Assembly: GCA_002269645.1 (NCBI GenBank)
Contig: NIVC01001076.1
Coordinates: forward strand, 62,001 to 126,000
Reading direction: 5' to 3'
From: Macrostomum lignano
Taxonomy: Eukaryota
DNA length: 64,000 nucleotides
Shown: one piece after another, positions 1 through 64,000 of the stretch
Numbering within the stretch: the stretch's first letter is position 1
Layout: each line of letters opens with the position of its first letter
Program-made: the position numbers and the translations under genes
The notes under the pieces: model-generated
What the model was told of the DNA's origin: nothing
Database searches by the model: none
Seen by the model: only the letters and a program-made list of their open reading frames with translations

Positions 1-599
1 AGCTTGGCCGGAGGCAGTCAGTGGCCCGGACAAAAATTTGCTCACTATCTGAAGTTGCTGCACGTACTCGGTGACCTGGCTCACCGAGAGCTCTGCGGAG
101 ACTTCGCACTCGAGGACCTTGCTCCGGACCTCCTGGTTGCTGAGACCGGCGATGAGGCGCATTTTGATCAGCTGCTCAGCTGGATCAACATTCTCGCCCT
201 TCAGCTTCTCGAATTCGCACACCACTGCCTGCTCTTGAAGTCGGGCAGCGAAGCCGGCAACCGTCTCGCCGTCTCCTTGGCGCATGGACATGAAAGCCGC
301 TCTCTCGGCAATCAGCAGCCTCTTCTTGGGCTCCAGAAACCTCACGAGGCACTCCTTGATTTCCGCCCACTTCATCTGCGAGAGCGGTTTGGCGCGACCA
401 GCTGCTTCACTTTGATGAGCTGTGCCACGCCAAGGCAGCCAAGGAAGGCATCGGTCAACGCCAGATTGCCGGCTGTGTCATCAGTGCGATCGGTGTCCTT
501 CACTCCTTTTGACCGCGCCTGGGCGTCAAAGACCTCGATCCAAGCCCGCAACTCTTCAATGTTGTTGAGAGGCAGTGGGTCTCGTAGCTTTATAGACAT
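1..599 (-). pseudogene. Ty3/Gypsy (Mag-like) gag 5' part, with a 1-nt frameshift near 388-392; runs off the window
   Basis: Minus strand reads MSIKLRDPLPL...LIKVKQLVAP, then in another frame PLSQMKWAEIKECLVRFLEPKKRLLIAERAAFMSMRQGDGETVAGFAARLQEQAVVCEFEKLK...IKMRLIAGL, typical of retrotransposon gag. It lies directly downstream of a PBS and LTR. Confidence 0.85.
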
Positions 600-605
600 C
601 TGAAG

Positions 606-623
606 ATCCTGCTTGCGACGCCA
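606..623 (-). other. Primer-binding site (PBS) of the LTR retrotransposon, probably tRNA-Ser type
   Basis: Minus strand TGGCGTCGCAAGCAGGAT. The plus strand ATCCTGCTTGCGACGCCA has the form of a tRNA 3' end (T-arm ATCCTGC, acceptor strand, CCA). The tRNA identity is inferred. Confidence 0.75.
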
Positions 624-628
624 AAAGT

Positions 629-898
629 TGAAATGAACAAGTCATGAGCTGAGAGTATGCGAGACAAGACGAAAGTGCCAAGAGCACCGACAACCAACGA
701 TACAATTTATTACAAGCGAGGTTCAATAGTAGCCACCCCACCCCAGGGCTAAAACACCAACAATGTACATTAAAATCACGATAGAGCAGGGACGTGCAAA
801 GAGCGTGAGCCACGGACCATGAGTACACGCACAGAGTTAAGAACACAAACAATACACTGAGTAAAAGCGCACCCCAACCCCACGCACCAGGCCCAACA
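629..898 (-). mobile_element. 5' LTR (~270 bp) of the Gypsy element
   Basis: Minus strand starts TGTTGGG at 898 and ends ...TTTCA at 629, 5 nt before the PBS. The partner LTR is outside the window. Confidence 0.7.
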
Positions 899-1811
899 GT
901 GTCTATGGTAAATTTTTATAGAAAGTGACTTCGAATTCGTCTGAGTAAGTGAAATTCGTCAGTGCAAATACAGCCTGATCAAAAAAAGTGTTTGCTTTGT
1001 CCATGGTAAGAAAAGGTGTCTAGGTGTCCATGGTAAATTTAAGTAAGAAAGTGAGTGAATTTCGTCTGTGGAAAAGTAGCCCAATTGCCTGAAATCTTCA
1101 TTTCATGCTTTGATTGTTGTCAGAGATGCCCTACATGAGAACAAACAGCCAATGTAACGCACAAAGTCCCGTCAAGCCGACGACTGATTGCCTGCGTTGT
1201 CACAGCAGGAGGAGCAGGAAAATCTGCAACAAGCTTTTGCTGAATTTATTTGAGGGTCACAGTCGGCTTCCCTTCCACATACCTCGTCAACGCCCCGAAC
1301 ATCTCCTCGGAAAACTTTAAGTCTCACTGCACCTCCACGCGCGTTAAGATCAATCCTACTCTCATTAGCATATCTCCTGATGATGTCACTCGCAGTTGTC
1401 ATCTTGATTTCCAGTACAATTGCGAGTTGTCTCTAGTCTCGTCCTTGTTGAAAACATCGCACGAGTCTAGAGCGATCCACAGACGAAATTCTCATGTAGG
1501 GCACCTCTGACAACAATCAAAGCATGAAATGAAGATTTCAGGCAATTGGGCTACTTTTCCACAGACGAACTTCACTCACTTTCTTACTTAAAATTACCAT
1601 AGACACCTTCTTTTCTTACCATGGACAAAGCAAACACTTTTTTTGATCAGGCTGTATTTGCACTGACGAATTTCACTTACTCAGACGAATTCGAAGTCAC
1701 TTTCTCTAAAAACTTACCATAGACACTCATTCTCTTCCCCTTGAGCGCTATATAGTTTTGCATACGCTGACGAATTTGAACTCACTTTTAACGAATCCGA
1801 AGTTGAAAAGG
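899..1811 (-). mobile_element. Internally deleted Tc1/IS630-family DNA transposon with long inverted repeats containing internal direct repeats
   Basis: About 240-bp inverted repeats at 899-1141 and ~1488-1728 contain repeated AATTCGTCWG motifs. A further motif copy lies at ~1768-1790, with a possible end GG|TA at 1811. The core encodes a broken N-terminal HTH: PYMRISSVDRSRLVRCFQQGRD*RQLAIVLEIKMTTASDIIRRY...RGGAVRLKVF, then EMFGALTRYVEGKPTVTLK*IQQKLVADFPAPPAVTTQAISRRLDG. Confidence 0.75.
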
Positions 1812-2879
1812 TATATTAGATATTCCCTAGATAGGCCACTTTGTATTGCGGCAATAGGGAAAGCGCGACCGCTGTTTTTCGTGCGAAAAAAGCCGACGTG
1901 GGTTGCTTAAATTTTGAGTTCAGTAGCTTGGGACATAGACGCTATTTTTGAGAATTTGATAGAACTTGTTATCAATTAAATAAAAAGCTACTCAATCAAA
2001 CTATAAGAATGAAGCATGCACTGCAGAGACTACTGATGAAATTTAGTTCAGTAGCTGATTTTCGCGCTGTGGCGAGTTGCAGAATTCTTCACTTTGGCTT
2101 CTATGGCCACAAAAGTTAATAAGCCCAAGTTAATAGGCCATGAGGTTAATAAGCCGCCTATATCTTGTTTATTTGTGATCTTTGGTCAAACCTGGGTACT
2201 GCAGTATGACGCAAGAGTCAGATGCGTTTACAGCTGAGCTGCTCTGTCCCATGACTCTCATTAACTTAAAAAATCCTCACAAGTGTCGCATCATACTACT
2301 GACATGAGCTGCTAGCTTGATTATGAGCAGATTATAAACGTAAACGAGAGCACACTGACCGCGGCACCATTCAAGATAAATATTGCACTTATAATTACAT
2401 GCATAAAAAGGCAGTTAGTTCTCTGAAAATATTGCCTCCTTAAATCACGAATCGTGTTCTAGCTAAACATGCTTATTCCTCGTGTGCAATAGCTGCGTAA
2501 ACTTTAGCTCATTCAAAGCCCTTCAGGTCAATATCGACTTGCTACAGAGTATGCTTATTTTAATACAGTCCATAGCGTGGCCATCGATTCTTTCCTGCCA
2601 ACAAGGAGGGGATGGTTGTAATGGGGCTGCGAGAAAACACCTGCCCTTGAAAGCGACCATCGACAACTTGGCAGCTGGCCTGGCTACGGTCGGCGCGGCA
2701 ATTACTCGCATGGGGGAACCATTTTTTTAATTTCTCAACCAACTAGCTCGAGTGGACTTGGTAGAAAATGCAAGTGGTGTACCGAATTCCCTGATTACCG
2801 ATTAACCGGTTCTCGATTCACCTACCCGTACATGTACTTATTTACAATTCATATCCGGTTCGCTCCTTGGCCCCGTGCC

Positions 2880-3325
2880 TCTTGCCCCATATCCACGCCA
2901 CGGTCATTAACTGTCAGATTAGTGACTGGGCGGATATCCTGCACCTATGCAGATGGGACGACATTCCCGACTGCTGCCAATCCCGATCGGCAGTGCCCAA
3001 TCTGTCCCTCAAGTTGTTGAGAATCCTTTTGAACCAGAATCGAAAAGATATCCGCGCTCTCACTATGACCTTCACAGGTCACGGTTGCTTTGCCAGGCAC
3101 TGCTTCCTCCGAGGCGTCCGCCGGAGTGAACTCTGCCACTTCTGCAACCTCGAAAATGAAGACGCCAAGCACTTCGTCTGCTACTGCCCGGCCTTCAACC
3201 TGTCCCTGGACAATCCCCGGAAGAAAACATCCCACGGCTCATCCGGTTCCTCCGGGCTACCAAACGAGCCTCCGTCTTCCCCACCAAAGACAACGCTGCA
3301 GACAGGACCGGCAGACCTCCCTGAC
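2880..3325 (+). mobile_element. 3' fragment of non-LTR retrotransposon ORF2 (I/Loa-like clade), C-terminal CCHC zinc knuckle
   Basis: Reads WDDIPDCCQSRSAVP...LLNQNRKDIRALTMTFTGH...LCHFCNLENEDAKHFVCYCPAF and, after a frameshift, PEENIPRLIRFLRATKR. Both are typical ORF2 tail motifs. Confidence 0.75.
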
Positions 3326-3501
3326 CGGCCCCGCACCCTAGCCTATGCAGGCTTTTCAGAGATTAGCGAAATAGGCGACGCCCGCCTCCCCGCTGCGTCT
3401 TCGGACCGTCCTACAGCTATGTCAAGTAAGTCCCTATTCCCGATTTGCCAATAATCGATTCCCAGATTCACCGATTCCCAATTCACCGATTTCCGATTCA
3501 C

Positions 3502-4046
3502 CGCGCCGTACGGCTTTTTCAACGACTCCGAAGCCGCCTCTGCCGATCTCCTCGATCGTCTCCAGCTCACTGGCCGTAATCTCGACGAGTTCTGAAGACT
3601 CGTCGACACTTTGGTATGAAATCTCAGACGGCACAGGATCCGGTACGTCGACCTCCATCTGGGTCTCGAATCGGGTCTGAAAGTCGGAGTTCTCCCTCAT
3701 TTGGCGAGCCCAATACTCCATGCGTCGCTGCTGGTCGTCGCTCTTTTGGTACTCGACGCAGCTTCCCTGCGGCAACGACTGTTTGTAGACCCTGTCGATG
3801 GGGCTGAACTCGTTGATGGTACCGTCCTTGAGCCGGGGCACCCACCTCGGCACGCTTTCGCCATGGACTCGAGCTTGCTCAGCGACCCAGTCCTTGGCTG
3901 CACTCGTCCGCATGTCAGGCGTCCCGTTCTTCTTGTAGTGCAGACCGTCGCCATAGTTACCTCCTGGTGAAGAGATCGGAGCTGGTCTCTGTGAACCGTA
4001 GTTGCCTGCAGAAGCTTGGCTTGATCCAGTAGCTTGCTTGGACGAG
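3502..4046 (-). CDS. Internal exon of a protein kinase gene (MAP2K/STE7-like subdomain I) with an unusual N-terminal region
   Basis: Acceptor TTTTCGCCGCTACAG|C at 4046 and donor G|GTGAAT at 3502. The open frame ends ...VEITASELETIEEIGRGGFGVVEKAVRR (Gly-rich loop resembling MKK3/6 LGRGAYGVVEK). The remaining kinase subdomains were not found in the window. Confidence 0.65.
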
Positions 4047-4504
4047 CTGTAGCGGCGAAAAGATTATTTGAACAACTCTGCAAAATGCGTGTTAACGGAC
4101 TAGTATTCATTTGACAGCTGGACACTGGCACAACCATTTAAATCTTGAAATTCTGAAAGAGATCCTTCAGGCCACAATCTTAAATTACCTTATTCACCAT
4201 TTTTAAATGATCACAGCACCTTACTTCTACTATGCTGGACTATAAGTTAATTATTTAGAAAGCTCATTAGTTAAAAGCGAAATTACTCATTAATTCTCTA
4301 GCACACCTCGCAAAAGATGTGGAAGCTTAACCTGGCAAAGTGCCTGGCCTGGAAAAGATTAGAGCTTAAGCCGCTCTTGACGCGTCAGTCAATTTTTTCT
4401 TGTGTTTCAGTGCCTTGGCAAGAGCCAAATATAGATTATGATGAAAGTCACGCGTGCTGCATGAGGGAAGCGTTATTAAGGGACTTTTTTCACCATTGCT
4501 TTTT

Positions 4505-4682
4505 AGCGCCCCTGAGCATCCAAAGTGGCGCTCCCAAGCACTTCAATGAGCGCCCCTAAGCATCCCACATTGGCGCCCCAAAGCACCCTACATTGGCGCC
4601 CCAAAACGCCCCACGTTGGCGCCCCTAAGCACCCACATTGGTGCCCCAAAGAACCCCACGTTGGCACCCGTAAGCACCCACG
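4505..4682 (+). repeat. Degenerate ~20-bp minisatellite with GGCGCCCC core
   Basis: Units such as ttggcgccccaaagcacccaca are repeated about 8 times. Confidence 0.8.
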
Positions 4683-5859
4683 TTGTCTCTACGGTAATGC
4701 CACGAAGTCAGCTGCCATTGAGCAGACTTTCCACAGTAATTTACTTTAAAAATACTGTGAGACCTATTGGCCTTGCATCCAGATTGAGCCGGGTCGAGGA
4801 GGGCAGGGAGGGTCAAAGAGGGAGTTTGGGGCGAGGCGTCCGCGAGGAACGAAAGGGGATTTTCAAGGAATTAGCATTCGAAATTGGCTCTCTGGAAAAA
4901 ATGTTCCCCATTTCGAAGTTTGAGAGGCATTTCAGCGAGGAGAAGAAAAGCAGAAGAGAAGAGTCTTGCGATGCTTCATCTCTCCCCCAAGCCCCGAACA
5001 GAAGAAGCTGGAAGGACCGCGGGGAATTCACTTTTGAGTTTTCCACATTTTTGCCTTTTGATGCCATTCGATACAAGGCTGAGAAGGCGAATCTCGGCAA
5101 GATTTGCTAATTACTTTGAGAGCTGAAGGCGAGCCTCCGCGGCCTGGGGGTTTCGGGAATAAGAAGACGGCGCTTCCCATAGGGAAAAGTTTAATTATTT
5201 CCCTGAGAAAAATAGCAGATTGCAATATACGAAAAGAAGCTTCAAAAAAAAGAAATTGAAAGGCCAAACAAAAATTACTTAATAGCAGGATCAGAATACA
5301 AAAGTTTCCATATAGCTAAAACAGGCCCAAGGACCGCCAAAAATTCAAGTGACTTGGACTGGACTCCTGCAGTTGGCTTTGAATTTTTCGGACCAATGAG
5401 GGTTGACGGGGGCCACGCCAAAGAAGCGTGATGTTTTATTGCCGACTTGCTATATAGCTGGGCTCACACAGCGCGGAACGGCCCTTCCTCAGCTTGTAAC
5501 AGAGTTTACGGTAGCTGGCTTAGCTAAACGACTTTGTCCTTATTCTATTAATCCGGGATCTCGTCGCTGTAACCGTAAGTCCGCTCTCTAAAGAATTGCA
5601 TATAGCGTCTTGCACATGTAATGCTGTACTACTGGCTATTGAAATCTATACTGCTAACTTGTGCCGCACCCAGGGGCCGTGCGTGGACAGGCGTTCAATG
5701 CTTGATTAGTGAGGGTCAAGCTGATCAGTGATGCAGAGTCATTTTGAGTCTCTGGGCTATTGCATTTCTTGGTCTTTAGGTAGATTTTTTCGGTCATTGT
5801 GTGTCTTGGTCATTTAATTTTGAGTTTTATGACCATCCAGCGTCTCGTTTATAGAGATT

Positions 5860-6255
5860 CTCGGTCATAGAATTAGGTCATAGAGATTCTCGGTCATAGA
5901 TTTAGGTCATAGAGATTCTCGGTCATAGATTTAGGTCATAGAGATTCTCGGTCATAGAATTAGGTCATAGAGATTCTCGGTCATAGATTTCGTTATAGAG
6001 ATTCTCGATCCTAAAGATTCTCGGTCATAGAGTTTCTCGGTCAGAGCTAATCGGATAAAGAAATTTCCAGTCATAGATTCTCGTTCATAAATTTCAGTCA
6101 TAGAGACTCTCGGTCATAGAGATTCTCAGTCATAGAGCTTCTTGGTTATAGAGATTCTCAGTTATAGAGATTTTCAGTCATAGAGAATCTCTGTCATAGA
6201 GCTTCTCGGTCATAATGATTCTCGATCTTGAGGATTCTCGGTCATAGAGACTCTC
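5860..6255 (+). repeat. Degenerate 13/16-bp minisatellite (GGTCATAGAGATTCTC)
   Basis: Directly visible tandem units. Confidence 0.85.
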
Positions 6256-6260
6256 AGTCA

Positions 6261-7203
6261 GAGCTTCTCAGCCACTGAGTTCCCCGGTCATACAGCTTCG
6301 CAGCCACTGAGTAGTTCCTCGGTCATACAGCTTCTCAGCCACTGAGTTCCCCGGTCATACAGCTTCTCAGCCACTGAGTTCCCCGGTCATACAGCTTCGC
6401 AGCCACTGAGTAGTTCCTCGGTCATACAGCTTCTCAGCCACTGAGTTCCCCGGTCATACAGCTTCTCAGCCACTGAGTTCCCCGGTCATACAGCTTCTCA
6501 GCCACTGAGTTCCCCGGTCATACAGCTTCTCAGCCACTGAGTTCCTCGGTCATACAGCTTCTCAGCCACTGAGTTCCCCGGTCATACAGCTTCGCAGCCA
6601 CTGAGTTCCCCGGTCATACAGCTTCGCAGCCACTGAGTTCCCCGGTCATACAGCTTCGCAGCCACTGAGTAGTTCCTCGGTCATACAGCTTCTCTGCCAC
6701 TGAGTTCCCCGGTCATACAGCTTCTCTACCACTGAGTTCCCCGGTCATACAGCTTCTCAGCCACTGAGTTCCCCGGTCATACAGCTTCGCAGCCACTGAG
6801 TAGTTCCCCGGTCATACAGCTTCTCAGCCACTGAGTTCCCCGGTCATACAGCTTCGCAGCCACTGAGTTCCCCGGTCATCAGCTTCGCAGCCACTGAGTT
6901 CCCCGGTCATACAGCTTCGCAGCCACTGAGTAGTTCCTCGGTCATACAGCTTCTCTGCCACTGAGTTCCCCGGTCATACAGCTTCTCTACCACTGAGTTC
7001 CCCGGTCATACAGCTTCTCAGCCACTGAGTTCCCCGGTCATACAGCTTCGCAGCCACTGAGTAGTTCCCCGGTCATACAGCTTCTCAGCCACTGAGTTCC
7101 CCGGTCATACAGCTTCGCAGCCACTGAGTTCCCCGGTCATCAGCTTCGCAGCCACTGAGTTCCCCGGTCATACAGCTTCGCAGCCACTGAGTTCCCCGGT
7201 CAT
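6261..7203 (+). repeat. 32-bp minisatellite (AGCTTCTCAGCCACTGAGTTCCCCGGTCATAC), ~29 copies
   Basis: Near-identical head-to-tail units with a recurring +3 (TAG) variant and no spacers. Confidence 0.95.
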
Positions 7204-8024
7204 TGAAATAGAGCTTCTCAGTCATAGAGTTCCCAGTCATAAGGGATCGTGGAATATTGAATGTTAAACCAGAAGCCAAGCAAACTTATAGAAAGCTCAA
7301 TTTCAAATACCAAACGATCAATTGGTTAGCAAAGTGTACATAGAGAAAATATTGATTAACCTCAAACAAAAGAAAGATAAAATCCAGTATTGTAAATCTG
7401 TTTACTAAATAAATCTATAGATAAATATTCCTTCAGTCAAAAGTTGGGGGGTGAGACGCGCAAGGTACGCTAGCTCTAGTCAAATATTTGTCCGCTAAAG
7501 ATCCATGAAGCCAGGAAATCGCCTCAGTAGGAAAGACAGCACCCTCTCAGGGCTGTGGTGGAGGAGCACAATAGCAAAATGTAAAAAAAGCAGTGATCAA
7601 TGAGCAGTGCCTCACTTCAAGCAACTCCGCTTTTAGAAGAAGCATTCTTTAGCCTGTGCTAAAAGCAGCAGCAAAACAACGAATGCGTAGAAGCGCCTGA
7701 TGGTAAAAAATCTCTTTAGCTGGCTAGCTAGCTGGATGCCTGCTGTGCAAAGCTGAGATCCCCAGATAGTGCGAGAGGAGATCCCAGAGTTTTAGAAGTG
7801 ACAAGTCCCTCCCCCCCCAATACTGTTGGAAAAGTTAGCCAGGAAAATTGTGGGCCAAATATCTTTGCACACCTGGCAACACGATTGGACTAGCTGCATG
7901 GGGCGACAGACTTTGCTCCTGCTGGTAGCTCACACCTCTGGATTATGGCCTGGGTTCCTGTCTTCACCCAAGCACCGATTCGCAAAAAAGTTTTGAAGGC
8001 AATTGTTATTAACTTAAACGCTAC

Positions 8025-8285
8025 CTTCGTCATAGAGGCTAGTCCTACACTGGTCATAAAGAGTAGTCCTGCACTGGTCATGGAGAGTAGTCCTACACTG
8101 GTCATGGAGAGTAGTCCTGCACTGGTCATGGAGAGTAGTCGTCCTACACTGGTCATGGAGAGTAGTCCTTCAATGGTCATAGAGAGTATAGTCCCTGCAA
8201 TGATCATAGAAGTTAGTCCTTCACTGATCATAGAGAGTAGTCCTACAATGATCATAGAAGCGAGTCCTACACTGGTCATAAAGGT
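8025..8285 (+). repeat. 24-bp minisatellite (CTGGTCATGGAGAGTAGTCCTACA)
   Basis: Tandem units; they explain ORFs 7890-8279 and 7945-8313. Confidence 0.9.
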
Positions 8286-8699
8286 TATTAATAAGACAAA
8301 TATACAGCTTTAGACTGTCCATAAATATACGCTCGTAGTACTCATCATATAATCTATTAAAAACATATGTGAGAATGCTTCAAAAGCAGTCTACCTACCC
8401 TTTTGCTTACAATTAAATGAAAGAAACCACTTCAAAAATACTAGAATTTGAAGTAGCGATTCTCCCCTGCCTTCATATCGATCTTTGATGCGCTTAGACT
8501 CTTAAAATGAGTTGATCACGTGATCTAGTCCTTTGTGGTCGGACAGTTTCGGTGGAGAACCGTTTAAAAACTTTCGAAAGACATTTTATTGGTCAGATCA
8601 TAAGGAGTTTTGGCTAAGTTTTACGGCAGTGCCACAGTATTTATTATAGTTTGGCTAGTCCAAAAGTATAAGTATTACACACCTGCTTACATCTTCTTA

Positions 8700-8960
8700 T
8701 TGGGTTTCCCGGTCACTAGATTCCCCGTCATTGAATTCCCCAGTCATTGGATTCCCCAGTCATTGGATTCACCAGTCATTAGATTCCCAGTCATTGGATT
8801 CCCCAGTCATTGGATTCCCAGTCATCGGATTCCCCAGTCATCGGATTCCCCAGTCATCGGATTCCCCAGTCATTGGGTTCCCCGGTCGTTGGGTTCCCCG
8901 GTTCCTTAGTCGTTGGGTGGTTCCCTGTGGTCATAGATTCCTGATCATGGAATTCCTGCT
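8700..8960 (+). repeat. 16-bp minisatellite (TTCCCCAGTCATTGGA)
   Basis: Tandem units visible. Confidence 0.9.
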
Positions 8961-9530
8961 CATAGAAAATGTCTTTTCTCTTTCAGTTAACCCGAAGTTC
9001 ATTTGTGGGTTTCTGTTTCTGATCATAGAGATTCTGTTCACGTAGGTCGCCAAGCTCAAGTCCCTGGATAGTGGAACTGGAATGTCGCAGAGAGGACACA
9101 CGAGCACACCAAGTATCTCTGCTGGCGTTCACGCAAATCCAGTTGAAAACTTTTTTAATCAAATGAGATAAAGATTGGGTTCAACCTGATGATAGGGCAG
9201 GGGGAATGAGATTAGCAGCCGTCAGCGATCCCCAAATCAGAACTCAACTCAAACTCGCATAGCTAGAGACCACGACCGGGGCACAGACAGGTCGCATCCT
9301 GCGTTGAGAGGGGACAGAGCGATCCAAATTAATTAACCAAAACTGAATGGTCAGAGGGGTGGAGGCTGAGGCTGGCGGACTCTGCAATGAGATCTATGAA
9401 CTGTGGAGAGTTCTGCAGAGACAGATAAACGAATATTAAACAACAGGGTATCAAAGTTCTAGCACTGAAGACTCATTCTGAACTTGAATCAATTTCAAAC
9501 AACTAAAAGAAGCGCGAAGGTTGAGGTTAA

Positions 9531-9872
9531 GATATGGTAGAGGTGTGCTGAGATAGATATGGGGTAGAGGTGTGCTGAGATAGATATGGGGTAGAGGTGT
9601 ACTGAGCTAGATATGGGGTAGAGGTGTGCTGAGATAGATATGGGGTAGAGGTGTGCTGAGATAGATATGGGGTAGAGGTGTGCTGAGATAGATATGGGGT
9701 AGAGTTGTGCTGGGATAGATATGGGGTAGAGGTGTGCTGAGATAGATATGGGGTAGAGGTGTGCTGAGATAGATATGGGGTAGAGGTGTGCTGAGATAGA
9801 TATGGGGTAGAGATGTGCTAGCTAGATATGGGGTAGAGGTGTGCTGAGATAGATATGGGGTAGAGCTGTGCT
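9531..9872 (+). repeat. 27-bp minisatellite (GATATGGGGTAGAGGTGTGCTGAGATA), left arm of an inverted pair
   Basis: About 12 units; the reverse-complement array lies at 10735-11262. Confidence 0.95.
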
Positions 9873-10734
9873 GATCGAGACAGATGTATAGACGGGCAGA
9901 GGTGTGACACGAAATTCCGAGAGATGAGTGAGTCAACTGCTCCAGATTCCAGACAGCCGTCTCAGATGCCCCATGCGGCCTCATCGCAGAGTCCGGCTTG
10001 AGTTTCCCTATGTGTGTGCACAAGATATCATCAATACGTGACGAACGAATAGCCTAACTTTCCTGATATCAGTTTGCAAGCTGGAGTGGAAAATGTGGTG
10101 AGGGGGATTTGGCTGGCAAACACTTTATGGCTTTGGTCGAAATTGCCTCGGACTGCTTGCAGCTTAAAGAGAGAGAGGCGGAGGGATGCGCTAGCCAGAG
10201 TGCAAAGGGGAAGAGAGTGGAAGAATGGGGAGTTGGCGTGTCAAAAAGTTCAAAAATCTGTCTGTCTATCGATGAATTCTGAACTGGAAAGTCCTTCTGC
10301 AATTTTACTCGTAAAAACAAAAGTAGATTTTATAAGATCTTAAATCGGTCTTCAAAACATTAGGTTATAAAGTTGTTTAAATAAAAAACAAATCAAGATA
10401 GCCTAGCCTACGTTCTTGACCAGATATCATGGTAAAAAATTCTTCCATATTCCGGCGATAGTTTTCGGTTTCCACTTTCAGCCAGAACGTCTTTGCAATG
10501 CGCAGTCAGCTACTGTTCAATGTTTTTACACGTGCTGCCCTGATGGATGCAGAGGTGGGAGTGAGCCCAGAATCCGCGCTTCATTCGGCAGTGACTGACA
10601 GCCGCTGTAGTTCGGGAAAGGCAGAGGGGTGCAGGAATCTTTGGGATTCCCGTCAAGCAGTTTTTTACACTCACTTTGCCTCCATCTGCATTTTTTTGCA
10701 GAGAAATTTGGTAAAAATACTGCGCTATTGAAAA

Positions 10735-11262
10735 TCCTCTACCCCATATCTATCTCAGCACACCTCTACCACATATTTATCTCAGCACACCTCTACCCCA
10801 TATCTACCTCAGCACACCTCTACCCCATATCTAGCTCAGCACACCTCTACCCCATATCTATCTCAGCACACCTCTACCCCATATCTATCCCAGCACAACT
10901 CTACCCCATATCTATCTCAGCACACCTCTACCCCATATCTATCTCAGCACACCTCTACCCCATATCTATCTCAGCACACCTCTACCCCATATCTAGCTCA
11001 GTACACCTCTACCCCATATCTATCTCAGCACACCTCTACCCCATATCTATCTCAGCACACCTCTACCCCATATCTACCTCAGCACACCTCTACCCCATAT
11101 CTATCTCAGCACACCTCTACCCCATATCCATCTCAGCACACCTCTACCCCATATCTATCCCAGCACAGCTCTACCCCATATCTATTTCAGTACAACTCTA
11201 CCCCATATCTATCTCAGCAAACCTCTACCACATATTTATCTCAGCACACCTCTACACCATAG
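10735..11262 (-). repeat. 27-bp minisatellite, right (inverted) arm
   Basis: About 19 units of CCCCATATCTATCTCAGCACACCTCTA, the reverse complement of the 9531-9872 unit. Confidence 0.95.
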
Positions 11263-12883
11263 ACTAAGAGCTTGGCAAGTTTCTAGTTCGCAGCACTGCA
11301 TTGGATCAGGAAACAGGCCATAATTTCTCACGGACAGCAGTTAATTAGCAAAGTACAGAAAAGCAGGTGTCAGTGCGGCATCAGCGCCAATATATCTCCA
11401 TGAATCTCCATAAGTTGACAGTCGGACCTGACAATGAGGATATTTCATCTTACTCAGCAGACTCAAAGCCCTATTAGCCAATAATTGCCACCCCAAGGGA
11501 ATCCCGTCAGCAGAAAACACAGCCTTCCTAAGACAGATAGCACGAGTCCCACTAACGGAGAGGAAATATAAATGCAATATTCAGTCGGAGTGAAGTGGCG
11601 AAGTAAATGAGCAGAGAATCGAGACGTGACAGCAACGCTTCTTGAGAGGTTTGGAGCAGCCGCATGGGCCTGCTTAGGCAAACACAAGAGAGCAGCCAAA
11701 GTAGCTTATTTGCTGAACAAGAAGGCCTTTAGATATGAATAAGAATACTTTAAAGTGTTCTTTTTGCATTGGGAATAGCAACTGACTTATCTGGCTGACA
11801 ATTACGGCTGGGCAGATGGGGGCGATTGACTGATAACTAATCGTTATGTTTGTCATAGTACGAGCGAATGTTATCGATTGAGATAATTTGCAGACAGACG
11901 GTTTAAGTCGAGCATTAAGTTTAGTCAAGTAGGAGACTAAAAGTTACCTGCAGCGATGCATTTGGCTCGTAGGAGCTACAAAAGGGGGGTTGAACCGTTG
12001 GCAAAGACTGCTGTTTTCAAGCCGTTTGTGCATCTGCAAAGGTTTCCAGCCCATAGGAGCAGCAATCTTCCAAGCAAGCTTCATCGGGTCTGCAAAGCGA
12101 CCGAATGATAGCCTGCGTATCGGATTCTAACCATTAATTAGGCATGAATGCCAGCCGGGAGCATCACTGGTATCTAAGATTGCAGGATGCGCTTGGCACA
12201 GCGGACCCCAACCCTGCGAGTTACATGTGGATGCATTTTGTCGGGGAGATGCAAATATATCCCGCTGTTACTTTCGGTAACTATGCCGCACCGTGAACTT
12301 TATTCAGGTCTTGTATAGTTTTGTGGTGACGCAAACTGAAAGCTTTGGTAATCGAGAAAAGTTCTTCAAAAAAATCTGACCCTGGACAACTGAAGTAGAC
12401 GCACGCTACGCTTGATTTTCATAGAAGTTCTCTAGAACGACCTGATTTTTCTAGCGCAGAATTTCTTGATGGCGAAACCGCATTCAGCGCTTACATGCCT
12501 TCTCTCTAGAGCAGACTAAATGCACCAGCGATACTACAGATATTACCGGCCTCCATCTCGTTTCTAAGAAACCTGAGTGTAGCGTCCTTGTACTCCTGTC
12601 CTGTATGGGGCGTCAAATGTAGGGCGAGTGGTTTTCAACAAGAACATCCTTGAAGATCCAGTAACAACAGTAGCTATGGGTGAAATGTGGGGCCAGCCGG
12701 TAGCTATTGAGACACGTAAAGCAGTTTCAAAGAATAAAATTGCCGCTACATTTCATTTTGCTTAGTATATTTAATACTGTTAGTAGTAAAAACAAAAATA
12801 ATAAAACCGGACGCCGTTAAACAACTTTGCAGGCCGCACATCAGCATCTGCTAAATTAGACTTGAAGAAGTGCCCAACACGAC

Positions 12884-14065
12884 ATGAACTGTACAGTTAA
12901 GGAGACCGACCCTCTGGAAGTGGCTCTGCTGGTTGTCACTCCGGTGCTGGTGGTACTGGGCGTGGCCGCTAACTCCATCAATATAGTCGTGCTCACCAGG
13001 AAGTGGATGGCTTCATCAACTAACAACTATCTGACAGCTCTGGCCGTGACGGATCTGACTTACCTGTCAGTGTTCTACATCATCACCGTGAAGTTCTATC
13101 CAGGCGTGCTCTACAATCAGTGGTTCGCTCACATCTTGAGCTACTTGTTTCCACTGGCCAACCTGCTTAGCAACTACGCCACCTGGCTTACCTGCCTGTT
13201 CACATTCGAACGCTGGCTGGTGATCTACAAGCCAATGCTGGGCAGAAAGTATTGCACTCGGCGCCGAGCCAAGCACCTGATGCTTGGCCTGTTTCTGGCT
13301 ACCAGCCTGTTCACGTCGCCGAACTTTTTCGAGTATCGCGCAGTGCCTAAGGAGCTGCGCTGCGGCAACGCCACGCAGACTGTCTATGGCCTGGGCCCGA
13401 CGGACGCGTACAGTGTGATCAAGCGTCTCGGCTATTACCACGTCTTTGTGAGCATCTTCGTGTTCGGCCCGCTCCTATTTCTGGTGGTGTTCAATGGACT
13501 GCTAATACGCAGCGTTGTTGTAGCCCGACGCAAGCGAGCCGCTCTAGGCAGTAGCGAGGGGGCCACCTGCTCGAACAGCCTGTCTAACAAGCGGTCGGCT
13601 GCCGAGCAGCAGAAGGTGACAACTATGCTTATTGCCGTGGTTCTGGTCTTCTGTCTGTGCCAGCTGCCGTCCGCCATCATGACGCTCAAGAAGGCAATGC
13701 AACGATCCGACGACCGTAAGAAAAGCCGCGGTACCGCGGAGAGAGTCGCCAACGCGCTCGTCAACATCCTTCTGCTGGCCAATGCCGCTTGTAACTTTGT
13801 TCTGTACTCGTGCTTCTCAACGAGGTTTCGCAACACTTTCCGACAGGTGTTTCTGGGATGCAGGAACTCGGGACCCGGTGGCCGCAGCGGCGGAGGCGGA
13901 GGCGGTGCTGGTGTCACTGGCGGTGCCAGGGACGTCGCAGACGCGGAAGAGCTTCAGCAGTTGAGGTCGGCGGCGCCAACTGGAAAGGGCAATGATGGTC
14001 GTGAGTTCGATTCCTATCGACACGGACGACAACAAGCAAAGGAATTGTCGGCTGCATTCGACTAA
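12884..14065 (+). CDS. Intronless rhodopsin-family (class A) GPCR, FMRFamide/sex-peptide-receptor-like neuropeptide receptor, 393 aa
   Basis: Seven hydrophobic segments with class A motifs: TM1 ANSINIVVL, TM2 YLTALAVTDL, TM3 TFERW (E/DRY variant), TM4 SPNFFEY, TM6 VTTMLIAVVLVFCLCQLP and TM7 NAACNFVLY. N-glycosylation sequon NCT at the N-terminus. Confidence 0.92.
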   Translation: MNCTVKETDPLEVALLVVTPVLVVLGVAANSINIVVLTRKWMASSTNNYLTALAVTDLTYLSVFYIITVKFYPGVLYNQWFAHILSYLFPLANLLSNYATWLTCLFTFERWLVIYKPMLGRKYCTRRRAKHLMLGLFLATSLFTSPNFFEYRAVPKELRCGNATQTVYGLGPTDAYSVIKRLGYYHVFVSIFVFGPLLFLVVFNGLLIRSVVVARRKRAALGSSEGATCSNSLSNKRSAAEQQKVTTMLIAVVLVFCLCQLPSAIMTLKKAMQRSDDRKKSRGTAERVANALVNILLLANAACNFVLYSCFSTRFRNTFRQVFLGCRNSGPGGRSGGGGGGAGVTGGARDVADAEELQQLRSAAPTGKGNDGREFDSYRHGRQQAKELSAAFD

Positions 14066-14452
14066 AGTAAATATTCAAGCGCACAGTCGCCACCTGCTGA
14101 TAGAGCTCTTCTGAGAAAATTCATACTGTCTTCACCCGATCCCAGCTGGACATTTCCATGACTGCATGCACGATTTCCACATTATCAAAACTTTTTGTTC
14201 TTCTTCATTTTCAAAAAGTTTTGCTGTAAATACGGTAGATATCCGAAAAAAATCAATTAGCTCATCTTCAATAGGTCAGTTAATTACCGCTCTGCTATTT
14301 ACTTGCACTACTGGCGTACTGTAGTTCGCTGTTACACAAATTTACATTTGTAGTTAGCCTGCTAGTCTATGCGGTACTGAAACGACCCTCTCTGATAATG
14401 TCTATGGCTAAAAGATCACATATTTATTAGTACGAGGCCAGTGGGCACGAAA

Positions 14453-14992
14453 CCCGCATAGCAAAATTACGTATCCAATAGAAAGTGGGACGTCTCGATT
14501 GTCGGCTGATTTTCCATGCAAGAATGGCATTCTTGCACTCTTTTGCGTGCAGGAATGGATGTCTATGGTAAAATCTCACTGAAAAAGCATTAGGCGCAGA
14601 AATGCATTCCTGCACGGTTTTGTGCATTCCTGCACGATGAATCATCCGACAATGGAATTCCTTCACGTTCACTCGTGCGTGAAGGACATCGTGCACTCGT
14701 GACCGTGCAGGAATATATCAATACGTAACTTTTTTGGTTGCAGGAACGTCCTTGATACGCATCCAATTTTTATGATCCTCTAAAGAAGCTCGTTTCTACA
14801 AAAATGGCGGAATAAATAATCAATAAAATTACAAACATTATCTGTTCACCATTTTTGTAGAAACGAGCTTCTTTAGAGGATCATTAGAGGATCATAAAAA
14901 TTGGATACGTATCAAGAACGTTCCTGCAACCAAAAAAGTTACGTATCGGAGACGTCCCACTTTCTATTGGATACGTAATTTTGCTATCCGGG
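14453..14992. mobile_element. 540-bp palindromic MITE (non-autonomous DNA transposon)
   Basis: Termini CCCGCATAGCAAAATTACGTATCC and GGATACGTAATTTTGCTATCCGGG; inner arms at 14722-14807 and 14849-14945; AAA flanks both ends. Confidence 0.8.
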
Positions 14993-17900
14993 AAATGCGT
15001 TTCACACCTGCCAAGGACTGTCTGTAGTAAATCCTCACAGGGTGTTGTGCCAACCCGTGAAGTTCTACGGCGTATAAAGAGCATCATACCTTGGCCATGG
15101 AGAAAATAATGACCTTGGCTAACTACAACACTACTGTTTAATAGGCAATTCTGTCCGCCTTCGTCCGTCACGATTGCCCGATTATGTTGTCTAGGGTTTT
15201 ATTTACAGGCCAGCTAGCTAAAATACAAACATTAATTGCAAGTTTGGATATATTGGACATGGTTTGGATGTTCAATATTTCAGGTTTGCTTGTCTAATTT
15301 ATGTGTCAAGTTTCTAAATCAGAAATTCGAGTGTTGTCTATGGCCCCAGGCTATATAAAATTCCAACTTTGGATGCACAATATACGAGTATTTAAGCATG
15401 ACAGAAGCTCGATCTTTAATTAAGAAGCCCAAATTTCTTTGCTTACAATAATTAATTAGTATGTCTCATAGTTGTTATATTCCAGCTATATATGATCTTC
15501 ATGGTATAGCTTAATCTTTAGAATCTGCAAAATTAGTCTTGTTTGAAAAAGCAAATTACTTAAAAATCGAACTACAATTCTACACAGAGAGTTGCCTATC
15601 TCATATATTTTTGTTGTCGAATTCGTGAATGATTCGAAACCTTAAAAATATAATTAATTATAATTATATTATAACAGGCTCTGTCGTGAAAAGGCCATTT
15701 ATATTTTCCTTTGCTCCAACCCAAACGATGAGCATCAAGTTTTTTAAATTTATTGCTAGCTAAACGGTTATCGGCAAACGGACCGCGATGCATCTGCATG
15801 GCTGTATAGCTGGAACTTTAAAACTACAGACAGAAGGTTCATGCAGTCTGTTTTCTGAGCAGAGATTTTCAATAAGTTTTGAAACTCATATACATGGCTC
15901 TGTATTATTATACATGTACATGTACATGTCAGGACTCAACTCGGCTAGTCTCCCTAGATCCCCACATGTACATCATGTCGTATATAGGGCAATAATTAAT
16001 ACATTGCACATGTTTACCGTTACTAGGTAATGCAAAGTTTTCTATATATGAAGTTTAAGAATTTCAATTATTGCTGTTTTTGTGAGCAAAACTAAACAGC
16101 TTGCTGCTGTGTACACACAATTTACATATACAGTAATATAATCTGCGATTGAGGAGCTAGGTTTGATAGATAATTTTTGCGAGTATATGTATTGGTCTTC
16201 AACCCTCCTGTAGGAGTCTATTGGATCATAACCAATATATAGCTGCTTATTGATCAGCTTGATTAACTAGCTAATACGAGTAGTACAATCTGCGTGCAGC
16301 TGGGTAAGGACAATACATGTGGGAAGTCGTCTGTTTGTAAAAATTAAAAAATGTAAAAATAAAAAGTTTCGCAAAGTGCACTGCCTTCGATTACATATAT
16401 CCTTATATCCTAGTAGCTTTAACTGATACCAGCTGCTAAAGCGTTTTAAGAGTGCTCAGGGACCAGTTTAGCCACTGCCATGCCACTAGCCATCAGAGGC
16501 TCGAGAACAGGATATATATTACGGGCATTGAAGAAAGTAAGATTAACAAAATAATAGCTTAGAAGGGTTACTTCGCTTGTTTCAGAGATACTGCTTACTT
16601 CAGTTTTCTAAAATAAAAGTTTTCAAAATAGAAAATGACTATTTATTACTGCATATTTTGTTGACCGTGTATGTTTTTTTAGTTTGACATCCTTTTTTCC
16701 TTCCTCGCGATCGCTTTTTTAACTCTCTAAATTTATGCTTTCTTAATAAAATTTTGTGAAGTTGTGAATCAGACTGCAGGAAAACTCAAGCTAATATTTA
16801 TCGAAGAAAACTAACTAGGCCTAGTTCCTGCTTCTGATTAAAGTCCATTAATTCTTCCCGAGAAAAACTGGTTTTTGGCTTCAAGTGAAACCGCTGTAGT
16901 AGCTAAGCTAACAACAGTAGCTAAATTGCAATTCTGATTTAAAACTGTTGAAGCTGACTAAAATGGCATATTTAAGTATTTGGGTTAGATTTAGTTTTCT
17001 TAGCATCAGTCTAATGCTTCTTTCTACTGATCATGGTAAGTTTGTGTCTTATTTATTATTACCATAGATCTTTTTAACTGTTTGCTTTGTACTATGAGTG
17101 ATAGGTATACATATAGGCCTGGTAGATATACTTTGATTGAAAAAATATTGTATTTAATATAAAAAATATTTAAAAAGCACATATGATATGTTGTACCTGT
17201 TACCATTTCTGCTCCTCTCTAATATGTTTTTTACATAGTAGTGTTCCACTATAAGGCGGGTCTATATACCATAACCATAGCCATAGCCTGTAGCTATAAG
17301 CAAAGTACAGCTTATTCCAATTCTCCATATTCCGTAGCCATAGGGACCCCAATATTACCATATTCCTGTAGTTCCTGTAGCTATAGCCATAGTTTTAACA
17401 AAAAGTAAAAAACAAAATATTTTGAATCAAGAAGATAACCTAGTGCTTAAACAACTGCAAATTAAATTAGAAAATAAAAGAAACACTTAATTGTCTTTGT
17501 AAGATTATATCTTGTCTTTTTTTAGAGCAACAATACTTAATCATTATTAAAAGTACTAACACTAAACTTTTTCACATTAATAAAAATTAGAGTTTGCTAG
17601 TGTTTTATTGTACTTTTTAAGGTATATTTTATAAGTTTCTAGGTTGATAATACAGTTTACTAAAAGTATCTTTGTTTTACTCTACCTGTTTCTAATATTT
17701 TTTCAATTTTTAACATTTATTAATAACTATGGCTATGGGAATCTATGGAATGTGACAGCAACTACCATATTTCCCTAGTCATATCCATAGTTGTTGTAGG
17801 CACCTATTTTACCATATTTGCCATAGGATCCTGTAAGCCATAGCTATGGCTATGGCGGAATACTACATATAAATATTACAAAGCAATTTCTTAGGCCCTA

Positions 17901-20484
17901 ATAATAGTTTATGGAATAAAAATATTTTTACATTTTTCTAGGCATTCTGATCATTACTGATGGATAGCAAGCCTACAATGGCCTGAAAAACCACACAATC
18001 ATCAATCAGATGATCCTTCAGTTTCCACTTTAAATTATTTAAACTCTTTTTTGAACTTTTTAGAGTCTAACAAGCTCATAGAGTTCTCGCAAGAGTTCAC
18101 AGAGTTCTACATAGGGTAGTAGTGTGTTATCCAGTAGAGGATATTGCCAAAGTGCTGATAGGGGAAAGTTTGGCGCCACATGAACTCCTGCAGGTATGTT
18201 TCAAACAAATTGTCACTAGTTCCATGCATAGCTTGAAACTTGGCTTTGCAGTTGCCCCATATTCCCTCTATAGTATTAGTGTAAGCCGCTGAGTTGTTGG
18301 GGACTTCAGCTGCAGGAACAATAAATTATGGCACTGAAGGCTGGCTAGCCATACTGGCAGTAGCTGAAAAGTTAAAAAATGGGTTTAAAAAATTAGAGTG
18401 GGAAACTGAAGGATAATGGTGCCAAAATCTATACCAAAACCATTTATAGAATATAAGGGTCTTGGGCCAAGTCAAGGCCAAATTCAAGGCTATGCCAAGT
18501 GCTATTTTCCAGGGAAAGACTAAGGAGGTCTGCAACTTTATATATTGGCTGCAATATTACTACTGAATACTGACTATAAAAATAACTTATCTAACACTTA
18601 CCAACCTTTTCAGGCCTAGGCCTATATTTGAAAAGTTAAATAAAAATATAAAATAATTTAATGCCACAAAGTAAGAGATGGTTATCATGTCTAATTGTCT
18701 ATGTTAAGACAAACTTAAGTATGTTTACCATTTCATGCTTTAAGACTAATGCTAGAGAAAAAATTATAATTTTCAATCATTTATGGCAGATTTTTTACTA
18801 GGTTTATACTATATACCTGGCATAATAAATAGGGAGAGATGGTAGTCATCTATGAATATAGCATAAAAACTTAGCAATGATCATGTAAATTTAGATATAG
18901 AAGTTGTTTATTAAAAAAATTAAATGCTTTTATTTTTATATGAAATTAAAATGAATAAGTATAAAATAAAAAATATAAAAATTTAGAAGTTGTTGGATTG
19001 TGGCAAAATTTCTAGAATATATATTTTGTTTTACTTTTTAACATGATATCTATGTTATTTACATTTTGCTTTCAAATGAAACTTAGTTATTCCAAAAATC
19101 ATTTATAATTGTTTATTGTGCCAATTCATTTTAGTTCTTATACCAGGCATTTTTGACAAATTTTGCCTTGTTGTAACAGTGTATTGTTAAGTAGACACCT
19201 CCTTGGCAGATAGCAATTAAATTAAGCAATTGAAACTTTGTTAGATCAAATCAATATATATAGTGGGTTAGCTAGTCAGTTAATCAGTTATATCAATTAG
19301 ATTTATACAGTTAAATTAGGCTTTATTTACTTGACTGACTGGATCATGCTCAAGGGTGCTAGCAAAATAAAGCTGAGAACAGGGGCATGCTACTAGCAAT
19401 GGCAGACAATGGGAAGAGGATTGTGCTAGATAGACAAAGTGGCAATCCTTCAGTTTATAATCACCGTCTATTTTGCCTGTTTTGTTTTACAATCACCTTC
19501 TATTTTTCTAGTTTTGGTTTACGATCACCTTATATTTTGTTTATTGCAGTGCAAAAATAGATAGTGTGTTCAAAACTAAGACATAAAAACCAACAGTAGT
19601 TTCAAATAAAAAGAAAGCAAAAGTTGGCTGATCAACTAACTTTGTTTATTTGAAATTTAAAAGATTTGTACATTGGTTCACTAGTACTAGCTTATATATA
19701 TATATCACATTCAGTTTACAATCATTCAAAGCTGGCTGTAGGAAAGCATGTCAACCCTAGCTTAGTATAATTAATCTTCAGCGCCGCATCCTCTCTCACT
19801 TTCAGTTTATGATCACTTCTACATATGCATTCCATTGAAATGATCGTGAAACAAAGCTGGCTATAGGAAAACATGTTAACCCTTAGTACACTTTCTTATG
19901 GCCAGCTTTGGTTCATGATCATTTTAATAGGCAACATACATTTGGGTGAAGTATAGTAAACCAAAGGTGAAATATATAGGCTACTGTAGCTCAAACTTGC
20001 AACTTGGTCTTGACAGTTGAAATTAGTTTGACAGGTTTTCCTACTGCTAGCTTCGGTTTGTGATCATTTTAATGGGCAACATAAGTTTGGGTGATCATAA
20101 ACTGAAGGTGAAATATATGGTGCTACGACAATCTTACCATCTTTTAAAATAAACAAAGTCAGTTCGCCAACATTTGATTTTGTTTCATTGGAAACTATGG
20201 ATTTTATGTCTTAAAACTGTTTTTTTTATGGTGATTGTCACTGTTTAAGGTGATTGTCACTGTTTGGGGTGATCATAAACCAAAGGAATGCCAACAAAAC
20301 ATGCATAAGGGGCGAGGATAAGGAAAGACAAGCATGTGAGCTACAGTTTTAAAACCTTGCCAGGGAATCTACTTTTGGATAATAAAGTTCCACAATTGTT
20401 GTTACATTGATTACAATTATTTCAGTATGGAAAGGAAATAATACTTAATCTTAAAGAAAAATCTGTTTCTTTTTTCTTTTTTAG

Positions 20485-22709
20485 TGTTATCACGGCCAGT
20501 TCCAAGTCATGATAGTTTTGAAAGGACATCAGAAACGATGAAGACAAGTGGTGCTTTGCAAAGGACACTTGATGACTCAGCTATCAATTTTGATGCACAG
20601 AAAAAGCTCAGTCCAATCAAAAAAGGCAAACTTTCAAAGGTTGATGGAACAGAGTCTAATAAGAAGGTTGAAAATATTGGAATGTATGTGCATGATGGAA
20701 CACAATCTGACAGGAAGGCTGCCAACTCTGATGGAATAGACACTAGCAAGAAGACTATAGACACTGGAAAGTTTAATGGAGTGGAGACTGGCACAAAGTC
20801 TATGGACTCATCAAAGTCTGATAGAACAAAATCTAGCAGGAAGGCGACTGACACGGGAAAATCTGATGAAACAGAATCTGGCAAGAAGACGGCTGAGACA
20901 GGAAAGTCTGATGGAACAGAGCCTGGCAAAAAGACAACAGACACTGAAAGTAAAAAATCTGATGGGACAGAATCTGGCAGGAAGGCTCCCAAGTCTGATG
21001 AAACGCAGCCTGGCAAGAAGGCTTCGGACACATTAAAGACTGATAGAACAGAGCTTGAAAAGATGACTGACACTGGAAAGTCTGATGGAACAGAGTCTGG
21101 CAAGAAGTCGGCTGACACCGGGAAATCTGATGGAACAGAGTCTGACAAGAAGACGGTTTACACTGGGAAATCTGATGGAACAGAGTCTGGCAAGATGGCT
21201 GACACTGGAAAGTCTGATGGAACAGAGTCTGGCAAGAAGACGGCTGACACCGGGAAATCTGCTAGAACAGAGTCTGACAAGAAGATGGCTGACACTCGAA
21301 AATCTGATGGAACAGAGTCTGGCAAGAAGTCGGCTGACACTCGAAAATCTGATGGAACAGAGTCTGACAAGAAGACGGTTTACACTGGGAAATCTGATGG
21401 AACAGAGTCTGGCAAGAAGATGGCTGACACTGGAAAGTCTGATGGAACAGAGTCTGACAAGAAGACGGTTTACACTGGGAAATCTGGTGGAACAGAGTCT
21501 GTCAAGAAGATGGCTGAAACTGGTAAGTCTGATGGAACAGAGTCTGGCAAGAAGATGGCTGACACTGGAAAGTCTGATGGAACAGAGTCTGGCAAGAAGA
21601 CGGCTGACACTCGAAAATCTGATGGAACAGAGTCTGACAAGAAGACGGTTTACACTGGGAAATCTGATGGAACAGAGTCTGGCAAGATGGCTGACACTGG
21701 AAAGTCTGATGGAACAGAGTCTGGCAAGAAGACGGCTGACACCGGGAAATCTGCTAGAACAGAGTCTGACAAGAAGACGGCTGACACTCGAAAATCTGAT
21801 GGAACAGAGTCTGGCAAGAAGTCGGCTGACACCGGGAAATCTGCTGGAACAGAGTCTGGCGAGAAGACGGCTGACACTGGAAAGTCTGATGGAACAGAGT
21901 CTGTCAAGAAGACGGCTGACACTGGAAAGTCTGATGGAACAGAGTCTGGCAAGAAGACGGCTGACACTCGAAAATCTGATGGAACAGAGTCTGACAAGAA
22001 GACGGTTTACACTGGGAAATCTGATGGAACAGAGTCTGGCAAGAAGATGGCTGACACTGGAAAGTCTGATGGAACAGAGTCTGACAAGAAGACGGTTTAC
22101 ACTGGGAAATCTGGTGGAACAGAGTCTGTCAAGAAGATGGCTGAAACTGGTAAGTCTGATGGAACAGAGTCTGGCAAGAAGATGGCTGACACTGGAAAGT
22201 CTGATGGAACAGAGTCTGGCAAGAAGACGGCTGACACTCGAAAATCTGATGGAATAGAGTCTGGCAAGAAGATGGCTGACACTCGAAAGTCTGATGGAAC
22301 AGAGTCTGGCAAGAAGGCGGTTTACACTGGGAAATCTGATGGAACAGAGTCTGGCAAGAAGATGGCTGACACTCGAAAATCTGATGGAACAGAGTCTGGC
22401 AAGAAGATGGCTGACACTCGAAAATCTGATGGAACAGAGTCTGGCAAGAAGACGGCTTACACTGGGAAATCTGATGGAACAAAATCTGGCAAGAAGGCTT
22501 TTGACACTGTAGTATCTGATAACGCCAAATATGGTAGTTATGATTTTCATCAAAGTGTTGGGCCCATTCCTGATTGGCGTAAGATAGGCAAATCCTACAA
22601 AGGTGACAAGCCCACAGATGCTGCTGGATCAAATAAAATAATCTTTATCTTCATTGTTACTGTTTTTGTTTTTGGCGGATTATATGTTATCTACCACAAA
22701 AAGCAGAAG
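20485..22709 (+). CDS. TGOLN2-like: TGN38/TGOLN2-KCT2-like type I membrane protein, large penultimate exon (15-aa repeat ectodomain plus TM)
   Basis: Strong acceptor (T-rich)TTAG|TG and donor AAG|GTAATT. About 32 copies of TGKSDGTESGKKTAD are followed by the TM IIFIFIVTVFVFGGLYVIY and HKKQK. The upstream signal-peptide exon was not identified. Confidence 0.85.
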
Positions 22710-22840
22710 GTAATTCACATCTTTATAATAATCTGCAATTTTAGTATATTTGGATTATACAATGCTACTGTTAGTAGAGTAGCCTGACAGTTTGAGTATT
22801 TGCAGTCAAAACTTAAATTTTAAAACCAAACCGCCCTTAG

Positions 22841-23014
22841 ATCATTGCCTACATCGTTGAGGGTCGTCGGGTCGGCGGCCCTCGCAGTCGCTCGGGCAGT
22901 CGTCGTACATCCGCCAGCAGCACAGGGAGCGGTTACAAGCAGGTGCCAACTGACGAGCAAGTTCTGCTACCAGATACTAAGAAACCGGAATCTGTGCAGA
23001 ATTTTATCTATTGA
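22841..23014 (+). CDS. TGOLN2-like: TGN38/TGOLN2-KCT2-like protein, last exon (cytoplasmic tail)
   Basis: Phase-0 acceptor CTTAG|ATC gives HKKQK|IIAYIVEGRR...SGYKQVPTDEQ...QNFIY*. This matches the HNKRKIIAFVLEGKR, YxxPhi and C-terminal (N/D)YI(F/Y) signature of the family. Confidence 0.88.
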   Translation: MIAYIVEGRRVGGPRSRSGSRRTSASSTGSGYKQVPTDEQVLLPDTKKPESVQNFIY

Positions 23015-24507
23015 ATAAAGACTAACGTGACGTTGAATAAGAAACTAATAAATAATAGCTAGAAAGTGAGGTAACGATATGGCTATTGTGCTGTGTCCTG
23101 TGTTGCGACATCAGCTATAAACATTAAGTCAAACTGATTTGTTCAATACAAAAATCCTCTGTGTTGCCAATTCGATTTGCATGGTATGCTTCTCTCTGCT
23201 GAGCTCATGCCCGTATCTTGCACTGTTTGTATTTATTTTTCGATACAGAAAGCTTCATAAGCAGTTTTTTATTCTCTGGAGTAACTTCGCTCAAAATTAT
23301 TCAGTTTATGTTGCAAACGGAAATTTTTACTTTGCCTTCTTATCACATCTCAATAGCTAGCTTAAGGGCACTGTGCACGAACTTCTGAGTACTCCTGTTC
23401 GCTCTGGGTTAGTACACAAGGCTTTTATCTATCTATTAAAAAAAATTGGTTTCATTCAATATTGCGAAAAAAACAAGTTTTCATTCGATTCTGATTTTTC
23501 GTTCGATACTCTGCCTTTTGTTCAACAGTTTGCATGCCGACTGCAGCTGAGTTTTCTTTTTCAGACATTCATTCTACACTATTTTTGTTGCTGTTCCTTG
23601 CTATTTTATGTAGACCTGCTGATTTATCGACTAGCTTGTTATGATAATAAAAACCATCTTTATGTACTTTTTCTACTTTCGCAAAATATGATTTACATGT
23701 AACATGTTGTTAAGGAGTCAAGGACGCAAAAATCGTATATATATTCCTAATCCTAATGATTGCTCTTATTCGAGTTATATGTGCTAAATTTTTGCAGAGA
23801 GGCTTGTGCGTGCTTCTGTACGTATGGCAGCGTTCTACCTATGGATTTGAACAATTATAACGCATCCTTGAGCAGCCCGCTGGTCAGTACATTAAATAAG
23901 TAAACAATACTTATCTTTCTCTTTATTTTTCTTGCCCTACGGTCAACGGGTCCTTTTTGTCGATTTAAAACCAACGGGTTTTGGGTACAGTACTAAAATG
24001 TCCTTTTTATACTTCCATAAAATGAGTGCGTTCTTATGTACACTAGCTTAATTTATTGAACAAATGAATGGTCAAAAAACTTTTTGCTGTTGTCGATTTT
24101 GGAGCAGCGTATATCGACCTCAAGTTTCTCTGTAACTCTCACTAGTAGCTGGCTAAATTATATATATATATATATATATATATAGGGTGTGGGGAGTGTG
24201 TCGCGCGTGAGAATCTCTTCCCTATTCATTGCCGTGGATTCGCAGAATGATTTTGGTGAACGCATAGGACGGTTCTACCTGCTGTAATTGTACGCATTCA
24301 TGCATTAAGCCAAGTGCGGTGATGATGGGTAAGGATGGGGTTGAGAGTAAAGATGGAAATCCTGACGAATAAACACTAGAGGTGATGCGATTTGGAATTC
24401 AGTAACCGTAGAAGCAATAGCAATTTTTCTGCCCAGAGACTCATAGTTTTTCTTATTTGCTTGATTTCATCAATACACCCCAATTTCGCCAATATAATTG
24501 GCTAAAA

Positions 24508-25716
24508 ATGCTCCGAGTTCACCCGCTCCGTGTGTACGCACACTGTCGTCGACTATGGTGGCACAGGCTAGCTGCTCGGCAGCTTCTGGCGTCCTTTACA
24601 GTCAGCTGCTTGCTCACCCTGATGATGCTCCGGCAAGCGCAGACCTGGCTGCAAATTGGCTCTGGCGACAGCTCATTAAAGATAAAAGCATCGCAGGTGT
24701 CGAATTCTTTATCCAGCGCTGCGCTGTCAGAGCCAACCTTCTCAGATATGCTGGCTGAGGTCAAGCTGTCTGTAGAACAATCGCTGTACAAATTTGACAG
24801 ACCTGGTCAGCTGCTACCGCTGATGAAGCTTAAAACTGAGTCTGAGAGGCAGCCCAAATGGCGCTCGCGTGTCGCTCGTGATTGGCTAGCCAGCCAACGT
24901 CTGCTGGTGGCAGCCACTATTCGAGACGGCGTTCAAGGCCTACCGTCAAGTCTGGGCAATCTGCGCCGTCTTCGACGACTATTCAACGACTCTAGGCTTT
25001 TGGTTGTCGAGAATGACTCGGTCGACGGAACCCGCGCCTTTCTTGTCGGAGAGGCGCAGCGCGACCTTGGCCTTCGGCTTCTGGGCTGCTCTAGCGAGGC
25101 CAGTCAGCCCTGCCGGCTCGATATTCGCTACTCCAGCGGCCGGGCTCACCTGCCTGGTTCGGCCAGCATGAATCGGAGCGTAGCTGAGGAGATCGACCGC
25201 GGCCTGGTCATGTCCGCGCTCAGGAATATCTACCTGGAGTACGCGTACAGGCACTTTGCTGGCTGGGCTGACTTGCTGCTTGTGATTGACCCGGATGTCA
25301 CCTGGACTCGCTGGAGTCTCGACCGGCTAGTCCAGGGTCTTTACTATTTCAAGACTCGGCCGCTGCTGCAACAGTTGTGCGCCAACACCATCGAAGTTCC
25401 CGAACATCGCCTATTCGACCCTTGCACTTTGACTTTCTTTCTCAACAAGCATTTCGGCGAGGATAGCCGCTATCCAGCTGTTGACTATTACGCGTCGATA
25501 ATGCGTGGACCGGCTGACCTGCCACCAGTGAAAGTTGACAGCTGCTTTCAGGCCTTTGCATTTTATCGTTTCCGCGACCTGGCCAACAATCGGCTTCTGT
25601 ACAGGCGCAGCTCTGGCGAGTGGATGTGTGAGCACAACACACTGTCCAGGCAGTTGCGGGAAGTCTACTTGGACCCGCACATGCAGCTTGAAGTTTTATC
25701 TCACAGTATCAAATAG
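24508..25716 (+). CDS. Intronless type II membrane GT-A fold glycosyltransferase (CAP59/GT69- or GT2-like), ~402 aa
   Basis: ATG at 24508, short basic tail, then signal anchor LLASFTVSCLLTLMML. Motifs TIRD...LLVVENDSVDGT, SALRNIYLEY, LLLVIDPD (DxD), VDSCFQAFAFY and CEH. Confidence 0.8.
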   Translation: MLRVHPLRVYAHCRRLWWHRLAARQLLASFTVSCLLTLMMLRQAQTWLQIGSGDSSLKIKASQVSNSLSSAALSEPTFSDMLAEVKLSVEQSLYKFDRPGQLLPLMKLKTESERQPKWRSRVARDWLASQRLLVAATIRDGVQGLPSSLGNLRRLRRLFNDSRLLVVENDSVDGTRAFLVGEAQRDLGLRLLGCSSEASQPCRLDIRYSSGRAHLPGSASMNRSVAEEIDRGLVMSALRNIYLEYAYRHFAGWADLLLVIDPDVTWTRWSLDRLVQGLYYFKTRPLLQQLCANTIEVPEHRLFDPCTLTFFLNKHFGEDSRYPAVDYYASIMRGPADLPPVKVDSCFQAFAFYRFRDLANNRLLYRRSSGEWMCEHNTLSRQLREVYLDPHMQLEVLSHSIK

Positions 25717-26765
25717 GGCGATTGACGCCAAAGCTCTGAAAGTTCCCATACTGATTTTATCTGTTGCAAATAGCTGAATTTAACTTTAACCATACCTTTT
25801 TACTTCCTATTTGGTTCTTACTGCGTCCCAATTTGTTGCGTTACAATGAGTCCAGCAGAAGTAATAATCACTAAAGACTAAAACGGAAATCACCAGGCAA
25901 TTTGGTTTTTTCGCTATCAATTTGATTTATTTCACGAACATCAAACTCTAAGCCACCAGTCACACATGCATTCACTGTCCTCTGTCCGCCAGAATGATTT
26001 TCTAAGAAATCGATTTCTGCTGTTTATGGCTTTCTATAACATGAGCTATTAGTTGTTATATTTGTTTTGTCTTTGTAAAATCTCTACCACGCTTCCACGT
26101 CACTGTTGATGACCACGCACCAATTTAAATAAAGAAATAACCAAATTTGGCCGCAAAAAGGTGTATATTTTCACAAGCTTCCACTATAATCGACTCTTTC
26201 GTGATTCAGTTTGATTCTGTTTCCGGAGGTCGCGTACTTCCTGTTAGATCATTTTCTGGTAGCTCTAGAATTTTAGTCTGTTGTCTGACACTTGGCCTTT
26301 GGTGGCAGTTCATTCACCTCGGCGGTCTGGTCCCGACATTTGCGAATATTTGCGGCGTCATTGCAAATCAAAACGGTGTTGCTATTGTTTTTCTGAAATA
26401 ATTGATACATGTACATTGAGCTAGACGATTCAGTATTTCAGTTCAGTAGAGGGATGCTGAACGAAACCCGTCAGAGAAACCTTCATACTTTTATTGCAAT
26501 TTCATCTGACTAAACTGGTTCTGCTGTGACGCACGACACTTCTCATTCTTTTGCAGACTCGTCATTACTGCACTGAGTAGCTGTGCTCAGCTGACTCTAA
26601 TCCTAGTTAATTGTTACCTGCATGCTGAAACTGAAGCACGAAGAAACCCTCGCATGATTGATCAAAGTGCGAGCCTGCATAGATAGTGATTAATACGCTC
26701 GTAGTAGCTTATATAAAACTAATGCGCGCCTGTAGTTCCACACTGCAGCTAATGATGAAGCTTTA

Positions 26766-26851
26766 AGATTCGTTCACATCGCCATCGTGTGATCACACGA
26801 CTTTTACATCAAATTTCATTCCTTTGATTTGATGGCAGTGTGAATCGGCCT
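26766..26851. mobile_element. Tiny degenerate PIF/Harbinger-like MITE
   Basis: Imperfect 21-bp TIRs (AGATTCGTTCACATCGCCATC versus AGGCCGATTCACACTGCCATC), TTA on both sides, internal palindrome CGTGTGATCACACG. Confidence 0.45.
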
Positions 26852-28442
26852 TTATACGAGTAACTAATCCCACAAGTTCTCCACCCCAACCTTTTGCAGC
26901 CTTTTTGCTTTTTTCTTTTCATCTTCCTCATCAGTCAGTTTGTATTCTCTGCTGCGTTAGCTTAGCACGAAGAATTGAATTAATGATGCAAGATCGCTAC
27001 TTTCTGGAACGGGGTTCTCTTTAACTCCCTCTCTCTTTATCCCTGCTGCGGACTAACAATTATGAGCTATTAATGGACTGGGTGGCTGCCGAAGTCTTCG
27101 GCCTGGAATTTCAAGTCACTACACCCCGAGCTGTCTTTTTGCTTGATAATTAGGCCAACATGCAGAGACCTTGCCCACATGGCAAAGATTCAAGAGACGA
27201 GAATAACCGAGCACTTTGAGTTTTGAGTCGCTAGAACGCGACTAGCATGCAGCTATATGAGGCGATATCTGCAAATACATTCTGGTCACGCACCTTGTCT
27301 CATTCGATCAGTTTAATTTGACCTGACGACGTGTGAAACATCCTCAAAATCAGTGTTTTCGTCACGCCTGTGCAAGACTCGGGGAGGCTATAGGACGTAT
27401 CATTTTGAAGAGGTGTTGGCTAAGCATGTAGCACGCGCGGGACCGATTGCTACGGTTGCTAGCCGTTTCGGTCTACGGTCGTATACTTTATTAATAGTCC
27501 AAGCTTGTAAAATGCTGCATAGATAACGTGATGTAACTGCTAGCTTAACATGTTATATTACGAATAATTATCTAATATACTTAGATAATATTTTTGTGTG
27601 TACACTACTACAATTAGGCCCGTAAAAGCCTAGGGTCGCGGCAGTCTTCTTTTTACTTTGTTTGATCTTTGTAAAGATGACTGGCCCACTTATGTTTGCC
27701 TAGCTTCTATTTTAGAAAACTTAAATCAAGTTGCGCAACTGCATGATATTTTTGTTTAGATCAATACCTGTTTTTCAACACTCATCTCACCACTCACTAT
27801 AAACCGTTATATAGCATGTAATGGAGGCCACAGCTTCTTTTATACGCGGATTTTGCAAGACTTCAACACAAAAGCTCACAGCTCTTCGCGTGTTGGTCCA
27901 AAGTACCTCTAATAAAAAATTGACATCTATGCTCAAATATGGAAAGTTTTACTAACTCAAGGCTTTCTTTAACGCAGTTTTCTAAAGCTAAATATAATGT
28001 AGGAAATTTTCGAGTACACGAGTCTACATATAAATGAGCTGTTAGAAAGAACATTTTTCATGCTGAAATGATGCTGGAATGTAAACTTTCATGGAGGCTC
28101 ATTTGAGGCAAAAATTGTATGGAATTAAAGGTGCAAAAGTTTTGAAAAGTTTAAAATTTACAACCCCTATTTTTTAATTCCCAGGAAAAAATCTGGCGCA
28201 AATCATGCGTTCTGCGTGCATTTTTTATTTTAGAGGGATGCGCAGATTATTGGGATTTTGAAAGGATTCAGCACGACAAGGTTTTGATGCTATGGTAGTT
28301 AAACTCTGCAGAAATGCTAAGACTACCCCTTTTCCTATTATTTTAACTCTCCTTTCATTCCATCCAGCTTCTACAGATAGTGTGCGGTAGCAGTTGCTGC
28401 CAGAATCCTCAAGTGAAGCAGAGTTGGCCGCGGGTAGCTCCA

Positions 28443-28590
28443 TTTCTCCCTGCTGTGATGGGGCAGCAGTTCTGAGCTCTGCAGTTCTCCCTGCTGTGAT
28501 GGGGCAGCAGTTCTGAGCTCTGCAGTTCTCCCTGCTGTGATGGGGCAGCAGTTCTGAGCTTTGCAGTTCTCCCTGCTGTGATGGAGAAGC
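28443..28590 (+). repeat. 41-bp tandem repeat, ~3.5 copies
   Basis: CTCCCTGCTGTGATGGGGCAGCAGTTCTGAGCTCTGCAGTT repeated. Confidence 0.9.
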
Positions 28591-29684
28591 AGCTCTCAGC
28601 TGCTACTACTGTCTTTCTGAGCAGCTGTTTCAACACATTACCTGTAAACATTTTATAATGCCAAAGGTGCCATCTGCCTGTAGATTACAGGCTGATGAAT
28701 GAGAAATCTATTAGAACAAATTTAGTGTATTGTCAAGAAGTTAATAGTCATTCCAGCTAATCATACTGCTCCGTCTCAAGCAGTCCTGAACTACTGTCAA
28801 TCATTGATCAGCCTTGATCAAGTGCGTTAATTCAGCCAAACAAATTGGCCTAGTAGGCCTTTCAATCATGATTTTCAATGATCATGGAAAGATTTTCATT
28901 GTGCAGCGCATGGTATGTGAGGCTGGGCCATTGTGCTGCTTCCGTTACCACGTGTCCTACACACAGATGCAGCTTCCTACGAAGTATGTTGCCTTGCTCA
29001 CAATGCTTAATTGTAATTAAAATTAATTCAATTATTAATTAGACACTAAGAATTCTTCTGTAAGTCAATAAAACTGTCAGAATGAAAATTGTTTTGCGAA
29101 TTTAAAGTAACCAAGATTATAAATTAATCCATTGCAAATTTGTCAAACCAAGACTGGCTATACAGTCCTTGGATATTCTTATTCCTTCGGGGAGATCAAA
29201 TTGTTCAAGAGATCGGAACGACAGCATGCCGGTCACAGCACTGAAAGACAGAAAGTACAAATTTATTTCAGTTAGTAAGGATTGAAAATCGATCTTATGG
29301 CCGATAAGAATCCTTGCCAGACTGTTGTAGGGCTATCGTTTCTTCACGCTGGTCTGGTCAAAGTGATGAGACTTTTTATGCCATATTAGAAGACTTGCAT
29401 ATCCGTATTCTCAAGAGCTTCGACCAGTTCCTTTATTGATTTCGAATAACTTGAAGCCTGCAGTCTTCAATCCTGCAGGCCTGCGATGCAGTATATTTTA
29501 TTAAATATTATGGAGAAACTGCTTACCGTCAAGGCTATAAAGCCTATTTGATGGATGAGGGGGTGCCGCACAATTTATCAGCTCTTTGAGCATTCAATTC
29601 CGAAAGCAAGTGAGCATTATCTTGAGCATTTAACTCAGTTCAGTGATGCTGCATTCTGTGCACTATGCAGGAGCCACTGCCACA

Positions 29685-30645
29685 TAAATCAGCAGGTGTC
29701 AGATAGAATCAGCAGATGTCAGATAGAATCAGCAGGTGTCGGATAGAATCAGCAGGTGTCAGATAGAATCAGCAGGTGTCGGATAGAATCAGCAGGTGTC
29801 GGATAGAATCAGCAGGTGTCAGATAGAATCAGCAGGTGTCAGATAGAATCAGCAGGTGTCAGATAGAATCAGCAGGTGTCGGATAGAATCAGCAGGTGTC
29901 AGATAGAATCAGCAGGTGTCAGATAGAATCAGCAGGTGTCAGATAGAATCAGCAGATGTCAGATAGAATCAGCAGGTGTCAGATAGAATCAGCAGATGTC
30001 AGATAGAATCAGCAGGTGTCGGATAGAATCAGCAGGTGTCAGATAGAATCAGCAGGTGTCAGATAGAATCAGCAGATGTCAGATAGAATCAGCAGATGTC
30101 AGATAGAATCAGCAGGTGTCGGATAGAATCAGCAGGTGTCAGATAGAATCAGCAGGTGTCGGATAGAATCAGCAGGTGTCGGATAGAATCAGCAGGTGTC
30201 AGATAGAATCAGCAGGTGTCGGATAGAATCAGCAGGTGTCAGATAGAATCAGCAGGTGTCGGATAGAATCAGCAGGTGTCGGATAGAATCAGCAGGTGTC
30301 GGATAGAATCAGCAGGTGTCAGATAGAATCAGCAGGTGTCGGATAGAATCAGCAGGTGTCGGATAGAATCAGCAGGTGTCAGATAGAATCAGCAGGTGTC
30401 GGATAGAATCAGCAGGTGTCAGATAGAATCAGCAGGTGTCAGATAGAATCAGCAGGTGTCGGATAGAATCAGCAGGTGTCAGATATATATAGAATCAGCA
30501 GGTGTCAGATATATATAGAATCAGCAGGTGTCAGATAGAATCAGCAGGTGTCAGATAGAATCAGCAGGTGTCAGATAGAATCAGCAGGTGTCAGATAGAA
30601 TCAGCAGGTGTCGGATAGAATTAGCAGGTGTCGGATAGAATCAGA
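29685..30645 (+). repeat. 20-bp minisatellite (AGATAGAATCAGCAGGTGTC), ~47 copies
   Basis: Highly homogeneous array ending ~340 bp upstream of the neuropeptide ATG. Confidence 0.95.
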
Positions 30646-30983
30646 AAGAGGAAAAGTGCCGTTTGTGCGAGAAAGAAGCATCTGGATTCAGCGATGGAGC
30701 CTAGATGAGCTTTCTGCTTTAATAACTGTGCTCATAAAAGTAGCCCTCCAAATGACATGCTTCACCAGAAAATGATAAGCCAGAGTGAAGTCAGGCAATC
30801 TGAGTTCGTGTTTTCCGTTGATTGGCCTGAGCCTATCGTCGAATCTCGATGGGGATTGGGGGAGGAGGATTCGAACTCGGCAGCTTTATTGAGTAGCTGA
30901 ACCCCAGATCCTCCTCAGACTCGACTATACTCCAGAGAACTGCTCCAGAAACATTTATATCTATCTCAAAATTTGCAATAAAA

Positions 30984-31188
30984 ATGGTTTGCAAAGCAAT
31001 CTTCTGCCTGGCCTTTGCTGCCCTTTGCATTGCCGTCGTGGCCCCGGCTGCCGTCGACGCCGCCGCTGCAGGCGACACCGGCGACTTCCAACTGGGCGGC
31101 CTGGACCGCCGATCTTACGACGATCAGGAGATTCAGGCCCTGTTTGAGCAGTTCTCCAACGCTGAGCGGCTGCGCAAGAGGAAGGCCA
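30984..31188 (+). CDS. Neuropeptide precursor, exon 1 (signal peptide, acidic spacer, RKRK site)
   Basis: AAAATGG start; MVCKAIFCLAFAALCIAVVAPAAVDA is a signal peptide; RR and RKRK basic sites; donor GCCA|GTGAGT (phase 1). Confidence 0.75.
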
Positions 31189-31318
31189 GTGAGTTTGGTC
31201 TAGCGATTGTTCATGCTGAGGGTAACAGATGAAGATACAGGCATTTCTATAGCGGCATTTCCAGCCACCTTTCAGCGGCCTTTCCGGCGAGTTTCAGCGG
31301 CCTTTTTAGCGCCCTGTT

Positions 31319-32159
31319 AAGGGGCGTCGCCATCGATTTTATGGTGGGGGGACAAAGCTAAGAATGCAACACGTACATGACCAAATTCCTAAATTTTCAT
31401 TATTTTGAGAACCGTGTTGTCAGTGCTCATTTTGGCACCGCACATTTTGGCGCCGCAGGCACTCATCTTAGAGCCGCAGGCACTCATTTTAGCGCCGCAG
31501 GCACTCATTTTGGCGCCGCAGGCACTCATTTTAGAGCCGCAGGCACTCAATTTGGCGCCGCAGGCATTCCTTTTTGGCGCCGCAGGCACTCATTTTAGCG
31601 CCGCAGGCACTCATTTTAGAACCGCAGGCACTAGCTCATTTTGGCGCCGCAGGCATTCCTTTTTGGCGCCGCAGGCACTCATTTTAGAACCACAGGCACT
31701 CATTTTGGCGCTGCAGGCATTTTTTTTTGGCGCAGCAGGCACTCATTTTGGCGCTGCAGGCACTCAGTTTGGCGCCGAAGGCACTCATTTTAGAGCCGCA
31801 GGCACTCATTTTAGAGCCGCAGGCACTCATTTTTGAGCCGCAGGCACTCATTTTTGAGCCGCAGGCACTCATTTTAGAGCCGCAGGCACTCATTTTTGAG
31901 CCGCAGGCACTCATTTTAGAGCCGCAGGCACTCATTTTAGAGCCGCAGGCACTCATTTTAGAGCCGCAGGCACTCATTTTAGAGCCGCAGGCACTCATTT
32001 TAGAGCCGCAGGCACTCATTTTGCGCCGAAAGCGCTATATTTTGGCGCCCTGAAGAAACATTATTGTCATAAGAAGTCATAAGGTGGGGTGGGGGGACAA
32101 AGCACTGGCATGTCCCCCATAGCCCACATGTCCCCTGTCCCCCGGTGGCGACGCGCCTG
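31319..32159. mobile_element. hAT-type non-autonomous element with an 8-bp TSD, carrying a 21-bp minisatellite
   Basis: TIRs AAGGGGCGTCGCCATC and GGTGGCGACGCGCCTG. Perfect direct repeat GCCCTGTT at 31311-31318 and 32160-32167. Internal array GCAGGCACTCATTTTAGAGCC at ~31420-32030. Confidence 0.85.
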
Positions 32160-32664
32160 GCCCTGTTGTAAAGCAACCAAAATGCTAAACTGGGTGGTCC
32201 AAACTCGAATCCCTGAGCTTCACTTTAAGATAAAAAGCATGGCCCAAGTTGGGAAAATATTTATAGTGAAGAATGAGTCTGGCGAGACTCAATCTGGTCA
32301 GTGGAAAACTCAAACCGGACATTCCGCTGCCAGCTGCCAGACCTGCTCGACTCTTCTCGCTCTCTCGTGCATTCATCAGTGATTGATATCGTTCTTGAGA
32401 TGCCAGCGCGGGAGGAACTGGCTGCACTTGGATGGGGAGAGTGGAAATTCGACTGAAAAATTCACGTCTCGGATCTCTTCGACTGCCATCTGCTGCGGCA
32501 GGAACGGCCGCGGGGGAGCCGAGGCGAATCTCGGTGATCGAAGCCCGGACACCCCCCCCCCCAGCCCCTACTCATCGCATTCTGGACGGCTCAGTGGGCA
32601 CTCAAAATTCTTTGCGCTAATCGCCTGAGCTGCTTTGAATTTTAATCCCAGGATCAGCGGAACA

Positions 32665-32998
<334 letters not shown>

Positions 32999-33364
32999 CT
33001 AAAACAGCTCCTCCTATCTATCTCCTATTCGTTTGAATGAATAAGCGAAACCTCCCATGAGTGAAATCGATTGCGGTTGGACATCCCCAGGGGCTCCGGT
33101 TTCGGAGACAGTCGATGCTATGCGACCAGCCTTGTAACTGTAATTTCATTATTTGCATCCATCTGCCACCACCTCCTGTCCACCGACATGGCTGCCAGCA
33201 GGAGCTGGGAGGGTGTAAATTGCATTAACAGCTTCATCAAGGCTCTGTAATATGTGCAGCAGCAGCCGGATGTACTGAGCAATAGGCGCCTCCAAGGTGT
33301 TATTAGCGCTCGAAACAATATTGGTTGCTATGATCCACGCTTTGCTTTTATCCCCGTCCGCCAG

Positions 33365-33396
33365 GATTCGGCAGTCGGGTGTTCACGCTCGGCTGA
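33365..33396 (+). CDS. Neuropeptide precursor, exon 2 (C-terminal amidated peptide)
   Basis: Pyrimidine-rich acceptor TTTGCTTTTATCCCCGTCCGCCAG|GA is phase-compatible with exon 1 and gives ...RKRKARFGSRVFTLG*. AATAAA lies near 33594. Confidence 0.65.
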
Positions 33397-33802
33397 CGAG
33401 GCCGGAGAAGAGGATCAGCGGCGCAGCGAACCCGACTGAGTCTGTTCTCCTCTGCGTCTGTAACTACATTATCCCCAAAGCGGAACAAGTGGGAGAGTGC
33501 AAGACCGTACAACTTCTCTCTCTGTGTGTCTGAAAAGATGGAAAAATCATATTCTTTTCTTTTGATAAATACTGACCACAATTCTGTCGGGATAATAAAT
33601 TAAAATATCTTAGCAAGTCTTGCGCTGAACTTGCGCTTTTTGGTATCAGTCTTATTTATTTTTTTAAAGCATTTCCTGCTGAAGTTGATCGAGCTATGTG
33701 AAAATTGAAGCATGAACTTATAGCAAAAACATTGTCCCCAGTAAACTATGCAAGCAAGCAGGCTTCAGAAATGACTAAAATATTGATATCTCTTGCTACA
33801 AA

Positions 33803-33803
33803 C

Positions 33804-33836
<33 letters not shown>

Positions 33837-33837
33837 G

Positions 33838-33872
<35 letters not shown>

Positions 33873-33873
33873 G

Positions 33874-33934
<61 letters not shown>

Positions 33935-34015
33935 GTAAGTAACTAACTAACTGATTAACTAACTAACTAATTAACTAAGTAGCTAGCTAGCTAACTAACT
34001 AACTAACTAATAAAT

Positions 34016-34058
<43 letters not shown>

Positions 34059-34078
34059 TTAACTAACTAAGTAGCTAG

Positions 34079-34133
<55 letters not shown>

Positions 34134-34160
34134 GCTAACTAGCTAACTAACTAACTAAAT
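33803..34160 (+). repeat. (TAAC)n microsatellite
   Basis: Direct inspection. Confidence 0.95.
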
Positions 34161-35009
34161 ACCAGGTAACTAACTAGCTAAGAACTACAAAAAAAAACAA
34201 TCTAATTAACTAGTTTGCGATTACCTAACTTAGCATCAAGCTTCTGAAAAAGTTTGTGAATAAAAAATCGATACAAAATTGAACTGAGAGTTACTGAAAT
34301 AGCTCGTATTGAAGCTGGGAGGTGCTGAAAAAAACAACGAACAATATGAAGGCTATTTCTCTTTTCCTTACAGGCCTCAATATTTTCGCCTTATCTGGAC
34401 AATCTGTGAATGGCTAAATTCATGATTTAGAACGCTATTAAATGATCAACTCCCCAGCGAAATCGCGGCGCTCTGGGATCTCATATTTGCGGCTAAGACA
34501 GCGTCACTCACTGCTGAGAGCACTCTGAGCACTCTCACTCAAGGAGACAATTTAACAAAGTGGGTGGTCCCGTGTGGAAAAAAACAACTGGCCACGATCC
34601 TTCCAATGTTTGCCTTCCAAAAAGCCGAGTGCTCGATGCACCCGCCAGCCAGCCATGTGTAATAGGAGAAAGCTGTTTGAGAAGGGTTGTTTGGGGCAAA
34701 AAAGATCGCATGCAAAATTGATGCACTCCAAGCAGTCCTTGGGGCATGGCTGAGTAAACACAAAAAATTCACCAATCTGTGGCTCCAACAGCACTGCATG
34801 ATTTATCATTTCGGCTTGTGTTTTCTGACGAACTGTAGCTTGAACTCTTGCTGGCAATCTTTAATATGCCAGATTCGATGGGAAGATTGACAGATTCTTA
34901 GAAAATGAGCAACATTCTAAGAAATTGAGCACGATTCTCATATAAAGTTAGATTTAAATAAAATAAACCTATTTTTTTAGAAAAAAGCTGGATTCTTAGA
35001 AAAGCTGTC

Positions 35010-35480
35010 AGATTCTTGGAAAACGAGAAAGATGGATTGTCAGAAAAGCCGTCGGATTCTTGGAAAACGAGAAAGATGGATTGTCAGAAAAGCCGTCGGA
35101 TTCTTGGAAAACGAGAAAGATGGATTGTCAGAAAAGCCGTCGGATTCTTGGAAAACGAGAAAGATGGATTGTCAGAAAAGCCGTCGGATTCTTGGAAAAT
35201 TAGACAGCTGAATTCTTAGAAAAGCCGTCGGATTCTTGGAAAAGGATAAAGATGGATTGTCAGAAAAGCCGTCGGATTCTTGGAAAATTAGACAGCTGAG
35301 TTCTTAGAAAAGCCGTCAGATTCTTGGAAAACGAGAAAGATGGATTGTCAGAAAAGCCGTCGGATTCTTGGAAAATTAGACAGCTGAATTCTTAGAAAAG
35401 CCGTCGGATTCTTGGAAAAGGATAAAGATGGATTATTAGAAAAGACATCGGATTCTTGGAAAAGGAGAAAGCTAGATTCT
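35010..35480 (+). repeat. 44-bp minisatellite with two alternating unit types
   Basis: TTCTTGGAAAACGAGAAAGATGGATTGTCAGAAAAGCCGTCGGA and a TTAGACAGCTGAATTC variant. Confidence 0.9.
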
Positions 35481-35809
35481 CCAGCTCGGGACACTCGTCA
35501 GCAGTTTGTTAATGTAAGAATGTCAAAAAGCAAGTATAAAAGTGCAGACAAGGAAAGGACAGCCGCCGCTTAAAATTGAAGCCTAGAAAAGCAGAAATCC
35601 TCTCTACACAGATCTTTCTTCTTTTCTCTTTAACACCATTCTGTTTTCGTGTATAATACTGCTGCACCAGGCCTGACCTAAAAAAACACTTTCTACACCT
35701 TCACCAGGCCCGCCTGTGGTGCTTTTTTTCAAACGAAGCGCAATAAGAAAGTTGCCGCTTGCTTGCTTGCTTTAGCCACCCTGCGCACCGACATGGGCAC
35801 GGAGGGCCT

Positions 35810-36210
35810 TCAGTAGAATGGTTCTCAGATGATAATCCGCTTTCAGTAGAATGATTCTCAGATGATAATCCGCTTTCAGTAGAATGATTCTCGATCAGAT
35901 GATAATCCGCTTCAGTAGAATGATTCTCAGATGATAATCCGCTTTCAGTAGAGTGATTCTCAGATGATGATCCGCTTCAGCAGAATGATTCTCAGATGAT
36001 AATCTGCTTCAGCAAAATGATTCTCTGATCATAATCCGCTTCAGTAGAATGATTCTCAGATGATAATCCGCTTTCAGTAGAATGATTCTCTGATGATAAT
36101 CCGCTTCAGCAGAATGATTCTCTGATGACAATCCGCTTCAGCAGAATGATTCTCTGATGACAATCCGCTTCAGCAGAATGACTGCCAGGGGATGATCCGC
36201 TTCAACAGAA
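35810..36210 (+). repeat. ~32-bp minisatellite (TTCAGTAGAATGATTCTCAGATGATAATCCGC)
   Basis: About 12 units. Confidence 0.9.
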
Positions 36211-37495
36211 ACTTCCTCAGAGAATTAAATAAATAATTATAGAATAACCCATATTAATAAGACTGTTTTACAAGAAAGCTTCGATCCCTAATAAATAAGA
36301 CAAACTTAAAGCAGAAATCAGTTAAACAAATATAATTTCCAGGAGAAAAAAAAATTACGAGTAAATAACACAAGAGTTGTGTAATGCAAGCCTTGGCGAC
36401 AATGTTTATTAAACAAGCAACTTTACCTATACTCTACATAGCAGCCAAAAGGTCAACTTTGCAAACCAAAACGATTGGTATAAATAATAATTATAATAAA
36501 CTAACTCCACCTACTATAAGTAAATAGCCTAATTCGACAAAGCAATCTATCTTAGCATAAAAAACTGGTTAATATAAGCTTTAAGAATTTACATCTAAAT
36601 CTAGTAAAATTAAGAAAAATGATGACAATATCGCTGTCTGTAATCGTAGATTATTAATTTGTTTCTATGCAAAAATAAGTAATGGAAGCGCAATGAGACA
36701 ATATTTCGCTATATTTGTGACGCATCATAAATTCATAGTGTTAGTAGTAACATTTAGGTATGTAATTGGATTGTGTGCTTTTTGGCAATAGAAAAATTCC
36801 AAATTAATACGAGCGCATAACATACTACTTTAAGCCGGTCCCTGAAGTAGAAAAAAACGATTTTTTGCCTTAAAAAGCATTAATGCCACAGTTAATACAC
36901 TTTTTGACTACTACAAGTAGAATCGTTGAAATCTGAAAGGAAAATTTAGACTCAATTTATAGTATAATATAAAAATCTCAGCAGGTGTTTGTGGCAAGTT
37001 ACTATGCAAAGTTATTAAGTTAGACCTGGCTGATAATTAGAATTGATGCTTGATTCTTATCTTATCTTAACTGCCATCCAAATTCTCGACTCTGACAGCA
37101 GCCATCAGCCTTTACTCGTGACAATAGAAACCAGAGATGTGAGATGTGACACGAGATCTTCACCGAGATGCGGCAGGAAAACACGGCAGCTAAAATGGCT
37201 TTCTAATTGCCAATTTTCTCGTAAATCAGCTGCAGAAAAAGTCTAATGCTTCATATTTCACTGGACTTCAGCTAGGCAATCCAGCTGCAAAATGAATAAA
37301 AAATGTGGCCAAAAAACCTACTTGCCTGATAGAGCTTAAGGCGCAAAATAATGGGGCTGCACAGTGCAAAGAGAACTACTATAACCGCAGACTTGAAACA
37401 CACAGAAACAAGACAGAATTTCTTAGATAGAAAAAAGCAGCTGAGCTAAACTCTGGCTAGGATGCAGGACTGCTCAAGTGAGCTTTAAAGTTCAT

Positions 37496-37761
37496 TCAAC
37501 CAGAGTTGGCTGCGGGGCCGAACACCTCCTGGTAGACGCCGGCCCCGTACTGGTTCAACCGCTGCGGATCTGGTGCCGGATGGCCCACAGGGTTGAAGGC
37601 GGCGCTGAAATCTGGGAAGCCATCTGGCAGACCGGAGGTTGAACACGAGGCCGACAGTCGCTCTACGATGCTGTCAATCATTGCCTCGTTCTGCTTGTGC
37701 ACACCGTCAACGCTTTGCAATGCGTCGAATACTGCTGACAGATCCATGATGCGGCTGAGCG
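37496..37761 (-). CDS. Nuclear receptor exon 7 (LBD helices 10-12, stop)
   Basis: Acceptor CTTCGCAG|CG (phase 1); reads ALSRIMDLSAVFDALQSVDGVHKQNE...VYQEVFG (AF-2-like), then PAANSG*. Confidence 0.75.
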
Positions 37762-37784
37762 CTGCGAAGATGGGGGTGTGAGTG

Positions 37785-40250
37785 CCTGTCTGTCTGTCTG
37801 TCTGATCTGCCTGCCTGTCTGTCTGATCTGCCTGCCTGTCTGTCTGATCTGCCTGTCTGTCTGTCTGATCTGCCTGTCTGGTTTGTCTAATCTGCCTGTC
37901 TAATCTGCCTGTCTGATCTGCCTGCCTGTCTGTCTGTCTGATCTGCCTGTCTGTCTGTCTGATCTGCCTGTCTGTCTGTCTGATCTGCCTGTCTGTCTGT
38001 CTGATATGCCTGCCTGTCTGTCTGTCTGATCTGCCTGCCTGTCTGTCTGTCTGTCTGATCTGCCTGTCTGTCTGTCTGATCTGCCTGTCTGTCTGTCTGA
38101 TCTGCCTGCCTGTCTGTCTGTCTGATCTGCCTGCCTGTCTGTCTGTCTGATCTGCCTGCCTGTCTGTCTGATCTGCCTGTCTGTCTGTCTGATCTGCCTG
38201 CCTGTCTGTCTGTCTGATCTGCCTGTCTGTCTGTCTGATCTGCCTGTCTGTCTGTCTGATCTGCCTGTCTGTCTGTCTGATCTGCCTGTCTAATCTGCCT
38301 GTCTGATCTGTCTGTCTGTCTGTCTGATCTGCCTGTCTGTCTGTCTGATCTGCCTGCCTGTCTGTCTGTCTGATCTGCCTGTCTGTCTGTCTGATCTGCC
38401 TGTCTGTCTGTCTGATCTGCCTGCCTGTCTGTCTGTCTGATCTGCCTGCCTGTCTGTCTGTCTGATCTGCCTGCCTGTCTGTCTGTCTGATCTGCCTGCC
38501 TGTCTGTCTGTCTGATCTGCCTGTCTGTCTGTCTGATCTGCCTGCCTGTCTGTCTGTCTGATCTGCCTGTCTGTCTGTCTGATCTGCCTGTCTGTCTGTC
38601 TGATCTGCCTGCCTGTCTGTCTGATCTGCCTGTCTGTCTGTCTGATCTGCCTGTCTAATCTGCCTGTCTGATCTGCCTGCCTGTCTGTCTGATCTGCCTG
38701 TCTGTCTGTCTGATCTGCCTGTCTGTCTGTCTGATCTGCCTGTCTAATCTGCCTGTCTGATCTGCCTGTCTGATCTGCCTGTCTGATCTGCCTGTCTGTC
38801 TGTCTGATCTGCCTGTCTGGTTTGTCTAATCTGCCTGTCTAATCTGCCTGTCTGATCTGCCTGCCTGTCTGTCTGTCTGATCTGCCTGTCTGTCTGTCTG
38901 ATCTGCCTGTCTGTCTGTCTGATCTGCCTGCCTGTCTGTCTGATCTGCCTGTCTGTCTGTCTGATCTGCCTGTCTAATCTGCCTGTCTGATCTGTCTGTC
39001 TGTCTGATCTGCCTGCCTGTCTGTCTGATCTGCCTGTCTGTCTGTCTGATCTGCCTGTCTGGTTTGTCTAATCTGCCTGTCTAATCTGCCTGTCTGATCT
39101 GCCTGCCTGTCTGTCTGTCTGATCTGCCTGTCTGTCTGTCTGATCTGCCTGTCTGTCTGTCTGATCTGCCTGTCTGTCTGTCTGATATGCCTGCCTGTCT
39201 GTCTGTCTGATCTGCCTGCCTGTCTGTCTGTCTGTCTGATCTGCCTGTCTGTCTGTCTGATCTGCCTGTCTGTCTGTCTGATCTGCCTGCCTGTCTGTCT
39301 GTCTGATCTGCCTGCCTGTCTGTCTGATCTGCCTGTCTGTCTGTCTGATCTGCCTGCCTGTCTGTCTGTCTGATCTGCCTGTCTGTCTGTCTGATCTGCC
39401 TGTCTGTCTGTCTGATCTGCCTGCCTGTCTGTCTGATCTGCCTGCCTGTCTGTCTGTCTGATCTGCCTGCCTGTCTGTCTGTCTGATCTGCCTGTCTGTC
39501 TGTCTGATCTGCCTGTCTGTCTGTCTGATCTGCCTGCCTGTCTGTCTGTCTGATCTGCCTGTCTGTCTGTCTGATCTGCCTGTCTGTCTGTCTGATCTGC
39601 CTGCCTGTCTGTCTGTCTGATCTGCCTGCCTGTCTGTCTGTCTGATCTGCCTGCCTGTCTGTCTGTCTGATCTGCCTGCCTGTCTGTCTGTCTGATCTGC
39701 CTGTCTGTCTGTCTGATCTGCCTGCCTGTCTGTCTGTCTGATCTGCCTGTCTGTCTGTCTGATCTGCCTGTCTGTCTGTCTGATCTGCCTGCCTGTCTGT
39801 CTGATCTGCCTGTCTGTCTGTCTGATCTGCCTGTCTAATCTGCCTGTCTGATCTGCCTGCCTGTCTGTCTGATCTGCCTGTCTGTCTGTCTGATCTGCCT
39901 GTCTGTCTGTCTGATCTGCCTGTCTAATCTGCCTGTCTGATCTGCCTGTCTGATCTGCCTGTCTGATCTGCCTGTCTGTCTGTCTGATCTGCCTGTCTGG
40001 TTTGTCTAATCTGCCTGTCTAATCTGCCTGTCTGATCTGCCTGCCTGTCTGTCTGTCTGATCTGCCTGTCTGTCTGTCTGATCTGCCTGTCTGTCTGTCT
40101 GATCTGCCTGCCTGTCTGTCTGATCTGCCTGTCTGTCTGTCTGATCTGCCTGTCTAATCTGCCTGTCTGATCTGTCTGTCTGTCTGATCTGCTTGTCTGT
40201 CTGTCTGATCTGCCTGTCTGATCTGCCTGCGTCTGTCTGATCTGCCTGCC

Positions 40251-40335
<85 letters not shown>

Positions 40336-40461
40336 GATCTGCCTCTGTCTGTCTGTCTGCCTGTCTAATCTGCCTGTCTGATCTGCCTGTCTGTCTGATC
40401 TGCTTGTCTGTCTGTCTGATCTGCCTGTCTGATCTGCCTGCGTCTGTCTGATCTGCCTGCC

Positions 40462-40526
<65 letters not shown>

Positions 40527-40580
40527 GATCTGCCTCTGTCTGTCTGTCTGCCTGTCTGATCTGCCTGTCTGATCTGTCTG
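37785..40580 (+). repeat. ~2.8-kb complex (TCTG/GATC/TGCC) satellite filling nuclear receptor intron 6
   Basis: Units such as GATCTGCCTGTCTGTCTGTCT with block duplications. Confidence 0.97.
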
Positions 40581-40645
40581 TCCCATTATTTTGAATCCTA
40601 GTTTAGGTCCCATACTAAGCACCTATCATTAAAATAAAAGCCTAC

Positions 40646-40843
40646 CTTGCACTCTCAGCTCCAAGTTAAGCCGGGAATCCAACTTGACTTTAGCGGGATC
40701 GCAGCCTCTTCTCGTCATCTCAGCCGATCGGAGGTGGATCCAAAACAGTCCGATCACAGCGGAGTGAACGCTTACAACAGCATTGGCGTCATCAAACTGT
40801 GTCTCTGACGAACTGCTAAATGCATCATTTTTCGAGTCCAAAA
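40646..40843 (-). CDS. Nuclear receptor exon 6 (LBD)
   Basis: Acceptor TTTAATTTCAG|TT and donor G|GTAGGC, phases 1/1; reads FLDSKNDAF...VHSAVIGLFWIHLRS...LELRVQ. Confidence 0.7.
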
Positions 40844-40894
40844 CTGAAATTAAATACGTAACAAGAATTAATTAAACTGGTTTTTTATCTTGGG

Positions 40895-41460
40895 ATATTC
40901 TGATATCCAGAACCCCATTTGGGATATTTTGATATCTAGATCCCCATTTGGGATATTATGGTATTTAGATCCCCATTTGGGATATTCTGATATCTAGATC
41001 CACATTTGGGATATTATGGTATTTAGATCCCCGTTTTGAGATATTCTGATATCTAGATCCCCATTTGGGATATTATGGTATTTAGATCCCCATTTGGGAT
41101 ATTCTGATATCTAGATCCACATTTGGGATATTATGGTATTTAGATCCCCGTTTTGAGATATTCTGATATCTAGATTCCCACTTGGGGATATTATGGTATT
41201 TAGATCCCCATTTTGAGATATTTTGATATCTAGATCCCCACTTGGGGATATTATGGTATTTAGATCCCCATTTTGAGATATTCTGATATCTAGATCCCGT
41301 TTTGGGATATTCTGGTATTTAGATCCCCATTTTGGGATATTCTGACATCTAGATCCTCATTTTAGGATATTCTGGTATTTAGATCCCCATTTTGGGATAT
41401 TCTGATATCTAGATCTTCATTTTAGGATATTCTGGTATTTAGATCCCCATTTTGAGACAT
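40895..41460 (+). repeat. ~30-bp minisatellite (GATATTCTGATATCTAGATCCCCATTTGG) in intron 5
   Basis: Alternating variants form ~60-bp dimers. Confidence 0.92.
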
Positions 41461-41562
41461 TCAGATTTCCGAATCCCTATCGAGACATCGTGAAGTATCG
41501 ATCTGAATTTTGGGGACATTCACAGAATAGATTCACAGCAGTACAATTAGCAAGCCACTAAC

Positions 41563-41702
41563 ATGGCGAAGTGAGACAGATGGCCGACAGAAAGGCCAAC
41601 TCTTGCTCCGTGACGCCGTGCGAATCCCAAACAGTTGAGACGTCGAAGAATTTAAGAAACAGCTGCGACAACATGGGATGGTTGGCAGTCGCGAGGAACT
41701 CT
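41563..41702 (-). CDS. Nuclear receptor exon 5 (LBD helices 7-8)
   Basis: Acceptor CATTCGCAG|A and donor T|GTTAGT; reads EFLATANHPMLSQLFLKFFDVS...VTEQELAFLSAICLTSP (ExALLxAI signature). Confidence 0.78.
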
Positions 41703-41774
41703 CTGCGAATGGCGGAGGGGCAGATTGGTTATGTACAGGATTTGAAATCTGGGGCGAGCGTCTGCAGCTGTCTG

Positions 41775-42761
41775 CTTTAGTGTCTGTCTCGCTTAGTGTC
41801 TTTGTAGCCTTAGTATCTTTGTAGCCTTACTGTCTTTGTAGCTTTAGTGTCTTTGTAGCCTTAGTGTCTTTGTAGCCTTAGTGTCTTTGTAGCCTTAGTA
41901 TGTTTGTAGCCTTAGTGCCTTTGTAGCCTTAGTGTCTTTGTAGCCTTAGTATCTTTGTAGCCTTATTGTCTTTGTAGCCTTAGTGTCTTTGTAGCCTTAG
42001 TATGTTTGTAGCCTTAGTGCCTTTGTAGCCTTAGTGTCTTTGTAGCCTTAGTATCTTTGTAGCCTTAGTGTCTTTGTAGCCTTAGTGTCTTTGTAGCCTT
42101 ATTGTCTTTTTAGCTTTTGTGTCTTTGTAGCCTTAGTGTCTTTGTAGCCTTAGTGTCTTTGTAGCCTTAGTGTCTTTGTAGCCTTAGTGTCTTTGTAGCC
42201 TTAGTATCTTTGTAGCCTTATTGTCTTTGTAGCCTTAGTGTCTTTGTAGCCTTAGTATGTTTGTAGCCTTAGTGCCTTTGTAGCCTTAGTGTCTTTGTAG
42301 CCTTAGTATCTTTGTAGCCTTATTGTCTTTGTAGCCTTAGTGTCTTTGTAGCCTTATTGTCTTTTTAGCTTTTGTGTCTTTGTAGCCTTAGTCTCTTTGT
42401 AGCCTTAGTGTCTTTGTAGCTTTAGTGTCTTTGTAGCCTTAGTGTCTTTGTAGCCTTATTGTCTTTTTAGCTTTTGTGTCTTTGTAGCCTTAGTGTCTTT
42501 GTAGCCTTAGTATCTTTGTAGCCTTATTGTCTTTGTAGCCTTAGTGTCTTTGTAGCCTTAGTGTCTTTGTAGCCTTAGTGTCTTTGTAGCTTTTGTGTCT
42601 TTGTAGCCTTAGTGTCTTTGTAGCCTTAGTGTTTTTGTAGCCTTATCTTTGTAGCCTTACTGTCTTTGTAGCCTCAGTGTCTTTGTAGCCTTAGTGTCTT
42701 TGTAGCCTTAGTGTCTTTGTAGTCTTTGTAGCCTTAGCGTCCTAGTCTGCTTCTGTCTGTC

Positions 42762-42811
<50 letters not shown>

Positions 42812-42855
42812 GTGTCTGTCTGTCTGTCTGTCTGTGTGTCTGTCTGTCTGTCTTA
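41775..42855 (+). repeat. 17-bp minisatellite (TAGTGTCTTTGTAGCCT) followed by (TCTG)n, intron 4
   Basis: Direct inspection. Confidence 0.95.
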
Positions 42856-42959
42856 GCATTAGTGCTCCTGCATGCTCTTAGTGTTATACTAATATCTACA
42901 TGCCTTCAGTACCTAACTATCTGTCTACCCCAGCCTTAAACAGTGGAACAAGTACAAAC

Positions 42960-43291
42960 TTAGTCAAACGATAGTGCAGCGCAGGATCGATAATGTAGCC
43001 TTCGCCAGACTGGATCAAGGCGTCGCAGAAGCGCATAGCAATGACCTTGAAGCAGTGGTGCACAATCAGGCGCCGCTTATCAGAGTCAAGTAGAACATCG
43101 GAGCAGCGAGATGCCAGCACCCGGTTGTGGTCGCTGTCGTTGAGTTGCTGCTGATCTGAATGACCGTGAGCGGCGGCGCTGCTGCCTAGAATGTTCCTGG
43201 CGAAGGCCACTATACGGAGCATCAGCTGGGGTATGCAGCCCACCAGGTGATTCAGCACGGCGGCTTCTTCACCGATAGCCGGTTCGCGTAA
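42960..43291 (-). CDS. Nuclear receptor exon 4 (LBD helices 3-5)
   Basis: Acceptor TTCCAG|TTA; reads LMLRIVAFARNILG...LLDSDKRRLIVHHCFKVIAMRF. The phase-2 donor AA|GTTTGT joins exon 5 as RLTKEFL. Confidence 0.75.
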
Positions 43292-43450
43292 CTGGAATCA
43301 AGTGCAGCAATTCATGAGTGTACTTTTTCAAGCTTTGGTCAGGGCTGAAATTATAAAATACTTAATAAGTATGATCACGAAGGCGCTTCACAGAGTGAGC
43401 AGGAGCATGCTTTACGGCTTACAGAGTGCCCATACAGAAAGTCACACGAG

Positions 43451-44160
43451 GAGAGTGGCATTCCTGAGTGAACGCATAGTGTGACAATTGGAGAGTGACA
43501 TTCCTGAGTGAACACATAGTGTGACAATTGGAGAGTGGCATTCCTGAGTGAACGCATAGTGTGACAATTGGAGAGTGGCATTCCTCAGTGAACGCATAGT
43601 GTGACAATTGGAGAGTGGCATTCCTGAGTGAACGCATAGTGTGACAATTGGAGAGTGGCATTCCTGAGTGAACGCATAGTGTGACAATTGGAGAGTGGCA
43701 TTCCTGAGTGAACGCATAGTGTGACAATTGGAGAGTGGCATTCCTGAGTGAACGCAGTGTGACAATTGGAGAGTGGCATTCATGAGTGAACGCATAGTGT
43801 GACAATTGGAGAGTGGCATTCCTGAGTGAACGCATAGTGTGACAATTGGAGAGTGGCATTCCTGAGTGAACGCAGTGTGACAATTGGAGAGTGGCATTCC
43901 TGAGTGAACGCATAGTGTGACAATTGGAGAGTGACATTCCTGAGTGAACGCATAGTGTGACAATTGGAGAGTGACATTCCTGAGTGAACGCATAGTGTGA
44001 CAATTGGAGAGTGACATTCCTGAGTGAACGCATAGTGTGACAATTGGAGAGTGGCATTCCTGAGTGAACGCATAGTGTGACAATTGGAGTGAAATTCCTG
44101 AGTGAACGCATAGTGTGACAATTGGAGAGTGGCATTCCTGAGTGAACGGATAGTGTGACA
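43451..44160 (+). repeat. 40-bp minisatellite (GAGAGTGGCATTCCTGAGTGAACGCATAGTGTGACAATTG), ~17 copies, intron 3
   Basis: Homogeneous tandem units; they explain several spurious ORFs. Confidence 0.95.
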
Positions 44161-44339
44161 CTTTAAGAGTTCCATTCCGTACTAGTACATATTCTTAATT
44201 TTAAAGTGAAATAGTCACATAAACCTTTTTAAGAGCCAATTTGAAATAGATATCTACCGTAGAATAACATCAAGTCCGATAGTCTAAAGTTAATTACAGT
44301 GACATTAAAAATATATACAAATCAAACAACCTAATCTAC

Positions 44340-44915
44340 CATCCAAATCGACCACCCAGATAAACCGGCCATCCAGATAAACCGGCCATCCAGATAAACC
44401 GGCCATCCAGATAAACCGGCCATCCAGATAAACCGGCCATCCAGATAAACCGGCCATCCAGATAAATCGGCCACCCAGATAAACCGGCCAAAATCGACAA
44501 TCCAGATAAACCGGCCAAAATCGACAATCCAGATAAACCGGCCAAAATCGACAATCCAGATAAACCGGCCAAAATCGACAATCCAGATAAACCGGCCATC
44601 CAAATAGACCATCCAGATAAACCGGCCATCCAAATAGACCACCCAGATAAACCGGCCATCCAAATAGACCACCCAGATAAACCGGCCATCCAAATAGACC
44701 ACCCAGATAAACCGGCCATCCAAATAGACCATCCAGATAAACCGGCCATCCAGATAAACCGGCCACCCAGATAAACCGGCCAAAATCGACAATCCAGATA
44801 AACCGGCCATCCAAATAGACCATCCAGATAAACCGGCCATCCAAATAGACCATCCAGATAAACCGGCCATCCAAATAGACCATCCAGATAAACCGGCCAT
44901 CCAAATCGACCATCC
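44340..44915 (+). repeat. 17-bp minisatellite (CCATCCAGATAAACCGG) with 27/30-bp variants, intron 3
   Basis: Direct inspection. Confidence 0.93.
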
Positions 44916-44978
44916 TTCATGCCGGACAGAAATCGTAGAGAAAAACCCTAGGTTAGACCCCCATAGCAACACACTCAC

Positions 44979-45560
44979 CATAGGCAAGCGCTCAGCCCTG
45001 AACTTAGACATCCGGTCCTGACAGAAGTAGGCGGTGCGCCGATGCCCCTCGAGAATGAGCTCCGTGCTCTCGGCAATGGCCCGGCCGCAGACAGGGTTCT
45101 GGCTGAACTGATCGTTTAAATCGGCCTCCCAGTACTGCACAAATTTGTCAACCGCGCACAGGATTAACTTGGCCGAATCGCCGGACACGTCCGGACGATC
45201 GCAGAGTGAGCAAAGCCACGCGGCCGAGCGACTGTCGGTGTCGCCAGTCAGGCGGTGGCACAGGCGGACAAGCGACTGGCCCGATAGCAGCGGCTGACAG
45301 CCGGTTAGCCAGGCTTCGCTAAGCTGACCGTCCGGCGGCGGCGGGGGAGGAGGCGGGTGAGGCGGCGGAGTCGGGGAGCTCCGACTGCTGCTGCCGCAGC
45401 GACCGGAGCTCGATGCCCAGGGTGACTGGGCGCCGACGACTGCGACCGACGGAGTGACCGGGACGGATTGTGCGGATGGCGGAAACGATGCCGACGGCGG
45501 TGGCGGCGGCGGCGGTGAGGTGGCGACGGGACTCGATAGAAGTCGGGGCAAGGAGCTGGT
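44979..45560 (-). CDS. Nuclear receptor exon 3 (Pro/Ser-rich hinge, start of LBD)
   Basis: Acceptor CTCTGCAG|ACC and canonical donor ATG|GTGAGT; 582 nt, phase 0/0. Confidence 0.75.
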
Positions 45561-45629
45561 CTGCAGAGTTTAATAGGACAGGATGTACTTCAAATACTAC
45601 TTTTTTCCCTGATTTTTAGTGTGAATGTC

Positions 45630-46125
45630 AGCGACCTTTGACTGGCACAGTTTGACTGTCAGTGACTTTTTGACTGGCTCAATTTGACTGTCAGTGACTT
45701 TTTGACTGGCACAATTTGACTTTCAGTGACTTTTGACTGGCACAGTTTGACTGTCAGTGACTTTTGACTGGCACAGTTTGACTGTCAGTGACTTTTGACT
45801 GGCACAGTTTGACTGTCAGTGACTTTTGACTGTCAGTGACTTTTGACTGGCACAGTTTGACTGTCAGTGACTTTTGACTGTCAGTGACCTTTTGACTGGC
45901 ACAATTTGACTGTCCGCGACTTTTTTTGACTGTCAGTGACCTTTTGACTGGCACAATTTGACTGTCAGTGACCTTTTGACTGGCACAGTTTGACTGTCAG
46001 TGACCTTTTGACTGGCACAATTTGACTGTCAGTGACCTTTTGACTGGCACAATTTGACTGTCAGTGACCTTTTGACTGGCACAGTTTGACTGCCAGTGAC
46101 CTTTTGACTGGCACAATTTGAATGA
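45630..46125 (+). repeat. ~31-bp minisatellite (TGACTGTCAGTGACCTTTTGACTGGCACAGTT), intron 2
   Basis: Units contain the palindrome TGACTGTCA. Confidence 0.92.
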
Positions 46126-46282
46126 CTTCTGAGAACGAGAAGAGCGGGAAACTGGGCTCTAGTTCAGCCCCTCTTTTTTATTTATTTAGATGGTTTTCAG
46201 TGGGCTCTGGGCACTGCCGCAAACCAAAGCTTCAACCTCTGAGGCCCCCAACCCCGCCGTGTTAAGAAAACTATCCACGCAC

Positions 46283-46684
46283 CCGAGCACAGGAGGTGAC
46301 AGGCGATTTGTCGCTATTTAGCGAGGCCTGTCGTCTAAAACAGGTGCGACGACAGACTTGGTTTTCAAATTCCCGCCGTTTCAGCTCGATGAAGCGCAGC
46401 AGTTGCTGATCACTGATTGTCTCAGCGTCTACAGAGCTCGGCGAAGGCGGCTGCTGGGTTCGACGCTTTGCGCCGCCGACTCCGCGACCGCCGTTGCCGT
46501 TGTCGGCGTCGAGTCTGGCCCGACGGCCGAGTTTCGAACGCTGCCGGCCCATGTTAACGGCGCAGCACTTTTTCAAACGGCACCATTGGCAGGCGTTGCG
46601 AGTCTGCGGCGTTATCGCCAGCGGGCTGGCGTGGGAGCAGGCGCCGGCCGGGTTGCGGGACGACACGATACGGCGGAAAAAGCC
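46283..46684 (-). CDS. Nuclear receptor exon 2 (second zinc finger and T-box); donor at 46283 or 46358
   Basis: Acceptor TTTTCCAAG|GGC; reads GFFRRIVSSRNPAGACSHASPLAITPQTRNACQWCRLKKCCAVNMGRQRSKLGRR. Both candidate donors (GTGCGT, GTCTGT) are phase 0. Confidence 0.88.
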
Positions 46685-46737
46685 CTTGGAAAATGGGAGA
46701 GAGCGAAACTTTTAGATCATCCGCCTGCCTTAATCAG

Positions 46738-47330
46738 GTAGATCTATCTACCTGCCATATAAGTTGTCAATTGGGTGCCCACTGTACTGCTGAGATAGAT
46801 CTATCTGCTGCTCACTGTGCTACTAGAATAGATCTATCTGCTGCTCACTGTGCTACTAGAATAGATCTATCTGCTGCTCACTGTGCTACTAGAATAGATC
46901 TATCTGCTGCTCACTGTGCTACTAGAATAGATCTATCTGTTGCTCACTGTGCTACTAGAATAGATCTATCTGCTGCTCACTGTGCTACTAGAATAGATCT
47001 ATCTGCTGCTCACTGTGCTACTAGGATAGATCTATCTGCTGCTCACTGTGCTACTAGAATAGATCTATCTGCTGCTCACTGTGCTACTAGGATAGATCTA
47101 TCTGCTGCTCATTGTGCTACTAGGATAGATCTATCTGCTTCCCATTGTGCTACCAAGGTAGTTCTATCTGCCATTAACAGCTACTAGGATAGATCTATCT
47201 GCCATTCAATAGGTACTAGAATATATCTATCTGCCATTCAGCAGCTACTAGGATAGATCTATCTGCCATTCAACAACTACTATGATAGATCTATCTGCCA
47301 TTCAACAACTATTATGGTAGATCTATCTGC
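46738..47330 (+). repeat. 33-bp minisatellite (GATCTATCTGCTGCTCACTGTGCTACTAGAATA), intron 1
   Basis: Fills nearly the whole intron. Confidence 0.93.
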
Positions 47331-47335
47331 CGCAC

Positions 47336-47587
47336 CTTGCAGCCTTCGCAAGTGGGCACACCGTAGTGCACACCGCTGGCTACATCCTGGCAAACAGCGC
47401 ATGAAGAACCGCGCGGACTGTTGGACAAGCCTGAAGCCGAACCGGAAGCTGAATTCGACACCGCAGAAACAGACGACTTGCCCGACATAGATGTCGACAA
47501 GTCCAGCGACTTTCGAGCCGGAAGCAGCAGCCGGGACTGCGGCTGAGTAGCTTGAGCTTGAGCTTGAGTCGAGTCTGCGCTTGCCAT
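47336..47587 (-). CDS. Nuclear receptor (NR1-type, P-box CEGCKG) exon 1: A/B region and first zinc finger
   Basis: ATG at 47587 with an upstream in-frame stop; reads CAVCQDVASGVHYGVPTCEGCK|; donor AAG|GTGCGG. The seven exons join in frame to ~700-720 aa. Confidence 0.9.
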
Positions 47588-48219
47588 TTTTGGCCTAGGT
47601 CACGCACGCGATCTTGAATGACACTAGTTCTGGCTGCAAATGCACAGGGCAAATGCTCAAATAAATCAGTACAACAACAGGTTACAAGTAAGAAAACAAG
47701 CCTAAAACTTCAAGCCTTTTTTGTCACACTTTTTGTTCAGGCATCAACTTTAACTACAGGTGTTTCATATTTAGCATCAATTATTCTATAACTATTTAGA
47801 TTCGTGCAACTTTAGGATTTTTATATCAAACTGTCAAAGTTAAATAAGCTATAAACATGGAGCCTGCAGACTTTTACACAAATTCTGTGGGTCAAAGGCT
47901 TAGCAATATAAATGATATGGTATACAGTGTTTGGTGTTTTATTTTACATTGAATTCTTTTGACTGATTCTGGATTTGGACCCACAATACCAAATGGCAAC
48001 CCACTATAATTCTATTGCTTAGAAAACTCTATCTCAATTATATAGATAATAGTTAACTTTATATCAATTGAAAATTGGCCACTTACTCAACAAGCCCTAC
48101 ATCATAGCATAGCATATATACATAACACTTAGCCAATCTAGTGAATCTAGCCAAATGATAAAATGGCCAAAGCAGGTAATGATATTTTTCAAAACTGATC
48201 AACCAAGCACCATGCTTGG

Positions 48220-48375
48220 GCGCAAACTAGGGATTCACCCGGCCATTTCTATTGGCAACACACACATGTAAGTCGCTATTGGATGGAATAGTAGTCACAG
48301 GACTGCTCTCAGCCAATAGCAACTTACATGTATGTGTTGCCATTAGAAATGGCCGGGTGATTCCCAAGGTTGCGC
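48220..48375. repeat. ~155-bp hairpin or inverted repeat (probable MITE)
   Basis: 53-bp arms (GGGATTCACCCGGCCATTTCTATTGGCAACAC...) with about 4 mismatches and a ~30-nt loop. Confidence 0.8.
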
Positions 48376-51300
48376 ATGTATGCCAAGCACCCAAAAATTG
48401 TTAGGATGGAGGGTGACATAGGACAAAAACATTTAATTTAAGTCAAAGACAAAAGATTTAAACTACACATACAGCTTTGCTATACAAAGGCTCTCTAGAT
48501 ACAATTATGCTATATTTTCATAGAAGACTATATTGAACCAATTAGATAAAATTCAGTAAGCTTTGCATATAAATTTGGCTTTGAGATTGGGGTCTAGTAT
48601 TATAAACACTATATGTAGCTCAAATGAAAGTATGTTTCAATTTAATACCATTGGCTTTTATAGAGTATAAACTAAATAAACAAGGACTTATTCTAAAATC
48701 TAAAAGAATTGCATTGGCATATATTCTATATATCTATTAAATATTTTTTTTAATTTTTGTATTTGTATATTAAATACTATATTTCAATTTTAAAACTTAT
48801 ATCAATTGTATATTAAAATTATTCTATTATTAAAAACAGAAATATATTCTATTTTTTAATAAATAATAATAATGCTTATCTATACAAATATTTTGTTTGC
48901 TTTAAAAACTTTTCTTAAACTTTAAAAGTTGCTTGTATTTTAATAGGTCATGCTATAGTATACTTATTATTGCTCTATATTATTCCTTTGGTATAGTCAT
49001 ATATGCAAAGGATTTAAAAATATAAAAAAGAGGAAGGTAGATTATAAACATAAGAGTAGAGACACTATAATATACATAAGATCACTGCCCATTTAATTTT
49101 AAATTATTAAATTTTAGAATATTGATAATATTTGCAACTGCTAAACCGAAGGAAAAGGGGCATCATCATTGTTAGCCATATAGGATAGCTGCTATTGTCT
49201 TGCCCCTCTCCTTAAATCTACTCTTGTATAAGTAATATAATCTAGGTTTTTATACATAGTCATAGAGTGTGTGCATATCATATGTATTCTAATTTTTAGC
49301 AAAAAATCTAGGATAATTTTTATATAAACTTTTTTTCAAATGTAGCCTAGCTTAAAGTTTAGTATAGTATTGTACTCTTAGACTTAAGGTTTTAGATCAG
49401 GATTAGGAATCAATCTTTCATTCCTTTTCAAGTTTATTTAAATAGATAACTATTAAAAAGCTTTTGGCCCTATATAATGATTTTAGACTTATTCAAAGTC
49501 TTAGATATAATAACTAGCAGTTTGATTTTTATAAAAACAAAAGCTTTGTCTTTATTATTTAAAACTAACCCAATTTAGACTCACAACCTTCCTCTTTTGT
49601 TTTACTTTAATTAACAAATTAAATTAAACTTTAAATTAAGCAACTTATATCAAAAATCTATTTGATTGAATTTAATCAAGGATATAAATTTAAATTTCTA
49701 TCTCTACCTGTACTTAATTCTAAGTAATTTCAATTTAAGATTATTAATGTTAAAAATTTGTAATTGAGAAGAATGAGAAAGGGGGTTAAATTTTTTCTAT
49801 TAGGGGCCTAAGTCATTCAATTGAATTTTGAGTACTAGGCCTACTTTAAAGGGTAATATATATTATTTTAAGGCTAGGAGGCTAGCTGCTAGGCTATGGC
49901 TTAAAATGCATTAGAAAATGTAGCGCCACAACAGTCATTAGTGTTAATCATTAATTAGACAAGTTAGATTAGACTAAGATAGAACTAAGACTAAGAGTCA
50001 GACAGAGTAGCCCTACACAACAATATGCAATACAGTGCAAAATCTAGTGCTTTTAGTGATTTACAAAGGATGTTAATAGACTTTAAATGCACTTCTTTTT
50101 ATCTAACTTGCATAAGGGCTAGGCCTAATCCCTAAGCAGGCTAAGGCTTTGATTGCAGGACTTAAGTAAATTTAAATCCTTGATTTAATTTAGTACTTTA
50201 CTATAAAGTCAAAAGTGTAAGTACTAAACTATTATATAACAATAACAACACCGCTTTAGCTTCAACAATTTACTATGCTAACAACTAACTTTGACATTTT
50301 AAGCATTTTTTCAATCGATTTTTTACAATATTTTGGGGGGTGCTTTTATGCGGGGTGAATTCGGTAAGTAAGTAGTTACGAGCTAGTTAATAGTTAGTAG
50401 TTACTAGTTATACTAGTTAGACCTGCTGAACTTTTATTTAAAATGCATACCTTAAAACGCATATTTAAAAGTAAAATGTTTCAGTGTTTTTATCTTTACT
50501 CAAAATTATACATTTTGGGTATTCCTAGAATTGATTTTTTAAGCTCAATTAGCAAATAATTGGAACTAGTCAATTTTGTTTGTTATGCCTTTAAAAATAA
50601 GCGGACTGTGTATTGAAAGGATTTTAATTTTCTAACGCAAGCAAAAACGGTTAATCAAAATGCCTATGTACTTGACTGTTGGGAAGAGAATTCTAGGAGT
50701 TTATGCACTTTAAGACTTGCTTTACCTGTTGTGCAGGGCACACAATCGCGCGGCTAATAGTTCTGTGAAGAGTGCATCCAGACCCAGTAGGGTCTACATC
50801 ATATGCATGTCCCATACATGTACGAGCGTATACATGTACATGTTGAGGGCTTGCATTTTTGTCCAAAATTTGACTGGCTCTCCCCAAAATTTTCAATATG
50901 ACACCTGTAATAACACGGCCCTCCATCCTGATTTCGCCTCCATTTGCATCCATCTTTCAGAATTAAAATGCGTAATACAGTCGTACAGTTGCCGCGCAGC
51001 TAAACATTTTTAAAGACATCTCTTTCGTAAACACTACTAAAAGTAGACTCTAGTTTTGTCCCAGATTTTTCCATCCACATTGATTGAAATGGCGTGAACT
51101 CCAAGATAAATGGCGCCAACTCCAATTCTAATTGAATGGCGCGCCTTGGCCACTCAAAATACAGGTACATACAAACCTAAAGTGTTACACGCATACAGCA
51201 GCCACTTGTTCCGTGAAAAACAAAAACAAAAACAACACCAATGATTACGACACAGATTGCTTGTTCAGATAACTAAGACTAATTACTGCAATATAGATGG

Positions 51301-51924
51301 ATCCCAGACCCATTCCTAAATTGATTTTATCGATCAAGACAACGGACGAGACGTCATTGAAAATTTGAGGGAACCAGCTGTGTACGATCCATTCTACTTT
51401 TATAGCTGGTGTATATCATTGGCACTGCACACAAACAGGCACACACGAGATCTAGATCTGCAATCAAAATTTGCTGGATTTTCGATTGAAAATAGTCGGC
51501 CGCGATCAGTTTAAATAACAATATTAACTAGCTCGTATATACATAATAATATACACACAAGGGCGCGATCGAGCGCAACTTGTGGAAGCGATCGTGTAGG
51601 GAAAAATTTGATATCGAAACTTGAGCTCAGCTTCAGTTTCATCTGTAGGCCAAGCCCCGCCTACTACTATTATACTCAAATAATGACTGACAAGTTTGAA
51701 GGGTTTGTTTGGACAGCATCATCAAGATAGAGCCGCCACGCTTTGCATTGATCAGCCAGTCGGATTCGCAAGTCAGTTGAGATCGAAGCTGGGTATCTCG
51801 GCTCCATTCGGGGCTAGGTTAATTAAGCATTATGGGAATCTATTCAACTGCCCCATCCCTTCATGGTCCTTCATTACACCTAAAATAGTGCCCAGGCCAC
51901 ATCGATCTCACCGCGCCCGCCACA

Positions 51925-53240
51925 ACCTCTCCCAGAGTCTCCCCCAATCTCATTCTGCCTCCCTCAACCTCTCTCAGAGTCTCCCTCAATCTCATCCTGC
52001 CCTCCCTTAATCTCATCCTGCCTCCCTCAATCTCACCCTGCCCTCCCTTAATCTCATCCTGCCTCCCTTAATCTCATCCTGCCTCCCTCAATCTCATCCT
52101 GCCTCCCTCAATCTCATCCTGCCCTCCCTTAATCTCATCCTGCCTCCCCCAGTCTCATCCTGCCTTCCTTAATCTCATCCTGCCTCCGTCAATCTCATCC
52201 TACCTCTCTCAATTTCCTTCTGCCTCCCTAGCTCAATCTCTCTCAGAATCTCCCTTAATCTCATTCTGCCTCCCCCAATCTCAGCCTGCCTCCCCCAATC
52301 TCAGCATGCCTCCCTCAATCTCAGCATGCCTCCCTCAATCTCATCCTGCCTTCCTCAATCTTATCCTGCCTCCTCCAATCTCATTCTGCCTCCCTCAATC
52401 TCATCCTGCCTCCCTCAATCTCATCCTGCCTTCCTCAATCTCATCCTGCCTTCCTCAATCTCATCCTGCCTCCCTCAATCTCATCCTGCCTCCCTCAATC
52501 TCATCCTGCCTCCCTCAATCTCATCCTGCCTCCCTCAATCTTATCCCGCCTCCCTCAATCTTATCCTGCCTCCTCCAATCTCATCCTGCCTCCCTCAATC
52601 TCATCCTGCCTCCCTCAATCTCATCCTGCCTCCCTCAATCTCATCCTGCCTCCCTCAATCTCATCCTGCCTCCCTCAATCTCATCCTGCCTCCCCTAATC
52701 TCATCCTGCCTCCCCCAATCTCCTCCTGCCTCCCTCAATCTCATCCTGCCTCCCTCAATCTCATCCTGCCTCCCTAGCTCAATCTCTTTCATAGTCTCCT
52801 TATATCCCTCAATCTCATTCCGCCTCCCTCAATCTCATCCTGCCTCCCTCAATCTCATCCTGCCTCCCCCAATCTCCTCCTGCCTCCCCCAATCTCATCC
52901 TGCCTTCCCCAATCTCATCCTGCCTCCCCCAATCTCCTCCTGCCTCCCCCAATCTCATCCTGCCTTCCCCAATCTCATCCTGCCTCCCCCAATCTCATCC
53001 TGCCTCCCCCAATCTCATCCTGCCTCCCCCAATCTCATCCTGCCTCCCCCAATCTCCTCCTGCCTCCCCCAATCTCATCCTGCCTTCCCCAATCTCATCC
53101 TGCCTCCCCCAATCTCCTCCTGCCTCCCCCAATCTCATCCTGCCTTCCCCAATCTCATCCTGCCTCCCCCAATCTCATCCTGCCTCCCCCAATCTCATCC
53201 TGCCTCCCCCAATCTCATCCTGCCTCCCTCCATCTCTCAA
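51925..53240 (+). repeat. 20-bp pyrimidine-rich minisatellite (CAATCTCATCCTGCCTCCCT)
   Basis: About 60 units. Confidence 0.95.
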
Positions 53241-53877
53241 TAAATTTAAGAAGGCAGCGCCGAAACTGAATATCAACTATGAATTCTAATCCAGAAAAAT
53301 GTCGGCAGGAAGTTTTGGCTTTTAGCGGTTAAACTCAATCTCCCACATTGTAGAATTTTTGTAATGACGGGTTCCGAGAAGCAGCAAAGCCAGGGTAAAA
53401 AAGAACTCCAGAGTTGAGTTACTGCAAAGCCGGATTAGCCAACTTGAAATTCTATATAATTAGCAAAGCTGTCTGGGCCGGGAGTCACGTGATAATTGGT
53501 CATTTATAATTGGCCTCGCGCGATCTGCTGCTCACTTCTAGGCTAATTAACTATAATTGGCTGATCAGGGAGGCAGGAGAAGACTCAAATCCCTGATCGA
53601 ACTTTAATCCGCAATCAAGCGAACAAAATGCCGATGGTTGATCCCCTGGTCTGATTTAAATTGGATGCAAAAAAAGGTTCCTGATTAAGAATCTGTCTTC
53701 TTTCACACCTTTGTAGGGAACTGGCAGTCAATTATGCACGAGCAAATGAGCATATCAGTTTCTCATGGATGGGATTACATAGTTGAGATAGAAAAATTCT
53801 GGGCTATGTAAAGGCGGTTTGAAGGAGGTCAGTTGACCCCTGCCCCATCTGTTGGTGGGTCGAGGTTTTTTATTTGG

Positions 53878-54500
53878 CGCACTGTCCTTGGGTGGGGCAC
53901 TGTCCTTAGGTGGGGGGCACTGTCCTTAGGTGGGGGGGCACTGTCCTTAGGTGGGGGCACTGTCCCTAGGTGGGGGGCACTGTCCTTAGGTGGGGACACT
54001 GTCCTTAGGTGGGGCACTGTCCCTAGGTGGGGGCACTGTCCTTAGGTGGGGGCACTGTCCCTAGGTGGGGACACTGTCCTTAGGTGGGGCACTGTCCTTA
54101 GGTGGGGGGGGCACTGTCCTTAGGTGGGGGGCACTGTCCTTAGGTGGGCGCACTGTCCTAGGTGGGGGCACTGTCCTTAGGTGGGGCACTGTCCTTAAGG
54201 GACTTGTCCTTAGGTGGGGGCACTGTCCTTAGGTGGGGCACTGTCCTTAGGTGGGGGGGCACTGTCCTTAGGTGGGGCACTGTCCTTAAGGGACTTGTCT
54301 TTAGGTGGGGCACTGTCCTTAGGTGGGGGGCACTGTCCTTAGGTGGGGCACTGTCCTTAGGTGGGGGGCACTGTCCTTAGGTGGGGCACTGTCCTTAGGT
54401 GGGGGGCACTGTCCTTAGGTGGGGCACTGTCCTTAAGGGACTTGTCCTTAGGTGGGGCACAGTCCTTAGGGGCATTGTCCTCCTTGGGGCACTGTCTGCG
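53878..54500 (+). repeat. ~19-21-bp G-rich minisatellite (GGGCACTGTCCTTAGGTGG)
   Basis: Variable G-run lengths; flanked by GGTCAGYTGACCCC motifs. Confidence 0.93.
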
Positions 54501-55159
54501 GGGTGGGGGTCAGCTGACCCCTCTCATTCTCGGGACCACCCTAGGTCCACTCCAAGAATACATGATGCCTATTCTTTTTCGATTTTCAATCAGGAAGTCG
54601 TACTTTAGCATTTTAACGATTGGCAAATATTCAAAAACTTCTAGAGAAGGTTAATTTATATATTCTATCCATTATAATGTCGGCTTAACCACCATTTGCC
54701 ACGCTAAAAAGGCCTCTGACTGCACGGACTGAGAATTGGGAGAGCGAAGAGAAATCGTTAAGTGAGATTGAGCCGGAGTGGAGAAGGCTGCTCATTCAGG
54801 TGCACTGGCCCGCGATGCATTATGATAATGAGGCGCCCCCCCCCGAGGCTTGAAAAGCGCAGGCGTATGGCGAAAGTTTTCAGCCTGGGCTGAGGATTAA
54901 GGCGGGATTAAATCGGGGGGGGGGGAAGGAGAGTTGGTTGAGGACGAGTTTTGCCACCCGCCGCACATGATTAATGACCGCCGACACAGTCCACTGCATC
55001 TTTGGGAAATCTGAAGTCGAAGGGGAGAGCAGTTTGATGGGCTCCGGTTCACTGACTGGCAAGCCTTCTCTGGCTTGGAAATATCGCCATTCTTTTAGCT
55101 GACTTTCCTATGGCTTTGATATATCAGTAAATAATAGCTCAGATTTTACCCGCTGATTT

Positions 55160-55485
55160 CCGCCCCATGTCAAACCTACTCTCCCGAAATCCGCCCCAAT
55201 AAAACCTGCTCCTCTGTGAAATCCGCCCCCTATCAAACCTACTTCCCCGAAATCCGCCCCCTATCAAACCTACTCCCCCGAAATCCGCCCCCTATTTAAC
55301 CTACTCCCCCGAAATCCGCCCCCCTATTCAACCTACTCCCCCGAAATCCGCCCCCCTATTCAACCTACTCCCCCGAAATCCGCCCCCTATTCAACCTACT
55401 CCCCCGAAATCCGCCCCCTATTCAACCTACTCCCCCGAAATCCGCCCCCCTATTCAACCTCCCAGAATCCGCCCCCCTATTAAAC
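55160..55485 (+). repeat. ~31-bp minisatellite (AAATCCGCCCCCTATTCAACCTACTCCCCG)
   Basis: About 9 units. Confidence 0.9.
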
Positions 55486-57029
55486 ATAGTTAAAAGCACT
55501 GTTCAAGCAAACAGCCGAGTCCAGACAACAATGTCCAAATTAGGAATCTGTAAACTTAAATCTGCCAGAGAAAAACACAGAAAACAAGTTCATTCAGCTA
55601 ATAAGGCGGTGCTTATTAGACGGTTAGCCCCTTGTGTTGACTGACATTAGTACTGATTGATTGACACTATATATGCGCAAACAATACTTTTATATGGCGG
55701 TACCTAGCGTAGTACAACACTGAAAGAGCTGCCCGACCCAGCAATATCACAGATGGCCAGTCTGAACAAGGACAAGCAATAAGAGATGATGGCGCGTTTG
55801 TTAAAAGAGCATCCAATCGAATGCGGAATATTCTCTAGACAAAGTGGGTCTGAAAAATCTTATATTCAATATGGCCGCTATGCGCCGCAGATTTTTACCC
55901 TAGAATTGGGGGTGGTGCCAAAATGCAAAAGGCCTGGTCACAACCCTCGGTAGATGAGACACTGTGATAAATAAATACGGTTGAATCGGTCTTTGTCGCT
56001 TAATTCCCACTTTTTTATCCAGTGGGTCCAGACTGCGTGATTAAAATCTTGGCTATACGAACGTAGCAAGTTATTTTTTGCAATTGCAAACGGGTGGCAG
56101 TTTGGCACATTCAAGGAGATTTGAACATTGAAACTGGATTTGATATAAGATACGGTTGCTTTTATGGTTACAAGCAATGCCTATTTTATTTTTAATATTC
56201 GTAATTAAAATTTTTCTATGGTTCTGCCCGCACCACCGACACGGATCAAGAGTTTGCTTCCAAAAAAACCCTTCTCTAGTCTAGTCACATGACATGAACC
56301 AGTCATGATTTATTTAGTCTAAATGCGCACTTGTCTATGGCCAAGAGCCAGTTGCTCAAACTGTTGGTTGACAATTGCAGTAGGGTATCCTTCGTTCGTG
56401 CTGTCCGAAAGGCAGTATAGAGCAATCCAGATTCTTGGCTCTGGGTCCCCTTGGCAGTGCAAACCACTAACTTTAGTCAGGCTCTCCCTTGATTCTCCTA
56501 ATTTTACCATCTCTAGACTTTATATTTTACATTAGCTATAAGAAACATTGTAGCAGTGGACCCATTGTGTCTGAAGCGAGTTTCGAACCCAACTTCTACA
56601 CTCCTTTTTCACAGCTCGATGACTTGCTTGCGTTCTGAACAAACGTTTTCGGGGGGGGGGGAGGGTCTTGGGGATATCCTGACGTGTCTTTCTTCCCTGC
56701 ATTCGCTTCCCGTCATTTCCTGTGTCATTTTTTTAACTCTCCACCCACTCAACTGGACTGCCTAACTGGCTGAATTAATTATATTTAAATCAAAAGGCAA
56801 TTATGCTAATATTAAAAAACTTTTGAACCGAATCATCAGTTATTGGCAGAAATGCAAGGACTGTGTTATGCAATTTAAACACACACACACAGTATGGCTA
56901 ATGGCTTTGGTTTCTTTTCTTCCAAATTAGGAAATCTTAACTGATAATCTATGGAATTCGAATGTCAACTTATAAATAGTACCGTTTCTCCGCTATGGCA
57001 CGCGGCACGCCTAATGACCCCTAATGCTC

Positions 57030-58115
57030 GGCGCCCCAATGTCCCTGCCGGCGCCTTAATATCACTGCCGGTGCCCCAATGATAACTTCGGCGCCCTAAT
57101 GATAACTTCGGCGACCGAATGATAACTTCGGCGCCCTAATGATAACTTCGGCGCCCTAATGATAACTTCGGCAACCCAATGATAAACTTCGGCGCCCTAA
57201 TGATAACTTCGGCGCCCTAATGATAACTTCGACGACCCAATGATAACTTCGGCGCCCTAATGATAACTTCGGCGCCCCAACGATAATTTCTACGCCCCCC
57301 ACTGATAACTTCGGCGCCCCCCAATGATAACTTCGGCGCCCCCAATGATAACTTCGGCGCCCCCAATGATAACTTCGGCGCCCCCAATGATAACTTCGGC
57401 GCCCCCAATGATAACTTCGGCGCCCCCCAATGATAACTTCGGCGCCCCCCAATGATAACTTCGGCGCCCCCCAATGATAACTTCGGCGCCCCCCAATGAT
57501 AACTTCGGCGCCCCCCAATGATAACTTCGGCGCCCCCCAATGATAACTTCGGCGACCCAATGATAACTTCGGCGCCCCCCAATGATAACTTCGGCGCCCC
57601 CCAATGATAACTTCGGCGCCCCCAATGATAACTTCGGCGCCCCCCAATGATAACTTCGGCGACCCAATGATAACTTCGGCGCCCCCAATGATAACTTCGG
57701 CGCCCCCCAATGATAACTTCGGCGCCCCAATGATAACTTCGGCGGCCCCCAATGATAACTTCGGCGCCCCCCAATGATAACTTCGGCGACCCAATGATAA
57801 CTTCGGCGCCCCCCAATGATAACTTCGGCGACCCAATGATAACTTCGGCGCCCCCCAATGATAACTTCGGCGCCCCCCAATGATAACTTCGGCGCCCCCC
57901 AATGATAACTTCGGCGCCCCCCAATGATAACTTCGGCGCCCTAATGATAACTTCGGCGCCCCAACGATAATTTCTACGCCCCCCACTGATAACTTCGGCG
58001 CCCCCCAATGATAACTTCGGCGCCCCCCAATGATAACTTCGGCGCCCCCCAATGATAACTTCGGCGCCCCCCAATGATAACTTCGGCGCCCCCCAATGAT
58101 AACTTCGGCGCCCCA
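57030..58115 (+). repeat. ~22-bp minisatellite (GGCGCCCCCCAATGATAACTTC)
   Basis: About 50 units with variable C-run. Confidence 0.95.
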
Positions 58116-59416
58116 AATTCTATAAAAAAGATTCCGACAAATTCACACCACAAGAAGAGCCACACAAGGCTAGAAATACAGTCTGATAGGGTAAAGTCAG
58201 ACCCGTGAGGCATCAGACAGACCGACTCCTGCATTTTTCTAATACATAAGAAAAGATGGTGCAGCTGAAAAATAGGCCAATACAAGACTAAGTACCATAG
58301 CAGAGGATAAGAAAGAATTATTTAAATCAGCTTAGTCAGACAGATAGAGAAAGAGCTGGTCAATTGTCCTACACAGAGCTCATATATCCATAGCATTGTG
58401 TCTGTAGCACACAGCGGGCGGTCTGTCAGGGCCAGTGGCTAAGTTATATTATTATAAGCTATTGCTTTATAAATTAAGAGCGGTATCATCACACACACAG
58501 AGAGAGAGGGTGCGGTGCGGGCTTGAGCTGGAAAATACAGTCGTCTGCTGCTCAACTGACCGTCTGCTACTCCGGCCGGCCGGGTAAAGGGCTGCTTTTG
58601 TGCTATACCGGGAGACCACGGGGGGGGGGGGTTAGTGACAGTAAGTTTGTGACTGTATGCGATCGGTCTTAATAGAAGTAAGCCAAGGGTAAGAGACAGA
58701 GCGGTCAGAGTCACCCACCCACCGACAGAGAAGAAACTCAGCACCAAAAATTATTATTGAAGCAGTTTAGACTCTCCAGATGGCGGATTAAAGACTCCCA
58801 CATTCAACTGTGCAGGAATATTTGCTAGTGTGGGGAATGCGGAGGGGATAAATGAGGGAAGAGTGGGATCGGTTAGACAGCTCTCTGGTTGGCTGGGCCA
58901 GAGCCTCACCAGCCTCTGCCATTGGCTGTGCACTGTGCTGCCCGCCAACCTCTGCTTTCGCGAAAGCCGGGCAAGGCCCCGAGCCAGTCTGTTCCACCAA
59001 CCCGCCGCCCCTCCTCTCTCCGAGCCCCCTTCAGTCTTTCTATTTCTCTCCTCTCCAGCCCCGCTGCGGGACAGGCCGTGTCAAGAAAGCGAGTATAAAT
59101 TTTGACATTTTATTACACATTTTGACAGTCGCGCCTCCCCACTTGCAAGCACAAGCCCCGACTGGCGCTCGTCAATAATAATTAACCTCTCGCTAGACGG
59201 TCGAGCCGCGAAATCCTCTCGATCTCTTCCCCCCCTCTCTCTCTCTCACTCTCGACTGTCTTCTTCCCCCCGTCAAGTCCGACTTCATCTGACCAGACTT
59301 GAGCTGACAGCTGAGCCATCAACAGGCCCGGGAACAGACACACACACACACACACACACACACTCTCTCTCTCTCTCTCTGTCCCGTCACACGCAAGTCC
59401 CCCATTTCCTGTTCAC

Positions 59417-59449
59417 ATGTCGGCGGCACAGCAGCAGCAGCAGCAGCGC
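59417..59449 (+). CDS. MEIS: Meis/homothorax TALE homeobox gene, exon 1
   Basis: ATG TCG GCG GCA (CAG)6 CGC|GTAAGT with a canonical donor; phase 0 matches exon 2. Confidence 0.7.
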
Positions 59450-59568
59450 GTAAGTACCCACAAATAATGCAACTTGACAAGTCAGTCACAGCGGTGACGT
59501 GACGAGAGGCCCGCCCGGCTCTCATAGCTGAATATAAGCAGCATGCATTCAATTTGATTCTGCTTCAG

Positions 59569-59801
59569 CAGCAGCAGCAGTATGCCGACGCTTCGACTGG
59601 CGGAACGGGCGGCGGAGTTGGCGGCAGCGACTGTCCCAGTCTGTCGCCGGCGTCGCAGGGCCAGTCTGGTTCAAAGCCGTCGGCAGCGTCTGCAGCAGCC
59701 GCGGCAGCAGCTGTGGCAGCCGCCTCCTGCGGATCGTCCGGTTTCGGCCCCGGCGCCTCTTCGGCCGAGGATTCTAAGAAAGGTCGAGATCAGATTCACG
59801 G
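59569..59801 (+). CDS. MEIS: Meis/homothorax, exon 2
   Basis: Q/G/A-rich N-terminus ending SKKGRDQIHG|GTGAGT, matching Meis KRDKDxIYG|HPLF at the usual intron position. Confidence 0.85.
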
Positions 59802-59924
59802 GTGAGTTTGTGAGTTTGTCTGCACTGATTGAAAATAAGGAATCATTTCGTCTTCATTGTTTTATTTTTCTATCATGTGTGTTCATTAGACTAGCGAGGA
59901 TAGTAGAGTAGCTAAGAGAGTAGC

Positions 59925-60450
59925 TTGTATAAATGGTAGAGTAGCTTGCATGAATGGTAGTGTAGCTTGCATGAATGGTAGAGTAGCTTGCATAAATGGT
60001 AGTGTAGCTTGCATGAATGGTAGTGTAGCTTGCATGAATGGTAGTGTAGCTTGCATAAATGGTAGAGTAGCTTGCATGAATGGTAGTGTAGCTTGCATAA
60101 ATGGTAGTGTAGCTTGCATGAATGGTAGTGTAGCTTGCATAAATGGTAGAGTAGCTTGCATGAATGGTAGTGTAGCTTGCATGAATGGTAGTGTAGCTTG
60201 CATAAATGGTAGAGTAGCTTGCATGAATGGTAGTGTAGCTTGCATAAATGGTAGAGTAGCTTGCATGAATGGCAGAGTAGCTTGCATAAATGGTAGAGTA
60301 GCTTGCATGAATGGTAGTGTAGCTTGCATAAATGGTAGAGTAGCTTGCATGAATGGTAGTGTAGCTTGCATGAATGGTAGTGTAGCTTGCATGAATGGTA
60401 GTGTAGCTTGCATAAATGGTAGAGTAGCTTGCATAAATGGTAGAGTAGCC
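59925..60450 (+). repeat. 21-bp minisatellite (TAGTGTAGCTTGCATGAATGG) in Meis intron 2
   Basis: About 25 units; explains ORFs 59886-60612. Confidence 0.95.
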
Positions 60451-61544
60451 TGGTTAGAAGCAATGGTTGATATCAGTGAATCAGTACAGAACGCAATGCC
60501 TAAAAGCAGTCATCCAGATACACTAGCATCCAAGCGCACACAAAGTCAAAGATACTCCAGCTGCTTGTTGTGCCCAAGTATATATTTTATATATCGAGGC
60601 CAAATAATGTAATGTTTAGTGACAATAAAACTGCACAAGCATTATATGCATACTATATAATACTACACATGTATGCACAAGTCAGAGAGGGCCCTGGCTA
60701 TAAGTAAAGTCAGCATCAGGCAAGAGAGGTACTAACTAATGCTATAGCTAACCATTGACTTTATCCAATCCACTGAGTCCGCCTCACCGGGGGGGGGGGG
60801 TTGCTAACTTGCCTCCCTCTCATCCGGATTCATGGGGAGACGGTTAAGGAGGGAAGGGGAGCTCGACTCGAGATTAAGACTGTTTGCTCAATCTGCAGAT
60901 ATAGCCATGCGGTCAGTAGCAGCGGTTTCCCCAATGTGTTTACACTGCGCTGCATAGATAGATAGCAGGGAGCCTTCGGATCCGGCCTCTGCTACATCTA
61001 GTTCTCTCTCTCTCTCTCTCTCTCTCTCCTTCTCTCTCCCTTAATCTACTTCTCTCCCCTCTACTTCCTAAAAGCTAAGCACTCAAGTATGTTAACAGAG
61101 GACTATACTATATTAAGATACCAGCTGAGGCCTGAAATTGCTTTATCGGGGTCACTCTAAATTCCCCCAAATCTGGCAATATTTATTGCAGTGTGGCAGC
61201 TAAACAGGTGTTGCCAGCAGTCAGCATATTGATAATGGCTTTGAAATAGTGTATTTTTTCAGCAGTTATATACGGATTCCAAAGCAATTTATAGGCTCTC
61301 ATATCGTTTCTTTATCGAATCAATTTTATTTCCAAAATGGCCTATCTAATTTATAATTAATAATTTTACTGTGTATATATATGCATGTAAGGCAGGCAGG
61401 CACACAAACTTAAGTAAACTCACTTAGCTTGAACTGGTCTGTAAACATAGAGAGATTATAATACTTAATCTCATTCATTTTCCCTGCTTACATTCAAAGT
61501 TTTTCTGAGGGTAAAAAATCCCTTGCGAAGTTTAGGTCTAATAA

Positions 61545-61990
61545 AGTGTAGGTCTTGTGGAGTTTAGGTCTAATGAAGTTTAGGTTTCATGAATTTAGGT
61601 CCCATGAAGTTTAGGTCTAATGAAGCTTAGGTCTAATGAAGTTTAGGTCTAACGAAGCTTAGGTCTAATGAAGTTTAGGTTTCATGAATTTAGGTCTCAT
61701 GAAGTTTAGGTCCCATGAAGTTTAGGTCTCATGAAGTTTAGGTCCCATGAAGTTTAGGTCTCATGAAGTTTAGGTCCCATGAAGTTTAGGTCTCATGAAG
61801 TTTAGGTCCCATGAAGTTTAGGTCTCATGAAGTTTAGGTCCCATGAAGCTTAGGTCTAATGAAGTTTAGGTCCCATGAAGTTTAGGTCTTGTGAAGCTTA
61901 GGTCTCATAAAGTTTAGGTCTTGTGAAGCTTAGGTCTCATAAAGTTTAGGCCTTACGAAGCTTAGGTCCTATGAAGTTTAGGTCTGATGA
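61545..61990 (+). repeat. 16-bp minisatellite (AAGTTTAGGTCCCATG) in Meis intron 2
   Basis: About 27 units. Confidence 0.92.
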
Positions 61991-63468
61991 AAGTGGATGC
62001 TTAGGCGATGTGAAATTTATGTATTGTGAAATCGCCCACTTCTTCAAGTGTCTGCAATACTTGTAACACTTCTAACAGATAGACAATGACCAGCAATTGC
62101 TATGCGGTGTCCTTCAAGGACCTAATTATGATAGTTTCGAGACACTCAAACGGCGCATATCTCAGCAATCGGTGGTATCCATGGAAATAGGGGGGGGGGG
62201 TAAAAGGTTGGTTTTCTAGGGAAAAAGGGGGAGATTATTTGTGGCTGAGATAGGGATTTCAACTCGTCGTATAGGAGGGGATTTCGCATCCTTTGGGATT
62301 AATCAGACAAATGGCATTGCACTCCCCCCACCCGGGAGTCGCCACCATGCAGGAGCAGCGCAGGGACCAGAAACTTCTCATCCCTATGCCTATATAGAGA
62401 TATATTATACACAATAAATAAGCACCATTCCCCTATATATATATGAAGGGAATATTACATATAGACTGCCGGCAAAGGCAATCCATCACCATTTTTAGGC
62501 TCATGCAGGCACCCAAAAATGTGTAGGGTAGAGAGGTTGGTGGGTTAGGAAATAAAGATAGGGTAAGGGTTACCGTAACCCGGCCCAATTCTCAATAATA
62601 ACTCATTGTAGATATAAGCGCAGAATCTGGGACTGCATCGGTTGATGTCACAGATGAGGCCCGTATGGCCTCCCCTGCCTGCCCCTGCCATTGTTTCTGC
62701 AATTTGCGGCCATCGCATTCTCCTCATTCCCATAACCTATGCAAGCAGCATGCCCAAACCTAGGGGGAGTGGCCGTTCATTATTTATTACCTGCGCTTGG
62801 GCCTGGAGTCTCCTTGATCCCTTCTTCATCTGCAGGCCTTCCCCATATCTGACTTTGTATCTAAAGTATATATACAATACCATACCATACCATACCATAC
62901 CATACCATACCATAGGTAAGCTAAAAAATAGAGAGCGACTTCCAGTCCAGGTTCCAATTTTATCAGAAGTCTATGGTTGAAAAAGTAGAGTAATATATAT
63001 ATTGTAATATCATGGTATATATACATACATATACATATTATTACCTCTATAAGGGAGGCCACCCATCACAGGGCTGTCACGGATTCGATGGGACAATGTT
63101 GATGGCTTTGTGCGAGTCTGCGCTGTGTGCGCGAACGTAGCACGTTTGGTAAATAAAGGTGGGAAGAGAGGGTATGACAGAGAGAAGAGAGAGAGAGAGT
63201 CAAGTCACTCGACCTCTAGGCTCTTCCCCTCTTAGCTTCCCAAATTGGCAATATCGTATACACACACACGCATATTTATGCATTCACGTACACAGCGGTG
63301 CAATATAAACCAATAATCTCCTAAAATAATCTTGACTGGCTGGACAAAGGATTGCCCGGCCCTCTTTCGTAACTGCAAACCGGTTTCGAAACCTCAACCT
63401 GCAATACCTCATGAACGCGCCTGTTTAAACCACTGATAAATATTTGACAACTGTTCGCATTGTTGCAG

Positions 63469-63610
63469 CCATCCGCTGTTCCCTCTGCTCTGCCTGATTT
63501 TCGAGAAGTGCGAGCTGGCAACCTGCGCTCCCAGGGATCCTTCGGTGCCTGGCGGGGACATCTGCAGCAGCCAGAGCTTCGAGCAGGACATCGCGGAGTT
63601 CGCCAGGGAG
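63469..63610 (+). CDS. MEIS: Meis/homothorax, exon 3 (MEIS/HM domain, Pbx-interaction region)
   Basis: Acceptor TTGTTGCAG|C; reads [47 protein letters not shown]|GTGAGT, the hallmark MEIS A motif. The gene continues beyond the window. Confidence 0.95.
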
Positions 63611-63619
63611 GTGAGTAAT

Positions 63620-63870
<251 letters not shown>

Positions 63871-64000
63871 AGAATCATTCGGTCTCAAAAGTATACTCCT
63901 AAAAACAAGAGTAGGTCAGTTGGTTTGCAGTCGGAGATCAAGCAAAAGAATCATGGGATTTGCTTATCCTACTATAAGCAGCTGGGCACAGCTGGCCAAG

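Follow-up and report, generated by a model that had tools for sequence, protein, structure and literature searches.

A nuclear receptor gene of the flatworm Macrostomum lignano encodes a DNA-binding domain (DBD) that retains seven of the eight zinc-ligand cysteines of nuclear receptors (NRs), a leucine (Leu106) standing in zinc finger II at the place of the sixth. The gene lies on the minus strand of the window, by which we mean the whole 64-kb stretch of DNA that was analysed. Its sequence and gene model, its presence in three genomic copies, the conservation of the change throughout a family of four paralogues, the purifying selection acting on the domain and the canonical fold predicted for it are, in our judgment, almost certain. 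Building on these observations, we favor, at a probability of roughly 55%, a reading in which an NR1-type receptor family lost the cysteine in its common ancestor, kept a functional DBD and would now use a nearby histidine (His102) as the fourth ligand of the second zinc.

The window gene and its second zinc finger

All of the best protein matches to the DBD of the window came from Macrostomum lignano, and the gene was identified as BOX15_Mlig030638g1 (copy g1 of Mlig030638), which encodes PAA72595.1 (P0003), a product of 723 aa labelled 'hypothetical protein'. This protein is annotated on contig NIVC01001076.1 of assembly GCA_002269645.1 (Mlig_3_7), and over the 10.3 kb of the gene the corresponding locus record (L001) and the window agree with 100% identity. 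When joined, the seven window exons listed below give PAA72595.1 residue for residue, with GT/AG at all borders, confirming the frame that the initial annotation had described as intact over seven exons.

47336..47587, minus strand: exon 1, starting with the ATG at 47587-47585; Ser-rich N-terminus and zinc finger I; donor AAG/GTGCGG
46283..46684, minus strand: exon 2; GFFRR, zinc finger II, C-terminal extension (CTE) NMGRQRSKLGRR and start of the hinge; acceptor ccaag/GGC at 46684, annotated donor CGG/GTGCGT at 46283
44979..45560, minus strand: exon 3; Pro-rich hinge, then the beginning of the C-terminal helical domain (LILCAVDKFVQYWEADLN...)
42960..43291, minus strand: exon 4; putative divergent ligand-binding domain (LBD), region of helices 3-5 (QLMLRIVAFARNI ... 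DSDKRRLIVHHCFKVIAMRF)
41563..41702, minus strand: exon 5; putative LBD, region of helices 7-8 (GVTEQELAFLSAICLTSP)
40646..40843, minus strand: exon 6; putative LBD, region of helix 9
37496..37761, minus strand: exon 7; C-terminal end of the putative LBD and tail; stop codon TGA

The ORF upstream of exon 2 (47315-47599, minus strand) has its coding end followed by GTGCGG, and the intron within the DBD falls between CK and GFF. A model combining an exon-2 donor at 46358 (after ...EFENQ) with an exon-3 acceptor at 45323, giving 619 aa, was dropped, as it is the annotated model of 723 aa that agrees exactly with the window; the annotated donor at 46283 was preferred to 46358 because the EFENQVCRRTCFRR segment (VCRRTCFRR) is kept in the paralogues. 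The sole basis of the GenBank annotation of Mlig_3_7 is a genome-guided RNA-seq transcriptome (StringTie/TACO, TBONE, TransDecoder), from which new transcripts falling below an RPKM of 0.5 were removed (PMC5730564). As the gene model was built from RNA-seq transcripts, the seven-exon model is itself evidence of transcription and splicing. The Logan transcript assemblies yielded none with a family member, the published annotation pipeline being thus the one source on expression, and tblastn found no second copy of the gene inside the 64-kb window.

Translation of 46380-46690 on the minus strand gives SKGFFRRIVSSRNPAGACSHASPLAITPQTRNACQWCRLKKCCAVNMGRQRSK... (in a fuller stretch, SKGFFRRIVSSRNPAGACSHASPLAITPQTRNACQWCRLKKCCAVNMGRQRSKLGRR...), in which the following positions are of interest.

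46621-46619, minus strand: Leu106 (CTG), where finger II normally has its second zinc ligand; the site corresponds to the sixth DBD cysteine and ends the D-box
46639-46631, minus strand: Cys100-Ser101-His102 (TGC TCC CAC), the C-x-H unit, with His102 as the proposed substitute ligand
46591-46580, minus strand: Cys116-Gln-Trp-Cys119, the C-x2-C pair of retained ligands, N-terminal in helix 3
46567-46562, minus strand: Cys124-Cys125 of KKCC (both TGC); Cys124 is the usual non-ligand ninth Cys, and Cys125 is family-specific, in place of a hydrophobic core residue

The single codons, on the same strand, are TGC for Cys100 (46639-46637), CAC for His102 (46633-46631) and TGC for both Cys116 (46591-46589) and Cys119 (46582-46580). 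Exon 2 reads GFFRR...GAC-SHASP-L-AITPQTRNA-C-QW-C-RLKKCC, with finger II laid out as C100-SHASP-L106-AITPQTRNA-C116-QW-C119, i.e. C-x5-L-x9-C-x2-C, and the range 46545-46684 extends from the exon-2 acceptor (ccaag/GGC) to ...AVNMGR. Zinc finger I is intact (C63-AV-C66-x13-C80-EG-C83-K, or C-x2-C-x13-C-x2-C), and the P-box, CEGCKG, is of the NR1 type (CEGCKGFFRR). The Pfam zf-C4 model (PF00105) matched residues 62-130 with 82 bits (cut-off 21.1), and 88 PDB DBD sequences matched by phmmer at E <= 1e-3 (best 6e-20). In the phmmer alignments with the RARalpha, RARbeta and RORgamma DBDs, the segment is ungapped and Leu106 stands opposite their second finger II Cys. Both the translation and this gapless alignment bear out the Leu (CTG) that the initial annotation had read instead of a zinc-ligand Cys, and the translated exon agrees with its description of an otherwise exact spacing, a His at +2 and an extra Cys in KKCC.

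The C-terminal domain gave no match to Pfam Hormone_recep (PF00104) at E <= 1, either in the full model or in single LBD exons. When a profile of the C-terminal domains of the four paralogues was run against the whole PDB, only NR LBDs were retrieved (Rev-erbalpha, VDR, PPARdelta and RORbeta), weakly, at E = 0.4-6. Comparison by hhalign with aligned canonical LBDs of E75, E78, HR3 and mollusc proteins reached P = 3.4e-5 (Prob 72%) along 165 columns covering helices 3-9, a stretch that takes in the signatures of helix 3 (RIVAFARNI), helix 4-5 (DSDKRRLIVHHCFKVIAMRF) and helix 7-8 (GVTEQELAFLSAICLTSP). From these profile comparisons, the C-terminal domain is read as a probable, very divergent LBD. 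A full-length AF2 model made from a six-sequence alignment was unusable (pLDDT 33).

Three genomic copies and four paralogues

The M. lignano genome is partly duplicated, and three copies of Mlig030638 were found: g1 (the window; L001), g3 (PAA82786.1 on NIVC01000452.1; L002) and g2 (PAA52732.1 on NIVC01003192.1; L003), with between-copy identities of 95-100% in exons and about 92-96% in introns. The three copies do not differ in their DBD, which in each includes the codons TGC TCC CAC GCC AGC CCG CTG, and proteins predicted from the older ML2 assembly (UniProt entries P0004, P0006 and P0009) also read ACSHASPLAI, i.e. Leu. The reading frame is unbroken in g1 (723 aa) and in g3 (724 aa). In copy g2, a frameshift interrupts the (CCG)n proline run of exon 3; it could be genuine or an assembly indel, and the annotated product of this copy has 303 aa. 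Only 9-23 differences separate the three near-identical copies, so that their pN/pS of 0.16-0.33 is weak and the comparison between paralogues is the informative one.

The four M. lignano paralogues all carry Leu or Ile at the site of the lost Cys. Their finger II sequences are ...GACSHASPLAITPQTRNACQWC... in the window gene (Mlig030638), ...GACAHSVPLEMTPQTRNTCQWC... in Mlig030316, ...GSCGHIIPIEMTPQTRNTCQWC... in Mlig004368 and ...APCGHSEAPLAISPATRNACQWC... in Mlig030609, and the pattern of the four is C-[SAG]-H-x2/3-P-[LI]-x9-C-QW-C-RLKKCC. The His at +2, the Pro before the Leu or Ile, the Trp of C-Q-W-C, KKCC, and NM where other receptors carry GM are kept in 4/4, and the loop residues around the His and the Pro differ among paralogues. 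Mlig030609 has a one-residue insertion between His and Pro, its His still being at +2 from the Cys and its Leu still nine residues ahead of the next Cys; the His is therefore tied to the first Cys and the Leu to the downstream helix. In three paralogues, the codons of the Leu/Ile site are CTG, CTG and ATA (L, L and I) and those of the Pro CCG, CCA and CCT, and the His is encoded by CAC in each. No family member from outside M. lignano was found among 5.8 billion clustered proteins, a collection from which other Macrostomum transcriptomes may be absent.

For the analysis of selection, Nei-Gojobori distances were calculated on the coding DNA of three of the four paralogues (L001, L004 and L005), the other one being represented by NCBI record PAA86796.1 (P0200). 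Between paralogues, the DBD (68 codons) had a pS of 0.53-0.76, which is near saturation, with a dN of 0.08-0.10 and a dN/dS of 0.06-0.11. The dN/dS fell to 0.01-0.02 in finger I (pS 0.68, dN 0.02-0.04) and was 0.18-0.44 in the C-terminal domain or LBD (pS 0.65-0.79, dN 0.39-0.74). As the Leu or Ile is shared by all paralogues, the loss of the Cys is older than their divergence, and the low dN/dS of the DBD at near-saturated synonymous sites points to purifying selection on this domain since the loss. From this conservation, the DBD with the missing Cys is under strong selection and appears to be a working variant.

A sequencing or assembly error at this codon, or a pseudogene with a degenerating DBD, would be in keeping with the frameshifted, 303-aa g2 copy and with the failure of Pfam to detect an LBD. 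However, CTG is a minimum of three substitutions away from TGY in a DBD that does not vary among the three copies, the Leu/Ile state is common to four paralogues whose DBD is strongly constrained, the g1 and g3 reading frames are intact in a transcript-derived model with GT/AG at every border, and homology of the LBD was recovered by profile comparison. This explanation is effectively refuted: Leu106 is real, and is neither a sequencing or assembly error nor part of a dying gene. The initial annotation had named a TGC or TGT at this codon, or an unexpressed gene with dN/dS near 1, as outcomes that would speak against it; what we found is CTG in 3/3 genomic copies with Leu in the ML2 proteins, and a transcript-derived gene with a paralogue DBD dN/dS of 0.06-0.11.

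Candidate ligands of the second zinc

A query made of finger II and the CTE was scanned with HMMER against 1.84 billion representative proteins and gave 212 matches at E <= 1e-3. The finger II domains from the best ~150 proteins of these 212 matches were aligned (203 domains), of which 179 are canonical CCCC fingers and thus have Cys at the second ligand site by construction. Once a few shifts of the alignment are set aside, a genuine lack of this Cys was seen in three fingers from outside the family among the best ~150 proteins: P0017 DBD5 (SCNHSSGLEITVKTRKKCIKC), P0017 DBD3 (YCCHSSDIKLTLGALNKCIKC) and DBD3 of P0020 from the mite Dinothrombium tinctorium (ECCCDGNSEITSENRNRCTYC). Their +2 residue is His, His or Cys (3/3), in a sample that is small and was retrieved with a query itself carrying His at +2. 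Among the canonical fingers, His is found at +2 in 6/179 and Cys is not among the eight commonest residues there; in P0017, P0020 and two similar multi-DBD proteins, 1/17 canonical fingers has His at +2.

The three outside fingers have the pattern C-x-[H/C]-x3-[L/I/S]-x9-C-x2-C in common with the window family, but P0017 and P0020 are of unrelated architecture (three or five DBDs), with other P-boxes and no KKCC, and no homology to the window family was seen beyond the DBD. DBD3 and DBD5 of P0017 may stem from a single event. For a zinc knuckle, the C-x-H spacing is unusual.

We propose that the common ancestor of the four paralogues lost the second zinc-ligand Cys of finger II to Leu or Ile, and that the second zinc would be held by Cys100, His102, Cys116 and Cys119 in a CHCC arrangement, C-x-H-x13/14-C-x2-C. 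The core, from which the usual Tyr ahead of finger II is also missing, would be re-packed by Cys125 of helix 3 and by the aliphatic residue now standing at the old Cys site. We infer the role of His102 from its conservation and from the co-occurrence described above. The initial annotation had left the choice between a CHCC and a three-ligand finger; the invariant His at +2 and the His or Cys found at +2 in the outside fingers favor CHCC, with His102 in the position of a candidate ligand.

According to a different explanation, which we regard as rather unlikely, site II would be bound by three ligands (Cys100, Cys116 and Cys119, plus water) or be free of zinc, Leu106, Pro105 and Cys125 would serve for packing, and His102 would be kept for a contact with the DNA backbone or a protein, or for a like reason. 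A three-ligand finger had already been raised in the initial annotation, the old ligand site is always an aliphatic Leu or Ile and never a ligand-capable residue, and the changes in the core look concerted, with the Tyr before the finger lost, Cys125 gained and GM turned into NM. Against it, the invariance of the remaining three Cys despite near-saturated synonymous sites suggests that metal binding is kept, structural zinc sites are as a matter of general knowledge normally four-coordinate, and the recurrence of His or Cys at +2 in unrelated fingers with the same Cys loss would be left unexplained.

It is highly improbable that Cys125, the additional Cys in KKCC, acts as the replacement fourth ligand, even if it is specific to the family and co-occurs with the loss at 106. 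The residue at this position is L/F/I/V/M in 171/179 canonical fingers (L/F/I in 163/179) and Cys in 0/179; the canonical residue is a buried hydrophobic one, so that a Cys fits a substitution in the core. Moreover, Cys125 is nine residues past Cys116 in the predicted helix 3 (modelled-segment positions 61-70), about two and a half turns, which by ordinary helix geometry places it at least 12 A from the zinc site.

The C-x-[H/C]...C-x2-C arrangement might form a distinct class of NR second fingers, a generalization to which we give somewhat less than even odds. Loss of the D-box Cys would then have been rescued repeatedly by a ligand at +2, independently in the flatworm family, in the mite protein with several DBDs and in a further multi-DBD receptor, with a re-shaped D-box loop and a change in the usable partners and DNA-site geometries.

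Fold, relatives and significance

The AF2 model of the DBD covers residues 57-154 and was built from a 14-sequence alignment of mostly canonical DBDs, zinc not being part of the model. Its mean pLDDT was 81 (87 in the D-box block), and it superposed on the solved DBDs of RXR, RAR, ROR, Rev-erb and GCNF with an rmsd of 0.9-1.5 A over 70-76 residues and TM-scores of 0.84-0.94 (normalised by target length). The variant DBD seems compatible with the canonical fold of two helices packed perpendicular to each other plus the CTE, the canonical-rich alignment biasing the model that way and partly imposing the superposition.

In phmmer comparisons with the window DBD, the RARalpha, RORgamma and Rev-erb DBDs scored 72-75 bits. 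The best matches outside the family were E75, E78, HR3 and unnamed mollusc NR1 proteins (Babylonia/Nucella; Mytilus 'NR1D1/ROR-beta-like'), all confined to the DBD with a query coverage of 11-15%. Rev-erb and ROR are the DBDs on which the AF2 model superposes at 0.9-1.0 A, and Rev-erb is also the top match of the LBD, though a weak one. The window gene shares the CEGCKGFFRR P-box and the ...KLGRR CTE with NR1D/E/F (Rev-erb/E75, E78 and ROR/HR3), and the mollusc NR1 CTE GMSRSAAKLGRRSRK resembles that of the window gene, NMGRQRSKLGRR. In contrast to the window family, NR1D/E/F and the mollusc NR1 show the canonical C-x5-C, and two positions ahead of finger II they have an aromatic residue, Tyr or another (Y/H/F in most canonical fingers, G in the window gene); they carry GM and L/F/I at the Cys125 site where the window family has NM and Cys, and their LBDs pass PF00104 whereas the putative LBD of the window gene does not. 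On this sequence evidence, the window DBD appears to belong to NR1, nearest to Rev-erb/E75, E78, ROR/HR3, RAR and the mollusc NR1.

The D-box loop is re-shaped and fast-evolving among the paralogues. The altered dimerisation proposed in the initial annotation would be a reasonable expectation from such a loop. Rev-erb and ROR bind DNA as monomers. By analogy, the window gene, whose recognition helix is intact and whose CTE is NR1D/E/F-like, may bind an extended AGGTCA half-site, D-box contacts being perhaps less important. Since finger I is intact, as are the recognition helix with its P-box (CEGCKGFFRR) and the CTE (KLGRR), AGGTCA-type half-site binding would be expected, with a dependence on the D-box that would probably be small.

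An identity as a PPAR (NR1C) is not supported. With PPAR, the window gene shares membership of NR1, the P-box CEGCKGFFRR and an extension of the AVGMS..FGR type. The D-box of PPAR fingers is three residues long (C-x3-C), compared with five residues in the window family, or six in its member Mlig030609. The PPARdelta DBD scored below those of RAR, ROR and Rev-erb, PPAR was the best match for neither the DBD nor the LBD, and no LBD signal specific to PPAR was seen.

HR96b (NR1J; Vitellogenic factor 1, Vf1) of parasitic flatworms has a CHC2 second zinc finger (Wu & LoVerde 2021, PMC8363021), a finger described as absent from the NRs of every other animal examined so far, and is reported to be essential for female development in schistosomes (PMC8363021). 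It is, like the window gene, a flatworm NR in which the same ligand site (the second finger II Cys, which ends the D-box) has lost its Cys, with conservation of the remaining three ligands and of the DBD otherwise. However, HR96b has its His at the site of the lost Cys itself, whereas the window family has Leu or Ile there and the candidate His four residues earlier. The typical HR96 P-box is CESCKAFFRR, that of the window gene CEGCKGFFRR; HR96b belongs to another subfamily and to the parasitic Neodermata, the window family to the free-living Macrostomorpha; and HR96b has an extra exon within the DBD that the window gene lacks. Neither the His at the second ligand site nor the CESCKAFFRR P-box that characterize the CHC2 receptors HR96b/Vf1 is present in the window gene.

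GenBank and a published supplement already contain the gene and the sequence of its DBD. The S5 File of Wu & LoVerde contains four M. lignano DBDs, given there as called NR1C (PPAR) by Cheng et al. 2021, and the DBD of its entry PAA82786.1 (= PAA52732.1) is identical to that of the window gene (PMC8363021). For these four genes, Wu & LoVerde leave their own column blank, and they find no evidence for PPARs in M. lignano (PMC8363021). No mention of the missing Cys of these genes was found in the accessible literature, Cheng et al. 2021 not included, and a literature search with the Mlig gene identifiers gave no matches.

The eight DBD cysteines are treated as an invariant that defines NRs, and gene-family surveys often filter on them; the four M. 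lignano genes are absent from one published catalogue and, going by the supplement that quotes it, are labelled PPAR in another. For fields other than NR structure and the evolution of flatworm gene families, the impact of the finding is limited. Both RNAi and in situ hybridisation are applied in M. lignano. Transgenesis is also established (PMC5730564), and with these methods the function of the gene is open to in vivo study. The window family is a second and different way to dispense with the D-box Cys, after the CHC2 finger of HR96b, and the strong selection on the variant means that the second zinc module tolerates re-wiring. In this lineage-specific NR family, the missing Cys breaks the C4+C4 rule in a way that is real, conserved and under selection.

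Introns of Mlig030638 g1

In Mlig030638 g1, the nuclear receptor gene of the window, all six introns are mostly occupied by tandem-repeat arrays, with each intron carrying its own.

Tandem-repeat arrays in the introns of Mlig030638 g1 (gene on the minus strand)
46776-47331, intron 1, 33 bp, 15 copies
45618-46121, intron 2, 31/32 bp
43450-44178 and 44352-44915, intron 3, 40-bp and 30-bp arrays
41777-42726, intron 4, 17 bp, 56 copies
40890-41466, intron 5, 30/60-bp units
37786-40582, intron 6, about 2.8 kb, 4/21-bp CTGT-type

The hinge of the window gene is interrupted by intron 2 (46282-45561, minus strand), most of which is the 31/32-bp array. In the two paralogues whose DNA was compared, Mlig030316 and Mlig004368, the counterpart of exons 2 and 3 is, in contrast, a single exon (5008-6111 of locus L004 and 17425-18501 of locus L005, respectively). 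The hinge intron of Mlig030638 could be an intron gain in this paralogue, or could have formed in it by intronisation of hinge sequence.

Open reading frames in the window

The intron arrays of Mlig030638 produce spurious long ORFs in all frames. Elsewhere in the window, a single-exon ORF of 399 aa (12866-14062, plus strand) encodes a rhodopsin-family GPCR, matching the Pfam families 7tm_1 (82 bits) and 7TM_GPCR_Srw (88 bits). Two further long ORFs, of 781 aa (20442-22784, plus strand; internally repetitive) and 431 aa (24421-25713, plus strand), gave no Pfam match.

Copy g2 and the published accessions

The g2 copy of the gene, the third in the genome (L003, contig NIVC01003192.1), carries a frameshift in exon 3, within a (CCG)n proline run (region 12636-13225 of L003), and because of this frameshift it is annotated as a product of only 303 aa, PAA52732.1. 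This copy could be a decaying duplicate, or the frameshift could be an assembly indel in the low-complexity run. The DBD of the window gene has been entered under PAA82786.1 and PAA52732.1 in the PMC8363021 S5 File (Wu & LoVerde 2021); PAA72595.1, the product of the window's own copy g1, is absent from that file, as checked against GenBank.

Repeated peptides and multiple DBDs among the database matches

Two of the proteins matched in our searches with the finger II region, P0014 (991 aa) and P0018 (308 aa), contain the peptide TRNRCQYCRLQKCLALGMSRSG repeated up to 11 times, and ranked among the top matches only because of this repetition. Both look like gene models laid over a tandemly repeated nuclear receptor exon, not real receptors.

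Several other matches are nuclear receptors with tandem DBDs.

Multi-DBD nuclear receptors among the matches
P0017, 876 aa, five DBDs, LBD-like C-terminus
P0019, 875 aa, six DBDs
P0021, 746 aa, four DBDs, LBD-like C-terminus
P0020/P0184, Dinothrombium tinctorium, three DBDs

In the literature that we found, two-DBD receptors are the sole multi-DBD kind described (PMC10497141). P0021 is not a gene-model artefact, as it is encoded on an intron-free transcript contig (L006, SRR33369740).
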